Made by a program: the position numbers and the translations under genes
Source of the DNA: a virus
Taxonomy: Duplodnaviria; Heunggongvirae; Uroviricota; Caudoviricetes
Strand: one strand, 5' to 3'
Virus record (IMG/VR): IMGVR_UViG_2671180360_000002
Length of the DNA: 23,431 nt
Part shown: one piece after another, positions 1 through 23,431 of the stretch
Position numbering within the stretch: the stretch's first letter is position 1
Layout: every line of letters starts with the position of its first letter
Notes under the pieces: generated by a model
The model's database searches: none
Told to the model about the DNA's origin: nothing
The model's input: the letters and a program-made list of their open reading frames with translations, nothing else

Positions 1-131
1 CGTCATAGCCGACTGGCCGATAAACCGGGTCGGCGAACTGCTCCCCTGGCGCGTAGCACTGCCGACTGAATAACACATCCCCGTCAATACGGTTCTTGCT
101 GCACGCTTACGGTTTTTGTGAAGCTGTCGGG

Positions 132-401
132 CTATTTCATCCCGCCAATATTTTCCCACCTCCCGTCAGCACGCAGAATTTGCAGCGGTCTTACCACGCA
201 CTGTATCTGCTTTTTATCCGCATCCAGTATCACCACCTGCGTGATTACCCTGTCCTGCTCCGGGATAATGCCATTCTCATCGGACTCCAGAATGTCTGCC
301 GGTCCCAGTCGCAGCTGTGCTGTAAGTAACTCCCCGTTTTCACGGTCATCATGCTTTCCGCAACCGCACAGACGCTGCATAAGTTTTTTTAGTATGTTCA
401 T
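132..401 (-). CDS. Hypothetical 89-aa protein coupled to the end of the side tail fibre gene
   Basis: ATG at 401-399 is preceded by AGGAGA with a 5-nt spacer, and lies 1 nt after the stf stop (TGA 405-403). The ORF ends at TAG 134-132. Translation MNILKKLMQRLCGCGKHDD... has no match I recognise. It sits where a tail fibre assembly gene would be expected but does not resemble lambda Tfa. Confidence 0.45.
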   Translation of the reverse strand: MNILKKLMQRLCGCGKHDDRENGELLTAQLRLGPADILESDENGIIPEQDRVITQVVILDADKKQIQCVVRPLQILRADGRWENIGGMK

Positions 402-402
402 G

Positions 403-1716
403 TCATTCTCCTGTTCTGCCTGTATCACTGCCCACTTCATCCAGCCCCTTAACATCCTGCCACGGCCCGTCACCAAACCTGACCTGCAAATGCCGAAAAA
501 AACCCTGAACCCGTGTGGTATCTTTGGGGTCAAGAAAGGTCAGTCCGGTGATGAGTGCGCCATCTGTATCCGGGAACCAGCCATGGCTGTTTGTCTCAAT
601 AATGTTTCCCGGCCCCAGACGGAACCGTATTTGCGTCTCCCCCGGGTCGCCCTTCGGCCCCTGAGGTCCGGTTGCCCCCACCGGGCCAGCCGCACCTGTT
701 TCTCCTTTCGGTCCCTGTGGGCCAGCCGGGCCTGCCGCACCGGTATCTCCCTTTGGACCCTGTGGACCTGCATTTCCCGTCAGACCGGTCTCTCCCCGCT
801 CTCCCCTGTCGCCTTTCGGTCCCTGTGGTCCTGCCGGACCAGCATCACCTGCCGGTCCCCGTTCGCCGGTTGCCCCGACAGGGCCGGTGTCACCACGCTC
901 TCCCTTATCCCCCTTCGGCCCCTGAGGGCCAGCGGGCCCCTGTTCCCCCTTTGGCCCGGGAGGTCCCACCACGGTGGGGATTCGGTTTACGGCGTCTTCC
1001 GCCGCTATCCTGCTTTGTTCCGCTGACTGTGCGCTTTCTGCTGACTCCCGGGCTTTTTCTGCTGCGGTCGTTGCATCCCTGGCTGCATTACCGGCTGCAC
1101 TTTCTGCCGTCTTTCTTGACAATTCAGCATCTGCTGCACTTTGTGATGACTCACTGGCTTTTTGAGCGGCCGCAGAAGCCGAGGACGAGGACGCATCCTC
1201 TGACTGCTTTGCTGAGGCTGCACTTTCTGCCGCCTGCCGGGCTGACTCCGATGCCTCCCCTGCTGAAGTGTCAGCATTTGCCGCGCTCTCTTCTGCCTGA
1301 CTGGCTGATATGCCGGCATTCCTCGCTGACGTCTCCGCCTCTCCGGCATTCTTCTTCGCCTCCTCTGCGTTACGCACCACCTCTTCCACCATCAGTTCAA
1401 AACGGCGCAGTGCCTCAGGACGGGCATCATCCTCCGTCATGGCACCGAGAAAATCATTCAGCGTACCGGGTCGGGAATCTTCATACACGGTGATGGTCCC
1501 GGCATGTGAAGGCGGAAAACCTTCAACCAGCAGGGTGACGCTGTACTGACCATGCTCAACATCCATGCTGTAACGTCCGGCTTCATCCGGATTTTCAGAG
1601 GCCACCGTGTTCACCACCACCGTGCTGCTGGTTCGTCTGGCCTTCAGCACAATGGTGCAGTTCTGTACTGGTTTTCCTGTGCCATCTTTAAGCACGCCAG
1701 AAATTTTTACTGTCAT
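403..1716 (-). CDS. stf: Side tail fibre protein (Stf-like) with a collagen-like Gly-X-Y repeat domain
   Basis: The N-terminus [22 protein letters not shown]... closely matches the lambda Stf N-terminus as recalled. An Ala/Ser/Glu-rich low-complexity segment is followed by about 37 uninterrupted G-X-Y triplets (residues about 251-360, nt about 637-966) and a short C-terminal domain. ATG at 1716-1714. Position downstream of lom matches lambda. Confidence 0.8.
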
Positions 1717-1728
1717 ACTTTTCCACCA

Positions 1729-1762
1729 ATAAAAAAAGCCCGCAGCAGTGACGCCACGGGCT
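1729..1762 (-). terminator. Putative rho-independent terminator between lom and stf
   Basis: On the minus strand a hairpin AGCCCG...CGGGCT (1737-1742 pairing with 1757-1762) is followed by a T-run (plus-strand A-run 1729-1737). The loop is long (14 nt), so strength is uncertain. Confidence 0.4.
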
Positions 1763-1867
1763 TCAGGACAGTGTAACTTTACGTTTCCTCAAACGCAGTT
1801 CACCCCATAAGGTGGATGAACCTGCGTATCATAACAATATTTACAGAAGATAAATCGGCGTCTGTTG

Positions 1868-2467
1868 TCAGAAACGGTATCCGATACCAACAATAAATGC
1901 ATCCGTTCGCCAGTCGCCACTACCGGAACCTTCATAAGCAAGGTCAATGGTCACGGATTCGGTCGGGTTAAACTGCACGCCAGCCCCCCACGCCAGAGAC
2001 GTGTTGCTGTGGCGACCGTCATCACTTCCGGTCAGCACATCGTGCGTTTTCCCCTTGTTGTCAGTTACGCGGAGATAATCCCCGGAGAAAGTCGACACAC
2101 GGCTGTAAGCCACACCCACCATCGCATACGCGCTGAACCATTCATTCACGCGCACAGACGGCCCCGCCATCACGCTGAACCAGCGGTTACGCACGGAATC
2201 TTCATGCCAGCGGGTATCGCTGTAGTGCGTTTTTTGCTCATCCTCAGCATTGGCATAACTGAAGGACGTAATCAGCCCCAGCGCGTCCGTAAACTCATAA
2301 CGGTATTTCACGTTAATCCCGTTCAGATTATCGCTGCCGGGAGCGTTCGTACGGGCATGAAGATACCCCGCGCTCAGTGTGGACTGATGTTCAGACGCCC
2401 ATGCAGGCGCACCGGATACGGACAGACAGATGGCTGCGGACAAAATGGCTGCACAAACTTTACGCAT
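1868..2467 (-). CDS. lom: Lom outer-membrane protein (Ail/Lom family)
   Basis: The 199-aa translation MRKVCAAILSAAICLSVSGAPAWASEHQSTLSAGYLHARTNAPGSDNLNGINVKYRYEFTD... is near-identical to lambda Lom as recalled, with an N-terminal signal peptide. ATG at 2467-2465. Position immediately downstream of J matches lambda. Confidence 0.93.
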   Translation of the reverse strand: MRKVCAAILSAAICLSVSGAPAWASEHQSTLSAGYLHARTNAPGSDNLNGINVKYRYEFTDALGLITSFSYANAEDEQKTHYSDTRWHEDSVRNRWFSVMAGPSVRVNEWFSAYAMVGVAYSRVSTFSGDYLRVTDNKGKTHDVLTGSDDGRHSNTSLAWGAGVQFNPTESVTIDLAYEGSGSGDWRTDAFIVGIGYRF

Positions 2468-2488
2468 AATTACCTCTCGCTTTTCTGC

Positions 2489-2516
2489 AATAAAAAAGGC
2501 GCCATTTCTGGCGCCC
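2489..2516 (-). terminator. Putative rho-independent terminator downstream of J
   Basis: On the minus strand a GC-rich hairpin GGCGCC-agaaat-GGCGCC (2498-2515) is followed by TTTTTTATT (plus-strand A-run 2491-2497). It lies between the J stop (2535) and the lom start (2467). Confidence 0.55.
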
Positions 2517-2534
2517 GTATATGGGTTATAAAAT

Positions 2535-5500
2535 TCAGCTGATACTGATGCCTGCGGTGGCTTTCTTCATCACCACAACCAGCAAATCGCTGATACTTGC
2601 TGTGGGATACCAGTTATTTACCAGCCATGCTGACACCGAAAACTCCAGCGTCATGTGACCGTGACCGGCAGGCATATCAATAACACCACTGTAAATCAGC
2701 GTATTATCCAGCGCGGTACGGTTATAAATTTCAGCACCGTTTTTCCGCACTATCAGACGGCATGAGGAGTAAATATCAGTATGCCCTCTCTCATGTTTAG
2801 CGCCGCTGAATGCCACCGCCGGAATAACAATTTGCCGGTCAAACGGCTGATCGTCATAAACCCTGACGGTAATGGTCCCTGATGGCCACCGCTCCGGTGC
2901 ACGGGAGTCCCGGGGGAAAGCTTTGCCCACTGTTTTAACGAGATCGCCTTCAATCTGGTTGGCGGACAGTTTTCCCAGAACCCGACAGTTTTCGTTAATC
3001 GTGACGTTGTTGAGCGTCCCGGAGTTCGCATTCACGTTACCGCTGATATCGGCATTTTTCGCCGTCAGCCGCCCGTCCGGTGTCAGGGAAAATGCCGGAG
3101 GATTACCGCCGCTGGTAATGGTGGGAGCCGTCAGGTATTTCAGGAACACTTCGTTCATGAATATCTGATCGCCCTGACCAACAAACATCGGCTTTGTGTT
3201 GCCATTCGCAGGATTAATCATCGCAATCCGGTCAGCAGCCAGAAGCACCTGACTCTGCATACCTGCTGGCGTATTCTCAATACCGGCTCCGATACCCGCA
3301 ATATAAAGGCGTCCGTCCTGCATCTGCTGCAGTTTCACGGCCCACATGCTGTTCAGGTTATTATTTGTATCAACCTGAACTTTCTGTATCTGCTGGATTG
3401 CCGCACTCTGGTCTTCCAGTTTTTTATTGACGGTCTGCGTGATTTCATTGCTGACATTCGTAATGGACGTCCTGATTTCAGCCAGGTCCGGCGCAAGCTG
3501 ACCGTTATCAATCTGCGTCCACAGCTCCTGGGCCAGATGTGTTTTCCCGATTTCTCCTTTGAAAAAATCCAGGTAACCTTCCGCATCATCGCTCGCCCGA
3601 CCGACAGCCTCCACGAATGCCGATTTGCCAACGGTGTTCACACTGCGAACGTAAAAATAATAATCATGGCCCGGTTTGATATTGATACTGGCGGCTATCC
3701 AGTACAGCGCCGTACCAAGATAACGCGCGCTGGTTTCAACCTGCCTGATATCAGCAATCCGTTTTTCCGAGAACCAGAACTCAAACTGTACCGTCGGATC
3801 ATAAACCGCAAAATGCGGCGTGGCGGTTATCTGAAAATAGCCCGGCGTCAGCTCAATCCGCGACGGTGCTGCCGGTGCGGCAATCCGGAACGATACCGAT
3901 GCCGGATCGCCCTGCTGTCCCCACGCATTTACCGCCCGGACTGTCAGCCTGTAATTTCCCAGCGCCAGTTGCGTGAAGCGGTATGTAGTTTCCGTCGTCC
4001 TGGCCGTGCTGACCAGCCGCTCACTGCCATCGTCCGCTGCCACGGTCAGGCGAAGCAGGAAGCTCACGCCCTTCACCACCTTCGGCGTGTCCCAGCGCGC
4101 CAGCACCTGATATTCCCCACTGTCTGCGGTGACTTCTGCGGTCAGGTGCTGCACCGCTGGCGGCGTGACACCATTCACCGTGCCGCTCTGGTCGCCGTCA
4201 AAGTGCGCCCCGTTATCCACGATGGCCTCTTTTTCCGGTACATGCTGCACGGCGGTGATGGCATACGTGCCGTCGTCGTTCTCACGGATACTCACGCAGC
4301 GGAACAGGCGCTGGCGCAGCATCGGCAGCTTCAGCCCCCATACACTGTATCCGGCAACGCCGTCAGGAACACGGCTCACTTTTACCTTCACGCCATCAGT
4401 GACGGACTGAACCTCCACGCTGACCGGATTGCCACTTCCGTCAACCAGGCTTATCAGCGTGGTGCCGGAAGATGGCAGCGTGATTTCACGGTCGAGCGTC
4501 AGCGTCCGGGTCTGGCTGTTCACCGCCAGCACGCGCCCGCCGGTGCTGATACCGGCATAGTCATCATCACAGATTTCAATGACATCGCCCGGTACATGGC
4601 GAAGCCCTTCTGCACCCACGCTGAAGTCCACGGTCTGCGTTTCCAGCAGTTCCGTTTTAATCAGCCACAGCCCGGCGCGGTGCACCTGCCCCCGGCTGGT
4701 ACAGCCAAAGGCATCCATCTTCGTGACGTGACGACCGTAACGGGCAATGGCCTGCGTATCCTCCACAAGCTCTGTCGCCGTCTCCCAGCCGTTGTTCGGG
4801 TCAATCCAGTTCACCTCAACGGCATTATGGCGGTCCTTCAGGGCGCTGAAGCTGTAGCGGAACGGCGCGCCATCATCCGGCATCACCACATTACTGCGGT
4901 TATAGGTCCACACCTTATCTGATGGTCGGTCCTGCACGAACGTCAGCGTCTGCCCGTTCCATACCGGCATACAGCGCATCGCCGAGCAGAAATCACTGAG
5001 CACATCCCACGCCTTGCGCTGTGTGGTCAGGTACGCATTACAGGTAATGCGCGGCTCCGTGCCGCCAAAGCCATCCGGCACTGACTGGTCGCAGTACTGG
5101 CCGATGACATACAGCGCCCATTTGTCCACATCCGCCGCACCAAGACGTTTCCCCATGCCGTAGCGTGGATGGGTCAGCATATCCCACAGACACCAGGCCA
5201 TGTTGTTGCTGTATGCCGGTTTAAACGTTCCGTCCCAGATACCGCTGTATTGCCGCGTCTGCGGGTTATAATTCGACGGCACCTGCAGAATACGCCCGCG
5301 CAGATGATAATTACGGCTCACCTGCTGGCTGCCGAACTGCTCCGAGTCCACCTGCACGCCGACCAGTGCCGTGTTCGGGTAGCCCTGTTTCACATCGATG
5401 ATTTCGGTGTATGACGACCAGAGCGTTTTGTTCTGCAGCTGGTCTGTGGTGCTGTCCGGCGTCATTCTGCGCATCCGGATATTAAACGGGCGCGGCGGCA

Positions 5501-6014
5501 GGTTATCCACCACCACCGAGGCCAGATACTGCGAGGTGGTTTTGCCCTTAATGGTGATGTCTTTTTCCGTCACCCAGCCACCATTACGCTGTATCTGAAC
5601 CAGCAGGCGGACTTCCGACGGATTCCGGTCCCCCTTTGAGGTGGTTTCCACCAGTGCCTGCACACCGAAGGTAAAGCGCAGACGGTCGATGTTTGCCGAC
5701 GTGATGGTCCGGGTGATCGGCGTGTCATATTTCACTTCCGTACCCAGCACCGTCTCGGAGCCGGAGGATTCAAATCCCTCCGGCGGTGTCTGCTCCTGCT
5801 CACCTGCCCGGAACACCACCGTGACACCGGATATATTGGTATTCCCCTCACTGTCCAGCACCGGCGTACTGTTCAGCAGCACGCTTTTTAATCCGTCCAC
5901 CGGACCTTCAACCGGCCCTTCGCTGATGGCATCGATCACACTCAGCAGCTGCGTGGACTTCAGGTTGTCCCTCGCTTCGCGCGGGGTATGCCCCTTACTG
6001 CTTCCTTTACCCAT
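2535..6014 (-). CDS. J: Tail tip / central tail fibre host-specificity protein J
   Basis: The 1159-aa ORF begins [54 protein letters not shown]..., matching the lambda gpJ N-terminus as recalled, with long collinear similarity. ATG at 6014-6012. Position after I and before lom matches lambda. Confidence 0.95.
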
Positions 6015-6026
6015 TCCTCACACTCC

Positions 6027-6056
6027 ATAAACAACAAAGCCGCCCAAAAGGCGGCT
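6027..6056 (-). terminator. Putative terminator after the lipoprotein moron
   Basis: On the minus strand a hairpin AGCCGCC-ttttg-GGCGGCT (6038-6056) is followed by the T-rich run TTGTTGTTTAT. It lies between the lipoprotein stop (6081) and the J start (6014). Confidence 0.4.
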
Positions 6057-6080
6057 CATGAGTTACGACAGGATTAACTA

Positions 6081-6419
6081 TTATTTACATGCATTAACAC
6101 TATCAGCAAAAATTTTTGGCGTTAATGCTGGTACACGTTCATAAAGAGTAAAACTACTGCCATTTCCTGCTTTTTTGATATCAAGCACAACATCATATCC
6201 CCCCATAGCCTGTGGAACTAAAAGGCTTACCCCATTCTCAATAGGAAGGGATGTTATAGGTGTTCCATTACCAGCCCATTGTCTGGATATGCAGCCTGAC
6301 AATTCATCAATATTTTTTAATGAATTACCTTCCATTACAGGTTTTCCGGATTTTACGTAATCCAAAGATTTACATCCTGTTAAGGCAATAATCGTGCAGA
6401 ATAAAATCGTTTTGTTCAT
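6081..6419 (-). CDS. Putative lipoprotein moron inserted between tail genes I and J
   Basis: ATG at 6419-6417 gives MNKTILFCTIIALTGCKSLDYV..., a classic lipoprotein signal peptide with lipobox LTGC. The mature protein is about 96 aa with two further Cys. The locus is visibly AT-rich compared with the flanking genes (judged by eye). Lambda has only about 60 nt between I and J. The six-frame track start (6431) is a TTG; the in-frame ATG is preferred. Confidence 0.6.
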   Translation of the reverse strand: MNKTILFCTIIALTGCKSLDYVKSGKPVMEGNSLKNIDELSGCISRQWAGNGTPITSLPIENGVSLLVPQAMGGYDVVLDIKKAGNGSSFTLYERVPALTPKIFADSVNACK

Positions 6420-6458
6420 ATAGCTAACCAATAGAATAATTATCAGTGTTCGATATAA

Positions 6459-6486
6459 ATATTAAATCAGTTAGAACATGAGTAAA
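6459..6486 (-). promoter_or_regulatory. Candidate sigma70-type promoter for the lipoprotein moron
   Basis: On the minus strand TTTACT (6486-6481), a 16-nt spacer, then TAATAT (6464-6459), about 40 nt upstream of the lipoprotein ATG. Judged by eye only. Confidence 0.25.
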
Positions 6487-6492
6487 ATAATA

Positions 6493-7134
6493 TTACCGCC
6501 CAATTACCACAACCTGACCACCATCCCCTTCATCTGCCGTGCTGATCTCCTGAGATGCCACACGTGACCCCACGCGCATTTCACCGTACAGAACAGGCAG
6601 GACATTGCCCTGGGCAACCATGTTATCCAGTGAGGAGAAATAGGTGTTCTGTTTGCCGTTATCCGTTGTCTGTGTACGGGGAGTTCTGGCTTTCGGTGCC
6701 AGCATCTGCGCCACACCACCAAGCGTCATCGCCGCACCCATTGAAAAGAGAATGTCACTGAAAGCGATACTGATCCCCGGCATCCAGATTGCCGTAGCAA
6801 TCAACGCCGCACCCAGCACCGCCTGAAACACACCGCCACTTTTTGCTCCCGCAAGACGCGGCACGATGTGGATCACGGCACCATTTGCCAGCGGCTCATT
6901 AAGACGGGATGATAATTCGGTTTCTCCTGCATCCCGCCCGGCAATCCGTACCTGATACCAGCCATCGCTCAGTTTCTGACGAAACGCCGGGAGCTGTGTG
7001 GCCAGTGCCCGGATGGCTTCAGCCCCCGTTTTCACACGAAGGTCGATGCGGCGGCCAAATCGTTGCAAATCCCCGTAAAGGCAGATGCGTGCCATGCCCG
7101 GTGACGCCAGAGGGAGTGTGTGCGTCGCTGCCAT
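6493..7134 (-). CDS. I: Tail tip assembly protein I
   Basis: The 213-aa translation MAATHTLPLASPGMARICLYGDLQRFGRRIDLRVKTGAEAIRALATQLPAFRQKLSDGWYQVRIAGRD... matches lambda gpI as recalled. ATG at 7134-7132. It overlaps the end of K by 103 nt, as in lambda. Confidence 0.93.
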   Translation of the reverse strand: MAATHTLPLASPGMARICLYGDLQRFGRRIDLRVKTGAEAIRALATQLPAFRQKLSDGWYQVRIAGRDAGETELSSRLNEPLANGAVIHIVPRLAGAKSGGVFQAVLGAALIATAIWMPGISIAFSDILFSMGAAMTLGGVAQMLAPKARTPRTQTTDNGKQNTYFSSLDNMVAQGNVLPVLYGEMRVGSRVASQEISTADEGDGGQVVVIGR

Positions 7135-7775
7135 TTGTCGGTATACCTCTCTCGTTTGCTCAGTTGTTCAGGAATATGGTGCAGCAGCTCGCCATCACCA
7201 CAGTAAATAGCGGCATGATTCGGCACCGATGAACCAAAGCAGCACAGCAGCACATCGCCCGGCTGCGCCGCTGACAACGGCACCTGATACAGCCCCGTTG
7301 CCTCCAGATTATCCAGATAGAGATTCTGACCGTGACGCCACCAGTCATCCTCACGATGAAAGTCCGGCATCTCAATCCCCGCCAGATGGTAAGCATCCCG
7401 GAACAGTGTGTAACAGTCCGTCACCCCGTACTCAAAGCGCCGCCCGGTGAGATGCGGCACACAGCGGAACTTGTGAATCGCCCCCCGGCAGACCAGCCAC
7501 CACGGCAAATCGCTCTGCACCTGTAGCCGCCGGTCAGCCTCACTCAGCCAGGGCAGACCACCGGGGTGGCTGTGGACCAGCGCCACAATCTCACCCTGCA
7601 TCTCTGCCTGCAGCCAGTCCTCCGGAGCCATCCGGAAATAATCCTCCGGCTCACCGGAAATATTCACGCCGGGAAAATATCTTTCCCCCTCCGGCGTTCT
7701 CACCACGAAGCCGCACGACTCCGCTGGCGCACATCGCCGGGCGTGCGCCAGAATCGCTGATTCTGTCTCTGTCAT
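7032..7775 (-). CDS. K: Tail tip assembly protein K (MPN/JAMM plus NlpC/P60 domains)
   Basis: ATG at 7775-7773, 5 nt after the L stop. A JAMM-like motif HSHPGGLPWLSEAD and an NlpC/P60-like Cys...His segment are present. Position between L and I matches lambda. The true start could be an internal Met. Confidence 0.88.
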   Translation of the reverse strand: MTETESAILAHARRCAPAESCGFVVRTPEGERYFPGVNISGEPEDYFRMAPEDWLQAEMQGEIVALVHSHPGGLPWLSEADRRLQVQSDLPWWLVCRGAIHKFRCVPHLTGRRFEYGVTDCYTLFRDAYHLAGIEMPDFHREDDWWRHGQNLYLDNLEATGLYQVPLSAAQPGDVLLCCFGSSVPNHAAIYCGDGELLHHIPEQLSKRERYTDKWQRRTHSLWRHRAWHASAFTGICNDLAAASTFV

Positions 7776-7780
7776 GGGAT

Positions 7781-8479
7781 TTACTGCGAAAGTTTGTTAA
7801 TGGAAAGGAAGCCGCCAAAGTTGCCGACGTTATTGCGAAACTTACAACCGCTCAGGCATTTGCTGCATTTATCCTTCGTGATATCGGACGTTGGCTGGTC
7901 ATATTCATCCGCGACCGCCGGACCGTGATAACCGCACTCATCGCCGCGATAGGTCCAGGTGCAGGTGTTGGCCAGCATGATACGTCCCGGAAAAACAGCG
8001 CCGTCCGTTTCCGTCGGCGTGGACAGTACAAAGGAGGCACTGACCGCGCTCAGTTCGCTGCACTGCTCGATGCGCCAGCGGCTGATCACCTCCTGCTCCG
8101 GATCGGCGTCGCTGTTTCCGTTGACGAAATTCACCGCATCCAGAAAACGGGCGTAAACCTTACGCCTGACCACCGTTCCGCCGACCAGACTCTGCATATC
8201 TTCCGCCATGCCGGTGACCATACCGTACAGGTTAGAAACCGTCAGCGTGGGGCGCGTACTGGTGCCTTTGCCATTCAGTTCAAAACCACTCCCCTGAATG
8301 GGATACGGCTGATACTGTCGCCCCTGCCAGGTGACCGGCTCACCTTTTTCGTTCTGCTCATTACAGAAAAAATAACGTTCTCCACCGACCTCTGTCAGGT
8401 CGATTTCCCAGAGCACCACGCTGGCAGACTGCTCCGCACGGGTGCATTCATTCAGTGTTTCCTGTCGGATATCCTGCAT
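7781..8479 (-). CDS. L: Minor tail protein L
   Basis: The 232-aa translation MQDIRQETLNECTRAEQSASVVLWEIDLTEVGGERYFFCNEQNEKGEPVTWQGRQYQPYPIQGSGFELNGKG... matches lambda gpL as recalled. Its ATG overlaps the M stop (TGATG). Confidence 0.95.
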   Translation of the reverse strand: MQDIRQETLNECTRAEQSASVVLWEIDLTEVGGERYFFCNEQNEKGEPVTWQGRQYQPYPIQGSGFELNGKGTSTRPTLTVSNLYGMVTGMAEDMQSLVGGTVVRRKVYARFLDAVNFVNGNSDADPEQEVISRWRIEQCSELSAVSASFVLSTPTETDGAVFPGRIMLANTCTWTYRGDECGYHGPAVADEYDQPTSDITKDKCSKCLSGCKFRNNVGNFGGFLSINKLSQ

Positions 8480-8808
8480 CAGTTCACCACCTGTTCAAAC
8501 TCTGCGCTGAACTCAACACGCAGCATACTGACCCGCGACGACCATTTTGCGCAGGTCACCTTTATCTGCCGGTAGCCATAAGGCGGCGTCCACAGAAAGG
8601 CCTTCCAGCCCCCGTGCTCAGCCAGAAACGACTCCAGCGCCGCGGCCTCCCAACGGGGAACAGAAAGCGTCACTCTGTACGTTTTCAGGTCAGTGTTCAG
8701 CCCGGCAGGCGCTCGCTGGGAATAGCCATCACCAAAGCGCACCTTTCTTACGGAAGGGGCAGAAGCCACATCCATACCGGGTTTCACTTTCCAGCGGAAG
8801 GTTTTCAT
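8479..8808 (-). CDS. M: Minor tail protein M
   Basis: The 109-aa translation MKTFRWKVKPGMDVASAPSVRKVRFGDGYSQRAPAGLNTDLKTYRVTLSVPRWEAAALESFLAEHGGWKAF... matches lambda gpM as recalled. Its ATG overlaps the H stop (ATGA). Confidence 0.95.
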   Translation of the reverse strand: MKTFRWKVKPGMDVASAPSVRKVRFGDGYSQRAPAGLNTDLKTYRVTLSVPRWEAAALESFLAEHGGWKAFLWTPPYGYRQIKVTCAKWSSRVSMLRVEFSAEFEQVVN

Positions 8809-11411
8809 CGTCCACCTCCGGAGAACAGACCACCATCGCGCATCTGCCCGGTCACAACATCCATTGCCGCCTTACGGGCTACGTCATAAACAGCCTTCAG
8901 TGCCTGTGGCCCTATCTGACCGTTCGTGCCGTCGTTGTTAATCACCACATGGTTATTCTGCTCAAACGTCCCGGACGCCTGCGACCGGCTGTCCGCCATG
9001 CTGCCCGGTGTACCGACATAACCGCCGGTGGCATAGCCGCGCATCAGCCGGTAGAGATTCCCCACGCCAATCCGTCTGGTTGCCTCCTTCGTGAAGACGA
9101 ATTCACCGCGGTGAACAATTCCCGCTGGCTCATATTTGCCGCCGGTTCCCGTAAATCCTCCGGTTGCAAAATGGAATTTCGCCGCAGCGGCCTGAATGGC
9201 TGTACCGCCTGACGCGGATGCGCCGCCACCAACAGCCCCGCCAATGGCGCTGCCGATACTCCCGACAATCCCCACCATTGCCTGCTTAAGCAGAATTTCT
9301 GTCAGCATGGAGAGCACCGAACGGGTGAATCCCCGCCAGTTCTGTTCGCTGCCGGTCAGCATCGCCGCCATATTCTGTGCAATACCGTCAAAGGTCTGCG
9401 TGGCCACACTTTTTACCTGCGAAAAACTGTCCGTCGCACTTTCCGCCCACTCACCCCAGCCGGACTTCATCCCGGCCATCCAGCTTCCACGAAGCTGCTC
9501 CTCCGCAGACCAGGTGTTCTTCAGTGCAGATGTGGCCTTCGCCAGCGCATCCGGATTATCACCGTACACCTCACGAAGGCGCTGCTCTTCCGACTCCCGC
9601 TGCGCCTGACGGTCGGTGAGTCCGCGGGCTTTTGCGCTGATTGCCGCCTGCTTCGCACTCTGCTGCTGTTCAAACCGCGCCGCCTGCTGTGCCAGCTCAT
9701 TCAGCCGTTTCTGGTGTTCAACCTTGTCGCCCAGCTCAGCCAGCTGGCGTTTGTACTCCAGCGTCTCTTTCTCATGAGCCAGCAGGGATTTTTCCTGCTC
9801 AGATAACTGCCGTTTCGTGGCGGCCTCTTTCAGGACCACATACTGATTTTCCGCTTTCCATAAATCCCGGCGCTGCTGGCTGATTTTTTCATTCGCACCG
9901 CTGTGCTTCTCCAGCGTCCTGAGCTCAGTTTCAAGCGACAGCATGGCTGCATGCGCCCGGTCTTCCTGGCGCTCACCGGCAGACACCTTCACACCTGACG
10001 GCTTTTTCTGCGTCGATTCATAATCCTTTTTTGCCGACGCCATCAGCGTGTTGTAATCCGCCTGCAGGATTTTTCCGTCTTTCAGGGCCTTATTCAGCTC
10101 TTCCTGCCGGGCGGTATATTTCTCCAGTGGCGTCAGCAGGCGCTCATACGCCTTCTGCGCCTCTCCGGTATACTTCAGCTGTGACGACTCACGCTCAGCC
10201 CTGTCCCTTGCCGCCAGTTCACCGGCTTTTTCCATATCCGACTGCAGCGTTGCCGCTGCCAGACCCAGACGGGCATTTTCCCGGTCATCCCATGCGCCCT
10301 GAAGGTTGGCCCGGAAAGAGGAGGTTTTACCGCGGCGCTGGCTCCGGCTCTGGTACCACTGCCATTTTTTATCCGCCTCATCAAATGCCTTCTGCGCACT
10401 GGCGAGCATATCCGCTGAGGATTCCGGACGACCGATATCCAGGATGGCATCCCACATCGATTTGAACGCCTTCCCTGTTTTATCCGCCCAGGTCTCCAGC
10501 GTCCCCATGTTTTCTTTCAGGCGACGGGTCTGCTCATCAAAGCCTTTCGTGGCAATATCGTTCGCCGCCTGCAATGCCCCGGCCTCATCACCGGAACGCT
10601 GTAACTGTGCAACATACGCAATCTGCTCTGCCGTCACGTTATGGAACAGCTTCGCCATCGCAATCAGCCCCGACGTCGGGTCAGTGGTCAGTTTTCCGAA
10701 AGCCTCTGCAACCTTGTCCACCTCCACGTCGGATGCAGAAGCAAAACGCGCGACACTCTGGTTGATGGCATCAAACTGTTCACCACCACGCACACCGGCA
10801 TTCACCATGGCTGCCAGTGACTCTCTCGCCTGGTTAAACGTCAGCCCCGCGGCCTGTCCGGCTCTGGAGAGCGTCAGCATGCGATCGGCAGTCAGTCCGG
10901 ACTGATTACCGGAAAGAACCAGCGTTTTATTAAATTCTGAAAGCGTGGCGTCGCCCCGGTACCAGGCATACGCCAGCACCCCCGTGGCAGCAGCAAGCGC
11001 ACCAATTCCGACAGCAGGCAGCGAGACGGCCCCAGCCAGTCCCCGGAACATGGGGATCATCCCACCGAACGAGTCCTTAATCTGCCCGCCCTGTTGCAGC
11101 AGAATTAGCCAGGGATTCTGACCACCGGCAAGCTGCGTGGTCACGTCGGTGAACTGCATGGGTAGCGTACGCATGGCCGCTTTATACTGCCCGACGGAAA
11201 TCCCGGCTTTTTGTGCAGCCAGCGCCTGACGGCTCAGCCCCTGCTCAACAGCAGCGGCCTGTTTCTTAAAAGACTGGCTGACACGCACGGCCATCAAATC
11301 CGCAAGGTCACTGGCTTCACCCAGTTCTTTCTTTACCCGTGCAGCCTCTTCAGAAAAACGGGTTGAATCCAGTGTAAGAACAGCTGTCAGATCGGCAAAA
11401 TTACCCGCCAT
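8805..11411 (-). CDS. H: Tail tape measure protein H
   Basis: Long collinear match to lambda gpH as recalled (e.g. SRQALAAQKAGISVGQYKAAMR..., C-terminal ...MRDGGLFSGGGR). The track start at 11420 is a GTG; the in-frame ATG at 11411-11409 (MAGNFADL...) is preferred and overlaps the T stop (TAA 11403-11401). Confidence 0.95.
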   Translation of the reverse strand: MAGNFADLTAVLTLDSTRFSEEAARVKKELGEASDLADLMAVRVSQSFKKQAAAVEQGLSRQALAAQKAGISVGQYKAAMRTLPMQFTDVTTQLAGGQNPWLILLQQGGQIKDSFGGMIPMFRGLAGAVSLPAVGIGALAAATGVLAYAWYRGDATLSEFNKTLVLSGNQSGLTADRMLTLSRAGQAAGLTFNQARESLAAMVNAGVRGGEQFDAINQSVARFASASDVEVDKVAEAFGKLTTDPTSGLIAMAKLFHNVTAEQIAYVAQLQRSGDEAGALQAANDIATKGFDEQTRRLKENMGTLETWADKTGKAFKSMWDAILDIGRPESSADMLASAQKAFDEADKKWQWYQSRSQRRGKTSSFRANLQGAWDDRENARLGLAAATLQSDMEKAGELAARDRAERESSQLKYTGEAQKAYERLLTPLEKYTARQEELNKALKDGKILQADYNTLMASAKKDYESTQKKPSGVKVSAGERQEDRAHAAMLSLETELRTLEKHSGANEKISQQRRDLWKAENQYVVLKEAATKRQLSEQEKSLLAHEKETLEYKRQLAELGDKVEHQKRLNELAQQAARFEQQQSAKQAAISAKARGLTDRQAQRESEEQRLREVYGDNPDALAKATSALKNTWSAEEQLRGSWMAGMKSGWGEWAESATDSFSQVKSVATQTFDGIAQNMAAMLTGSEQNWRGFTRSVLSMLTEILLKQAMVGIVGSIGSAIGGAVGGGASASGGTAIQAAAAKFHFATGGFTGTGGKYEPAGIVHRGEFVFTKEATRRIGVGNLYRLMRGYATGGYVGTPGSMADSRSQASGTFEQNNHVVINNDGTNGQIGPQALKAVYDVARKAAMDVVTGQMRDGGLFSGGGR

Positions 11412-11856
11412 AGCGTACACCTCCTGGAATTCCCTCAGACACCATCATCAGCATGGCTTCATCCTCTGTACTGCTCCGCATGTCATCACTGACCATAACG
11501 ATTTCCTTCCCGTCAGCCCCAAAGCGGACACCACCAGAAAGACCTGCCGCTTTCCGCATCAGCATATCGTCCTCATCCGGCATCTCCGTCTGCTCATCAT
11601 CACGTCGGGGTGCCAGCAGACTGAAATCAGAGGGATGCATATCCGGATCGCAAAAAAACAGGCTGAGTACAGCGTACGTCAGCCCGGAAAAATGCATATC
11701 CAGCTGGGTATCCTGAAAATAATGCGTGCGGTAAAAACGGTGCCAGTCGGCATATTCGGTGGATGTCATCCCGGCAAGCATGGCGCGCCAGTCGGGTCTC
11801 CCCATCTCACGCGCCAGTCTGAGGGCAAAGTTCAGCTCACCGTCGAAGACTTTCCC
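11401..11856 (-). CDS. T: T segment of the tail assembly chaperone G-T, reached by -1 frameshift from G
   Basis: The -1 frame downstream of the slippery heptamer is open to TAA 11403-11401 and encodes ...FDGELNFALRLAREMGRPDWRAMLAGMTSTEYADW... The T frame overlaps the 3' end of G. This arrangement is the lambda G/G-T frameshift. Confidence 0.8.
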   Translation of the reverse strand, partial: GKVFDGELNFALRLAREMGRPDWRAMLAGMTSTEYADWHRFYRTHYFQDTQLDMHFSGLTYAVLSLFFCDPDMHPSDFSLLAPRRDDEQTEMPDEDDMLMRKAAGLSGGVRFGADGKEIVMVSDDMRSSTEDEAMLMMVSEGIPGGVRYGG

Positions 11857-12263
11857 GCAGAAAAATCATCATCAGTCAGCGTGTTATTTTTCGCCACTTC
11901 AGTAATATCAGTATCCGGACGAACAGCTTCGATCATCCCGGACAGGCACAACACCACGTCTTCCGCCCGGGCAATGGCATCGGCAGGCCAGGTGGTGAGC
12001 ACTTCCTGCTCTATCTTCATCACGGCCTCATTCATTGACGGTGACTGCGTTTTCTGTGGATGGTTATGCCACAGGGACATCGCCACCAGAAACGCGCCGG
12101 TTCTGACAAGATCTTCCACACTCACCTGCAGGTTGCCGCTGGCTTCAGCCTCTTCTGCCCGCCGTTTCAGGAGGGCAAGATGCTCAATACGCTGCAGCGC
12201 AGACAGCTCAGAAAGCGTGACGGATACACCGTTATATTCAAATTGTTCTGTTTTCAGGAACAT
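11832..12263 (-). CDS. G: Tail assembly chaperone G
   Basis: The 143-aa translation MFLKTEQFEYNGVSVTLSELSALQRIEHLALLKRRAEEAEASGN... matches lambda gpG as recalled and ends ...SAGKSSTVS. Confidence 0.93.
   Translation of the reverse strand: MFLKTEQFEYNGVSVTLSELSALQRIEHLALLKRRAEEAEASGNLQVSVEDLVRTGAFLVAMSLWHNHPQKTQSPSMNEAVMKIEQEVLTTWPADAIARAEDVVLCLSGMIEAVRPDTDITEVAKNNTLTDDDFSAGKSSTVS
11850..11856 (-). promoter_or_regulatory. Programmed -1 ribosomal frameshift slippery site GGGAAAG (G to G-T)
   Basis: The minus-strand heptamer G GGA AAG sits in the G frame (codons gcG GGA AAG), 6 codons before the G stop. It is the same heptamer used for the lambda G-T frameshift. Confidence 0.8.
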
Positions 12264-12281
12264 CGCTTATCTCTCAGCTCT

Positions 12282-13028
12282 TTAGCCACCCGGCACATTA
12301 TTAACGGTAATTTCAGCCACCGCAGCAAACTGACCATTACCGGAAATCACAGGGATGCTGACTTTTCCATCCTTAACCCCCGTCACAGTAATCGTCATAT
12401 CTTTCACGCTAATGGTGGCTTTTGATGGATCGGCGGAAATCGCCCTGAATGTCTTATCCGTTGCATTTTCCGGTTCCACAGTAACGGTCAGGGTGGTTGT
12501 TTTCCCTTTTTCAACCGTACCTGTCGGCGTTACCTTAATCGCAGTGACCGGCGTAATTTTGCTGCGTTCTTCCGCTACAGAAGGTTTACCCACGTTAGTG
12601 ACTTTCACCGTGCGGGTGATCACTTCTTTCGCCGTCACGGCCTTACCGATACTGCTGACCCAGCCACGAAACACATCCACCGTGCCATTCGGAAAACGGA
12701 TTTTATAGGCCCGGACATCGCCGCTTTCAAACCAGCCTATAAGCCCTTTCTGGCCTTCCTCTCCCGGTTTCCAGGCCAGTGTAAAACTGGTATCACCTGC
12801 AGATTTCTGTCCCTGCCCGGTCGCGCTCCAGTCCGCGTCTTCATCATCCAGGTAGTTATCATCGTAGGATTCTGCCGTCATCTCGCCCGGCGTCAGATCC
12901 TTCACCTTAGCCAGTCGCTGCCAGTCATCATCTGACAACGGGTTGGCATAAGCATCATCCTTGCCGGTGTACACCCATAGTGTGGTGCCGGAACCTTTCA
13001 CCGGCTCAAGAGGATTTGGTATTGCCAT
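12282..13028 (-). CDS. V: Major tail protein V (tail tube, with C-terminal Ig-like domain)
   Basis: The 248-aa translation [67 protein letters not shown]... matches lambda gpV as recalled. Confidence 0.95.
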
Positions 13029-13035
13029 ATCGTCC

Positions 13036-13434
13036 TCACATCTCGTAGGTAATTTTCCACAGGAGATCTGCCGATCCCCACATCATAAACTCATCATCCC
13101 GGCGGTAGTCATACCCCTGAAGATTCATCTTCAGCAGTAACGCACTGAGGCCGGGAACCGCCTCCAGCGCAGGAAGGATTTTCTCTTCCATCCACATATC
13201 CAGTGCCGAGTCCGGTTCTTTTGCCCTGAGAAAAACTTCAATATGCAGTGTCGCCTCCCAGGTCCCCTCATCAACGAACTCGTCAGCAGCAGACGCATCA
13301 GTCAGGTAAACAGCAACAGCAGGCAGTTCCTGTTCATCAATAAAAACCGGGCGGCCGTCAAACCAGCTCACCCGCTCAGAAATATTGTCTTTCAGGGCAG
13401 ACAGAACTGCCGTCCGTATTTCACGGTGTTTCAT
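13036..13434 (-). CDS. U: Tail terminator protein U
   Basis: The 132-aa translation [17 protein letters not shown]...ELHIEVFL...[25 protein letters not shown] matches lambda gpU as recalled. Confidence 0.93.
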
Positions 13435-13446
13435 ACACCCTCCCTG

Positions 13447-14076
13447 TCATTTTCTTTTCAGCACCAGGCGTAACTGATGCGTCATGGCTTTCATCATCTG
13501 CGCCGGTAATTTTTCCCGGTACATCCGGTCCCGTTCACGTTCAAAAGTTTCTGCCAGCGGTCCGGCAGTCGGAATTTTCACCACTTCAATCGGCAGACGG
13601 TAGCGTTTCGGCCTCCCTTTGCTGTCAGCACCGGTGGACGATGGTGCCCACGGCATACGCTGCATCACATGCCAGCGTCCGTTAGCCAGCCGGGTGATAA
13701 AGGCGTCCGGGATCCGTCTTTTCCCCACAATCAGCACACTGCCGCCCCCTTTCTTGACCGAACGCTCGCCTTTCTTTCGTCGCTTTCTGCGGGAAAGCCG
13801 CACGCTGGCCGTCCCCAGTTTTATGGCGGGCAGATTACCGGTGTTGATGATGACCTTCGCATAAATCCTGTCTGCGCTAGCCCGTTGCAGGCGGATACGC
13901 TCACGGATGAGACGGCGCGGAACCGCCAGCTCCCTGGCAACCGAAGAGGCCGTTTTCGCGATGATGGACTCCGCCACACGGTTAAGTGTCGTGGCGGCAG
14001 CCCGGGGAACGGCACGGCGGTCAATTGCATCCAGATTTTTCATGGCCTGCGCCAGACCTTTTATTGCCATACTCAT
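13447..14076 (-). CDS. Z: Tail completion protein Z
   Basis: The translation MSMAIKGLAQAMKNLDAIDRRAVPRAAATTLNRVAES...SRRKRRKKGERSVKKGGGSVLIVGKRRIPDAFITRLANGRWHVMQR... matches lambda gpZ as recalled. Its start overlaps the upstream stop (ATGA). Confidence 0.93.
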   Translation of the reverse strand: MSMAIKGLAQAMKNLDAIDRRAVPRAAATTLNRVAESIIAKTASSVARELAVPRRLIRERIRLQRASADRIYAKVIINTGNLPAIKLGTASVRLSRRKRRKKGERSVKKGGGSVLIVGKRRIPDAFITRLANGRWHVMQRMPWAPSSTGADSKGRPKRYRLPIEVVKIPTAGPLAETFERERDRMYREKLPAQMMKAMTHQLRLVLKRK

Positions 14077-14354
14077 TCCTGTTCGACAAAAATCCGGGGT
14101 TTACCGTTGTACGTGTCATAACGGGTCACCGTCAGTGTGCGCCCCGCAAACACAACAACATCATGACGGGCCGGACGGTACCGGGCTGAAAACACCACCA
14201 GTGACAACTGGCTGCCCGAAAGCGCCCCCATCTCCGCGGACTCTTCCTCCGGCATCACGTCATACACGACGCCGTTAATCTCCGCCTGTTTGCCCATCAC
14301 CCGAACGGTCGCCCCGTCCATCCGGCAACACATTCGCGTAAACAGATCAGACAT
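14073..14354 (-). CDS. Small head-tail joining / head completion protein (FII-position, not lambda FII)
   Basis: A 93-aa ORF whose ATG (14354-14352) overlaps the upstream stop and whose stop overlaps the Z start, so it is translationally coupled within the structural operon. It occupies the lambda FII position but the sequence is not lambda-like. Confidence 0.6.
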   Translation of the reverse strand: MSDLFTRMCCRMDGATVRVMGKQAEINGVVYDVMPEEESAEMGALSGSQLSLVVFSARYRPARHDVVVFAGRTLTVTRYDTYNGKPRIFVEQE

Positions 14355-14673
14355 TGATTTTTACCGCCACAGTGGCGCTGTTTGCAGGAGCATTTTCCCA
14401 GGCTACCCCCGCGGCCACCGCACCCTCTGCAGCCAGCTGCACAACCCCGTCCTTCAGATAAACCACCGCGCCGGACTGAATGTCGTCAGCAGACTGTTTG
14501 GGCAGAAGGAACACGCCTTCGGCAAAACCGTCACCGGCATCACCGGCAGGAATATCTGTAATGGCCACGGCCACCATACTGCCGACCACCACCGCAGCAC
14601 CGCTCAGGATGGTCTGATCTCCGGCATTCACCAGTTCAATGGTGGTACCGTCCTGTACAAAATTTTTCGCCAT
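14347..14673 (-). CDS. Small head-module protein following the capsid gene (DUF2190-like; possible decoration or connector protein)
   Basis: A 108-aa Gly/Ala/Val-rich ORF, MAKNFVQDGTTIELVNAGDQ..., with ATG at 14673-14671 preceded by GGAGAAA. It sits directly after the major capsid gene. The product assignment is tentative and from memory. Confidence 0.6.
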   Translation of the reverse strand: MAKNFVQDGTTIELVNAGDQTILSGAAVVVGSMVAVAITDIPAGDAGDGFAEGVFLLPKQSADDIQSGAVVYLKDGVVQLAAEGAVAAGVAWENAPANSATVAVKINV

Positions 14674-14717
14674 AATGCTGTTTCTCCGGACAGCCCCTGT
14701 GGGGCTGTTTTTCAGGC

Positions 14718-14738
14718 ATAAAAAAAGCCCTTTCGGGC
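14718..14738 (-). terminator. Short attenuator-like terminator after the major capsid gene
   Basis: On the minus strand GCCC-gaaa-GGGC (14727-14738) is followed by TTTTTTTA (plus-strand A-run 14720-14726). A second hairpin ACAGCCCC/GGGGCTGT lies at 14690-14708. Both sit between the capsid stop (14761) and the next start (14673). Confidence 0.4.
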
Positions 14739-14760
14739 AGTGATTGTGATAACTCGGTTA

Positions 14761-16740
14761 TCAGGCCACCGACGAACGCACCAGCCCGCGCCAGTCAAGT
14801 GGTGCCACTCCGGCATCAATACGGATTTTTGTGGCAATGCCGTCAGTGGTGAAACCTTCCTGCTGATCAATGTATGGCGTGTCCACACCATCCAGCCAGG
14901 CCACTTCAATGGTGTCAGTGCCCTGTGCCGCCGCCAGATACCAGGTTTTCGGATCTGCCGCATCAAGACGCGCTTCTGCAATCACCTCAGCAAAGTTCTG
15001 GATGGGGTTAATGACACCGGCGTTTGCATCCGCCCCTTTCACACTGGCCGATTTGATGGTCTGGTTCGCCACCGTCTCCAGTGCCACCGGTACCAGCATA
15101 AAGGCCGGACGGATATTCAGGGCGCGATCGCCTTCTTTCTGCAGGCGCATCATCTGACGGGCCGCATCCAGTCCGGAAACGGAAATCCCACCGGTGGCAA
15201 TATTTTTGTGATCGGCATGGAACAGCGCCTTACCGTCTGACAGTTTCGGGTTATCCGTCAGCACCTTGTAAACCAGGTCACCAATCGTTGCCTTCGCCGC
15301 ACGCCCCATCTTCATCGGCACGTCCACCAGCATATTCAGATCATCATTGATAATGGCCTGGCGGGTGATGGAGAAAATCTCCCCGTAAGTGGCCAGTGCA
15401 ATGGTCTCCTTGCGATCTGAGGTGGTGATGTATTTATACTCCGCCCCCTCACGAACCTGGCGCAGAGAACCAAAACCGCCCATCCCCACGCGATACGCTG
15501 TTTTGAAGTCTGACAGGCGTCCCTTACGGGTCCACTTCTGGAAGGTTTCTTCTGATTCCTCCCAGCCCTGGATCAGCCCCTTGTTCGACACATCCAGCAG
15601 AATATTGCCAAAATCAGAGGTGCTGTGCGTCAGCGCCAGCCCGACCATCTGCATGGGGTTATAACTGGCCACCCCAATACCGCGCTCCGTCAGTGACATG
15701 CGAGCCCATTCACGCAGGGTCATCCCGTTATAGGCGTTATCCTTCTCGACATTTTCAAATCCGGCACGGGCCAGCATCGCCTGGCGGATCCCGTCCCCCA
15801 CAAAATTGCCGTTTCCGGCATAAATATGAGCCGGTGTATTTTTGTTGGTCGGCGAGGACTCCTTGCCCATTTCATTCAGCAGACGTTCACGGGCCATTTC
15901 CAGCGAACAGTCAGGATCAGCCACGCACTGTGCCTGAAGCGTCTGATAGCGACCGCCGAACATGGCAAACAGATCGTTAATGCCTGACATGCGGGCTTTC
16001 TGTTCTGCCATAACGCGGGCGCGAATGGTCGCCTCATCAGACACTGCCGGTACCGGTGATGGTTCTGTTACCGCCGGTGCAGGGATTGTCACTGTGGTAT
16101 CACGCGGGGCACTGTTGTATGGCTGCGTGATCATATTTCGGATGGATTCCGGCATCTTTTTAAATTCCTCTGTACGTTTTGACTGAATACATGCCATTGC
16201 CTTAACGGCTGGCGTCACCTGGTCTGCAAATCCGTGTGCCAGACACTCGGCACCGGACATCCAGGTCTCATCCGCCAGCATGGCGGCAATTTCATCGGTA
16301 GTTTTTCCGGTTTTCTGCGCATATACCGGCACCATAACCGACTCAAGTTTGTCCAGACGTTCGGCATAAGTGCGCATTTTCTCCGCATCACCACCGCTGA
16401 TCCCCCAGGGTTTATGGATCATCATGAAGGCATTTTCCGGCATAATGACCGTGTCACCGGCCATCGCAATCAGGGATGCCATCGAGGCGGCAACGCCATC
16501 CACATACACGGTAATGGCCGCACCGTGATTTTTCAGGGCATTAAAAATGGCGATGCCTTCAAAGACATCGCCACCCGGTGAGTTGATGTGGAGATTAATG
16601 TGGGTGATATCACCCAGGGCATTCATATCGCTGACAAACTGCTTCGCGGTAACTCCCCAGAAACCAATCTCGTCATAAATATAAATATCCGCCTCACCCT
16701 GACCACCCGCCTGCATCCTGAACCAGGATTTATTCTTCAT
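14761..16740 (-). CDS. Prohead protease (ClpP-like) / scaffold / major capsid protein fusion
   Basis: ATG at 16740-16738 gives MKNKSWFRMQAGGQGEADIYIYDEIGFWGV... The N-terminal domain carries a ClpP-type serine motif (GVAASMASLIAMAG). A central Pro/Ala/Glu-rich linker precedes a C-terminal domain of about 300 aa with capsid-like character, all in one 659-aa frame. The track ORF (to 16932) extends upstream into the portal gene, so the internal ATG is preferred. Confidence 0.85.
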   Translation of the reverse strand: MKNKSWFRMQAGGQGEADIYIYDEIGFWGVTAKQFVSDMNALGDITHINLHINSPGGDVFEGIAIFNALKNHGAAITVYVDGVAASMASLIAMAGDTVIMPENAFMMIHKPWGISGGDAEKMRTYAERLDKLESVMVPVYAQKTGKTTDEIAAMLADETWMSGAECLAHGFADQVTPAVKAMACIQSKRTEEFKKMPESIRNMITQPYNSAPRDTTVTIPAPAVTEPSPVPAVSDEATIRARVMAEQKARMSGINDLFAMFGGRYQTLQAQCVADPDCSLEMARERLLNEMGKESSPTNKNTPAHIYAGNGNFVGDGIRQAMLARAGFENVEKDNAYNGMTLREWARMSLTERGIGVASYNPMQMVGLALTHSTSDFGNILLDVSNKGLIQGWEESEETFQKWTRKGRLSDFKTAYRVGMGGFGSLRQVREGAEYKYITTSDRKETIALATYGEIFSITRQAIINDDLNMLVDVPMKMGRAAKATIGDLVYKVLTDNPKLSDGKALFHADHKNIATGGISVSGLDAARQMMRLQKEGDRALNIRPAFMLVPVALETVANQTIKSASVKGADANAGVINPIQNFAEVIAEARLDAADPKTWYLAAAQGTDTIEVAWLDGVDTPYIDQQEGFTTDGIATKIRIDAGVAPLDWRGLVRSSVA

Positions 16741-18232
16741 GCTGGCTGTCGGTGGCCTGCTGACGCTGTTGTTCAGTTCCGGCACTGTTGCCTCCTTTGT
16801 CGTTGACGGGGTCAGTATCAAAGACCAGCCCCAGTCTGCTGTTTTCATCAATTTCAGCCTTGCGGCGACGTTTGACCTCATCCGGATTGCGCCCGCCGGC
16901 ACGCACCCAGTCAGATTCTGTCGCTGCACCACCCCGGATCTGAATTCTCCAGGCTTCAGCTTCCTTAACCGGGTCGATCCACGGCATCACCGGACCGGAA
17001 TACGTCGCGTTATATAGCGTTTTCATCTCCACATCCGCCGGAATTTTCAGCAGACCTGCCGCAACCACCATATTCAGCCATGTCCGGTACACCGGACGGG
17101 TTACCGCGCCAATAAAACAGTCCTGCAGGATCAGGTAACCATCCGTGGACTCGACCAGCTCCTGCCGCTGGGCACTGTAGGTGCCGTTATAGTTACGCGC
17201 CGCACTGGAAAAACTCAGACGACTGCCCGCTGCCACTGCACGCAACTGGCCGTTGCGGAAAGTTTCAAGGTTGGGATTGGGACGGTCTGATTTGACCATG
17301 CCGATATCCTCGCCCTTGCGCAAATCGTCATAAATAATACCCGGGGTGATATGGACTTCCCGGTCGGTTTCTTTGATCCCCGGCTCTTCATAGTCCTGCC
17401 CGTCACCTTTACGGATATACAGTCCCAGCGCCGCGGCAATACGCGCCGCAGTGAGTTCCGCATCCTCATACTCCTTAAGGGCACTGATCCGCATCAGCAC
17501 CCCCGATAACATGGATGAGCCTCGCGTCTGATGCAGACGACGAGTGAACTTCAGGTGGATCATTTTTCCGGCAGCGATTTCTTTCGTATCACTCTGCCGG
17601 CCGCTGACCGGATAATTTTTATAAACCAGATATTTTTTCGGTCTTCCCCACTCATCAAGAAAAACCCCCTGATTCAGTCCGGCGGATTCATCAGTGCGCA
17701 TGGGAACAAAATCCGGCTCCATCGCCTCAAGCCAGAATGGCACTCCCGCCGTCCGTTCCAGACCGTTTCCCGCACCACTGACCATCTGCGCAAACACTTC
17801 ACCATCCCGCAGCCAGGTCCGCAGCAGTAAACGTTCAAGCACGGGACGGGTATACTGCCCTGTCACATCCGGACTCACGGACCACTCAGCCCACAACCGG
17901 CGGATATCCGCAGCCAGCTCTGCCGCCATTTCCCCGTTTTTTCGTAATGGCTGAGGCTCCACAATAATTCCCCTGGCACCAATCACCCGCTCTTCCAGCT
18001 TGTCAAACACACCAATCACCAGGTCATGATTGATATCCAGAAAACGGGCCTGCTCCCGCAGGGAAACCGCACCGTATTTACTGAGCTGATCAGCAGAGCG
18101 ATTTTCCCGCCGGGCTTTATGTGTCCGGGTCGGTTTCACCGCCTCATAGGCCATGATTAACGCCCTTGAACGCAGTCTGGCTGCTTTCCAGCCGGGGGAA
18201 AACACGCCTATCACATCATCAATAATTGCCAT
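16730..18232 (-). CDS. Portal protein
   Basis: A 500-aa ORF between W and the protease gene. Its ATG (18232-18230) overlaps the W stop (TAATG). Size and position fit a lambda-family portal; the C-terminus is acidic and Gln-rich. Confidence 0.88.
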   Translation of the reverse strand: MAIIDDVIGVFSPGWKAARLRSRALIMAYEAVKPTRTHKARRENRSADQLSKYGAVSLREQARFLDINHDLVIGVFDKLEERVIGARGIIVEPQPLRKNGEMAAELAADIRRLWAEWSVSPDVTGQYTRPVLERLLLRTWLRDGEVFAQMVSGAGNGLERTAGVPFWLEAMEPDFVPMRTDESAGLNQGVFLDEWGRPKKYLVYKNYPVSGRQSDTKEIAAGKMIHLKFTRRLHQTRGSSMLSGVLMRISALKEYEDAELTAARIAAALGLYIRKGDGQDYEEPGIKETDREVHITPGIIYDDLRKGEDIGMVKSDRPNPNLETFRNGQLRAVAAGSRLSFSSAARNYNGTYSAQRQELVESTDGYLILQDCFIGAVTRPVYRTWLNMVVAAGLLKIPADVEMKTLYNATYSGPVMPWIDPVKEAEAWRIQIRGGAATESDWVRAGGRNPDEVKRRRKAEIDENSRLGLVFDTDPVNDKGGNSAGTEQQRQQATDSQHEE

Positions 18233-18468
18233 TAAAACCTCGCCAGTTTAAATCCTGGTTTTCCCCGCCTGCGGCTCACCATCGCGGCAAGCCTGCGTTC
18301 CCACTCCTGACGTCCGGCGCGGATCTGAGAAAGGCTTTCCAGCGTCAGTTGCTGTCCGTTGAAGGTGACAGACTTCCCCTCCAGTACGGCCATTTCCGCT
18401 TCACGGTACCGCTGTATCATTTCTCTGGCTTCTTCTGTGCTCACAACCAGCCTCCTGATGTTATCCAT
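18232..18468 (-). CDS. W: Head-tail joining protein W-like
   Basis: A 78-aa ORF, MDNIRRLVVSTEEAREMIQRYREAEMAVLEGKSVTFNGQQLTLESL...RRRGKPGFKLARF, resembling lambda gpW in pattern and C-terminus as recalled. It sits between the large terminase and portal genes as in lambda. Confidence 0.8.
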   Translation of the reverse strand: MDNIRRLVVSTEEAREMIQRYREAEMAVLEGKSVTFNGQQLTLESLSQIRAGRQEWERRLAAMVSRRRGKPGFKLARF

Positions 18469-20564
18469 GGATTATCTTCCGCACGCTCCGTCCGCAGTTT
18501 TTTCTTCCGGCGACGGCGTTTTTCTGCCCCGGCCGTCAGTTCCGGGGATACCGTTTCACCAGAACGCTCCTGCGGGAAGACGAGCCACGTTTCCCGCTGT
18601 GCCCAGTCCGGTGCGGAGGGCCAGCGGATCTTTTCGTAACCATGCAGAACGGCAAGCGCATCCGCATAAACCAGCAGGTCAAACGCCTCGTTAGCTCCCC
18701 TGCCCGGTTTTCGCCATTTTCCGTCACTGCCGCGCTCTTCATAGGTCAGCTCATCGTAAAACCATCGCCCCAGCCAGTCGGGAAAGTGGATATAGTTCGG
18801 CCCTGGTGTGTCACGCCACAGGGCATTATTTACACGGTCCTTAAACGCATCCGTCTGAACCAGCCACAGCGCGACATCGCCACTGGCTCTGGCACGGCGG
18901 GCACTTCTGCCGGTATTATCCGGGAAGGTACGGTTAATCAGCCTGTCACGGCGAAGTCCATCCCCCTTGAACAGAAACACCCTGTTGCCCAGTCCGTCAC
19001 TCCGGCAACGACGCCAGAAACGATAGGCGTTATCTGTCACCCCGGCTTCCCCTCCCGTATCCACCGCCATGGCCATCAGACGCATGCGCACATCCGGATC
19101 AGAAGCCAGCGGCCATGTTTTATGGAACACATCCGTCAGCAACAAATCCCAGTCCTCCGGATATGCCGCCGGATCAACCGGCAGACTTTCACCGTTGGGA
19201 CTGCAGCGCAGTGAATGCCGGATGTTATAGCGATCAACAATCCAGCGTTCCCCCTGCTCTCCGTATCCGGTGATCTGCACAACAAAACGGCGATTTTTAC
19301 CGCCCTGTACGTCAACCGTTGCCTCAATAAAACGCACACCATCCGGCACAGATCGCCGGGGAAACGGCTCGGCACGCTGTTCAAGCAGTTCACTTTTACG
19401 CTGTTCCGTGGCTGAACGGGGCAGATAGGGGCGTCCGATATCGGTGTTCACCACCGCTTTCAGGGTCTCTTCACTGCCGGTTCGCTCATACTCTTCTTCT
19501 GCCGCCAGCAGTTTAAAAATCAGTTGTTCCCAGGTCTGAAACGCCGCAGCCGGCCCCTCCATCCAGAATGACGCAATCCGGGAATTTCGTGGCGTTCCGG
19601 TGATACTGCCGTCCGCCACCGCCCGTTCACCTTCACGAAGCCAGATCCCTTTGTTATTCAGTTCGCGTTTCTGCTCAGGGGCAATCAGCCCGCGACAATG
19701 CGGACACATCAGACGGGCAGCCTGACCGGCAGCCACAAAATCCGGGTTATTCCGGTATCCGGTCATGTTATCCATCACCGGCTGAAAATATTCCCCGCAG
19801 TGCGGACACGGCCAGTACCACCGGCGGCGGTCTCCCCGGTTATACAGTGACAGGATCCCCGTTGTTGGCGGTGCCTCATGTGCGCCGCCACAGCGCCATT
19901 TGGTGTCAGTGATATCCCGCCCCGGCGAACTCTCGACCAGGGTCATCCCCGAGGACATAAAGGTGGTGGTACGCTTTGATGCCAGGGTGAAGGCATCCCC
20001 TTCCCCGTCCACGTTTTCAGGGAAACGGTCATAATCCGTCAGCGCCACACGACGGTAATCCGAAGAAGAAAATACAGTGATCGACGGCCAGCCAATCTTC
20101 AGGAAGGAGCCGTCAAGAAACATTTTATCGTGGACGTTGTTGTCATTACGGGAAGGACTGAGGCGCTTGCTGACCTCCGGACTGTGGCGAAACGTTCTGG
20201 AAAGACGCGTTCTGGAATGCTCACGCGCCTTCGTCTCAGTCATCTGCACCACCAGCATATCCGCCGGATCACAGATGATGCCGTACACAATCCAGCCATC
20301 AATCAGCCCTTCGGTTTTCCCGGTTCGCGCAGGTCCCACAAACACCACCGCGTCATATTCACGGGCTGATAATGTATTAATGGGGTCAATCATATAGGGC
20401 GTCAACGATGACTCCCACGGACCGGAAGTATTGGCTCCCCGTGGTACCCGCATATAACGCCTGATGGCTTCCGCTACTGGTAACCGGCTGGGTGGGCGAA
20501 ACAGCGAGGCCACTTCGCGCCAGATATCGGATGCGCGGCTATGGCTCTCGTTCACCTGATTCAC
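18441..20564 (-). CDS. Terminase large subunit (GpA family)
   Basis: A 707-aa ORF. It starts at GTG 20564-20562, the first start codon after in-frame stops, overlapping the small-subunit stop (ATGTGA). A Walker-A-like motif VFVGPARTGKTE is present. Position after the small terminase gene fits. Confidence 0.9.
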   Translation of the reverse strand: MNQVNESHSRASDIWREVASLFRPPSRLPVAEAIRRYMRVPRGANTSGPWESSLTPYMIDPINTLSAREYDAVVFVGPARTGKTEGLIDGWIVYGIICDPADMLVVQMTETKAREHSRTRLSRTFRHSPEVSKRLSPSRNDNNVHDKMFLDGSFLKIGWPSITVFSSSDYRRVALTDYDRFPENVDGEGDAFTLASKRTTTFMSSGMTLVESSPGRDITDTKWRCGGAHEAPPTTGILSLYNRGDRRRWYWPCPHCGEYFQPVMDNMTGYRNNPDFVAAGQAARLMCPHCRGLIAPEQKRELNNKGIWLREGERAVADGSITGTPRNSRIASFWMEGPAAAFQTWEQLIFKLLAAEEEYERTGSEETLKAVVNTDIGRPYLPRSATEQRKSELLEQRAEPFPRRSVPDGVRFIEATVDVQGGKNRRFVVQITGYGEQGERWIVDRYNIRHSLRCSPNGESLPVDPAAYPEDWDLLLTDVFHKTWPLASDPDVRMRLMAMAVDTGGEAGVTDNAYRFWRRCRSDGLGNRVFLFKGDGLRRDRLINRTFPDNTGRSARRARASGDVALWLVQTDAFKDRVNNALWRDTPGPNYIHFPDWLGRWFYDELTYEERGSDGKWRKPGRGANEAFDLLVYADALAVLHGYEKIRWPSAPDWAQRETWLVFPQERSGETVSPELTAGAEKRRRRKKKLRTERAEDNPWITSGGWL

Positions 20565-21037
20565 ATATCGGCCTCATCACAACAGTCAATGACTGCCTTT
20601 TCCAGTGTATCGCGGATCTCATCAACCACAATCTGTACTTCATTCAGTTGTGATGCGGTCCACCCCCTGTCCCTCTCCAGCCGGTCAGGCCAGGTTTCCA
20701 GTACCTGAACTATCGCTTTCACCACGACAGAAAAGGACCGCCTGACATCACTGACTGGCACAAGCTGAACAGTTTCATGCTGAAATTTAAGACGCTCGCG
20801 CTCGGACTGATACCATGCCTTCCGATCATGTGGGTTCATCTCTTCATCTTCGGAAGCCGGTGGTTTTTCCAGCAACGAAATAATCAAATCCGTCAGGAGA
20901 TACATTTTTTTCTTTTCATTACTGCCTGGTGCAAGAGGAACATCCGCCATTCTGGCGGCAACAGTCTGCCGGTGCAGACCTGAAAGGGCTGCCAGTTGAT
21001 TAATATTTAACTTCATATTTTTCAGCTCGCCGTCCAT
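20561..21037 (-). CDS. Terminase small subunit (Nu1-like, HTH DNA-binding)
   Basis: A 158-aa ORF with ATG at 21037 preceded by GGAGGG and a 6-nt spacer. The N-terminal segment NINQLAALSGLHRQTVAARMA looks like a helix-turn-helix. It lies immediately upstream of the large terminase gene and about 200 bp downstream of the putative cosN. Confidence 0.8.
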   Translation of the reverse strand: MDGELKNMKLNINQLAALSGLHRQTVAARMADVPLAPGSNEKKKMYLLTDLIISLLEKPPASEDEEMNPHDRKAWYQSERERLKFQHETVQLVPVSDVRRSFSVVVKAIVQVLETWPDRLERDRGWTASQLNEVQIVVDEIRDTLEKAVIDCCDEADM

Positions 21038-21039
21038 TC

Positions 21040-21300
21040 ACATCCCTCCACATAAACCGCTGAACAAAAGTGGCTCTTTTTTTGTAAAGAAATGCCGCCA
21101 TATAAAGATGTCGAACAAAAATCAACCACAATCATCATCTTTTTAATGTTAAACACATTAAAAACAACAAGTTATGCTAATGATGATGATGACGATAAAA
21201 TCACAAAAATGCGCCTTTTTCCGCGCCGTCCGCCCCGTGTTCAGGCCCACCCCACCAGGAGGACCCGCAAAAATGATAATGGTTATCATTTTCAATGTAG
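21040..21300 (-). other. Putative cos region (cosN-like G-rich motif, candidate terminase-binding repeats, AT-rich segment)
   Basis: A non-coding region between Rz and the small terminase gene. The minus strand reads ACGGGGCGGACGGCGCGG (plus 21221-21238), whose first nine bases match the lambda cos junction ACGGGGCGG..., about 190-200 bp upstream of the small terminase start, as in lambda. Inverted ATCATCATC / GATGATGAT copies lie at 21131-21139 and 21182-21190. Confidence 0.45.
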
Positions 21301-21489
21301 TCCGGTTTCTTCCACCATCGCACCGGACAGGCGACTATGAGGGGACAACGCCGCGCTCCGTTAACGCGGTAAACCCCGGTGTGTATCGTTTTTGATTATC
21401 CCCGCACACTCGCGCAGAGGAGTCTCCCTGTCGGGCTGCGGTCTCTGTTAATGAGGGAATACAGCGACGATACGGCGCATCAACAAAAC

Positions 21490-21957
21490 TTATTTCAGGC
21501 ACTGAGTACGGATATATTCCTGCGCCCCTTCCAGTTGCTTGTGCATCGTCATCAGCCGCTCTCTGAGGGTGAAATAATCCCGTTCAGCGGTGTCTGCCAG
21601 TCGGGGGCCGGTTGCATTATCCACGCGGGCGGTGCCGGTGGCTTCACGCACGGGACCTGGACAGGTGGCGTTGATACGCAGGCGCTTACGACCAGCGGCA
21701 ACGTCAGCGCGAAGAGTTTCATTTTCAGCTCTCGCATCGGCTAATTCCCTCGAGTATTTTGCATCGAGCGCAGCAACATCACGCTGACGCATCTGCATGT
21801 CAGTAATTGCCGCGTTCGCCAGCTTCAGTTCTCTGACATTTTTGTCGCGCTGGGCTTTGTAGGTAATGGCGTTATCACGGTAATGATTCAGCCCCAGACT
21901 AAGCGCACCACAGGCCACCAGCATGACAATAATCACCACACACAGAACACGGTTCAT
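21490..21957 (-). CDS. Rz: Rz i-spanin
   Basis: From ATG 21957-21955: [68 protein letters not shown]..., a strong match to lambda Rz as recalled. The track ORF extends upstream from a GTG; the ATG is preferred. Confidence 0.93.
21552..21737 (-). CDS. Rz1: Rz1 o-spanin (lipoprotein, embedded in Rz in the +1 frame)
   Basis: The 61-aa translation [61 protein letters not shown] has a lipobox VSAC and a Pro-rich body, matching lambda Rz1 as recalled. It is fully embedded within Rz. Confidence 0.9.
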
Positions 21958-22056
21958 ATCACCACCAACGGATTGCCCAGACCAGAACAGCAATGGCCAC
22001 AATACGAATGGCAAATGCCATTGCCCGAATAAGTTCAGCACTCATCTTTTTAAAGT

Positions 22057-22328
22057 TCACGATTTCAGCGCAATGACCAGTTTTGCCAGCCCATATAGCA
22101 TCGGAGACACAGCAATACCAACAGCCACCCACTTAATAGCAAAAGCCACCCACTTAATAGCAAAAGCCAGCGCTCTGCTGATGTCATCAGTCACTGTCAC
22201 CCCAGCAGCCCCGACGAAGACAACATCACCCAGGCGAGGGACAGAAAAAGAGCAACCAGCATTAGTGAAAATGAAATACCGACAATCACACACAGGACCT
22301 TTGCCGGCGTTATGAGTTTGTCTGACAT
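22057..22328 (-). pseudogene. Small two-TMD membrane protein gene with an apparent frameshift (43-aa N-terminal ORF plus an out-of-frame C-terminal extension)
   Basis: ATG at 22328-22326, preceded by AAGGGG, encodes MSDKLITPAKVLCVIVGISFSLMLVALFLSLAWVMLSSSGLLG, stopping at TGA 22199-22197 inside a G-run. The overlapping +1 frame continues ...VTVTDDISRALAFAIKWVAFAIKWVAVGIAVSPMLYGLAKLVIALKS to TGA 22059-22057. One extra G in the run would join them into an approximately 90-aa protein. Confidence 0.35.
22124..22170. repeat. 21-bp perfect tandem duplication (about 2.2 copies) inside the small membrane ORF
   Basis: GCCACCCACTTAATAGCAAAA occurs at 22124-22144 and again at 22145-22165, followed by a partial GCCAG. 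In the minus-strand reading frame this duplicates the heptapeptide AFAIKWV. Confidence 0.9.
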
Positions 22329-22330
22329 AG

Positions 22331-22426
22331 CTACCCCTTAATTGCCACAATTAACTGGGATACTACCCATAAAAAAGGGATGCTCCAGACCAGCAAAAAT
22401 TTCCAGTTTGGTAATTGACTAATCAT
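22331..22426 (-). CDS. Possible 31-aa hydrophobic peptide ORF
   Basis: ATG at 22426-22424, preceded by GGGAG with a 9-nt spacer, encodes MISQLPNWKFLLVWSIPFLWVVSQLIVAIKG and stops at TAG 2 nt before the next ATG. It is very short and unverified. Confidence 0.2.
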   Translation of the reverse strand: MISQLPNWKFLLVWSIPFLWVVSQLIVAIKG

Positions 22427-22493
22427 GAGTCGCAACTCCCTAATCAGTTTGCTAAAATCAATCAAGGCAGCCTCCCATAGCTTACTGCCATAA

Positions 22494-22534
22494 AAACAAA
22501 ACCCCGCTTGCTGCCAACAAACGGGGTTTTTACT
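22494..22534. terminator. Bidirectional rho-independent terminator-like hairpin downstream of the endolysin gene
   Basis: AAAACCCCG...CGGGGTTTT stem (22498-22506 pairing with 22522-22530) with T-rich tracts on both strands (plus TTTTTACTTTTATT; minus TTTTGTTTTTATGG). It lies about 90 nt after the endolysin stop. Confidence 0.5.
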
Positions 22535-22620
22535 TTTATTCACTTACGTTTCGCCAGTTCGCAGGATTTCGTGTTATCCGCCCGCGTGGCCATGCCTTAT
22601 TTTTCAGCAAAATATTCTGC

Positions 22621-23154
22621 TTATCTGTCGATACCCCAGCACGCCAGCGCGCTCTCCTGGTCACGACGGGATACCTGACCGTAGCAGTTGTTTGAACGAA
22701 TACGGCAGTCTCTGCCACCGTCCTTAATCCACCAGCGAATCGCCTCACACGCTCCCCTGCGATCACCTGCATTAATTCGTTTATAAAACGTCGACGGGAA
22801 ACACTTACCGGGACCAATGTTGTACGGACAGAATGACGCGATCCCCGCTTTCTGGGGTTCGCTCAATGGCACTTTGATGTTTTTCTCCACCCATGCCAGC
22901 GCCTTATCACGCTCAATGGCGTTGACCTGGTCGCATTTTTCCTTCGACAGTTTCATACCGGGAAAAACGGGTTTTCCATCCACCATCGTGGCCCCCCGAC
23001 AGATGGTCCAGATGCCGGAACCATCGCGGTATGCCGTAGTGTGGTTACCCTCTTTTTCATCCAGAAACTGGTCGAGAATATCAGGCGCGGGCGCACCGAC
23101 GGCAATCAGTGCCAGAACGGCAGCCGACAGGCCGTATCTGATTTTTGCGTTCAT
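22621..23154 (-). CDS. R: Endolysin, T4-lysozyme-like with N-terminal signal-anchor-release (SAR) segment
   Basis: The 177-aa translation MNAKIRYGLSAAVLALIAVGAPAPDILDQFLDEKEGNHTTAYRDGSGIWTICRGATMVDG... has a weakly hydrophobic Gly/Ala-rich N-terminus (SAR-like) followed by a lysozyme-type catalytic region (E...D...T spacing). It lies upstream of Rz/Rz1. Confidence 0.88.
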   Translation of the reverse strand: MNAKIRYGLSAAVLALIAVGAPAPDILDQFLDEKEGNHTTAYRDGSGIWTICRGATMVDGKPVFPGMKLSKEKCDQVNAIERDKALAWVEKNIKVPLSEPQKAGIASFCPYNIGPGKCFPSTFYKRINAGDRRGACEAIRWWIKDGGRDCRIRSNNCYGQVSRRDQESALACWGIDR

Positions 23155-23217
23155 GGATATTTATCAGGATTTATCGGTTTCTGCCCACGGACAGGTTTAT
23201 CTGTTCTGGTCAGTGAC

Positions 23218-23431
23218 TTAAGGTTGTGATTCCGGAGGAGTCTTCAGAGAACCAGTAATTCTTCCTGGTAGCTTTCCTTTGTAGGTTATCCACACATTCT
23301 GCGCCTCTAAAATTACGGGGCACTTTTCCGGCGACTGCTCATCCCCTTCACATAACCCGGCAGCAACATCCAGGAAGACCTGTCTGATGCTCCTTCTGGC
23401 TGCTGCCTCATAAAACTCCAGCGCGGCACCT
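23218..23431 (-). CDS. Partial ORF (3' end only; start beyond the window), soluble hypothetical protein upstream of the endolysin
   Basis: An open frame runs in from the window edge and ends at TAA 23220-23218: ...GAALEFYEAAARRSIRQVFLDVAAGLCEGDEQSPEKCPVILEAQNVWITYKGKLPGRITGSLKTPPESQP. It has no transmembrane character, so it is not a holin. Confidence 0.4.
   Translation of the reverse strand, partial: GAALEFYEAAARRSIRQVFLDVAAGLCEGDEQSPEKCPVILEAQNVWITYKGKLPGRITGSLKTPPESQP

Follow-up and report, generated by a model that had tools for sequence, protein, structure and literature searches.

A collagen-like side tail fibre of the EPclA type and its small paralogous partner gene in an E. coli prophage

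Known collagen-like fibres and the fibre gene

Collagen-like fibres of the EPcl type occur on most lambdoid and Stx prophages of pathogenic E. coli, and presumably affect the strain reach of toxin- and effector-carrying phages. The recombinant protein rEPclA (ECs2717) is a dumbbell-shaped trimer with a true collagen triple helix, as established by AUC, SEC-MALLS, CD and EM; its PCoil is a trimeric helical domain, its PfC domain renucleates the collagen triple helix, and rEPclA, Col-PfC and PfC alone are each trimeric when produced in E. coli without a partner gene (Ghosh et al., 2012, PLoS One 7:e37872; PMC3368898). In the same paper, 13 of the 15 EPclA entries (O157 EDL933 and Sakai; Table 2) are 437 aa long, and collagen domains span 63-144 aa. 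Here, we describe a fibre locus of this type in a 23,431-nucleotide stretch of viral DNA (the window; IMG/VR record IMGVR_UViG_2671180360_000002), in which the fibre gene is followed by a gene for an 89-aa protein. Of 5426 complete genomes, 5047 matched a 2.5-kb query taken from the locus, lom included. The fibre locus is already known, and because the fibre itself is well described the window adds nothing new on it; the small partner is conserved, selected and expressed, and is most likely an accessory or assembly factor of the fibre tip. The fibre gene and its parts are as follows.

403-1716, minus strand: gene for the collagen-like side tail fibre, EPclA type, 437 aa, with its stop codon (ORF list, Pfam, PHROGs)
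1318-1716, minus strand: PfN, lambda-Stf-like collar/attachment domain, aa 1-133
967-1317, minus strand: PCoil, Ala/Ser-rich low-complexity region of 117 aa (aa 134-250), predicted trimeric coiled coil
634-966, minus strand: collagen domain (PF01391), aa 251-361
439-630, minus strand: PfC, C-terminal knob and presumed distal tip, aa 363-426
406-438, minus strand: acidic C-terminal tail of 11 aa, missing from the small paralogue in the alignment

The Pfam architecture of the fibre is PF08400, PF01391 and PF06820, and its PHROG matches (366 and 3279) are both 'tail fiber protein'. The lambda-like N-terminus that the original prediction had read from the sequence is borne out by PF08400 (residues 1-133, E 2e-68) and by a match of residues 1-94 to the Ur-lambda Stf collar chain (PDB 9E7M/9MGH, E 8e-49). 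PCoil consists to 53% of Ala and Ser and to 6% of Leu, Ile and Val, and its DNA carries direct repeats at multiples of 3 nt, some of them 21 nt. The uninterrupted Gly-X-Y triplets, previously put at about 37, number exactly 37, with Pro at 18 of the 37 X positions; the collagen DNA has a G+C content of 71% against 55% for the window, and contains dispersed imperfect repeats encoding GPQGPKG. The C-terminus after the collagen run is short, at 76 aa, as had been noted, but it is not the unrelated domain it was taken for: it matches PF06820 (E 9e-36), a known trimerisation module. Neither PF03406 nor any other tip family was found among the Pfam matches at E <=0.1, and a profile search of PDB sequences for a solved PfC structure returned chance matches only (E >=0.1). 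An AF2 model covering the last 93 aa of the fibre, PfC included, is of low confidence (mean pLDDT 53), and within this low-confidence model the acidic tail is predicted to be disordered; the last 13 residues have a net charge of -3.

The length of 437 aa is the modal one, shared by 34 of 48 complete viral loci. The fibre is 94% identical to VT1-Sakai H0004 (412/437) and 94% identical to the side tail fibre of phage 434 (410/437); in the phage 434 genome record the 437-aa architecture is annotated as side tail fibre, and the Stx phage record VT1-Sakai carries the identical architecture. The fibre is a complete EPclA-type copy, already well known from E. coli lambdoid and Stx prophages. Family membership suggests that it, too, is a trimeric dumbbell, the 94% identity having been measured to H0004 and not to ECs2717. 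The Gly-X-Y count varies from 20 to 38 triplets among 70 viral loci, 37 triplets in a 437-aa protein being the modal form, and the Gly-X-Y DNA is involved in deletions, in line with the expectation that this stretch is recombination-prone.

The small partner gene

Downstream of the fibre gene, and at the borders of the module, lie the following features.

132-401, minus strand: gene for a stand-alone 89-aa PfC paralogue (Pfam, PHROGs), coupled to the fibre gene; equivalent to Sp5 ORF68, 933W L0122 and phi24B gp59
348-401, minus strand: N-terminal module of the 89-aa protein (MNILKKLMQRLCGCGKHD; aa 1-18), comprising a basic amphipathic helix and Cys-Gly-Cys
318-347, minus strand: linker between this module and PfC, aa 19-28, variable (pN/pS 2.4, based on few sites)
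135-317, minus strand: C-terminal PfC domain of the same protein, aa 29-89
407-412, minus strand: Shine-Dalgarno AGGAGA of the small gene, within the last codons of the fibre gene and 5 nt before the ATG
1735-1764, minus strand: hairpin resembling an intrinsic terminator, between the lom and fibre genes, 13-bp stem plus T run
1-110, plus strand: 3' end of ISEc22 (IS66 family), 21 nt downstream of the small gene, bounding the fibre module and outside it

By sequence comparison, the 89-aa protein is a paralogue, or diverged duplicate, of the fibre's C-terminal PfC domain. Its residues 28-89 match PF06820 over the full profile (1-64 of 64; E 1e-36; 125.4 bits against a cut-off of 25), a match to PHROG 576 covers its full length, and BLASTP against the fibre PfC gives 35% identity over 62 residues (E 2e-11). 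In the AF2 model the beta domain (residues 30-84) has a block pLDDT of 84-90, and fold searches with this predicted PfC find tail fibre proteins as nearest neighbours. The N-terminal module has a net charge of +3 and a predicted helix at residues 3-11 with low pLDDT, while residues 12-25 fall below 50. M1, I3, K5, K6, L11, G13, C14 and K16 are invariant between the E. coli and Salmonella small proteins, and the Salmonella orthologue lacks residues 17-26. The paralogy with the fibre tip was overlooked in the original prediction; one GenBank record of phage 434 gives the 89-aa product the putative name 'tail fiber assembly chaperone', by position.

Tfa is missing from the whole window, as had been proposed for the locus. 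The 89-aa protein has no match to PF02413 in Pfam, PHROGs or NCBIfam, and matches only PF06820 and PHROG 576. No Tfa gene lies downstream in five related contexts, where an IS element, effector genes or hypothetical genes come next, and none lies beyond the window start in the 99.9%-identical chromosome NZ_CP189657, which continues with ISEc22, an EspF-repeat gene, an EspV remnant and tRNA-Ser. In that chromosome the ISEc22 transposase CDS ends at window position 73; in other genomes the match starts only at window position 110, and the minus strand carries an IS66-type terminal GTAAGCG at about 104-110. That Tfa is absent is to be expected, since EPclA trimerises alone and PfC nucleates the collagen helix. 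For the same reason, that the recombinant fibre trimerises without a partner, the 89-aa protein should be dispensable for trimerisation as such.

The two genes are tightly joined. The fibre stop codon TGA (405-403) is separated by the single base 402 from the ATG of the small gene (401-399), and AGGAGA reads from 412 to 407, confirming the ribosome-binding site and 1-nt gap described for this gene at the outset. The junction reads AGGAGAATGACATG, without a single change, in 50 of 52 loci, and the small ORF has 89 codons for amino acids and a 1-nt gap in 70 of 70 viral loci. No promoter-like site was found from the terminator hairpin to the small gene; with a terminator upstream and no promoter, we infer that both genes are read only from antiterminated late transcripts. 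The frame of the small ORF is open for 46 codons upstream of its ATG, and a T7 run stands 101 nt before that ATG in 29 of 52 loci (T6 in 9, none in 13). A frameshift or slippage event fusing the fibre to the small ORF was rejected, since many loci lack the T7 run and a fusion at that point would destroy the fibre's own PfC; Mondal et al. (2016; PMC5155283) likewise found no frameshift signal.

The fibre gene and the small gene are each present in 296 phage records and co-occur in 296 of 50,697 phage genomes, with identical tallies in the eight largest organism-name groups. They form a fixed pair, and the suspicion of a pair unlike lambda Stf/Tfa proved well founded. The pair is found on both siphovirus and podovirus backbones, always with PfC-tipped fibres, and Salmonella carries a diverged pair of fibre PfC and small ORF (53% identity, dN/dS 0.19) with the N-terminal motif conserved. 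Selection on the small gene is strongly purifying, also in its N-terminal 18 codons (pN/pS 0.11 overall, 0.03 in these codons and 0.07 in PfC, against 0.21 for the fibre tip), and identity across all 296 phage records is 90-99% for the small protein and 80-99% for the fibre tip. When 1.84 billion representative proteins were searched with a profile, just 92 matched, most of them E. coli fragments. In a search of 185,579 species, each represented by a single genome, matches were confined to E. albertii and one 725-bp contig that carries the label Xanthomonas pisi. Matches to giant proteins of a soft coral and a mussel and to an MHC fusion were set aside as chimeric or chance, as they cover only 20-35 profile positions. 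The small protein is also made: in the data available from a preprint on the proteomics of purified phi24B virions it is represented, in trace amounts, by 2 tryptic peptides with 3 spectra each, and the fibre by 2267 spectra. Sp5 ORF68 is listed among non-essential late genes (Mondal et al., 2016; PMC5155283), which suggests that the role of the small protein is conditional or quantitative.

Possible roles of the small protein

The locus is probably best understood as a complete EPclA-type side tail fibre with a fixed small partner that acts as a fibre-specific accessory factor. Three fibre chains would form a collar docked on the tail tip, followed by the coiled coil, the 37-triplet collagen helix and the PfC knob. 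Going by the rEPclA data, PfC would trimerise by itself and nucleate the collagen helix, so that the fibre could assemble without a Tfa-type chaperone, and the window fibre lacks the gp37-like tip that lambda Tfa serves. PfC would be the distal host-binding end; the phi24B preprint argues against BamA as the partner bound by the related phi24B fibre tip. The small gene supplies a real protein late in infection, maintained by selection and translationally coupled to the fibre. The probable target of this protein is the fibre tip, which it would contact PfC to PfC while the fibre assembles or afterwards. Capping, prevention of aggregation and help with tip trimerisation are candidate actions; most of it would then leave, with little kept in the virion.

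A more specific version of this accessory role is possible, and we put it forward tentatively: the 89-aa protein may represent a Tfa-independent accessory class, a co-translated mimic of the tip domain whose basic helix and Cys-Gly-Cys engage PfC transiently. The N-terminal helix and Cys-Gly-Cys might bind the acidic tail or the distal face of the PfC trimer, and this contact might cap, register or solubilise the collagen tips before most of the protein departs. Such a factor would work by mimicry of the tip domain and would have no dedicated chaperone fold.

A less likely reading makes the 89-aa protein a structural subunit present in stoichiometric amounts, a trimer docked on the fibre PfC and forming the true distal adhesin. 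A docked distal adhesin has a precedent in gp38 on gp37 of T2-type phages. PfC is a trimer-forming module (PMC3368898), the tight translational coupling suggests near-equimolar synthesis, the basic module (+3) is present only in the small protein and the acidic tail (-3) only in the fibre, and the predicted small-protein fold resembles tail fibre domains. Several tandem PfC-like motifs in a 565-aa metagenomic collagen protein imply that such modules can succeed each other, although the similarity spans only about 35 profile positions. Against a structural subunit, the phi24B preprint data give 6 spectra versus 2267, which by rough scaling from this one preprint on one podovirus corresponds to about 0.3 copies per virion and not the at least 18 of a stoichiometric tip. 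The small protein is moreover better conserved than the fibre tip, which is unusual for an exposed adhesin, and its Sp5 counterpart is on the list of non-essential late genes.

Mondal et al. (2016) proposed that the small ORF is an intragenomic reservoir cassette for an alternative fibre tip, and we consider it improbable that this is its only function. The ORF is paralogous to the fibre tip, and rare natural recombinants between the two exist: in P0060/L083 the collagen region is fused in frame to the small PfC at an 11-nt microhomology (GGGACCGGCAG), at a contig start, and P0175 is a chimera of the N-terminal half of the small ORF and the C-terminal half of the fibre PfC. However, the N-terminal 18 codons, superfluous in a cassette, have a pN/pS of 0.03 and are conserved to Salmonella, the spacing between Shine-Dalgarno and start codon is invariant, and the peptides reported in the phi24B data indicate that the small protein is translated. 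A recurrent deletion of the collagen-to-small-PfC type yields an out-of-frame, truncated fibre. No full-length fibre ending in a small-ORF-type PfC was found among the 120 listed of 174 homologous clusters, and the fusion junction was in one piece in 0 of the best 10 of 706 matching records from complete E. coli genomes. Homologous exchange between the two PfC domains is implausible, as they are only 35% identical.

More doubtful still is a prophage moron unrelated to the fibre, for example an exported lipoprotein-like factor for superinfection exclusion or receptor masking, of which Cor and Llp are models. The lipobox-like L-x-G-C at residues 11-14 is conserved (LCGC in E. coli, LFGC in Salmonella), and the gene sits at the prophage end beside morons and type III secretion effector genes. 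Just 13 residues precede Cys14, though, with Lys, Gln and Arg among them (the stretch LMQRL before the Cys carries Gln and Arg), which leaves no hydrophobic core of a signal peptide. The gene also has no promoter-like site of its own, is coupled to a late gene behind a terminator and strictly co-occurs with PfC-tipped fibres on siphovirus and podovirus backbones. A lipoprotein or defence role was rejected, with no signal-peptide core and no PADLOC match for the small protein.

Least credible of all is that the fibre is a truncated, non-functional remnant, as the original prediction had allowed: an IS element flanks this prophage, many O157 prophages are defective and truncated variants occur elsewhere (e.g. 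352 aa in O111:NM), but all four domains are intact at the modal length, the 437-aa architecture is common to the phage 434 and VT1-Sakai records, and purifying selection acts on the C-terminus of the fibre (pN/pS 0.21). The recombinant protein of this architecture, furthermore, forms dumbbell-shaped trimers (PMC3368898).

Comparison with known systems

EPclA (ECs2717; ECs2941, which is VT1-Sakai H0004) has the same 437-aa length and the identical domain order, with PfN, a PCoil of about 116 aa, a 111-aa collagen domain and PfC, and differs in nothing of substance; the window copy belongs to a prophage of an EPEC-like strain that adjoins tRNA-Ser, with ISEc22 just downstream. The short-tailed Stx phages share the PfC tip and the 89-aa gene (Sp5 ORF67/ORF68, 933W L0121/L0122, phi24B gp61/gp59): the PfC tip is identical to that of 933W at 74 of 76 positions, and the 89-aa product is identical to the short-tailed Stx phage copy at 83 of 89, in the same position and with the same start offset. 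Their fibres differ in being of the EPclB type, with 645 aa, two collagen segments and a Pf2 repeat, on a podovirus tail, where the fibre is essential, whereas a side fibre on a lambda-like tail is expected to be accessory. Recombinant EPclB (rEPclB) aggregates when produced by itself.

Lambda Stf has a homologous N-terminal collar, is likewise encoded after J and lom and is also a lateral fibre on the tail tip. Its shaft, however, is made of Pf2 repeats and ends in a gp37-like tip, in place of the coiled coil and collagen found here, and its partner is Tfa (PF02413), whereas in the window the partner is a paralogue of the fibre tip. Collagen NC1, the T4 fibritin foldon and the Scl2 globular domain have no sequence relation to PfC but resemble it in that a terminal domain trimerises and nucleates a triple-stranded shaft; since a small terminal domain nucleates folding in these cases, an external chaperone is not needed. 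For none of them do we know of an adjacent gene that encodes the nucleating domain a second time, on its own. Working out what the small paralogue does would clarify how collagen tips are built or used without Tfa, and would inform fibre re-targeting. Among structural matches to the predicted small-protein PfC, phage Mu gpS with its chaperone gpU (PDB 5YVQ, 8JU3) ranks first in two independent searches, and gpU provides a precedent for a small partner protein at a fibre tip.

Organization of the fibre locus

The fibre locus lies on the minus strand in the standard lambdoid gene order (J, lom, fibre, small ORF), with the following features in the window:

1-110 (+): end of ISEc22 (IS66 family), inside which the window begins; transposase CDS ends at about 73, IS66-type end GTAAGCG at about 104-110, insertion 21 nt after the small-gene stop codon
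132-401 (-): small ORF, 89 aa
401-399 (-): ATG of the small gene, one base after the fibre stop
405-403 (-): fibre stop codon, TGA
412-407 (-): AGGAGA, 5 nt upstream of the small-gene ATG
496-502 (+ coordinates): T7 run, read on the minus strand (codons GGT TTT TTT), within codons of the fibre C-terminal knob
634-966 (-): collagen run, 37 Gly-X-Y triplets, fibre aa 251-361
403-1716 (-): fibre ORF, 437 aa
1764-1735 (-): strong terminator-like hairpin (13-bp stem, T run) immediately following lom, 19 nt upstream of the fibre start codon
1868-2467 (-): lom (Ail/Lom family), intact, 199 aa
2497-2516: second terminator-like hairpin, after J

Pfam assigns to the fibre a prophage tail fibre N-terminal domain (PfN; PF08400, residues 1-133, E 2e-68), collagen (PF01391) and a Phage_fiber_C knob (PfC; PF06820, residues 363-426, E 9e-36), and its PHROGs label is tail fibre protein. 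Residues 1-94 match (E 8e-49) the Stf chain in structures 9E7M/9MGH, which show the tail tip and collar of Ur-lambda; this agrees with the lambda-like Stf N-terminus of the original prediction. PfN is separated by 117 residues (53% Ala+Ser, 6% Leu+Ile+Val) from the collagen run, for which about 37 uninterrupted triplets at nt about 637-966 had been predicted and exactly 37 were counted in the longest Gly-X-Y run. Pro occupies the X position in 18 of these, G+C content of the run is 71% (55% window-wide), and 76 residues follow it. This is exactly the architecture of EPclA, with PfN, a 116 aa PCoil, a 111 aa collagen domain and PfC totaling 437 aa (Ghosh et al., 2012; PMC3368898). The window fibre is a complete member of this family, identical at 412 of 437 residues to H0004 of VT1-Sakai and at 410 of 437 to the phage 434 side tail fibre.

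Chromosome NZ_CP189657 is 99.9% identical to the window over the first 2.5 kb, and there PGAP names the fibre 'prophage tail fiber N-terminal domain-containing protein' and the small gene 'phage tail fiber C-terminal domain-containing protein'. Of 5426 complete E. coli genomes, 5047 match a 2.5-kb query that includes lom, as do 396 phage records. The fibre and gene pair is already known, named in public annotation and two papers, and the window copy is one more example of it, at 94-99.9% identity. Over these 2.5 kb NZ_CP189657 is shorter by one base, with lom annotated as frameshifted; past ISEc22 come an EspF-repeat gene, an EspV remnant, tRNA-Ser and hyaAB. The end of the prophage is here an effector locus.

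A small PfC gene linked to the fibre

The predicted coupling of the fibre to the next gene (AGGAGA, 1-nt gap, 89-aa product) is borne out by the sequence. Residues 28-89 of the small protein are PF06820 (Pfam E 1e-36), with a full-length match to PHROG 576, and align to fibre residues 364-425 (35% identity, E 2e-11). The fibre C-terminal domain, originally called unrelated, is thus paralogous in sequence to the product of the next gene, which lacks the acidic C-terminal tail and has 27 extra N-terminal residues.

The small ORF and fibre-type PfC are each present in exactly 296 of 50,697 phage records, with the same tallies in the eight largest organism-name groups; those with the small ORF span lambda-like siphoviruses and 933W-like podoviruses. 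Across 70 viral loci the small ORF always encodes 89 aa and starts after a 1-nt gap; the junction between the genes, AGGAGAATGACATG, is unchanged in 50 of 52 loci. A comparison of 41 distinct E. coli DNA versions gave the small gene a pN/pS of 0.11, against 0.21 for the last 76 fibre codons; within the small gene the value is 0.03 in the N-terminal module (codons 1-18), 2.4 in the linker (codons 19-28, few sites) and 0.07 in the PfC domain (codons 29-89). The small gene is strictly linked to the fibre PfC and under purifying selection.

Salmonella enterica has a diverged pair (L089, 110-974). Its fibre-like ORF has another type of shaft, free of collagen, and ends in PfC; a small PfC ORF of 79 aa overlaps it. 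The small ORFs of Salmonella and E. coli share 53% identity (dN/dS 0.19), with M1, I3, K5, K6, L11, G13, C14 and K16 kept and residues 17-26 deleted in Salmonella, and the fibre tips share 38%. Small and fibre PfC share 30-35% in every comparison; together these identities indicate an old duplication with both copies retained side by side.

Several other copies were observed. The small ORF is broken by a stop codon in Salmonella loci L090 and L092, and NleG/SopA effector genes again come next after it in Salmonella prophage remnants. Citrobacter rodentium loci L084-L086, adjoined by NleG and other effector genes, are decayed, with the fibre down to 161 aa and the small ORF carrying a 1-nt deletion in an AAAAAA run and an internal deletion. 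The small ORF also turned up, at 93% identity to the E. coli gene, on a 725-bp contig under the label Xanthomonas pisi DSM 18956 (L094), where contamination of the assembly by E. coli or phage is the most likely source. A collagen-containing 565-aa protein from a Logan metagenome contig (P0229) has at least 4 tandem repeats of about 90 aa, the second half PfC-like (VVVLDAD...ILRVRxADGTWxEIPAxKG), and giant proteins of a soft coral and a mussel, as well as an MHC-I fusion, contain partial repeated PfC-like matches (among P0219, P0233, P0235); such matches may reflect homology, contamination or chance.

Fibre length and recombination

Complete fibres at the 70 viral-contig loci found via the small ORF are 437 aa with 37 triplets (34 loci), 407 aa with 27 (6 loci), 440 aa with 38 (3 loci), or 386, 400, 404, 434 and 441 aa with 20-37 (1 locus each). 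EPclA entries of EDL933 and Sakai are 437 aa in 13 of 15, and collagen lengths elsewhere are 63-144 aa, always multiples of three (Ghosh et al., 2012). The window copy thus has the modal length and is complete, which contradicts the earlier suggestion of a truncated fibre. Variation in repeat number is real and documented before. Imperfect repeats are scattered through the collagen DNA at intervals that are multiples of 9 nt and are 61-77% identical to the reference copy.

Recombination in the repeat DNA, also anticipated, extends to recurrent deletions with breakpoints in microhomology that codes for Gly-Pro-Ala; they fuse the collagen DNA to the part of the small ORF encoding 'LGPAD'. At the start of one contig (P0060; L083, 1-300), an in-frame deletion joins the collagen run to the small-ORF PfC where the two share 11 identical nt, GGGACCGGCAG; the product would be a fibre tipped by that PfC. 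This junction was not found as one piece in the best 10 of 706 matching records from complete E. coli genomes. A similar deletion in an O111:NM strain (L093, 676-1879) is out of frame, leaving a 352-aa fibre without PfC. The 92-aa P0175 (E. coli contig) joins the small-ORF N-terminus and first PfC strands to a fibre-type PfC second half and acidic tail, which implies recombination between the two PfC paralogues or between prophage copies. These recombinants show that Gly-Pro-Ala-coding DNA recombines; they resemble chance events in prophages undergoing decay more than a switching system.

The T7 run falls in a 46-codon stretch where the small-ORF frame is also open. A conserved slippage site was rejected, as T7 occurs in only 29 of 52 loci (T6 in 9, T8 in 1, absent in 13); the run could favour mutations that inactivate the fibre.

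Role of the small protein and the absence of Tfa

The hairpins after J and lom fit lom as a separate lysogenic 'moron' expression unit. No promoter-like site was found upstream of the small gene, and from this layout the small gene is predicted to be expressed late, by antitermination, along with the fibre. In a phi24B preprint proteomics supplement (10.64898/2026.04.10.717836), among the rows listed, peptides VITQVVILDADKK and ADGTWENIGGMK (3 spectra each) are assigned to ORF 39891-40295 ('gp59_start'), and fibre gp61 has 2267 spectra. The other tail proteins, among the rows listed, yield about 8-37 spectra per copy and 100 aa; scaled to these, the small protein is estimated at ~0.3 copies per virion, in a sample stored six months. 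The small protein is translated and of low abundance in virions; in phi24B it is produced without being a stoichiometric part of the virion.

We infer for the small protein the role of an accessory factor specific to the fibre, which would act at the fibre tip through PfC-PfC contact, with its selected N-terminal basic helix and Cys module (net +3) possibly facing the fibre acidic tail (net -3). The paralogy had been noticed before by Mondal et al. (2016; PMC5155283), who counted the Sp5 gene as one of the non-essential late genes, detected no frameshift signal and proposed an 'intragenomic reservoir' role; a pure recombination cassette fits poorly with the selection on the N-terminus and the conserved translation signals. 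A stoichiometric fibre tip fits poorly with the phi24B proteomics and with a small gene better conserved than the fibre tip itself. A lipoprotein or exclusion factor also fits poorly, given the missing hydrophobic core, the coupling to a late gene and the lack of a PADLOC match. A phage 434 record annotates the gene as 'tail fiber assembly chaperone', and no functional test of the protein was found in the literature.

As the original prediction held, the 89-aa protein does not resemble lambda Tfa, with no Tfa family match in Pfam, PHROGs or NCBIfam. The prediction had also allowed for a Tfa homologue beyond the window start, and none was found downstream of the small gene in any of five genomic contexts: NZ_CP189657 (ISEc22, EspF-repeat gene, EspV remnant), VT1-Sakai (YkgJ-like gene, DinI, attachment site), phage 434 (NleB/NleC/NleH remnants), 933W (hypothetical genes) and an O111 strain (DUF1076 gene, EspW). 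Recombinant EPclA, a Col-PfC fragment and PfC alone all form trimers when made in E. coli without a partner gene, and the melted collagen helix refolds at once given PfC (Ghosh et al., 2012). The missing Tfa is explained by this self-nucleating fibre tip. Lambda Stf, in contrast, has Pf2 repeats and a gp37-like tip served by lambda Tfa, and the window fibre has neither by Pfam.

Follow-up and report, generated by a model that had tools for sequence, protein, structure and literature searches.

Phage outer-membrane lipoproteins are the best-understood route by which a change of the cell surface excludes rival phages, and to our knowledge only a few such families, namely Cor, Llp and Rtp45, have been characterised. 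A moron of another kind, HK97 gp15, is reported by Cumby et al. (2012) to be an inner-membrane exclusion protein that blocks DNA injection and to lie in the T-H slot, as the Enterobacter relatives described below do. The llp gene of T5 is encoded beside pb5, the receptor-binding protein gene, and its product is a small disulfide-bonded exclusion lipoprotein (PMC9586334). Rtp45 of phage Rtp is an LptDE-binding exclusion lipoprotein, which is small, periplasmic and disulfide-bonded (bioRxiv 10.1101/2025.07.07.663478). The Tai systems, which block tail assembly, are cytoplasmic and lie mainly upstream of the packaging module, and neither a lipoprotein nor a signal peptide is mentioned for them (PMC11364771).

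A lipoprotein moron in a phage tail operon is a well-known kind of element. Here we analysed such an element in a 23,431-nucleotide stretch of DNA from a tailed phage (IMG/VR record IMGVR_UViG_2671180360_000002), which is called the window in its entirety below. In this lambda-like (PPompW-type) prophage, tail genes I and J of the late operon were shown to be separated by a horizontally mobile moron cassette, which consists of a gene and a terminator. The gene very likely encodes a real lipoprotein moron and not a structural protein.

The insert between tail genes I and J

All tail genes of the window are on the minus strand, and 478 nt (6015-6492) separate the stop codon of I (6493) from the start codon of J (6014). 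The initial annotation had described about 480 bp of AT-rich DNA at this place, against about 60 nt in lambda, and had proposed a comparison of base composition with the flanks. Measurement agreed on each point. The lambda gap is 60 nt long (I end 15444, J start 15505), and the GC content of the gap in the window is 0.356, compared with 0.565 in J and 0.573 in I, which makes it the segment of lowest GC in the whole window. The difference was also seen in GC3 (0.24 in the insert vs 0.67 in its surroundings). In the alignment against lambda and mEp460, 435 nt (6058-6492) stand in place of about 20 nt, and 107 phage records matched the flanks only, without the insert. The features of the junction are as follows.

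6493..7134, minus strand: tail assembly protein I (Lambda_tail_I), flank; Pfam E = 4.4e-24
6058..6492, minus strand: insert-specific DNA relative to the I-J junction of lambda and mEp460; from the alignment, with phage records matching the flanks alone
6420..6492, minus strand: AT-rich leader of 73 nt, from the I stop codon to the ATG; weak sigma-70 candidates only
6081..6419, minus strand: coding sequence of a 112-aa predicted prolipoprotein (PHROG 914), ATG at 6419-6417 and stop codon at 6083-6081; ORF and PHROG match
6027..6057, minus strand: intrinsic-terminator-like element, GAGCCGCC-TTTT-GGGCGGCTT then TGTTGTTTAT; hairpin scan
2535..6014, minus strand: host-specificity protein J, 1159 aa, flank; ORF and C-terminal comparison

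The signals around the gene were less distinctive than its composition. A promoter of its own had been suggested, and weak sigma-70 candidates do exist in the leader (e.g., TTTACT-17-AATATT and TTTAAT-16-GATAAT), but a promoter scan of the minus strand found none, and with looser settings no more than 9 of 12 positions matched and the spacing was poor. These candidates were no better than chance. No clear Shine-Dalgarno sequence was found in the 73-nt leader. The terminator-like hairpin that had been noted before J is real: it is a GC-rich stem of 9 bp (6037-6057), followed by a T-rich tail and placed directly ahead of the J ribosome-binding site. It is not specific to the insert, however, because lambda and mEp460, both without the gene, have an equivalent hairpin at the same place. 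Three marks of a moron were thus found together, that is, location between genes adjacent in related phages (478 vs 60 nt), deviating nucleotide composition (GC and GC3) and a terminator of its own, the last with the proviso that at the I-J slot lambda has a similar hairpin without the gene. Since the gene is co-directional with I and J, it would be transcribed with the antiterminated late operon in lytic growth, and this co-transcription, read from gene orientation, would be the only certain expression route here.

The predicted lipoprotein and its family

The sole ORF of the gap (6081-6419, minus strand) encodes 112 aa and starts with MNKTILFCTIIALTGC. The initial annotation had read it as the gene for a secreted lipoprotein with an LTGC lipobox and a mature part of about 96 aa with three Cys. 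This reading stood up well: an n-region, a hydrophobic core and a lipobox of the form [LVI][ASTVI][GAS]C were all present by sequence pattern, and the mature protein holds Cys16, Cys43 and Cys111, with one more residue, Cys8, in the signal peptide. The relevant features are listed here.

6375..6419, minus strand: signal peptide, residues 1-15 (MNKTILFCTIIALTG), with Lys3 in the n-region and a hydrophobic core; read from the sequence
6372..6383, minus strand: lipobox L13-T14-G15-C16, with the Cys16 codon at 6372-6374; family-wide pattern, Cys16 invariant
6291..6293, minus strand: Cys43 codon, in helix 37-50 of the model; invariant in the family alignment
6087..6089, minus strand: codon of the penultimate residue, Cys111, which the model places in the C-terminal helix 103-111; invariant in the family alignment

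The mature protein is predicted to begin at Cys16, which would carry the lipid. After the lipobox LTGC comes Lys at +2, not Asp. In E. coli, the residue after the lipidated Cys decides Lol sorting (the +2 rule), and Lys at this position predicts sorting to the outer membrane. AlphaFold2 modelled the protein with confidence, at a pLDDT of 84.6 for the whole chain and of about 90 for its mature part. The fold runs strand, helix, four strands, helix, and Cys43 and Cys111 belong to the first and the last helix, respectively. Because this invariant pair sits in two packed helices of an exported protein, a structural disulfide between Cys43 and Cys111 is the pairing that the model suggests.

The protein matched PHROG 914 along its full length (E = 7.3e-33, residues 1-112 on profile positions 1-118), as did all 95 of the 95 aligned relatives. 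The label of PHROG 914 is 'unknown function', and the family is without functional annotation, in line with the initial annotation, which had left the function open. No family of Pfam or NCBIfam matched the window protein or any member, no PADLOC anti-phage defence model matched, and no description of the PHROG 914 family was found in the literature. The family is therefore catalogued, but never characterised.

The gene was detected in 337 of 5426 complete E. coli genomes (about 6%), where it is always annotated as hypothetical. The carriers include many extra-intestinal, avian and K1 strains. Homologs at 50-98% identity occur in Enterobacteriaceae, those of Klebsiella, Enterobacter, Kluyvera and Jejubacter being 50-60% identical, and the family is also present in phages of Yersinia, Serratia, Pseudomonas and Burkholderia. 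When 1.84 billion cluster representatives were searched with the profile, 124 clusters at 50% identity were returned; the large protein search yielded no further members when it was repeated at a relaxed E-value, and a scan of one genome per species gave a single locus.

Over this range, conservation is limited to the Cys residues and a few other positions (mean identity 24%). Nearly all members are about 112 aa long with the lipobox Cys near position 16, and the signal-peptide and lipobox layout is common to nearly all 140 family sequences, so that the lipobox is kept across the family. The second Cys is almost always found 27 residues past the lipobox Cys (26-31 in a few members), and a penultimate C-terminal Cys is present in most of the 140 sequences. 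Cys16, Cys43 and Cys111 are the only invariant columns of the 95-sequence alignment. Among 13 E. coli nucleotide alleles, variant codons were 11 synonymous and 6 non-synonymous (dN/dS about 0.16), a ratio which indicates that the gene is under purifying selection and is not a chance ORF.

Genomic contexts and possible roles

The family gene was always found in phage DNA, but its position varied among at least five contexts. The I-J slot is used in E. coli prophages, among them that of ATCC 11775 (gene at NZ_CP033092.2, 2693727-2694065) and 59 viral contigs of IMG/VR. The usual site of the family is the K-I slot, with carriers in Klebsiella, Kluyvera, Yersinia-like contigs, Serratia phage OS31, mEpX2/HK140, Fraca, LMessi, P. 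aeruginosa phage D14P and further contigs, and the T-H slot is occupied in Enterobacter HK97-like prophages. Outside the tail genes, B. gladioli prophages have it in the immunity region, where it directly follows an HTH_3 repressor, and in Pseudomonas phage phiAH14a it belongs to a repressor-side early operon that also holds a terminator and a gene with a weak likeness to I. A 4.8-kb cargo at the K-I slot of locus L079 carries it after an HTH_3/CI_repr gene, and in locus L018 it is antisense among structural genes. About 12 of 15 contexts showed a canonical intrinsic terminator 15-45 nt beyond the stop codon, placed shortly before the Shine-Dalgarno sequence of the next gene. Such variable slots are typical moron behaviour. 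The initial claim of a moron inserted between tail genes is upheld by the insertion relative to lambda-type phages, by the foreign composition and by the several slots in relatives. The repressor-side and antisense contexts argue for expression in the lysogen in at least those relatives, where the product would also be made in lysogeny, the gene being downstream of CI-type repressors or antisense to structural genes.

These contexts bear on whether the product could be a tail assembly or structural component of a particular tail lineage. As would suit such a component, the gene is part of the tail-tip cluster and in nearly all cases borders on gene I. Tails assemble in the cytoplasm, however, whereas this product is predicted to be exported and lipidated; close relatives that are functional phages (lambda, mEp460 and at least 100 records) do without the gene, and its position is variable, up to the immunity region and antisense placements. 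No homology to a structural tail component, which the initial annotation had named as evidence against a moron, was found. Because the slot varies and the product would be exported, a structural or assembly role is excluded in our reading, and we regard it as scarcely credible.

A lysis accessory, either an o-spanin-like outer-membrane lipoprotein or a lysis-timing factor, is also very improbable. It would agree with a predicted outer-membrane lipoprotein produced late in infection, but the lysis cassette of the window is already complete, with lysozyme, Rz and an embedded Pro-rich Rz1 (21552-21737), and the carriers mEpX2 and HK140 are listed with embedded HK97-type spanins (PMC6139136). Membership among o-spanins (Rz1-like) was rejected, as the gene is about 15 kb from the lysis genes and the 96-residue domain is globular and not Pro-rich.

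The relation of the gene to the receptor-binding end of J was analysed in 37 loci with the order I-gene-J and a complete J. The lipoprotein was 98-100% identical across these loci, but the last 250 aa of J fell into at least four classes: 25 loci were window-like, 6 loci were 56% and 3 loci 73% identical to the window, and 2 loci had an unrelated C-terminus. Conversely, phages that lack the gene can carry the J class of the window. Over the last 250 aa of J, the identity to the VT1-Sakai and PPompW phages is 98.8%, and in the one PPompW phage inspected the I-J gap is 342 nt and holds no gene. A lambda-like, and hence LamB-binding, J end was considered for the window and rejected, as the identity to lambda J over the last 250 aa is only 56%. 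Judged from these alignments, the gene and the receptor-binding domain are not linked: one allele goes with several J ends, and one J class occurs with and without the gene.

This uncoupling weighs on the possibility that the lipoprotein is a jammer of the Llp/Cor type, which would bind the periplasmic face of the outer-membrane receptor used by the phage's own J tip and abolish adsorption. In its favour, a small outer-membrane lipoprotein with a predicted disulfide is encoded immediately upstream of J, which is broadly the layout of llp/pb5 (PMC9586334) and Rtp45 (bioRxiv 10.1101/2025.07.07.663478). Yet an identical allele accompanies at least four J C-terminal classes, one of them unrelated, and the J class of the window does without the gene elsewhere; most relatives are at K-I or T-H and not beside J, Fraca has a separate annotated cor gene as well, and neither sequence nor fold resembles Llp/Cor. 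The uncoupling from the J end therefore does not support jamming of the phage's own receptor, and we consider such a jammer unlikely. The receptor-masking analogy drawn in the initial annotation is weakened by the finding of one allele with several J ends, a variety which argues, if indirectly, against masking of the phage's own receptor.

The reading that we prefer is an envelope-acting conversion factor, which would exclude other phages and/or save progeny from infected cells and debris; we put its probability at roughly 0.4. According to the sequence and the sorting rules, the product would leave the cytoplasm through Sec, receive its lipid at Cys16 and be cut by signal peptidase II, and Lol would deliver it to the inner leaflet of the outer membrane, as Lys at +2 predicts. 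Because it would be exported, it would take no part in cytoplasmic tail assembly. The 96-residue, two-layer alpha/beta domain would then face the periplasm, with its two helices stapled by the Cys43-Cys111 disulfide, and exclusion would depend on its binding to a partner that lies in the outer membrane or is exposed to the periplasm. This partner is probably different from the receptor to which the phage's own J tip binds, since no co-variation was seen between the allele and the receptor-binding end of J. We favour exclusion because the design parallels that of Llp and Rtp45 (small, disulfide-bonded, at the periplasmic face, beside a receptor-binding gene), and by analogy with HK97 gp15, an exclusion moron in a tail operon.

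A narrower version of exclusion is a new class of periplasmic entry blocker, which would leave the surface receptor free and catch the internal tail-tip proteins that an incoming siphophage ejects into the envelope, namely gpI (its hydrophobic C-terminal half), the gpK peptidase or the tape measure. It is suggested because the gene near-constantly abuts I, even as a pair of gene and I-like gene in phiAH14a, and because of the T-H slot in HK97-like prophages, the presumed site of gp15, together with the indifference to the J domain. We hold this specific mechanism to be unlikely.

Two further explanations place the benefit outside competition between phages. The product may be a host-fitness or virulence conversion factor, Bor- or Lom-like, which would provide serum resistance, adhesion or envelope robustness and help the lysogen in an animal host. 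Points in its favour are a lom gene (1868-2467, Ail_Lom) a few kilobases away, the many extra-intestinal, avian and K1 strains among the carriers, and the closest fold, Flpp3, a Francisella lipoprotein described as a virulence factor (bioRxiv 10.1101/2025.07.02.662053). We see this as a minor but real possibility. Immunity against non-phage envelope attack, by colicins, tailocins, periplasm-acting type VI effectors or peptidoglycan hydrolases, appears improbable. The predicted periplasmic site, the small disulfide scaffold and the variable surface (24% mean identity) do resemble orphan immunity proteins, but no cognate toxin gene adjoins the gene in the contexts examined, and immunity families were unmatched.

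The consequences differ between these readings. If the envelope factor that we prefer does block infection, it would represent a new exclusion mechanism, apparently independent of the phage's own receptor-binding domain, and would bear on the host range of phage therapy in pathogenic E. coli and Klebsiella. If its effect is instead on host fitness, it would be a new lysogenic-conversion factor.

Comparison with known lipoproteins and morons

The initial annotation had named Cor, Llp and Bor for a homology check, and the outcome was negative, as alignment to them extended essentially only over the signal peptide. Membership of T5 Llp was rejected, since 8a60_B aligns at E = 0.43 over residues 1-20, which are signal peptide. 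Cor was rejected as well: Fraca Cor aligns over 29 columns, covering the signal peptide and about 10 residues, and the Cor family PHROG 1119 was matched by 2 of 95 members, at about 5e-4 only. For Bor (PF06291) there was no Pfam match and the profile aligned with the signal peptide only, and membership was rejected. Neither Llp nor any other exclusion lipoprotein appeared in the PDB structural match lists.

The closest fold was that of Flpp3/DUF3568, a Francisella lipoprotein, with 6-12% identity, a Foldseek E-value of 5.7e-3 and a TM-score of about 0.5. Fold scores were similar for DUF302, KA1 and the BamC N-domain, so the resemblance to Flpp3 is generic, and the Pfam DUF3568 model matched none of the 95 members.

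The Tai tail-assembly inhibitors were rejected because of their different location and because the window product is predicted to be exported. Bor is a prophage lipoprotein moron too, and both proteins are about 97-112 aa long, but bor has another location, beside the lysis genes on the opposite strand. HK97 gp15 is also a moron in a siphophage tail operon; it is an inner-membrane protein and is not known to be a lipoprotein, and it offers a precedent for a receptor-independent block of entry.

The likeness to Llp and to Cor (phi80, N15, HK022, T1) is one of design. All are small phage outer-membrane lipoproteins with an intramolecular disulfide (here predicted), encoded in the tail or receptor-binding-protein region, and Cor, too, is a moron that reads in the direction of the late genes. 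Llp and Cor are FhuA-jamming exclusion lipoproteins with a mature part of about 60 aa, whereas the window protein has a mature part of 96 aa and a different alpha/beta fold in the model. Rtp45, of about 6 kDa, is absent among the PDB structure matches and is set apart by the structure searches, not by sequence. Judged by its model, the widespread PHROG 914 family is structurally distinct from Cor, Llp, Bor and Rtp45, and thus from the known exclusion families.

Junction between I and J

A terminator-like hairpin, AACCGCC-TCCG-GGCGGTTTT, lies directly ahead of the host-specificity gene J at the I-J junctions of phage mEp460 and of a lambda isolate (L004 and L005). These lambda-type phages lack the lipoprotein gene, yet they have the hairpin, whose counterpart in the window is at 6027-6057. 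The lambda hairpin could be a relic of a lost lipoprotein cassette, because in the other slots terminators accompany the PHROG 914 gene, and because the stem of the phiAH14a terminator (GAGCCGCC...GGGCGG) is nearly identical to that of the window. Among the E. coli copies of the gene, some are frameshifted or truncated (L076, L077, L078; P0002, P0007, P0018; hit H87), from which we infer that it is occasionally lost through decay.

In phage PPompW_EH2246 the gap between I and J (L100:916-1257) is 342 nt long and contains two hairpins and no convincing ORF, which argues that this junction is variable across lambdoid phages generally. The C-terminus of its J belongs to the class shared with the window J, and its I and J N-terminus belong to a lineage other than that of the window. 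J was strongly mosaic in the loci compared (L042, L047; L025, L039, L057, L065, L068, L078; L048, L052, L062), with about 900 conserved N-terminal residues and a C-terminal part of 150-250 aa that falls into at least four classes. The J proteins of L042 and L047 are 1084 aa long, and at two loci J ends in unrelated sequence. The IMG/VR contig L053 carries three partial H-M-L-K-I-J modules in succession, which are prophages arranged in tandem or joined by recombination, unless the contig was misassembled.

Cargo in the K-I slot and copies at other positions

The K-I slot is a general cargo hotspot, and the features listed here include one extra I-J ORF from the same P. aeruginosa phage as a K-I copy.

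L001:5647-5994, phage Fraca, K-I slot: second lipoprotein ORF (MRKFLSILACSLIIVGC...), directly upstream of the PHROG 914 member
L079:4100-8900, K-I slot: multi-gene cargo of 4.8 kb
L094: about 4960-5294, P. aeruginosa phage vB_PaeS-D14P, between K and I: PHROG 914 member, unannotated in the record
L094:6357-7049, vB_PaeS-D14P, I-J: extra ORF of 230 aa, no Pfam match

The second lipoprotein ORF of Fraca is unrelated to its PHROG 914 neighbor and has no Pfam match; an equivalent ORF occurs in LMessi (L002). Farther downstream of this pair Fraca has an annotated cor gene, giving three lipoprotein morons within one tail region. Among the products of the L079 cargo are Bro-N and KilA-N proteins and an Arc-like repressor. 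An HTH_3/CI_repr regulator gene in this cargo immediately precedes the PHROG 914 gene, which is followed by another lipoprotein of 149 aa without a Pfam match. A comparable expansion, of 4.5 kb, is present in L096.

The record of Pseudomonas phage phiAH14a (L093:4963-5948) annotates the PHROG 914 member as two pieces, gp34 and gp33, although translation apparently begins at L093:4963. Behind this gene come a terminator and a gpI-like gene (Lambda_tail_I, 21.4 bits, under the 23.8 cut-off), and the whole group sits on the repressor side of the genome, within the early region. This segment looks like a fragment of a tail-tip cluster transplanted there. In the Enterobacter T-H copy (L011:5965-6000), the Shine-Dalgarno GGAGG is pairable with an upstream CCTCC (CCTCCTTACTTCTGGAGG), and this pairing may form a small translational-control hairpin.

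Probable integration and packaging sites

The window is probably a lambdoid prophage that integrates at ompW, since a truncated ompW gene adjoins the carrier prophage in E. coli ATCC 11775 (L003:2248-2373) and the window J class matches that of phages named PPompW. Two further features lie beyond its tail genes.

20801-21300: low-GC non-coding stretch flanked by the DUF1441 packaging gene and by Rz; GGGCGGACGGCGCGG, then an AT-rich run
21552-21737 (-): embedded Rz1 o-spanin, 61 aa, Pro-rich, lipobox VSAC; within Rz (21490-22041)

With a GC of 0.41, the former is the second lowest-GC stretch in the window. It resembles lambda cos and is probably the cos/packaging site.

What the first reader, a model, noticed from the sequence alone, without database searches (positions are those of the whole stretch)
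14761..16740. Single-ORF ClpP-protease/scaffold/major-capsid fusion marking a non-lambda head module
The tail genes (Z through J, lom, stf) are close to lambda, but the head and packaging genes are not. In place of lambda C/Nu3/D/E there is one 659-aa gene with a ClpP-type protease domain (GVAASMASLIAMAG), a Pro/Ala/Glu-rich linker and a capsid-like C-terminal domain, followed by two small unrelated ORFs in the FI/FII positions. The mosaic boundary lies between the 93-aa ORF and Z (about 14073), where the ATGA overlap is preserved.
Basis: partly seen in the sequence, partly recalled or inferred. Interest (0 to 1): 0.5.

Follow-up and report, generated by a model that had tools for sequence, protein, structure and literature searches.

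The report
Known protease–scaffold–capsid fusion gene (Gifsy-2 type)
The long gene is real and encodes a head-maturation protease, a scaffold-like segment and the major capsid protein as one polypeptide, but this gene type is already curated, was studied experimentally in Salmonella phage Gifsy-2, and occurs in over a third of complete E. coli genomes, so it is ordinary.

Summary
Window 14761..16740 (- strand) is one uninterrupted ORF. It has an N-terminal ClpP-fold serine protease domain, a disordered Pro/Ala/Thr-rich linker, a short helical middle domain, a second linker and a C-terminal HK97-fold capsid domain.

It is not new. It scores 995.8 bits (cut-off 475) on NCBIfam NF045540, [quoted passage not shown]. 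RefSeq E. coli genomes carry a 100% identical gene under that name. 2070 of 5426 complete E. coli genomes have a match. The whole head module is colinear with Salmonella phage Gifsy-2, whose fused "tripartite capsid gene" was characterised by Effantin et al. 2010.

- The 108-aa ORF downstream is a head decoration (cement) protein, the functional counterpart of lambda D. It is not an FI-position ORF.
- The 93-aa ORF is a homologue of Gifsy-2 STM1035 (PDB 2PP6) and probably a distant gpFII relative.
- Terminase and portal are distant lambda-family homologues.
- Z probably starts at 14070, so the ATGA overlap is doubtful.
- The fusion gene probably starts at GTG 16785, giving 674 aa.

Novelty: already known. 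Interest: low.

The parts
14761..16740 (-). Fusion gene as annotated by PGAP (659 aa): ClpP-like prohead protease / scaffold-like domain / major capsid protein
   Evidence: ORF and translation. NF045540 scores 995.8 bits against a cut-off of 475. phrog_133 matches full length. A 100% identical RefSeq gene has the same ends and carries this name.
16741..16785 (-). Probable true 5' extension of the fusion gene (15 codons; GTG start at 16785 with AGGAGG at 16796-16791), giving 674 aa
   Evidence: Sequence read. Homologues of 671-674 aa begin MPEL/MPKL at this position, and several lack a Met at the equivalent of ATG 16740. Gifsy-2 is annotated from MPEV. The start is inferred, not proven.
16201..16692 (-). 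ClpP-fold serine protease domain (residues about 17-180; catalytic Ser86, His109, Asp173)
16042..16128 (-). Disordered Pro/Ala/Thr/Val-rich linker (residues 205-233)
   Evidence: pLDDT below 50. It has the lowest conservation and the most gaps in the alignment. Composition was read directly.
15850..16035 (-). Helical middle domain (residues about 236-297; three helices), presumed scaffold / delta-domain equivalent
   Evidence: AF2 helices 236-259, 266-274 and 280-293 with pLDDT 87-92. The region is moderately conserved. The scaffolding role is inferred by analogy with Gifsy-2 and HK97.
15811..15849 (-). Second flexible linker (residues 298-310), the likeliest region for the maturation cleavage
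   Evidence: pLDDT below 50 at residues 298-300 and 302-310. The cleavage position is an inference.
14764..15810 (-). HK97-fold major capsid protein domain (residues 311-659)
14347..14673 (-). Head decoration (cement) protein, 108 aa; functional counterpart of lambda D but a different family
   Evidence: phrog_122 'head decoration' E 3e-39. PF09956 Phage_cement_2 E 5e-19. 53% identity to Gifsy-2 STM1034. It does not match lambda D or the HDPD family.
14073..14354 (-). 93-aa head-tail joining protein candidate (Gifsy-2 STM1035 family; distant gpFII-like)
   Evidence: PF13856 E 6e-14. PDB 2PP6 E 3e-13. Reciprocal weak colinear hits link it to the gpFII family: the 93-aa protein to PF05354 at E 0.012, and lambda FII to PF13856 at E 0.0028.
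16730..18232 (-). Portal protein (lambda-type portal family, 21% identical to lambda B)
   Evidence: PF05136 E 3e-80. blastp to lambda B E 5e-6. 65% identity to the Gifsy-2 portal.
13447..14070 (-). Tail completion protein Z homologue, the first lambda-like gene after the head module
   Evidence: PF06763 E 3e-56. 54% identity to lambda Z, with lambda M1 aligning to the ATG at 14070. PGAP uses the same start.

Best explanation
This is the capsid gene of a Gifsy-2/VT1-Sakai-type lambdoid prophage or phage of E. coli, and a member of the known family of 'ClpP-like prohead protease/major capsid protein fusion proteins'.

Each capsid subunit is made as one precursor of about 72-74 kDa.
- The C-terminal HK97-fold domain builds the procapsid shell on the portal. 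Gifsy-2 has T=7.
- The N-terminal ClpP-fold protease and the helical middle domain are tethered through flexible linkers. They presumably face the interior and act as the built-in scaffold, like the HK97 delta domain.

After assembly, the Ser86-His109-Asp173 protease cuts within the linkers and digests the internal parts. The cut most probably lies near residues 298-310. This leaves a mature capsid protein of about 350 residues.

The shell then expands on DNA packaging. It is stabilised by trimers of the 108-aa cement protein encoded just downstream. The 93-aa gpFII-like protein then prepares the head for joining to the lambda-like tail.

Shown here: the ORF, the domain folds, the catalytic residues, family membership and synteny with Gifsy-2. 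Inferred from Gifsy-2 and general HK97/lambda assembly knowledge: domain topology in the procapsid, self-cleavage, cleavage position, T number and decoration binding.
For: - Family models: NF045540 scores 995.8 bits against a cut-off of 475. Pfam finds CLP_protease plus Phage_capsid_4. phrog_133 matches full length.
- Identical genes: a 100% identical gene is annotated under this exact name in RefSeq E. coli. It is 99.5% identical in phage CP-1639 and in Stx2a phages.
- Gifsy-2 module, by identity: fusion 61%, portal 65%, TerL 67%, decoration 53%, STM1035 39%, all in the same order.
[quoted passage not shown] Gifsy-2 is listed as T=7 (PMC8814770).
- Catalytic residues: Ser and His are invariant in 54 homologues, and the triad aligns with ClpP structures.
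Against: Nothing contradicts family membership.

No experiment on this particular allele is available. Processing, the cleavage site and whether this prophage is still inducible are untested. The Effantin 2010 paper itself could not be read here, so its content is cited through other papers and from memory. The start codon is ambiguous (ATG 16740 or GTG 16785). The scaffold role of residues 236-297 rests only on position and predicted helicity.
Confidence: 0.95

Rival explanations
1. The long ORF is an artefact: two adjacent genes (protease and capsid) merged by a sequencing or assembly error or a recent frameshift.
For: Stand-alone ClpP-like head proteases are the commoner arrangement. 1790 phage records match the protein, but only 82 cover at least 80% of it. 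MCP-only and scaffold+MCP relatives also exist (P0136, P0162).
Against: The same continuous ORF is present at at least 80% coverage in 1825 complete E. coli genomes. It is also present in Gifsy-2. More than 100 divergent cluster representatives, at 36-60% identity, align end to end. A curated NCBIfam model exists for the fused architecture.
Confidence: 0.01
2. The gene yields two products, as lambda C/Nu3 does: the full-length protein and an internally initiated scaffold-capsid protein lacking the protease. Only a minority of subunits would then carry a protease.
For: Lambda C/Nu3 sets the precedent for nested in-frame products (annotation). One internal ATG (Met196) has an AGGA 10 nt upstream.
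Against: That is the only candidate, with a weak and badly spaced Shine-Dalgarno sequence. Met196 is not conserved in the 54-sequence alignment, whereas the neighbouring Pro197 is. No tool result supports internal initiation.
Confidence: 0.05
3. The ClpP-like domain is catalytically dead and serves only as a structural scaffold, with maturation done by a host or other phage protease.
For: None specific. No protease activity was measured here.
Against: Ser86 and His109 are invariant, and the Asp position is the consensus, across 54 homologues down to about 35% identity. The motifs align with active ClpP enzymes. No other protease gene lies in the head module.
Confidence: 0.03
4. The head/tail junction at about 14073 is a recent recombination breakpoint specific to this element: a lambda tail grafted on a foreign head.
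For: Protein similarity to lambda stops exactly between Z (54%) and the 93-aa ORF (none). The tail genes are closer to lambda than to Gifsy-2, for example H at 76% against 26% and Z at 54% against 29%.
Confidence: 0.1

Closest known systems
Salmonella phage Gifsy-2 tripartite capsid gene (STM1034.3n; Effantin et al. 2010, Virology 402:355)
   Same: It has the same three-part architecture: ClpP-like protease, a central domain of about 200 residues, and an HK97-fold capsid protein. The protein is 61% identical over the full length. The neighbours are the same: TerS, TerL, a W-like protein, the portal upstream; decoration protein, the STM1035-like protein and then lambda-like Z, U, V... downstream.
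   Different: It is a different allele (39% divergent) in an E. coli host. The tail genes here are much closer to lambda than Gifsy-2's are. No experimental data exist for this allele.
E. coli prophage/phage alleles annotated 'ClpP-like prohead protease/major capsid protein fusion protein' (NF045540), e.g. CP-1639, VT1-Sakai, Stx2a phages, ASU11
   Same: The gene is 96.5-100% identical at the nucleotide level, and the late region is colinear.
   Different: Essentially nothing. This window is another copy. In VT1-Sakai and strain FDAARGOS_1059 the module is interrupted by IS elements, whereas the window's copy is intact.
Lambda head genes C / Nu3 / D / E
   Same: The functional logic is the same: protease, scaffold, T=7 HK97-fold shell and a trimeric cementing protein. 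The genes occupy the same position between the portal and FII/Z.
   Different: No detectable sequence similarity. The lambda protease is an S49 family peptidase fused to the scaffold (C/Nu3), with a separate capsid gene E. D precedes E, whereas here the cement gene follows the capsid gene and belongs to another family (PF09956, not PF02924).
HK97 gp4 protease and gp5 (delta domain + capsid protein)
   Same: There is no separate scaffolding protein; the scaffold function is an N-terminal extension of the capsid protein that is removed by the prohead protease. The capsid domain has the HK97 fold.
   Different: The HK97 protease is a separate gene of a different fold and family. HK97 stabilises its shell by covalent cross-links and has no cement protein. 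Here the protease is ClpP-like and is part of the same polypeptide.
Mu gpT-type capsid proteins (phage Mu 9JOD; Pseudomonas phage JBD30 8RKC/8RKX)
   Same: These are the closest solved structures by sequence profile to the C-terminal domain (E 6e-13 and 2e-10). Pfam Mu-like_gpT also hits.
   Different: In those entries the capsid protein is a chain of about 300 residues without a fused protease.

Membership tests
ClpP-like prohead protease/major capsid protein fusion protein (NCBIfam NF045540; Gifsy-2-type tripartite capsid gene) | Full-length match to the curated family model above its cut-off | tested here: met
   995.8 bits against a cut-off of 475. Residues 17-657 match model positions 2-651 of 652.
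ClpP-like prohead protease/major capsid protein fusion protein (NCBIfam NF045540; Gifsy-2-type tripartite capsid gene) | Protease and capsid domains in one uninterrupted reading frame | tested here: met
   Single ORF with no stop codon. The same frame is kept in 1825 E. coli genomes and in divergent representatives.
ClpP-like prohead protease/major capsid protein fusion protein (NCBIfam NF045540; Gifsy-2-type tripartite capsid gene) | N-terminal ClpP (S14) fold with the catalytic Ser-His-Asp residues | tested here: met
ClpP-like prohead protease/major capsid protein fusion protein (NCBIfam NF045540; Gifsy-2-type tripartite capsid gene) | C-terminal HK97-fold major capsid domain | tested here: met
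ClpP-like prohead protease/major capsid protein fusion protein (NCBIfam NF045540; Gifsy-2-type tripartite capsid gene) | Central domain between flexible linkers (presumed scaffold) | tested here: met
   Predicted helices at 236-293 are flanked by low-confidence segments at 205-233 and 298-310. The conservation profile agrees. The anatomy is met; the scaffolding function is not testable here.
ClpP-like prohead protease/major capsid protein fusion protein (NCBIfam NF045540; Gifsy-2-type tripartite capsid gene) | Gene context: portal immediately upstream; decoration protein and STM1035-like protein downstream | tested here: met
   The order is colinear with Gifsy-2 STM1030-STM1037, and every protein is homologous.
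ClpP-like prohead protease/major capsid protein fusion protein (NCBIfam NF045540; Gifsy-2-type tripartite capsid gene) | Autoproteolytic maturation to a capsid protein of about 35-38 kDa in a T=7 decorated shell | not testable with these tools
   Known only for Gifsy-2, through citations. It needs virion mass spectrometry and cryo-EM.
Lambda-type head module (C/Nu3 S49 protease-scaffold, D, E) | Sequence homology to lambda C, Nu3, D and E | tested here: not met
   No blastp hit better than E 0.58 to any of them. There are no PF02924 (D) or lambda E family hits.
HK97-type head module (separate prohead protease + delta-domain capsid protein, no decoration) | Separate protease gene of the HK97 gp4 family, and no cement protein | tested here: not met
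   The protease is ClpP-like and fused. A cement protein gene is present.
Lambda gpFII (Phage_attach, PF05354), for the 93-aa ORF | Match to the family model above its gathering score | tested here: inconclusive
   16.6 bits against a cut-off of 26 (E 0.012). The hit is colinear and reciprocal: lambda FII hits PF13856 at E 0.0028, and Gifsy-2 STM1035 hits PF05354 at E 0.01. This suggests remote homology but does not prove it.

The most novel reading that the evidence does not exclude
The least ordinary reading still open has two parts.
1. Translation starts at the upstream GTG (16785). The protein would then carry a conserved N-terminal extension of about 15 residues that overlaps the portal gene by 56 nt.
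2. The two hairpins between the capsid gene and the cement gene, one followed by T7, act as a partial terminator. This would set the ratio of capsid to later transcripts.

A further open point, not specific to this window, is how a ClpP-fold domain works when tethered to hexameric and pentameric capsomers, since ClpP normally acts in heptameric rings.
Probability: 0.3. Interest if true: 0.15.

Novelty: already known. Interest (0 to 1): 0.08.

Why it matters
It matters little as a discovery, because the gene type is curated, widespread and has an experimental precedent.

Its practical value is for annotation:
- The fusion is still variously labelled 'Clp protease ClpP', 'protease/scaffold', 'Nu3' or 'head-tail preconnector protease C' in phage records. 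Automated major-capsid-protein finders can miss it. One study could not obtain an HK97-fold MCP for Gifsy-2 (PMC8814770).
- Its small neighbours carry misleading names such as 'DNA breaking-rejoining protein', 'ATP-binding sugar transporter' and 'DUF2190'.
- The module is the head of many Shiga-toxin-converting and other EHEC prophages, so correct labelling helps prophage typing.

Tried and rejected
1. Reading Effantin et al. 2010 directly: not held in the library. I used citing papers instead.
3. Single-sequence phmmer of the whole protein and of the 108-aa protein against the PDB. The first gave only ClpP hits and the second gave nothing meaningful. The C-terminal profile search was needed to reach solved capsids.
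4. Scan for internal translation starts with a Shine-Dalgarno sequence. Only Met196 turned up, weak and not conserved, so I rejected a C/Nu3-like nested product as unsupported.
5. Consensus terminator scan of 13900-17000. It did not report the hairpin+T7 after the capsid gene, because that stem has only 4 G-C pairs. Folding the intergenic RNA gave z = -1.86, not compelling.
6. Proteins that looked like alternative fusions of the protease with another C-terminal domain (P0125, P0178). These are ClpP-J tail-tip chimeras, most simply explained as deletions in decaying prophages and not as a new architecture.
7. A literature search for the NCBI product name found no dedicated study.

Full report
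OBSERVATION. All long ORFs of the window lie on the - strand. The frame containing the finding is open from 16932 to the stop at 14761. The quoted motif GVAASMASLIAMAG is at residues 82-95.

WHAT IT IS. Three independent profile libraries agree.
- Pfam finds CLP_protease at residues 30-176 (E 1.5e-36) and Phage_capsid_4 at 369-656 (E 7e-56), plus a weaker Mu-like gpT hit.
- NCBIfam NF045540, 'ClpP-like prohead protease/major capsid protein fusion protein', matches end to end at 995.8 bits against a curated cut-off of 475. NF045542, 'head maturation protease, ClpP-related', matches residues 17-175.
- PHROG 133 matches full length.

Megablast finds 100% identical genes in RefSeq E. coli chromosomes, annotated by PGAP with exactly that product name and the same ends. 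2070 of 5426 complete E. coli genomes hold a match, 1825 of them near full length, with up to 6 copies per genome. Among deposited phages the gene is 99.5% identical in CP-1639 and several Stx2a-converting phages. It is 96.5-97% identical in VT1-Sakai, ASU11 and 1720a-02. It is about 77% identical in mEp460, cdtI, Ayreon and phi458. The whole 23-kb window is colinear with VT1-Sakai and Stx2 phages at about 90% identity.

An exhaustive HMMER search finds 40,652 related cluster representatives. More than 100 of the best 150 align end to end, at identities down to about 36%. The fused architecture is therefore old and widespread.

DOMAIN TESTS. ClpP structures align over residues 43-181 with the AASMA, IHxPWG and GxxDQV motifs in register. 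These give the catalytic triad Ser86-His109-Asp173. Ser86 and His109 are invariant in an alignment of 54 homologues spanning 34-97% identity.

An AlphaFold2 model built on that alignment has mean pLDDT 84.6. It shows:
- a compact alpha/beta domain to about residue 180;
- low-confidence segments at 205-233 and 298-310;
- three confident helices between them (236-259, 266-274, 280-293);
- a large C-terminal domain with a long helix at 469-496 and an extended beta region.

PRECEDENT. Phage Gifsy-2 (NC_010393) has the same gene order: TerS, TerL, a small W-like protein, portal, a 696-aa 'Clp protease involved in capsid processing', STM1034, STM1035, then lambda-like Z, U, V, G, T, H.... Identities of the window proteins to their Gifsy-2 counterparts are: fusion 61%, portal 65%, TerL 67%, W-like 53%, TerS 35%, STM1034 53%, STM1035 39%.

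Published statements retrievable here:
[quoted passage not shown] 2010).
- Its capsid is listed as T=7 (PMC8814770).
- Head and tail modules of different origin in phi80 and Gifsy-2 are a recognised example of modular exchange (PMC6471424).

The primary paper (Virology 402:355) is not held. From memory, it describes the ClpP-like N-terminus, a central domain of about 200 residues with a possible scaffolding role, and the C-terminal capsid protein, with cryo-EM of procapsids and capsids modelled with HK97 gp5 and lambda gpD.

NEIGHBOURS AND THE 'MOSAIC BOUNDARY'. Protein identities to lambda are:
- Stf, first 160 residues only: 74%
- Lom: 42%
- J 83%, I 81%, K 96%, L 99%, M 90%
- H 76%, T 73%, G 68%, V 77%
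- the 93-aa, 108-aa and fusion proteins: nothing
- portal: 21% (E 5e-6)
- large terminase: 24% (E 1e-17)

But the decline is stepwise across the tail, and the same head-to-tail arrangement is shared by Gifsy-2 and many E. coli phages. It is an old modular junction, not a fresh breakpoint.

The portal (PF05136, lambda-family portal) and terminase (GpA_ATPase + GpA_nuclease) are distant members of the lambda families. They are not unrelated to lambda.

The 108-aa ORF (14347..14673) is a head decoration/cement protein: phrog_122 at E 3e-39 and PF09956 at E 5e-19. It is the functional counterpart of lambda D, from a different family, and sits after the capsid gene, not before it.

The 93-aa ORF (14073..14354) belongs to Pfam 'Gifsy-2' PF13856 and matches PDB 2PP6 at E 3e-13. 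It and Gifsy-2 STM1035 weakly hit the gpFII family PF05354 (E 0.012 and 0.01). Lambda FII weakly hits PF13856 (E 0.0028). All these hits are colinear. This suggests a distant gpFII-type head-tail attachment protein. No FI counterpart is present.

START CODON. Fifteen codons upstream of ATG 16740 there is an in-frame GTG (16785), preceded by AGGAGG with a 5-nt spacer. Many homologues are called from this position (MPEL.../MPKL..., 671-674 aa). Several of them have Leu or Ala where this allele has Met1. Gifsy-2 is annotated from MPEV. The real product is therefore probably 674 aa (14761..16785).

MECHANISM (shown versus inferred).
Shown:
- one frame;
- a ClpP fold with an intact triad;
- two flexible linkers bracketing a helical domain;
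- an HK97-fold C-terminal domain;
- cement and FII-like genes downstream.

Inferred from Gifsy-2, HK97 and lambda biology:
- the precursor assembles on the portal with the N-terminal parts inside;
- the tethered protease cuts the linkers and digests the internal domains;
- the shell expands during packaging;
- cement trimers bind;
- the FII-like protein permits joining to the lambda-like tail.

RIVALS.
- A sequencing artefact is excluded by conservation.
- A nested internal product has only a weak, non-conserved candidate start.
- A dead protease is unlikely given the invariant catalytic residues.

VERDICT. The finding is correct but already known: another copy of a named, very common enterobacterial prophage capsid gene. 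Interest is low.

Noticed in passing
window 16783-16796 (- strand): An in-frame GTG at 16785 has a perfect AGGAGG five bases upstream, 15 codons before the annotated ATG. Homologues start MPEL/MPKL here, and some lack the downstream Met. The fusion protein is probably 674 aa and overlaps the portal gene by 56 nt.
   Followed up: partly
window 14674-14760 (- strand): The 87-nt gap between the capsid gene and the cement gene holds two hairpins: GCCC-GAAA-GGGC followed by T7, and CAGCCCC-ACA-GGGGCTG. They might act as a partial terminator or RNA stabiliser after the most abundant structural gene. The fold z-score is only -1.86, and the consensus terminator scan did not report them.
   Followed up: partly
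window 6081-6431 (- strand), within the low-GC stretch at about 5500-7000: A 116-aa ORF (TTG start) sits between the I and J homologues, where lambda has only a 60-nt gap. GC drops to about 0.46-0.47. There is no Pfam hit. PGAP calls the equivalent gene in strain FDAARGOS_1059 a hypothetical protein. It could be a moron-type insertion.
   Followed up: partly
window 14070-14076: Z has two candidate ATGs. The one at 14076 gives the ATGA overlap with the 93-aa ORF. The one at 14070 matches lambda Z Met1, is PGAP's call and has better Shine-Dalgarno spacing.
   Followed up: yes
window 14073-14354: The 93-aa protein carries three mutually inconsistent database names: PGAP 'DNA breaking-rejoining protein', Pfam 'ATP-binding sugar transporter from pro-phage' and PHROG 'minor tail protein'. 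Reciprocal weak hits to lambda gpFII suggest it is a head-tail attachment protein.
   Followed up: partly
window 7032-7775 (- strand): The K homologue ORF is 247 aa, 48 residues longer at the N-terminus than lambda K as annotated (199 aa). It is similar in length to Gifsy-2 K (245 aa).
   Followed up: no
window 403-1716 (- strand): The side tail fibre gene shares only its first 160 residues or so with lambda Stf (74%). It then carries collagen-like repeats and a different C-terminal fibre domain (PF01391, PF06820), a typical host-range mosaic.
   Followed up: no
database proteins P0125 and P0178 (not in the window): Some database 'proteins' join the ClpP-like N-terminus of this family directly to the C-terminal tail-tip domains of J. 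They most likely come from large deletions in decaying prophages.
   Followed up: partly
L002 (NZ_CP066032.1), locus 4560-8015 and 20303-22744: In the E. coli genome with the 100% identical fusion gene, the same prophage is inactivated by IS66-family insertions in K and in the large terminase gene. The window's copy of both genes is intact.
   Followed up: no

Follow-up and report, generated by a model that had tools for sequence, protein, structure and literature searches.

The perfect palindrome next to the putative cohesive-end site of this lambda-like prophage is, by its sequence, a top-tier Fur box, and represents a new allele of a known family of Fur sites that includes those of nohA, nohB and lambda. 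The box is the outermost conserved element to the left of cos, lying 3-8 nt before cosQ in most enterobacterial lambda-type phages. The best explanation we can offer for it is a high-affinity operator of the two-dimer type, the local copy of the enterobacterial lambda-type box, acting as a transcriptional gate, a reading to which we give an even chance of being right.

The palindrome and its cos neighbourhood

The window, i.e. the whole 23.4-kb stretch of DNA that was analysed, carries a lambda-like prophage on its minus strand, in which an Rz-type endopeptidase gene, 450 bp of non-coding DNA and the genes of the small and large terminase subunits follow one another. The relevant features are, in phage order:

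21490-21957, minus strand: Rz-type endopeptidase (spanin), the last lysis gene, from the ORF list and the annotation of the Stx2_499 region
21293-21305, no strand: mosaic junction, with ...GGAAGAAACCGGA as the last sequence homologous to Stx phages whose packaging module is different
21277-21297, centre 21287, no strand: second, overlapping Fur matrix site of 16.7 bits, 6 bp away on the side facing away from cosQ
21270-21292, no strand: extended perfect palindrome AAAATGATAA-TGG-TTATCATTTT, read from the sequence
21274-21288, centre 21281, no strand: Fur 7-1-7 core TGATAATGGTTATCA (minus strand TGATAACCATTATCA), 1 mismatch, 27.2 bits
21260-21266, minus strand: cosQ-like heptamer GGGTCCT, 7 nt from the 15-bp core on its downstream side in phage sense, identical to lambda 48473-48479
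21224-21235, minus strand: predicted 12-nt cohesive end (cosN) GGGCGGACGGCG, from alignment by eye to GGGCGGCGACCT of lambda/Qin, which stands there between ACG and CG
21100-21200, minus strand: cosB-like region, with inverted ATCATCATC/GATGATGAT repeats around an AT-rich palindrome
20561-21037, minus strand: small terminase subunit of the DUF1441 type (Pfam PF07278, E = 1e-48)
18441-20564, minus strand: large terminase subunit, an ORF annotated as such in the near-identical Stx2_499 region

On the plus strand the palindrome consists of two 10-bp arms, perfectly inverted relative to each other and 3 nt apart, and its core departs from the 7-1-7 consensus TGATAATNATTATCA at a single position (13 of the 14 specified positions agree); in phage orientation the allele is TGATAAC-C-ATTATCA. 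No other site in the window matches the 7-1-7 motif with two mismatches or fewer, the number of chance matches expected at this threshold from dinucleotide-preserving shuffles being 0.01. Fur site clusters with overlapping sites have been described (PMC2189734), and the two sites here overlap at the 6-bp offset of a Fur box, the second scoring 16.7 bits at 6 bp from the centre of the first. Together they make up the classical 19-mer, which in phage orientation (minus strand) reads GAAAATGATAACCATTATC and agrees with GATAATGATAATCATTATC at 17 of 19 positions when counted by hand. The sequence-only reading, which had described a perfect 9-bp inverted repeat matching the Fur 7-1-7 motif at 14 of 15 positions and lying about 35 bp from a G-rich, cosN-like motif, is upheld on all three points: the arms are 1 bp longer each, the core has one mismatch, and 34 nt separate position 21270 from the cohesive end at 21224-21235.

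Scoring with a Fur weight matrix, a check which that reading had itself proposed, used a symmetrised 21-bp matrix built from 12 independent E. coli K-12 sites, none of them prophage-derived (fepD-entS, fepB-entC, ydhY, sufA, ydiE, fhuA, fecI, fhuF, gpmA, ryhB, sodA and cirA), whose K-12 sequences were taken at the coordinates of Chen et al. 2007 (PMC2189734). The scores were:

Window site: 27.2 bits
Overlapping second site, 6 bp to phage-left: 16.7 bits
Training sites, leave-one-out: 17.9-26.9 bits, mean 21.5
Next best site elsewhere in the window: 10.3 bits
Best site among 50 shuffled windows: 12.6 bits

The window palindrome outscores all 12 training sites in their leave-one-out scoring; the same matrix gives 22.6 bits to the lambda/Qin box and 25.7 bits to that of DLP12. 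Its left extension, GCAAA/GAAAA-TGATAA, is present also at the K-12 Fur sites of fhuF, cirA and fepA. Binding of Fe-Fur to the palindrome is predicted with near certainty, and the earlier suggestion of a Fur box is strongly supported both by the matrix score and by positional homology to the published Fur site of nohA.

In phage orientation the layout to the right of the box is ...CTACATTGAAAATGATAACCATTATCATTTTTGC-GGGTCCT-(24 nt)-GGGCGGACGGCG-CGG..., the 24 nt running from the cosQ heptamer to the predicted nick. The predicted cohesive end has CG on either side and shares its bases 1-6 with that of lambda, GGGCGG flanked by CG being the conserved left half of the lambda end; the nick positions follow from this alignment and are likewise predictions. 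The lambda coordinates with which the heptamer is equated, 48473-48479, we take to be those given for cosQ by Wieczorek and Feiss in 2001. The palindrome had been placed where lambda has cosQ, and this was mistaken: a separate GGGTCCT lies between palindrome and cosN at 21260-21266, and lambda carries the same palindrome just outside its own cosQ. We therefore reject the palindrome as a candidate for cosQ.

Between the predicted cosN and terS, ATCATCATC/GATGATGAT repeats at 21131-21142 and 21179-21190 enclose a perfect 10-bp AT-rich palindrome (TTTTTAATGT/ACATTAAAAA, 21140-21164). These cosB-like repeats recur in relatives with the same DUF1441-type TerS, and the CATCATCATC motif that follows cosN is also found in Fels-1, Klebsiella Kp4865-4 and Pasteurella Pmp14. 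The repeats at 21100-21200 are probably the cosB, comprising R sites and a bend site, of the DUF1441-type small terminases. Going downstream, the terS start codon is reached 244 nt after the palindrome centre, in a region 96.9% identical to that of Stx2_499, where the gene is annotated as terminase small subunit; upstream, in the phage sense, the Rz-type gene ends 198 nt before the palindrome.

Homology to Stx phages (VT2-Sakai, locus L255 800-830) spans the Rz gene and about 190 bp beyond it, then stops sharply some 8 nt short of the extended palindrome on its left side, which assigns the box to the cos-side module. Both types of TerS are found with this left flank, box and cosQ (the window compared with sampled locus L019), indicating that exchange has taken place to the right of cosQ as well. 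Within the Stx-phage region VT2-Sakai is annotated with an 86-aa orf48, which starts inside the Rz end and crosses the conserved 190 bp (L255 619-879); its counterpart in the window is a 55-aa, possibly coding GTG ORF on the minus strand (21335-21502).

The same box in lambda, in K-12 and among sampled cos sites

The right end of lambda reads ...GTAGATGATAATCATTATCACTTTAC-GGGTCCT-(23 nt)-end and contains a perfect 7-1-7 box, TGATAATCATTATCA, at 48452-48466, 6 nt before cosQ. Standard cosmid cos fragments presumably bear this box as well. The K-12 prophage Qin is identical to lambda at the box (TGATAAT-C-ATTATCA), which lies there upstream of nohA, and DLP12 has TGATAATTATTATCA upstream of nohD, formerly nohB. 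The box is also present in phi80 (TTGATAATTATTATCATTTGC-GGGTCCT) and in N15 (TCGATAACTATTATCGTTTAC-GGGTCCT), overlapping in the latter the stop codon of gp59.

The two prophage copies have a published record as Fur sites. Among the strong Fur clusters listed by Chen et al. 2007 (PMC2189734) are nohA (22.3 bits, -233) and nohB (25.3 bits), which rank tenth and third, respectively, in the table of that paper. An nohA oligonucleotide was gel-shifted with 150 nM Fur, and nohA was placed among the predicted "potential Fur-controlled promoters" (PMC2189734). As quoted in the same source, the nohA site is also on a fragment from the in vivo Fur-binding selection of Vassinova and Kozyrev. When converted to current coordinates, the published positions of nohA and nohB fall exactly on the palindrome centres, beside GGGTCCT-cosN, in Qin and DLP12. 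Lambda's own cos neighbourhood physically includes a Fur site that ranks among the strongest of E. coli K-12.

The words "cos", "lambda" and "prophage" are absent from Chen et al. 2007 (PMC2189734). The Fur papers that we searched handle the K-12 noh sites as promoter sites of nohA/B, with no reference to cos, lambda or prophages. The work of Stojiljkovic et al. from 1994 is said to be among the studies of the nohA/nohB Fur sites. On the packaging side, the lambda cos literature defines cosQ, cosN, I2 and cosB, and as far as it is searchable a Fur-box element is unnamed there; the Feiss-laboratory cos papers that we searched mention neither Fur nor a palindrome, and a literature search pairing Fur with cos, lambda, Nu1, iron, terminase or prophage returned nothing relevant. 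As far as can be searched, then, the packaging and Fur-regulon literatures do not link the Fur site with cos, and it seems to be undescribed in searchable work that lambda-type phages have a Fur site conserved next to cosQ, that lambda, phi80 and N15 have it, and that it is lacking from the cos sites of satellites (PICIs).

The window site resembles the Qin and DLP12 sites in its motif, in a centre 233-244 nt upstream of the terS homologue and in the 6-7 nt between core and GGGTCCT-cosN. It differs from the Qin site at one base (TGATAAC-C-ATTATCA in place of TGATAAT-C-ATTATCA) and from both in having an unrelated left flank, a DUF1441-type TerS with a different cosB and an apparently intact prophage around it; moreover the noh sites are known Fur binders, whereas binding to the window allele is predicted from sequence. 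With lambda the window shares the order Fur box, cosQ, ~23-24 nt, cosN, but the FNR box and leftward DUF3950 ORF found further left in lambda are both lacking in the window. That a site for a host DNA-binding protein can be conserved inside a cos region is known from the IHF site I1 of lambda cosB. I1, however, is placed between R3 and R2 and has been shown to act in the initiation of packaging, whereas the position of the Fur box is outside cosQ and its part in packaging, if any, is hypothetical.

Conservation was surveyed by an IMG/VR scan that specified only cosQ-N20-27-cosN (GGGTCCT...CGGGGCGG), with no upstream requirement and with chance matches removed; GGGTCCT is thus present in all the 91 distinct lambda-type cos sites sampled by design of the search. 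A box, called as a 7-1-7 motif with at most 3 mismatches out of 14, precedes cosQ in 52 of the 91, at 3-8 nt from the box end (mode 6) and next to unrelated left flanks. Its placement relative to cosN/cosQ is conserved across lambda-type phages, in these 52 sites and in lambda, phi80, N15 and Klebsiella Kp4865-4. Where TerS and TerL are encoded downstream, 36 of 55 cos sites have the box and 19 do not. Over the 34 sequences left by an 80% redundancy filter, information content is about 0 bits leftward, rises steeply over (t)GCAAaTGATAATnATTATCATTT and drops in the short gap before cosQ. The box is constantly upstream of the terminase genes and in the same orientation, and it precedes two TerS families, Phage_Nu1 and the DUF1441 type of the window, which have no BLAST similarity to each other. 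About two thirds of the lambda-type phages in the sample thus keep the box by purifying selection, across unrelated flanks and both TerS families.

Taxonomic breadth was assessed by tblastn searches with TerS among named phages. A degenerate box beside a variant cosQ, AGGTACTCC, is present in Salmonella Fels-1 and Pasteurella Pmp14, and no box was found in Gifsy-2 or in the Vibrio, Aliivibrio and Aeromonas relatives. A scan of genome contigs for GGGTCCT-N19-26-ACGGGGCGG gave chance matches only, in GC-rich genomes. In Fels-1 (L257), Gifsy-2 (L258) and Pmp14 (L260), at ~370-460, AGGTACTCC replaces the GGGTCCTCC of the others at an unchanged distance from cosN, a natural variation of cosQ; among the phages compared in the N15 paper, cosQ variation "is not apparent". 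In one class of phage cos sites (L012, L014, L018, L029, L077 and L090) a CDS reaches to 1 nt before cosQ (...GTTCGTCAYGGYTGTCAGGCTGAC, then GGGTCCT), which leaves no room for a Fur box.

The cos sites of satellites form a separate group. None of the 11 satellite-like cos sites has a Fur box. PICI sites of the cos1 type stand before an RppA-like 144-aa gene, often two to a contig, and a GC-rich terminator ends 2-3 nt before their cosQ. This terminator (EcCICFT073-type) resembles the box in its position, 2-3 nt before GGGTCCT, and in being a dyad followed by a T-run; it differs in having a GC-rich stem whose sequence varies from locus to locus, whereas the AT-rich Fur box keeps its sequence and shows no covariation. 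The satellite loci themselves (L005, L020, L025, L033, L065, L074, L083, L095, L099, L103 and L123) often have two or three cos per contig, in either orientation, each with a GC hairpin and T-run followed by the 144-aa RppA-like HTH protein, a 93-aa phrog_1561 protein (function unknown) or a DUF1441 TerS-like protein, and none encodes TerL.

A proposed effect on transcription past the box

From the observed sequence, position and conservation of the box, and from the published binding of Fur to its lambda/Qin allele, we infer the effect of occupancy as follows. In an iron-replete cell Fe-Fur would occupy the box, and iron starvation would leave it free. Bound at the entrance to cos-terS-terL, Fur would repress or block sigma-70 transcription arriving from the left without Q antitermination, and would in this way keep terminase silent in the iron-replete lysogen; during lytic growth Q-modified late transcription would override the block. 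The box itself would be unnecessary for cos cleavage or for termination of packaging.

Several observations favour such a gate. The nohA transcription start implied by Grainger's FNR position of -85.5 maps, by our own arithmetic, inside the box of Qin; the homologous K-12 site has been classed, by prediction, as a Fur-controlled promoter site (PMC2189734); and the box lies upstream of terminase genes of the same orientation, while the terminase-free satellites have a terminator instead. Others count against it. Between 21000 and 21560 a scan found no sigma-70-like promoter on either strand, inspection of both strands by eye gave no convincing -35/-10 pair in the window, and the left flank, where a promoter would be expected, is not conserved. 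Promoter fusions of nohA/B were weak. The box is ~240 nt from terS with the entire cos between them, it is kept at 3-8 nt from cosQ despite the hundreds of non-coding bases available upstream in lambda and in the window, and the left flank, box and cosQ are common to both TerS types (the window and L019). Such tight spacing suggests that the box is tied to cos and not so much to any gene. In addition, about 35% of phage cos sites do without the box. The iron-responsive operator proposed in the sequence-only reading stands as plausible, with the reservation that no promoter-like element was detected in the window.

If the gate reading is correct, prophage behaviour is tied to iron limitation, a cue of host infection, and the cue is relevant here in that the close relatives of this prophage are Stx-converting phages.

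Possible packaging and other roles

The alternative that survives best, which we nevertheless regard as unlikely, is that the box is an accessory element of packaging, Fur bound 3-8 bp before cosQ acting on the terminase, as this translocates, like a speed bump or a bend and giving an iron-dependent gain in termination at cosQ. The coupling to cosQ is tight (gap of 3-8 nt, mode 6, over 52 sites with unrelated left flanks), the box moves with the cos module at the mosaic junction, and the two TerS families that have it share cosQ and cosN. The motor would meet box, cosQ and cosN in that order, so that a bound protein could act as a brake. Wieczorek, Didion and Feiss reportedly found in 2002 that cosQ mutations are suppressed by changes that slow translocation, which would speak for such a role, while in the mutational definition of cosQ a 7-bp segment alone is said to be critical, which would speak against it. 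A fixed stereospecific contact does not sit well with a gap that ranges over half a helical turn.

Further evidence against a packaging role comes from cos sites without the element and from a host-factor screen. PICI cos sites of the cos1 type are packaged by the lambda and phi80 terminases although they have no box, 19 of 55 phage cos sites are likewise without one, and fur is unmentioned in the main text of the paper on the lambda host-dependency screen of the Keio collection, in which ihfA and ihfB are hits. Since box-free PICI cos sites are packaged and fur goes unreported in the main text of that paper, the box is probably not an essential subsite of cos. The evidence for this is indirect, namely the 11/11 satellite-like and 19/55 phage sites without a box, together with the silence on fur in the main text of the Keio paper, and on the same grounds (PICI cos1, about a third of phage cos, the Keio paper) the site for cos processing suggested by the sequence-only reading is disfavoured. 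The satellite and screen data weaken the idea of a packaging aid, but there may still be a modest effect. Were it real, a textbook machine would gain a host factor.

A related view, to which we attach somewhat less credence, makes Fur itself a hitherto unrecognised host accessory factor of lambda-type packaging: holo-Fur, sitting a few bp ahead of cosQ, would slow or position the incoming terminase motor, or would protect or mark the right end, which is injected first. On this reading termination efficiency, and hence phage yield, would be tuned by the iron status of the host.

It is improbable that the box has no function of its own and is conserved as an island because it acts as a recombination linker at the boundary of lysis and packaging genes, or hitch-hikes with cosQ. 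The mosaic junction some 8 nt left of the extended palindrome would fit a linker, as would the fact that box and flank recur unchanged beside differing cosQ-cosN spacers and TerS types. Conservation, however, tracks the Fur matrix position by position, down to the free central base, and the gap between box and cosQ is itself variable in sequence; neither a linker nor a hitch-hiker would keep the optimal site of a host regulator exactly across unrelated flanks.

Quite improbable too is an operator for a leftward moron promoter, expressed in the lysogen and diverging from cos. In lambda, Qin and DLP12 a leftward DUF3950 gene (an unannotated 64-aa ORF in lambda, ynfO and ylcI in the prophages) does start ~150-200 nt left of the box, with an FNR box between the gene and the Fur box. 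The nearest upstream gene, however, reads rightward, with the late operon, both in the window and at most of the 34 diverse loci, and its end is 0-300 nt from the box; the window has only Rz upstream. As a general role the leftward-moron operator is rejected, the DUF3950 gene being confined to the lambda/Qin/DLP12 group. In the lambda segment 47500-48502 (L001) the unannotated leftward ORF occupies 610-804 on the minus strand (DUF3950, E = 1.9e-20) and is homologous to K-12 ynfO and ylcI, and a perfect FNR box, TTGATgcagATCAA, lies at 865-878, ~41 bp upstream of a GACAAT -10-like hexamer facing the ORF. FNR binding to the Qin and DLP12 copies has been published, with the target gene left open in that work; the lambda FNR box and GACAAT would fit a class II FNR promoter.

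Highly improbable, finally, is a chance likeness to Fur in a site for another protein (terminase, IHF or a phage factor) or in a nucleic-acid hairpin acting as a weak terminator or processing site: a T-run does follow the dyad, its position is that of the PICI intrinsic terminator and the phi80 record names the whole interval "cosQ; aka R4 region", but Fur binding to the lambda/Qin allele is published (PMC2189734), the RNA hairpin reaches only -7.3 kcal/mol (z-score -2.05) with 2 G-C pairs, compared with -15.3 kcal/mol for the PICI terminator, and a terminator scan does not call the palindrome. Across the 34 sequences the dyad positions are pairable in 83.3% of cases, which equals the shuffled mean (265 of 500 shuffles are at least as high), and only 3 cells show a change on both sides. 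A Rho-independent terminator or RNA hairpin is rejected on the weak stem, the missing scan call and a covariation no different from that of shuffled sequences. The lack of base-pair covariation points to a protein site and not a hairpin, and since the sequences of both half-sites are under selection the protein should be dimeric, the central base being free as expected of a 7-1-7 dimer site. The protein known to bind the box sequence is Fur.

Follow-up and report, generated by a model that had tools for sequence, protein, structure and literature searches.

Does the gap between the lysis and terminase genes of this prophage hold its packaging site, and which cohesive ends would such a site leave on the DNA? 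The stretch analysed here (the window; 23,431 nucleotides, IMG/VR record IMGVR_UViG_2671180360_000002) had been given an initial annotation that placed a candidate cos with non-lambda cohesive ends, together with a pair of inverted repeats, at 21040-21260. The interval is very probably the lambda-type cos of a lambdoid E. coli prophage, in which cosQ, cosN, an I2-like block, R3, I1, R2 and R1 are followed by the terminase genes. This cos differs from that of lambda in its sticky-end sequence and in its terminase-binding repeats.

Genomic setting and terminase genes

The late genes lie on the minus strand in the order lysozyme-Rz/Rz1-(cos)-TerS-TerL-adaptor-portal-protease/capsid-tail, and every open reading frame is intact. 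The features that frame the site are:

22621-23154, minus strand: lysozyme, a lysis gene
21490-22041, minus strand: Rz with embedded Rz1, a lysis gene
Between Rz and the TerS gene: intergenic region of 452 bp, which contains the predicted cos
20561-21037, minus strand: small terminase (TerS), 158 aa, Pfam DUF1441 (PF07278), PHROG 141 (phrog_141, "terminase small subunit")
18441-20564, minus strand: large terminase (TerL), gpA family, with ATPase and endonuclease domains

TerL belongs to the gpA family by its domain matches (PF05876 at 2e-81 and PF20454 at 6e-84). It is followed by a head-tail adaptor, a lambda-family portal, a fused protease/major-head protein, a decoration protein, tail genes, J, Lom and a tail fibre. 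These genes make up a lambdoid prophage late region, and lambda carries its cos in the gap that here separates Rz from TerS. The fused gene is a single 723-aa reading frame (14761-16932, minus strand) that joins the head maturation protease to the major head protein (phrog_133, phrog_4523), an arrangement described for Gifsy-2-type heads in the paper on phage LLS.

The small terminase falls outside the Nu1 family (Pfam PF07471) by sequence: against Nu1, BLASTP gave no alignment and hhalign a probability of 28.5%. A Nu1 profile built from IMG/VR was uninformative, as all of its 80 matches are at least 98% identical to lambda. The modelled N-terminal winged-HTH domain of TerS has the gpNu1 fold, its best structural match being the DNA-binding domain of lambda gpNu1. 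Together, the position of the gene, the PHROG 141 assignment and the modelled Nu1-like N-terminal fold indicate that the DUF1441 family is a small terminase and that its current name is out of date. Proteins mostly labelled as unknown would thereby gain a function and a fold; public sources almost uniformly call them "DUF1441 family protein".

The nearest relatives of the window are prophages of enterohaemorrhagic E. coli (EHEC) that carry Stx genes, such as VT1-Sakai (92-97% identity). Of 5426 complete E. coli genomes, 752 (about 14%) carry the 263-bp cos region, at up to 5 copies per genome. No cos is annotated in the best 15 matching E. coli records listed, nor in the records of VT1-Sakai (Sp15) and other EHEC Stx prophages. 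The map given below thus describes, base by base, an unannotated packaging site in a module carried by about 14% of complete E. coli genomes, many Shiga-toxin prophages included, and can serve to map termini, to study transduction and to design cos plasmids.

Organization of the predicted cos

Read on the minus strand from Rz to TerS, the layout is cosQ, cosN, an A5/T5 block and then R3-I1-R2-R1 with R2 inverted. Signed positions are counted from the left nick, and a slash in a sequence marks a nick:

21260-21266, minus strand: cosQ (GGGTCCT), identical to lambda 48473-48479, the predicted packaging-termination subsite
21222-21237, minus strand: cosN, CGGGGCGGACGGCGCG, with ACG before the left nick, which is predicted between 21236 and 21235
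21205-21223, minus strand: I2-like block CGGAAAAAGGCGCATTTTT (A5/T5 tracts), between cosN and R3
21180-21196, minus strand: R3-like TerS site ATCGTCATCATCATCAT, +40 to +56, containing the second repeat of the initial annotation
21162-21174, plus strand: I1-like candidate IHF site AAACAACAAGTTA, which departs from WATCAANNNNTTR at one position and lies between R3 and R2
21131-21142, minus strand: R2-like TerS site AAAGATGATGAT, +94 to +105, inverted with respect to R3 and R1, the first repeat of the initial annotation
21101-21115, minus strand: R1-like TerS site TTCGACATCTTTATA, +121 to +135, in the orientation of R3 and forming an inverted pair with R2

The sequences on which the original proposal rested are present in the DNA. 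The reverse complement of 21221-21238 is ACGGGGCGGACGGCGCGG, whose first nine bases equal the lambda junction GTTACGGGGCGGCGACCT as verified in J02459, and ATCATCATC lies at 21131-21139 on the plus strand with its complement at 21182-21190. The distance to the terminase gene, said to be like that in lambda, amounts to 199 nt from the first base of the cohesive end (21235) to the ATG (21037), and is 191 nt in lambda. The intervening DNA is AT-rich, as had been noted, with 26-33% GC at 21050-21199 versus 48-56% in the flanks. To these elements the present analysis adds a third repeat, R1 (TTCGACATC, 21107-21115), and cosQ, which lies just beyond the interval first proposed.

The motifs differ in how far they stand out from chance. 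The 9-mer ACGGGGCGG alone is not significant, since its 1 match compares with 0.33 expected and at least one is found in 26 of 100 shuffles. When GGGTCCT is required to precede CGGGGCGG by 19-24 nt, the combination occurs once in the window and in 0/100 shuffles. The window holds three copies of ATCATCATC (0.25 expected), more than any shuffle. An unbiased repeat finder recovers the same pairs, with arms of 12 nt at 92% for R3/R2 and of 10 nt at 90% for R2/R1. A scan of the region with Rfam matched no family, and a terminator scan of it gave no excess and nothing relevant.

cosQ lies 31 bp to the left of the nick, and 30 bp in lambda. The left half of cosN and its CG flank are those of lambda (CACG/GGGCGG, 21230-21239), and the DNA across the site reads GAACACG/GGGCGGACGGCG/CGGAAAAAGG. 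The right nick, on the plus strand, is predicted after 21224 for an overhang of 12 nt, which is favoured, or after 21226 for one of 10 nt. The I2-like block occupies the place at which lambda has GGGTTTTCGCTATTTATGAAAATTTT (I2), a segment needed for termination according to the Feiss-laboratory literature, and by analogy it may serve termination here too.

The array of repeats has R3 forward, R2 inverted and R1 forward. This is the published order of a lambda-like cosB, R3-I1-R2-R1, in which R2 alone among the R sites has the opposite orientation (Feiss-laboratory literature). The two repeats seen first had been read as small-terminase binding and bending sites. As candidates for cosB-type TerS binding they stand, corresponding to R3 and R2, keeping their offsets and flanking an IHF-like site; bending more likely comes from IHF between them. 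An IHF site between R3 and R2 is probable, judging from the I1-like region on the minus strand, CATAACTTGTTGTTTTTAATG, set beside the lambda I1 region, CATAACTTAATGTTTTTATTT; the match to the IHF consensus does not by itself exceed chance (7 such matches found versus 12.8 expected). Between the IHF-like site and R2 there is also a perfect 10-bp palindrome, TTTTTAATGT(5 nt)ACATTAAAAA, at 21140-21164. We rejected it as a cos subsite: relatives keep only its flanking T5 and A5 tracts, and the palindrome is probably incidental.

Set against lambda, the predicted site shares the identical 7-bp cosQ about 30 bp left of the nick, the identical ACG/GGGCGG, three R repeats with R2 inverted, an I1-like site with CATAACTT..TGTTTTTA in common, a gpA-family TerL and, in the window as modelled, the fold of the TerS DNA-binding domain. 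The site also differs from that of lambda. The right half of the end is ACGGCG in the window, whereas it is CGACCT in lambda, and the R repeats are unrelated in sequence (TCnnCATC type versus CGTTTCC type). TerS belongs to Pfam DUF1441 rather than Phage_Nu1, R3 is about 5-8 bp closer to the nick (R3 is placed in the literature at lambda bp 50-65 and N15 bp 48-60), and the G/C tract before CGCGG is 2 nt shorter. The expectation of a cohesive end unlike that of lambda is supported at the level of sequence, with GGGCGG (positions 1-6) in common and a different right half, the pattern that Feiss and colleagues describe. By sequence, the site is a lambda-like cos in the sense of that laboratory, with a conserved cosQ and left cosN half, variable positions 7-12 and a complex cosB. 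Gifsy-1, phi80, 21, Monarch and N15 (Feiss laboratory), compared by description, have a Nu1-type TerS, and N15 a single R site.

Conservation in related phages

We anchored an alignment on the left nick, comprising lambda and 14 DUF1441-type phages (15 in total) from Escherichia, Salmonella, Klebsiella, Citrobacter, Hafnia, Providencia and Pasteurella, in which TerS identity to that of the window spans 96% to about 37%. The repeat scans, but not the alignment, also included Gifsy-2 (TerS 35% identical). The offsets of the subsites from the nick are kept in phages whose TerS is only 35-58% identical. cosQ lies at -29 to -31, with the variant GGTACTCCT in Fels-1-like phages. GGGCGG at +1 to +6 is conserved, being kept in 13 of the 15 aligned phages, and the right half is variable. 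After cosQ and cosN, the I2-like block is the best conserved segment in phages of all seven host genera, and the block conserved there is CGCGG(A/G)AAA(A/C)GGC...TTTTT.

The repeats are similarly placed. In the window, as in Fels-1, LLS and Kp4865-4, CATCATCATCAT of R3 begins at +45; its start is shifted to +46/+47 in VT1-Sakai, Chris1 and yong2. The 13 relatives scanned share the order and orientation of the array and carry an inverted R2 of the GATGTCGAA or GATGATGAT type between +93 and +99. In relatives, R1 (TTCGACATC or a sequence close to it) falls at +114 to +122. As these offsets hold while the TerS ATG shifts from +130 to +204, the repeats are, on this sequence comparison, spaced from cosN rather than from the TerS gene.

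Putative cos sites of phages with a DUF1441-type TerS have been noted before for mEp213 and LLS and, implicitly, for cdtI. LLS/mEp213 and cdtI resemble the window in their TerS family (48% and 37% identity), cosQ, GGGCGG and the A/T block, and LLS and mEp213 also in having CATCATCATCAT in R3 and R2/R1 of the TTCGACATC type at the same offsets. They differ from it in having the canonical 12 nt before CGCGG; in addition, the ATG of LLS is at +130, so that R1 overlaps the start codon, and cdtI has different R-type repeats. The ends of the mEp213/LLS putative cos (GGGCGGCGCGCT) and the start of cdtI (GGGCGGGAGCGT) are inferred or undocumented as well. VT1-Sakai (Sp15) and other EHEC Stx prophages are 92-97% identical to the window in the cos region and 96-99% in TerS; VT1-Sakai differs in a G/C tract that is 1 nt longer (GGGCGGGCGGGC).

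Among 58 phage records that encode a DUF1441-type TerS, three (cdtI, LLS and yong2) had been opened inside the homologous region. The cdtI record (AB285204) ends GGCCTGCCACG, with CCACG last, and starts GGGCGGGAGCGTCGCGGAAAAAGG. The LLS record (PQ299149) ends CCACG and starts GGGCGGCGCGCTCGCGGG, its bases 1-12 being annotated as a 5' single-stranded cohesive site; the LLS paper inferred this end from TerL similarity and the putative mEp213 cos, with Vahanian 2017 and M. Feiss (personal communication) as its sources. For Hafnia phage yong2 the record opens with CGCGGGAAACGG and closes with GAGGGGGCAGCGACA, and so is broken at the opposite nick, 12 nt away; we found no paper on its termini. The original call of a cos site is thus upheld by a cosQ, a cosN and a cosB-like array in the order and spacing of lambda upstream of a gpA-family terminase, and by related records opened at the same junction.

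Other record ends were set aside. Those of mEp460, mEp213 and mEp043 in RefSeq were rejected as cos markers because the records, which do not mention cos, begin at the TerS ATG by convention, as does that of Ayreon. In IMG/VR, 6 loci match exactly and about 170 are related, but none of their contigs ends at cos or holds a terminal repeat that would give the overhang length, and no record of the variant seen in the window ends there either. The cos of the Sakai prophages Sp4 and Sp14, displayed in Fig. S8 of Asadulghani 2009, was rejected as the same module, since it combines a lambda-identical cosN with a different Nu1. A literal search of the literature for the cohesive-end strings returned the LLS paper only, and GGGCGGACGGCG was found in no phage paper.

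Length of the cohesive end

Between GGGCGG and CGCGGAAAAAGG the window has 2 nt fewer than lambda, cdtI and LLS, which puts the canonical right flank out of register. CGCGG is preceded by 10 nt in the window, rather than by the 12 nt of lambda, LLS, cdtI, Fels-1 and yong2, and by 11 nt in VT1-Sakai, 9 in mEp460, 14 in Gifsy-2 and 7 in one prophage. Measured from G1 to GCGGAAAAAGG in the 69 distinct IMG/VR contexts that share the A/T block of the window, the tract has 11 nt, the form of the window, in 40, 12 nt in 27, and 8 nt and 13 nt in one each. The variation, in the right half of cosN (window 21222-21229), resembles slippage in a (GGGC)n-like run. Terminase genes that are 98.4-98.9% identical occur with tracts 1 nt apart. 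Since near-identical terminases are paired with different tract lengths, one enzyme appears to tolerate at least ±1 bp.

On the sequence, we favour a cohesive end of 12 nt, GGGCGGACGGCG. With this length, cosN (CGGGGCGGACGGCGCG) is symmetric at 10 of 16 positions, as in lambda, with CG on both flanks, versus only 6 of 14 for a 10-nt end. A symmetric TerL dimer also argues for a fixed stagger, and the Feiss-laboratory literature describes TerL as tolerant of the right-half sequence when it nicks.

The main competitor places the cos here as well but has the right nick follow CGCGG and the I2/cosB side, which would give a 10-nt end, GGGCGGACGG, in the window and one of 11 nt in VT1-Sakai-type relatives. 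In keeping with this reading, lambda, LLS, cdtI, Fels-1 and yong2 have the conserved right flank YCCGCG/ directly outside the overhang, and lambda terminase is reported to measure its cut from the R site. When the spacing of the R sites was compared from the left nick and from CGCGG, the latter tracked at least as well, with r = 0.70 for R2 and 0.55 for R1, but these correlations are inflated by close relatives. In view of the symmetry and of the tolerance of the right half, we consider this 10-nt end possible but unlikely.

A more general form of the same idea has the two nicks set independently, the left one at ACG/GGGCGG and the right one measured from cosB, so that natural overhangs would be 10 nt in the window, 11 nt in VT1-Sakai and 12 nt in the canonical phages. 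This we hold to be decidedly doubtful. If it were true, near-identical lambda-type terminases with cohesive ends of different length would offer a natural test of how the stagger is set. Our understanding of cos packaging is otherwise unchanged, and only the indel polymorphism inside cosN is of wider interest.

Packaging function of the site

The tract length bears also on whether the site, with its favoured 12-nt end, still works. It could be a cos by descent that is now nonfunctional, a fossil left by the shortened G/C tract or by defects elsewhere in the prophage. The tract is indeed shorter than the canonical one, a single relative (of the L062 type) has only 8 nt, and the literature records a defect of some function in many of the lambdoid prophages of EHEC. 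However, the tract length of the window is the commonest in its clade (the 40 of 69 distinct contexts given above), the plaque-forming phage mEp460 has one that is shorter still, and the 98-99% identical terminase genes are found with tracts 1 nt apart. Moreover, all cos subsites and the packaging and head reading frames are intact, and VT1-Sakai (Sp15), whose cos region is 92-94% identical, has been reported to be packaged into particles. Loss of function is therefore improbable.

Less plausible still is that the AT-rich repeats are an operator or promoter of the terminase operon rather than packaging sites. AT-rich, palindrome-rich DNA directly upstream of a gene would suit such a role, and the HTH domain of TerS could in principle autoregulate, but no sigma-70-like promoter match is present in 20950-21550, and the repeats keep their distance to the nick and not to the start codon, which moves 74 nt among relatives and in LLS-type phages is itself overlapped by R1. 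The terminase genes of lambda, moreover, are transcribed from an upstream late promoter. Headful (pac) packaging is excluded, because the window has a complete cos signature and a TerL whose only domain matches are to gpA.

Proposed mechanism

The analysis shows the anatomy of the sequence, its conservation and positional homology, the families of the proteins and the modelled fold of TerS; the nick positions, the overhang length, binding by TerS and IHF, and any activity of this prophage are predictions. By analogy with lambda, the winged-HTH domains of a TerS dimer would contact R3 and the inverted R2, R1 would be a third site, and IHF at I1 would bend the DNA between R3 and R2. The bound TerS may then anchor the gpA-type TerL on cosN, where TerL would cut the two strands in a staggered way, the minus strand between ACG and GGGCGG (left nick) and the plus strand about 12 bp away (right nick). 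The resulting 5' cohesive ends would most probably be GGGCGGACGGCG. Packaging would head toward the head genes and stop at the next cos, a step predicted to need cosQ, cosN and the I2-like block.

Mosaicism and flanking sequence

Many Stx1a phages match the lysis side of the window only up to 21260, where cosQ ends. One of these phages is LC645428, in which the common sequence, cosQ included, runs directly into GTTACGGGGCGGCGACCTCGAGGG, lambda-type R3, I1, R2 and R1, and a lambda-type Nu1. Because LC645428 shares the flank through cosQ and then continues as a lambda cos, the cosQ of the window occupies the cosQ position of a true lambda cos. Judged from these matches, the joint between two alternative packaging modules lies at cosQ.

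A second joint is seen in CP-1639 and 1720a-02, which share cosQ, cosN and the A/T block with the window and diverge from R3 onward (about 21165-21181), with TerS 76-77% identical. This fits the view that cosB and TerS may evolve as one specificity unit. The mosaic joints coincide with boundaries of cos subsites (21260, about 21165-21181, and 1340-1760 in LC645428).

About 8 bp upstream of cosQ there is a palindrome resembling a Fur box (plus strand, GATAATGGTTATCATTTTC, 21275-21293, -58 to -40 from the left nick) that matches GATAATGATAATCATTATC at 17 of 19 positions. No other site in the window matches as well, and non-overlapping random 72-mers reach at most 13/19. We found no paper that names both a Fur box and a cos site. 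The cos does not need the palindrome, because it is absent from LLS, mEp460 and PhiR40_1. A copy matching at 15/19 or better lies at the equal offset in 34 of 54 distinct DUF1441-type flanks, in 13 of 24 flanks of the lambda Nu1 type and in lambda itself.

Follow-up and report, generated by a model that had tools for sequence, protein, structure and literature searches.

A hairpin-led array of four mini-genes encoding single-helix proteins between the SAR endolysin and Rz genes of a tailed phage

Small single-TMD proteins that are accessory to phage lysis have precedents in Lcc6 of the Shewanella lambdoid phage LambdaSo and in gp25, the releasin of phage Mu. Lcc6 is a small protein with one TMD that belongs to no known family, is non-lethal alone and works with a pinholin, a SAR endolysin and spanins of the two-component type; its cytoplasmic tail measures 43 aa, its gene lies far from those for lysis, and lysis strictly depends on it (bioRxiv 10.1101/2024.01.23.576932). 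Mu gp25 is a membrane-anchored accessory protein that controls the release of the endolysin from the membrane and is encoded within a few genes of the SAR endolysin, and its 99 residues are arranged N-out/C-in with a 73-aa acidic cytoplasmic domain (DUF2730; PMC9239132).

Here we describe four small genes, termed mini-genes A, B, C′ and D, that lie between the endolysin gene R and the spanin genes Rz/Rz1 in a 23,431-nucleotide stretch of E. coli prophage DNA (IMG/VR record IMGVR_UViG_2671180360_000002, referred to below as the window). They resemble Lcc6 in encoding small single-TMD phage proteins of no known family, a likeness of description, but their products and those of their relatives are 28–60 aa long, the genes lie inside the lysis cassette, and they are clearly dispensable for this type of phage. 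Unlike Mu gp25, the mini-proteins have neither a DUF2730 match nor a soluble domain, their predicted topology is the opposite one, and pairing with a SAR endolysin does not hold, as the mini-genes also follow non-SAR endolysins. With the dual-start holin/antiholin genes (lambda S105/S107 and phage 21 S68/S71) they share small membrane products, a place in the lysis cassette and, in A and full-length C, two candidate starts, but the dual-start holins have 2–3 TMDs and starts 2–3 codons apart whereas the mini-proteins have one TMD and starts 12–13 codons apart. No match in Pfam, NCBIfam, PADLOC or Rfam and no paper on them was found, and the mini-genes are uncharacterised.

The interval that holds them spans 663 bp (positions 21958–22620), and all of its genes, like R, Rz and Rz1, are on the minus strand. 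Its upstream boundary is the SAR-type endolysin R (22621–23154, 177 aa), which matches PF00959 at 2e-24 and the solved structures of phage 21 R21 (3hde/3hdf) and RrrD (4zpu), and which is 92–93% identical to Stx-phage lysozymes. The downstream boundary is the i-spanin gene Rz (21490–21957; PF03245 at 2e-51), in which the o-spanin gene Rz1 is embedded (21552–21737; PF06085 at 4e-21). The GC content of the interval is 0.46, against a window average of 0.55 and values of 0.54 and 0.55 in R and Rz, and is as low in only 2.9% of same-size windows. A previous sequence-only reading had described about 660 bp of low-GC DNA parting the endolysin from Rz as an insertion into a lambda-type R–Rz junction, with small hydrophobic ORFs preceded by ribosome-binding sites, and on these points it was correct: the quoted ORFs are present and encode single-TMD peptides, and the interval counts as inserted when compared with DLP12 and Qin of E. 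coli K-12, in which the lysozyme gene abuts Rz. The insert consists of one strong hairpin and four tightly spaced ORFs, arranged head to tail with Shine–Dalgarno (SD) sequences or stop/start overlaps (spacing of 2–14 nt, or a GTGA overlap) and running directly into the Rz start. We conclude that four separate mini-genes, A, B, a truncated C and D, form an array here that is led by the hairpin and has been shuffled by recombination. Between R and the hairpin lies a non-coding 3′ flank of about 90 nt (22531–22620; GC 0.44), which is kept across E. coli architectures and has no conserved start codon. An Rfam search of positions 21300–23431 gave no family at E ≤ 1.

The hairpin ahead of the mini-genes (22498–22530, minus strand) is G+C-rich and resembles an intrinsic terminator; it has 15 pairs, is preceded by an A-run and is followed by a T-run. 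It had been called a bidirectional terminator-like hairpin, and the A/T runs on both sides agree with this, but it clearly favours the sense RNA (−23.4 kcal/mol, z = −5.4 against shuffles, versus −14.8 kcal/mol for the antisense RNA), and the sense form is the more stable in 78 of 96 loci. These loci represent four unrelated types of lysis cassette and three sites among structural genes, and a hairpin lies 5′ of the first mini-gene in every one of them (at ≤ −12 kcal/mol in 95), at a nearly fixed distance from the start codon that, as taken from the segment analysed, is mostly 27–36 nt and is 53 nt in four loci. Across genera, 4 pairs of the 13-bp consensus stem are maintained by compensatory changes. 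The hairpin and the mini-gene that follows it are a unit shared across loci.

The first gene, ORF-A (22331–22465, minus strand), encodes 44 aa from a TTG at 22465 preceded by the SD sequence GGGAGG at 22471–22476. It had been read as a 31-aa ORF, which begins at an internal start (GGGAG-N9-ATG, with the ATG at 22424–22426); the starts of homologues place the true start at the TTG. These homologues are 44–50 aa long (45 aa in most of the other genera), begin with MIDFSKLIRELR and occur in five other genera (Salmonella, Citrobacter, Enterobacter, Klebsiella and Providencia). Hydropathy predicts an amphipathic, net-basic N-terminal segment followed by a 20-residue TMD. In-frame pN/pS values for A are 0.38 and 0.41, compared with 0.7–2.0 off frame, and the first 66 nt have an unusually low synonymous divergence (pS 0.28 vs 0.82). 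In Citrobacter, tail genes I and J are separated by a moron island in which the hairpin and A stand beside a lipoprotein gene, and in Klebsiella members of the A family lie within a myophage baseplate cluster.

ORF-B (22197–22328, minus strand; RefSeq WP_001280935.1) encodes a 43-aa protein with a single TMD and an N-in/C-out topology predicted by charge, and starts at an ATG whose SD sequence, AAGGGG, lies inside the last codons of A. Its codons 2–26 have a pN/pS of 0.29, against about 0.8 off frame, while codons 27–43 are relaxed (0.62); the ORF is intact at 43 aa in 72 of 80 copies and has a frameshifted tail in the other 8, and an ORF-preservation test was not significant (P = 0.16). B ends in a G-run of 4 bases at 22200–22203, not at 22197–22205 as previously given, and the computed product of one extra G there is indeed the predicted fusion of B with the next frame, 90 aa with two TMDs. 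The proposal that this marks a two-TMD gene broken by a frameshift does not survive, since B and C are separate genes that occur in either order. When the junction was compared in relatives, the split form was present in 587 complete genomes, and annotated as such in hundreds, and no intact, conserved B–C′ fusion was found. The only fused forms are seven singletons (P0001–P0007), each with 1 member sequence on 1–2 contigs, shifted at three or more different points, and among database proteins none has its fusion point at the G-run.

The third gene, ORF-C′ (22057–22200, minus strand, 47 aa), is a 5′-truncated copy of what we term the C/D family, with a GTG start that overlaps the B stop (GTGA). 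It lacks the family head, MxxYKRILLRLT-MKNGLELKAP, and an SD sequence of its own, and is identical to free-standing C from VTDD onward; at a locus that holds both (L080), C and C′ differ by 7 synonymous changes and 1 conservative non-synonymous change. The C core has a pN/pS of 0.14, with variable sites distributed 10/3/25 by codon position. Inside C′ is a tandem duplication that the earlier reading had missed (22114–22169; 21 bp in 2.7 copies, TRF score 98), which repeats AFAIKWV in frame. The best E. coli matches to the interval measure 642 bp rather than 663 bp and are otherwise identical, and the duplication junction is absent elsewhere in IMG/VR; on these comparisons the duplication is private to this window. 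The last gene, ORF-D (21959–22045, minus strand; RefSeq WP_032140280.1), is a short family member that ends in RWW. It had been given as 31 aa, but the quoted sequence has 28 residues; it does abut Rz as described, with its stop 1 nt before the Rz ATG. The last codons of D provide the ribosome-binding site of Rz (GGTGGTGA), while that of D itself is weak. D has a pN/pS of 0.34, with variable sites of 7/1/9 by codon position. An alignment z-score of 6.2 and bridging homologues (P0141, P0144, P0145 and P0139) indicate that C and D are one family, of which both copies here are 5′-truncated.

Judged by substitution patterns and architecture, the mini-genes are real genes and not a broken holin. 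Off-frame pN/pS across them is about 0.7–8, compared with 0.14–0.41 in frame for A, C and D. Each product is little more than one hydrophobic helix with basic N-flanks (best 19-residue Kyte–Doolittle windows of 1.9–2.9), and full-length A and C have a short net-basic N-terminal segment. Both of the latter genes have an upstream start and an internal SD sequence with ATG, and the longer form adds basic residues. The motifs AFAI(K/R) and IDFSKLIRELR are conserved among the mini-proteins. The PHROG profiles matched (phrog_6632 by A, phrog_4906 by B at 5e-21, and phrog_1115, phrog_3246 and phrog_4493 by C′ and D) are all annotated as 'unknown function'; the E-value for D is 4e-06, and those for A, B and C′ range from 1e-12 to 1e-24. 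Pfam searches with A, B, C, C′, D and the B+C′ fusion gave no match at E ≤ 1–10, holin and toxin families included, NCBIfam gave none, and the PADLOC defence models gave none at E ≤ 1; across these collections no homology to any characterised protein was found. A profile search of the C/D family against 1.84 billion representatives returned only 19 matches, all short enterobacterial-type relatives, and no link to a known family. The identities offered previously, a holin or antiholin, a LysA-like modulator or a type I toxin, thus gained no positive evidence. The mini-proteins have one hydrophobic segment each, not the 2–3 TMDs of class I/II holins or the periplasmic domain of class III, and a tie to SAR endolysins is contradicted by the occurrence of the same mini-genes after non-SAR GH19 and GH108 endolysins, which have no N-terminal hydrophobic segment.

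Three other relationships were considered and rejected. B and the membrane anchor of Rz have VLCV..MLVA and a CTGTGTGTG word in common, and their alignment, as a test of B being a duplicated anchor, did not exceed that of shuffled sequences (z 1.96, p 0.056). Kinship of the mini-proteins with the SAR segment of the endolysin was not significant, and a marginal value for C (p 0.034) is one that we distrust. N-terminal extension of C′ or Rz through the open alternative frame was discarded on the pN/pS of that frame, 1.2 where it crosses B and 0.8 where it crosses D, and the in-frame relation to Rz is lost in one type of junction (L049).

The mini-genes are widespread and variably assembled. Of 5426 complete E. 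coli genomes, 2121 (~39%) carry some version of the cassette in their prophages, Stx1 and Stx2 phages included. The commonest order is R-C-B-Rz (69 of the 80 loci fetched); R-C-D-Rz, R-C-Rz and R-ant-B-Rz also occur, with 1 to 4 mini-genes per interval. B and C therefore behave as independent modules, found alone, in the opposite order or with D. Mini-genes lie directly 3′ of the endolysin and before a spanin or lipoprotein gene in four unrelated cassette types: an R21-like SAR lysozyme with a class II holin, a Salmonella 161-aa lysozyme with holin_2_3, a GH19 endolysin with holin_3_7 (joined by holin_8 at two of three loci), and a GH108 endolysin with the same holins as the GH19 type. Relatives already have a class II holin gene upstream, and Q-type antiterminators lie upstream of the cassette in relatives as well. 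Among species-representative genomes a protein-pattern scan and an exact DNA-word scan were both without a match, which indicates that the element varies between strains and is missing from the representative genomes. A literature search on accessions and peptide strings gave no match and a broader one nothing relevant, a survey of Stx-phage lysis cassettes makes no mention of these ORFs, and none of the mini-gene sequences occurs in the supplements of the Sakai small-gene Ribo-seq study.

We propose, at a probability of about 45%, that the mini-genes encode late-expressed, dispensable inner-membrane mini-proteins that are auxiliary to lysis. The loci examined (the window, L101, L104, L105 and L029) have no conserved promoter in common, sense or antisense, and a terminator hairpin stands in front, and hence the mini-genes would probably be transcribed only by Q-antiterminated late transcription, along with the lysis genes, with the first three probably read by translational coupling. 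Late in infection the products would enter the inner membrane in N-in/C-out orientation, and there they may tune when or how sharply the holin is triggered, the endolysin is released or the spanins are activated; they would not themselves form the lethal hole. That they are dispensable auxiliaries tuning membrane steps of lysis is a tentative assignment of function, suggested by position. For a lysis role speak their place after the endolysin in four unrelated cassette types and the precedents of gp25 and Lcc6. Against it speak the A-family members between tail genes and among baseplate genes, the C and D genes that come after a structural gene in one locus (L012), and the lack of mini-genes in DLP12 and Qin, which have the same endolysin and Rz types. 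The 5′ truncation of two of the four copies here, the variable copy number, the frameshifted B tails and the weak ribosome-binding site of D also count against it. Lysis modulation is the most likely role, and a non-lysis role as morons is nearly as plausible.

Such morons would be mobile mini-genes in tolerated late-operon gaps, with products that serve, for instance, superinfection exclusion or a block to DNA entry at the inner membrane, counter-defence or lysogen fitness, and we consider this possible, if on the unlikely side. Many exclusion proteins are small inner-membrane proteins. Like lambda bor/lom and the small inner-membrane exclusion proteins of the HK97 type, the mini-genes are late-gene insertions that part neighbours of related phages, have a base composition that deviates from the flanks and encode small envelope-targeted products, and their cassette recurs at late-operon sites unrelated to one another, the hairpin and A being found in lysis cassettes, the I–J moron island and the baseplate cluster. 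Patchy presence fits as well. The R–Rz interval may be simply a tolerated insertion site, because in relatives it also houses genes for Ant antirepressors and for a DNA methylase, which are plainly not lysis cargo. Classic morons, however, have their own promoter and a downstream terminator, whereas here no promoter is common to the loci, the hairpin stands upstream of the mini-genes, and no terminator separates them from Rz (weak terminator-like sites within C′ and D are within chance, 4 found versus 1.8 ± 1.4 expected); expression in a lysogen is therefore not expected. The absence of a PADLOC match and the strong enrichment directly after endolysins of four unrelated types also argue against a non-lysis role.

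It is improbable that the products are functionless, the ORFs being translated spacers that bring ribosomes and a ribosome-binding site to Rz, or neutral linked hitchhikers. The ORF before Rz does supply its SD sequence (GGGGTGA after B, GGTGGTGA after D and likewise after RWW-ending forms of A), truncated copies exist and the B tail is relaxed, but purifying selection acts on the amino acids of A, C, D and the head of B across genera and paralogous copies, the two motifs are conserved, and the lambda-type phages DLP12 and Qin express Rz without any such ORF.

Still more doubtful is the suggestion of type-I-toxin-like membrane peptides that are checked by an antisense RNA ending at the two-sided hairpin and serve addiction or abortive infection. 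Size and hydrophobicity fit, Hok, TisB, Ibs, Ldr and ShoB being hydrophobic one-TMD peptides of 20–60 aa, there are T-runs on both strands of the hairpin, the low pS of the first 66 nt of A could reflect an RNA–RNA target, and there is one antisense promoter-like site at 22322–22351. Such sites are nevertheless at chance level (1 found versus 1.6 ± 1.6 expected), this one depends on the start codon of B and is absent in other contexts of A, and no antisense promoter was found in L101, L104, L105 or L029. The hairpin is stabler on the sense strand, no match to toxin families (Hok, Ldr, TisB, Ibs, Fst and others) in Pfam or to Rfam and no antisense RNA signal was found, and the genes are tandemly coupled within an operon to Rz, unlike free-standing type I loci.

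We dismiss as highly improbable a decaying remnant in which B and C′ were once a single gene for a displaced holin or antiholin with two TMDs that was frameshifted at the G-run, or in which a programmed −1 slip at G GGG UGA would rejoin them: the extra G does open the 90-aa ORF, none of the 17 unique B variants closes the −1 frame across B and P-site slippage is conceivable in principle at GGG-UGA, but B ends in an identical GGGGTGA even where it directly adjoins Rz, free-standing C has its own ATG and SD sequence and is usually upstream of B, the B/C′ junction is a recombination joint that removed the first 10 codons of C, the seven singleton fusions are shifted away from the G-run, the −1 frame over B has a pN/pS of 1.2, and there is no holin-family match.

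Whichever role applies, the analysis resolves confusing, overlapping ORF calls into four defined genes with corrected starts and evidence of selection, in a cassette whose genes are all annotated "hypothetical" despite its frequency in E. coli. A bolder form of the auxiliary lysis reading, which we think rather unlikely, is that the mini-genes represent a hitherto unrecognised, mobile class of 'micro-regulators' of lysis, single-helix proteins of the inner membrane with long and short forms from dual starts that time the holin or spanins. If so, their exchange among temperate enterobacterial phages, Shiga-toxin phages included, would retune lysis timing and thereby change burst size and toxin release; Stx phages carry the cassette, and lysis timing there governs toxin release. 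If the mini-genes tune lysis, they would add a new layer to the holin–endolysin–spanin scheme, and if they do not, they would be a clean example of mini-gene morons.

The 663 bp between the endolysin gene R and the spanin gene Rz (21958-22620) hold an array of mini-genes for membrane proteins, headed by a conserved hairpin, that is real, widespread and uncharacterised. The window covers the late region of a lambdoid prophage, with lysis genes, terminase, and head and tail genes in minus-strand order from the high-coordinate end. R (22621-23154, minus) encodes a phage lysozyme (PF00959) that matches solved R21 structures and has a weakly hydrophobic N-terminus like the phage 21 SAR endolysin, and the identities of Rz (21490-21957, minus) and the embedded Rz1 (21552-21737, minus) are unambiguous. 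The interval has a GC content of 0.46 versus 0.55 for the window, equally low values occurring in just 2.9% of same-size windows, and it is an insertion; in the E. coli K-12 prophages DLP12 and Qin the lysozyme gene directly abuts Rz. It comprises, on the minus strand, the non-coding conserved tail of R (22531-22620, about 90 nt), the hairpin (22498-22530; -23.4 kcal/mol, z -5.4), and ORFs A (22331-22465; 44 aa, TTG start), B (22197-22328; 43 aa), C' (22057-22200; 47 aa, GTG start), which is a 5'-truncated copy of module C, and D (21959-22045; 28 aa). A and B are 2 nt apart, B and C' share a GTGA stop/start overlap, C' and D are separated by 11 nt (14 nt including the stop codon), and 1 nt lies between the D stop and the Rz ATG. 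The sequence-only reading, a low-GC insertion carrying a terminator-like hairpin and small hydrophobic peptides, was accurate in substance, apart from corrections of detail. Each of the four products has a single hydrophobic segment.

The surroundings of the interval have features of their own. The Rz frame is open upstream to a GTG at 22041 (minus), giving a 183-aa ORF that overlaps D in another frame, and this extension (21958-22041) is without constraint (pN/pS 0.80 versus 0.34 in D's own frame) and is probably an artefact able to mislead gene callers. A non-coding spacer of ~450 bp (21038-21489; GC 0.33-0.39 around 21000-21300) separates Rz/Rz1 from the DUF1441/terminase genes, and its place just upstream of the terminase genes suggests the cos/packaging site. 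No holin gene occurs before the window end (23155-23431). Between the late-promoter side and the lysozyme gene, relatives such as L001 (488-1966) carry a class II holin, a whole or partial gene of the YdfR family (DUF1327) and a 104-aa ORF on the opposite strand, and the cassette is therefore interrupted there too.

The conserved hairpin belongs to the mini-gene unit. In each of the 96 fetched loci where a first mini-gene could be recognised, a stable hairpin precedes it (at or below -12 kcal/mol in 95). The start codon is mostly 27-36 nt, and in four loci 53 nt, from the 45-nt analysis window that encloses the hairpin. Four pairs of the 13-bp consensus stem are kept across genera by compensatory changes, and because of G.U pairs the hairpin is more stable in the sense RNA (78/96 loci). 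No promoter common to the loci was found, sense or antisense. One sigma-70-like site in the window (22322-22351, plus, antisense to the mini-genes; a TG before CTGACA-18-CACAAT) overlaps the B start codon and faces A and the hairpin, but it does not exceed chance expectation and lacks conservation in other contexts of A. With a hairpin ahead, no common promoter and, in relatives, a Q-type antiterminator upstream of the cassette, the mini-genes and Rz would be transcribed only late, through antitermination.

The A-D ORFs are real genes, as pN/pS shows when each proposed frame is compared with the two shifted ones. The values are 0.14 for C residues 11-48 (off frame 0.74 and 8.5; variable sites 10/3/25 by codon position), 0.34 for D (0.80 and 2.3; 7/1/9), 0.29 for B codons 2-26 (about 0.8) and, across genera, 0.38 for the A N-terminal segment (about 1.0-1.6) and 0.41 for the A TMD (0.7-2.0). 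B codons 27-43 are relaxed (0.62; off frame 0.59 and 1.57), and 8/80 B copies have a frameshifted tail. Where full C and C' coexist in one locus (L080), seven synonymous changes and a single conservative one separate them, and the truncated copy is therefore still under protein-level constraint.

The start of A was placed at the TTG at 22465, preceded by GGGAGG, because homologues in Salmonella, Citrobacter, Enterobacter, Klebsiella and Providencia begin with MIDFSKLIRELR. Its first 66 nt (22400-22465; compared in loci L099 and L101-L105) have 86% DNA identity across genera versus 54% for the TMD-coding part, with low synonymous divergence (pS 0.28 versus 0.82) and a conserved internal GGGAG-N9-ATG, which could reflect dual starts, RNA-level constraint or recent exchange of the segment. 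Full-length C (about 60 aa) has the head M-x-KYKRILLRLT-MKNGLELKAP..., conserved in E. coli, Salmonella and one more distant member. C and D are homologous, as shown by their alignment (z = 6.2), a common AFAI(K/R) core and bridging sequences that join the C head to the D helix and RWW end, so that C' and D in the window are both members of a single family that have lost their 5' ends. Through their N-terminal segments A and C may be distant relatives (z 3.05, p 0.013); each has an internal Shine-Dalgarno sequence and ATG 12-13 codons past the first start, and the basic N-flanks of the full-length forms suggest an N-in/C-out topology. None of the mini-proteins matches Pfam, NCBIfam or PADLOC, their sole matches being PHROG families of unknown function.

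Of 5426 complete E. coli genomes, 2068 have parts of the interval, 587 the whole window arrangement (R-hairpin-A-B-C'-D-Rz) and 989 the commonest alternative in complete form; the sequence is likewise present in Stx1- and Stx2-converting phages and in Salmonella phages. Comparison of the junction across related prophages, as had been proposed, showed that the mini-genes are shuffled as separate modules in one to four copies. Among 80 mapped viral contigs with free-standing (full-length) C, 69 have R-hairpin-C-B-Rz; mapping of these and other fetched loci also gave R-hairpin-C-B-C'-D-Rz, R-hairpin-C-D-Rz, R-hairpin-C-Rz (Salmonella), R-hairpin-A-Rz (Salmonella phage SPN3UB) and R-hairpin-ant-B-Rz (Stx2 phages). 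The R-Rz interval is a general insertion hotspot. Larger cargo in relatives (L009 2801-3736; L098 1775-2344; L100 1090-1785; L096 790-1485) includes an N6/N4 DNA methylase between B and Rz and Ant/KilAC antirepressors after the hairpin, and the A head is replaced in some of these loci. RefSeq calls the same short ORFs separately, as hypothetical proteins. Public annotation is inconsistent (L001 2793-3141; L002 1578-2141; L003 612-1077), some records leaving the interval unannotated; a 70-aa ORF is annotated through the hairpin (WP_001043230.1; 'TPR_REGION domain' in one phage record), and C' is given a length of 51 aa, with a start overlapping B by 37 nt (WP_042004856.1), or of 38 aa where a later GTG is taken as the start.

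A 21-bp tandem duplication within C' (22114-22169, minus; 2.7 copies, 94% match; 663 versus 642 bp) is all that sets the window apart from its best genomic matches. It repeats AFAIKWV in frame, and none of the complete E. coli genomes contains it, nor does IMG/VR. It is flanked by GCT(T/G)TTG microhomology and sits in the AFAI(K/R) core, a place of recombination among family members too.

We propose, as a best estimate with a probability of about 0.4-0.45, that the mini-proteins are late-expressed, dispensable modulators of the membrane steps of lysis. The main argument is their recurrent position after four unrelated kinds of endolysin, namely the R21-like SAR lysozyme, a Salmonella lysozyme of 161 aa paired with another holin, a GH19 enzyme that lacks a SAR segment and a GH108 enzyme, with a spanin or small lipoprotein downstream in every case. 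This spread of enzymes rules out a specific link to SAR endolysins. In loci without Rz of the window's type (L006 2794-2991; L012 2916-3191), the lipoprotein that follows has a signal peptide ending LLVGC or FLVSC (the L006 mature part has 30 residues with Cys) and no Pfam match, and might be a spanin component or an exclusion lipoprotein. The nearest functional precedent is LambdaSo Lcc6, a small protein with one TMD that a pinholin/SAR-endolysin system requires for lysis (bioRxiv 10.1101/2024.01.23.576932), although its gene lies elsewhere and the protein is essential. The Mu releasin, which DUF2730 defines, is a 99-aa, N-out protein with a 73-aa cytoplasmic domain (PMC9239132), and the mini-proteins do not belong with it.

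Against a role in lysis, the hairpin and A occur as a unit between tail genes I and J in Citrobacter, beside a lipoprotein gene, and among the clustered baseplate genes of a Klebsiella myophage; one contig has C and D after a structural gene, the R-Rz interval also takes Ant antirepressors and a DNA methylase, and the mini-genes, in one to four copies, are dispensable for the phage type. That they are morons with a non-lysis role is the next most probable reading and not far behind; their position and composition agree with the definition of a moron, but their promoter/terminator layout does not.

The remaining probability is shared by readings as a frameshifted gene, junk or a type I toxin. 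One extra G would join B and C' into a 90-aa protein, the two-TMD gene suspected at the G-run, but B ends GGGGTGA identically whether Rz or C' comes next, and C normally has its own start and Shine-Dalgarno sequence and lies mostly upstream of B. The B/C' boundary in the window is a recombination joint at which the first ten codons of C were lost, and the database holds seven B-C' fusions, all singletons with differing shift points and none at the G-run, so that the 90-aa fusion is a coincidence of two adjacent genes. The interval is neither a sequencing error nor the degenerate holin once considered. In the tests applied, membership failed for holins, type I toxins and defence systems alike.

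The array of putative lysis modulators is noteworthy because it is so common, occurs in toxin-converting phages and is easy to test.

Follow-up and report, generated by a model that had tools for sequence, protein, structure and literature searches.

The general mechanism of lysis by a pinholin and a SAR endolysin has been described (PMC9636201): the S21 68 pinholin makes small heptameric channels that depolarise the membrane, not large holes. A cassette with one gene more, essQ-ydfR-rrrQ-rzpQ/rzoQ, is annotated in the cryptic Qin prophage of E. coli K-12, where a class II holin gene is followed by ydfR (DUF1327) and then by the gene for a 177-aa lysozyme. In phage 21, whose lysis proteins are S21 68/71, R21 and Rz/Rz1, S is presumably followed directly by R, with no ydfR between them. 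The holin-ydfR-endolysin layout is already known and is a very common variant of the pinholin/SAR-endolysin cassette.

We analysed a stretch of 23,431 nt (hereafter the window), the last segment of which, positions 23155-23431, lies upstream of a SAR-type endolysin gene on the minus strand. This segment had been put forward as a place where the expected holin gene is missing. It is literally true that no holin lies immediately upstream of the endolysin, for the neighbouring gene is ydfR; the further reading, that the cassette has no holin, is best accounted for by the edge of the contig. The segment very probably joins ydfR to the endolysin gene in a lambdoid lysis cassette that is common in E. 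coli, and the holin goes unseen because the contig ends inside ydfR. The complete cassette would consist of a class II (phage-21/S21-type) holin, ydfR (DUF1327), a SAR-type lysozyme, small membrane ORFs and Rz/Rz1.

The partial gene upstream of the endolysin is ydfR

An ORF on the minus strand can be read from 23430, runs off the end of the window and closes with a stop codon at 23220-23218. A profile search supplied the identification of this ORF that the original prediction had called for. Its 70-aa fragment matched the Pfam family PF07041 (DUF1327) with an E-value of 9.3e-15 and 55.1 bits against a cutoff of 25, covering profile positions 47-92 of 93, and the full-length YdfR of a relative scored 143.3 bits against the same profile. 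We therefore annotated 23218-23431 (minus strand) as the 3' part of ydfR, comprising codons 47-116 and the stop codon of a gene for a 116-aa YdfR/DUF1327 protein that is cut by the contig end. The visible 70 residues represent the C-terminal 60% of a YdfR-family protein. The fragment also matched PHROGs 2091 and 406, both of unknown function. A Megablast search of complete E. coli genomes located the 2-kb lysis region in thousands of them, and in these matches the gene under the last 214 nt of the window was annotated as "YdfR family protein". The family is narrow, with 318 clusters at E<=0.001 and source names that are almost all Escherichia or Shigella.

The ORF had been described as soluble and as ending 63 nt before the endolysin start. 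The distance is exact, with the endolysin ATG at 23154. Moreover, no hydrophobic stretch was found in the 70 visible YdfR residues, in which the highest Kyte-Doolittle mean over 19 residues was 0.69, compared with 1.70 for the holin of the relatives and 2.2-2.9 for small membrane ORFs located downstream of the endolysin gene.

A class II holin gene precedes ydfR in the related prophages

The closest relative was a prophage of E. coli FDAARGOS_1059, which matched window positions 20052-23431 (~3.4 kb) with 1 mismatch and one 21-nt indel. In this prophage, a class II holin gene (216 bp, 71 aa) is followed by 4 nt, ydfR (351 bp, 116 aa), 63 nt and the lysozyme gene, and the layout in E2348/69 is the same. 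The holin matched PF04971, the Pfam family built on the P21 holin S, with an E-value of 9e-33 over 63 of 64 profile positions. A PF04971 holin followed by DUF1327 and the lysozyme was also present in all eight of the contigs shown for the identical 177-aa endolysin. Every examined relative that carries ydfR has it between a phage-21-type holin and the endolysin. The ydfR-lysozyme half of the cassette is thus visible in the window, and the holin-ydfR half in the relatives (FDAARGOS_1059, E2348/69, the eight contigs and K-12 Qin).

In the close relatives, 418 nt separate the end of the holin gene from the endolysin start, and ydfR is the only gene in between. No class II holin ORF was found within 23155-23431, and the window ends ~142 nt short of the expected holin stop. 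By projection from the relatives, the holin stop would lie ~142 nt and the holin start ~357 nt past the window end, and the strain from which the window derives probably carries the gene as well. The original prediction had proposed that the holin might be located further upstream, be replaced by the small membrane ORFs or be lost, and only the first of these three alternatives fits the evidence, namely the co-oriented PF04971 holin in every close relative. Each of them carries, within a few hundred bp upstream of the endolysin, the canonical co-oriented holin or pinholin gene that had been named beforehand as evidence against a holin-less cassette.

The layout is frequent. At least 80% of a 687-nt query composed of the holin gene, ydfR and the endolysin start was covered in 2,541 of the 5,426 complete E. 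coli genomes, as well as in 76 phage records that include Stx1a-, Stx2a- and Stx2c-converting phages and PhiR5_1 (listed host, E. coli C). In a sample of 30 rows taken across the full ranking, the annotation under the match was a class II holin or EssD in each row covering the holin part. The premise that a pinholin gene lies directly upstream of a SAR endolysin gene describes one common layout, but it leaves out a second common layout, holin-ydfR-endolysin, which occurs in K-12 Qin and has matching DNA in about half of the complete E. coli genomes.

The contig ends inside a repeated block of ydfR

An exact protein match of a small ORF with a 7-aa duplication specific to the window led to contig CYDK01000052.1 (GCA_001285005.1), which has the same length as the window (23,431 nt) and agreed with it at every position of the 5,375 nt compared. 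The window therefore corresponds to one whole contig of a short-read draft assembly, which broke off within ydfR at this end. The codons at the break specify GAALEFYEA; no other block of the YdfR family is as conserved, and ydfR alleles with differing N-terminal halves have it in common. E. coli genomes bearing the module have it at a median of 2 and up to 17 places each; a conserved ydfR block present in multiple copies is the kind of repeat at which short-read assemblies break.

At the other end of the contig, positions 1-1716 hold tail-fibre genes, with two ORFs carrying the prophage tail-fibre C-terminus domain PF06820. These genes are another class typically repeated among lambdoid prophages, which fits with repeats bounding the contig at both ends.

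A deletion, an inversion or an IS insertion within ydfR might instead have removed the holin gene together with its linkage to the late promoter, broken the contig and left an endolysin without a holin. The contig does terminate inside a gene, and IS insertions are known in this prophage family, as the large terminase gene of the closest relative is interrupted by ISEc22. However, the last 277 nt of the contig matched the intact ydfR of FDAARGOS_1059 with zero mismatches, and no IS terminal sequence, other foreign bases or non-ydfR bases were present at the contig end. An IS insertion was rejected on this basis as the reason for the contig end. In addition, the position of the break in the most conserved, multi-copy block of ydfR alone explains the interruption of the assembly, the other late genes (those for endolysin, Rz/Rz1, terminase, portal and tail) are intact, and the holin was kept in 8/8 of the contigs shown with the identical endolysin. 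The contig ends before the holin site, so that the loss suggested as one alternative is conceivable in this strain, but nothing points to it, and we regard true loss or separation of the holin as highly unlikely. Some assemblers trim contig ends, and this strain might carry a rearrangement or insertion of its own at just that point. An apparent absence at the edge of a window, here the end of a short-read contig, should not be counted as gene loss.

The cassette Shine-Dalgarno sequence serves the gene that follows the holin

The 63-nt spacer between ydfR and the endolysin gene (23155-23217, minus strand) was characterised by anti-SD pairing, folding and alignment as an SD-less, AU-rich initiation region that contains two copies of GATAAAT. 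The ATG at 23154 is the sole possible start of the endolysin, with an in-frame TAA 9-7 nt upstream. As had been noted, this start is not preceded by an obvious Shine-Dalgarno (SD) sequence: the best anti-SD duplex in the region from -22 to -3 had a free energy of +0.3 kcal/mol, the second weakest among 23 minus-strand ATG ORFs of at least 100 aa, where the weakest value (+0.6) belonged to an ORF of uncertain start and most others ranged from -3 to -14. The endolysin leader also had the highest mean unpaired probability (0.73) and was the least structured of the 12 start regions tested. No stable fold was detected at 23240-23125 on the minus strand (-15.4 kcal/mol versus -17.0 +/- 3.0 kcal/mol in shuffled sequences; z=+0.52), and no Rfam match was obtained at E<=1 over 21400-23431; a structured RNA in the spacer was rejected on these two results. 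A consensus scan of the minus strand of the spacer found no sigma-70-like promoter site.

The SD sequence of the cassette, GGGGAGAG, sits inside the 3' end of the holin gene. In phage phiSTEC1589-Stx1c, the holin gene is followed after 4 nt by an endolysin gene of the same family, with the junction GGGGAGAGTAAGCTGATG and the SD sequence in the holin 3' end. This junction recurs as GGGGAGAGTAATTCAATG or GAGGAGAGTAATCCAATG in the window-type cassette and in Qin, but there the next gene is ydfR, indicating that ydfR occupies the SD-equipped slot. The endolysin gene lacks an SD sequence because that of the cassette serves whichever gene follows the holin, which is ydfR here and the endolysin where ydfR is absent. 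The ydfR stop and the endolysin start overlap as ATGA in Qin, where CATAAATATCTATGA encodes the C-terminus of YdfR. In the lineage of the window, the YdfR C-terminus is different and longer, and the same ATAAATATCCATG is a non-coding leader at the end of the 63-nt spacer. The motif ATAAATATC(C/T)ATG was invariant in 6/6 cassettes, K-12 Qin included. Initiation of the endolysin is presumably SD-independent, from an AU-rich and unstructured leader.

Three relatives carry an extra ORF of 86-90 aa on the opposite strand between ydfR and the endolysin gene (L006, 3623-3895; L014, 2031-2303; L015, 2947-3207). This ORF, annotated as DUF1823 in phage PhiR5_1, is absent in the window. Its presence in some cassettes suggests that the ydfR-endolysin junction is a recurrent point of insertion and recombination.

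ydfR is very common, is wedged between the pinholin and SAR endolysin genes and takes the SD-equipped slot that the endolysin otherwise uses. YdfR might act as a lysis-cassette factor, for example, by binding RNase E or RNA and so tuning how stable the late lysis transcript is or how well it is translated, in which case the endolysin start of this lineage, SD-less and uncoupled, would contribute to setting the endolysin-to-pinholin ratio and the timing of lysis. We consider such a role rather unlikely. In the literature, one paper mentioning DUF1327 was found, and none addressing a role of ydfR in lysis.

The two GATAAAT copies are indeed present at 23159-23165 and 23169-23175 (as ATTTATC in the reverse complement). 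Together with the SD-less leader, they could form a regulatory element for endolysin expression, such as a protein-binding site or a translational operator. Four lineages that diverge further upstream have kept the ~35 nt that precede the endolysin ATG, and the proximal copy is invariant in 6/6 cassettes. However, this copy simply encodes the end of YdfR in Qin, where there is no distal copy, and the distal copy reads GATAAAC in one lineage. Furthermore, exact 7-mer repeats at offsets of 7-20 nt numbered 25 in the window versus 18.2 +/- 4.7 in shuffled sequences, so they are not significantly enriched; the chance expectation of such a repeat is ~0.07 in any given 63-nt stretch, but 23 kb had been scanned when the repeat was picked out. 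Given also that the spacer matches no Rfam family and shows neither a stable RNA fold nor a promoter-like site on its strand, the probability of a regulatory element appears very small. The repeat was rejected as a significant element, being not clearly above chance, missing its distal copy in Qin and altered in one lineage.

The endolysin and the genes downstream

The gene at 22621-23154 (minus strand) encodes a 177-aa lysozyme-type endolysin (PF00959, E=2.1e-24) with a probable N-terminal SAR domain. The protein is homologous to the SAR endolysin R21 of phage 21 (3HDE, E=3.4e-16) and to RrrD of DLP12 (4ZPU), and it has the E35/D44/T50 triad (Glu-8aa-Asp-5aa-Thr). Its N-terminus reads MNAKIRY-GLSAAVLALIAVGAPA, where residues 8-23 (GLSAAVLALIAVGAPA), located after Lys4 and Arg6, are Gly, Ala or Ser at 9/16 positions; the Kyte-Doolittle mean over 19 residues peaks at 1.87 for residues 9-27. 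The mature part holds eight Cys. These features fit a protein that is a SAR endolysin or is at least exported, and a cleavable signal peptide would also be possible. SAR behaviour, with Sec-dependent tethering to the membrane by an uncleaved signal and release on depolarisation, is predicted by analogy with the homologs.

An intrinsic-terminator-like hairpin directly follows the endolysin gene at 22498-22530 (minus strand), with a 15-pair stem including 6 G-C pairs, a 3-nt loop and then GTTTTTATGG as the T run, and it is conserved in the relatives. This strong hairpin is located inside the lysis cassette, ahead of the small ORFs and Rz, and late transcription presumably passes it only when antiterminated.

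Four tandem ORFs with a single transmembrane domain (TMD) each lie between the endolysin gene and Rz (21959-22465, minus strand; boundaries read from the sequence). ORF A (22465-22331) encodes 44 aa with a TTG start, ORF B (22328-22197) encodes 43 aa, ORF C (22200-22057) encodes 47 aa with a GTG start overlapping the stop of B (GTGA), and ORF D (22045-21959) encodes 28 aa and ends 2 nt before the Rz ATG. Their hydropathy peaks range from 1.9 to 2.9. They matched PHROGs 6632, 4906 and 1115/3246/4493, all of unknown function, and ORFs B and D, the only two scanned against Pfam, had no match. It is extremely improbable that these ORFs are the functional holin or holins of the cassette, as had been suggested in the form of a replacement: they form a tandem of four with one strongly hydrophobic segment apiece, two of them have good ribosome-binding sites or a start-stop overlap, and they sit inside the lysis cassette with the endolysin on one side and Rz on the other, but wherever relatives carry them a bona fide class II holin is present as well, and they belong to no PHROGs holin family, are absent from the working cassettes of K-12 Qin and phiSTEC1589-Stx1c and, with only 28-47 aa and a single TMD, fall far short of the size of characterised holins. 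They were rejected as replacement holins.

ORFs C and D look like paralogues by eye (ISRALAFAIKWVAVGIAV in the comparison), and the small-ORF module is nearly identical in E2348/69 and phage PhiR5_1. In ORF C, positions 22114-22169 comprise 2.7 tandem copies of a 21-bp unit, one copy more in the window than in any of the aligned relatives. The additional copy keeps the frame and lengthens the hydrophobic segment by FAIKWVA, giving an ORF C of 47 aa versus 40; the exact 47-aa variant was found in only 3 contigs of the protein index.

The cassette closes with Rz, an i-spanin of 155 aa (21490-21957, minus strand; PF03245, E=2.1e-51), and Rz1, an o-spanin of 61 aa embedded out of frame in Rz (21552-21737; PF06085, E=4.3e-21). 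Both genes are intact.

Beyond the lysis genes, the contig holds a lambda-like set of packaging, head and tail genes that is complete. A DUF1441 protein of 158 aa (20561-21037, minus strand) forms the small terminase subunit, and the large subunit is of the gpA type (707 aa; 18441-20564, minus strand). In several prophages that share this lysis cassette, the small subunit is instead of the Nu1 or Terminase_2 type, suggesting a mosaic junction just downstream of Rz. Additionally, a single 706-aa ORF at 14761-16881 (minus strand) joins a ClpP-type protease domain and a major-capsid domain (PF00574 and PF25209).

Comparison with known lysis cassettes

If the cassette works like the studied phage 21 system, the late transcript would give a pinholin and a membrane-tethered SAR endolysin, triggering of the pinholin would collapse the proton motive force, and the endolysin would then be released and activated, after which Rz/Rz1 would disrupt the outer membrane. 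The holin of the relatives falls into the S family of phage 21 (PF04971), and pinhole behaviour of this allele is predicted from that likeness. Likewise, the endolysin is a distant relative of R21 (3HDE/3HDF), with which it shares the catalytic triad and the Gly/Ala-rich N-terminal hydrophobic segment; it has eight Cys.

The holin of the relatives starts with MYQMEK, a Met1/Met4 dual start, and its strongest hydrophobic segment covers residues 36-54; a weaker first segment was judged by eye only. In the closest relative, this allele lies outside the stretch corresponding to the window (L001, 3644-3859), and it differs from K-12 EssQ, which starts with MKSMDK: the Lys in the EssQ extension (MKSM) has no counterpart in MYQM. 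With no extra Lys in the extension, the charge-based antiholin mechanism of S21 71 may not apply, and dual-start antiholin regulation may differ in the MYQM allele.

The 71-aa holin of phiSTEC1589-Stx1c is 100% identical to that of the relatives, and its endolysin belongs to the same family. The SD-bearing junction is also the same (GGGGAGAGTAA, 4 nt and ATG), but it leads into the endolysin, which holds the SD-equipped slot right after the holin in this phage without ydfR. ydfR is thus an optional insert between S and R.

The cassette of K-12 Qin has the same gene order as the window type and the same 4-nt holin-ydfR junction, where its SD sequence is GGAGAGTAA. The holin of the relatives is 79% identical to EssQ, the YdfR proteins are 64% identical, and ATAAATATC(C/T)ATG before the endolysin start is conserved between Qin and the window. 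Unlike the 116-aa YdfR of the window type, which has another C-terminus and is followed by the 63-nt spacer, YdfR of Qin has 103 aa and its stop overlaps the rrrQ start. Finally, a DUF2514-type RzpQ directly follows rrrQ in Qin, without the terminator hairpin and the small membrane ORFs that separate the endolysin from Rz in the window.
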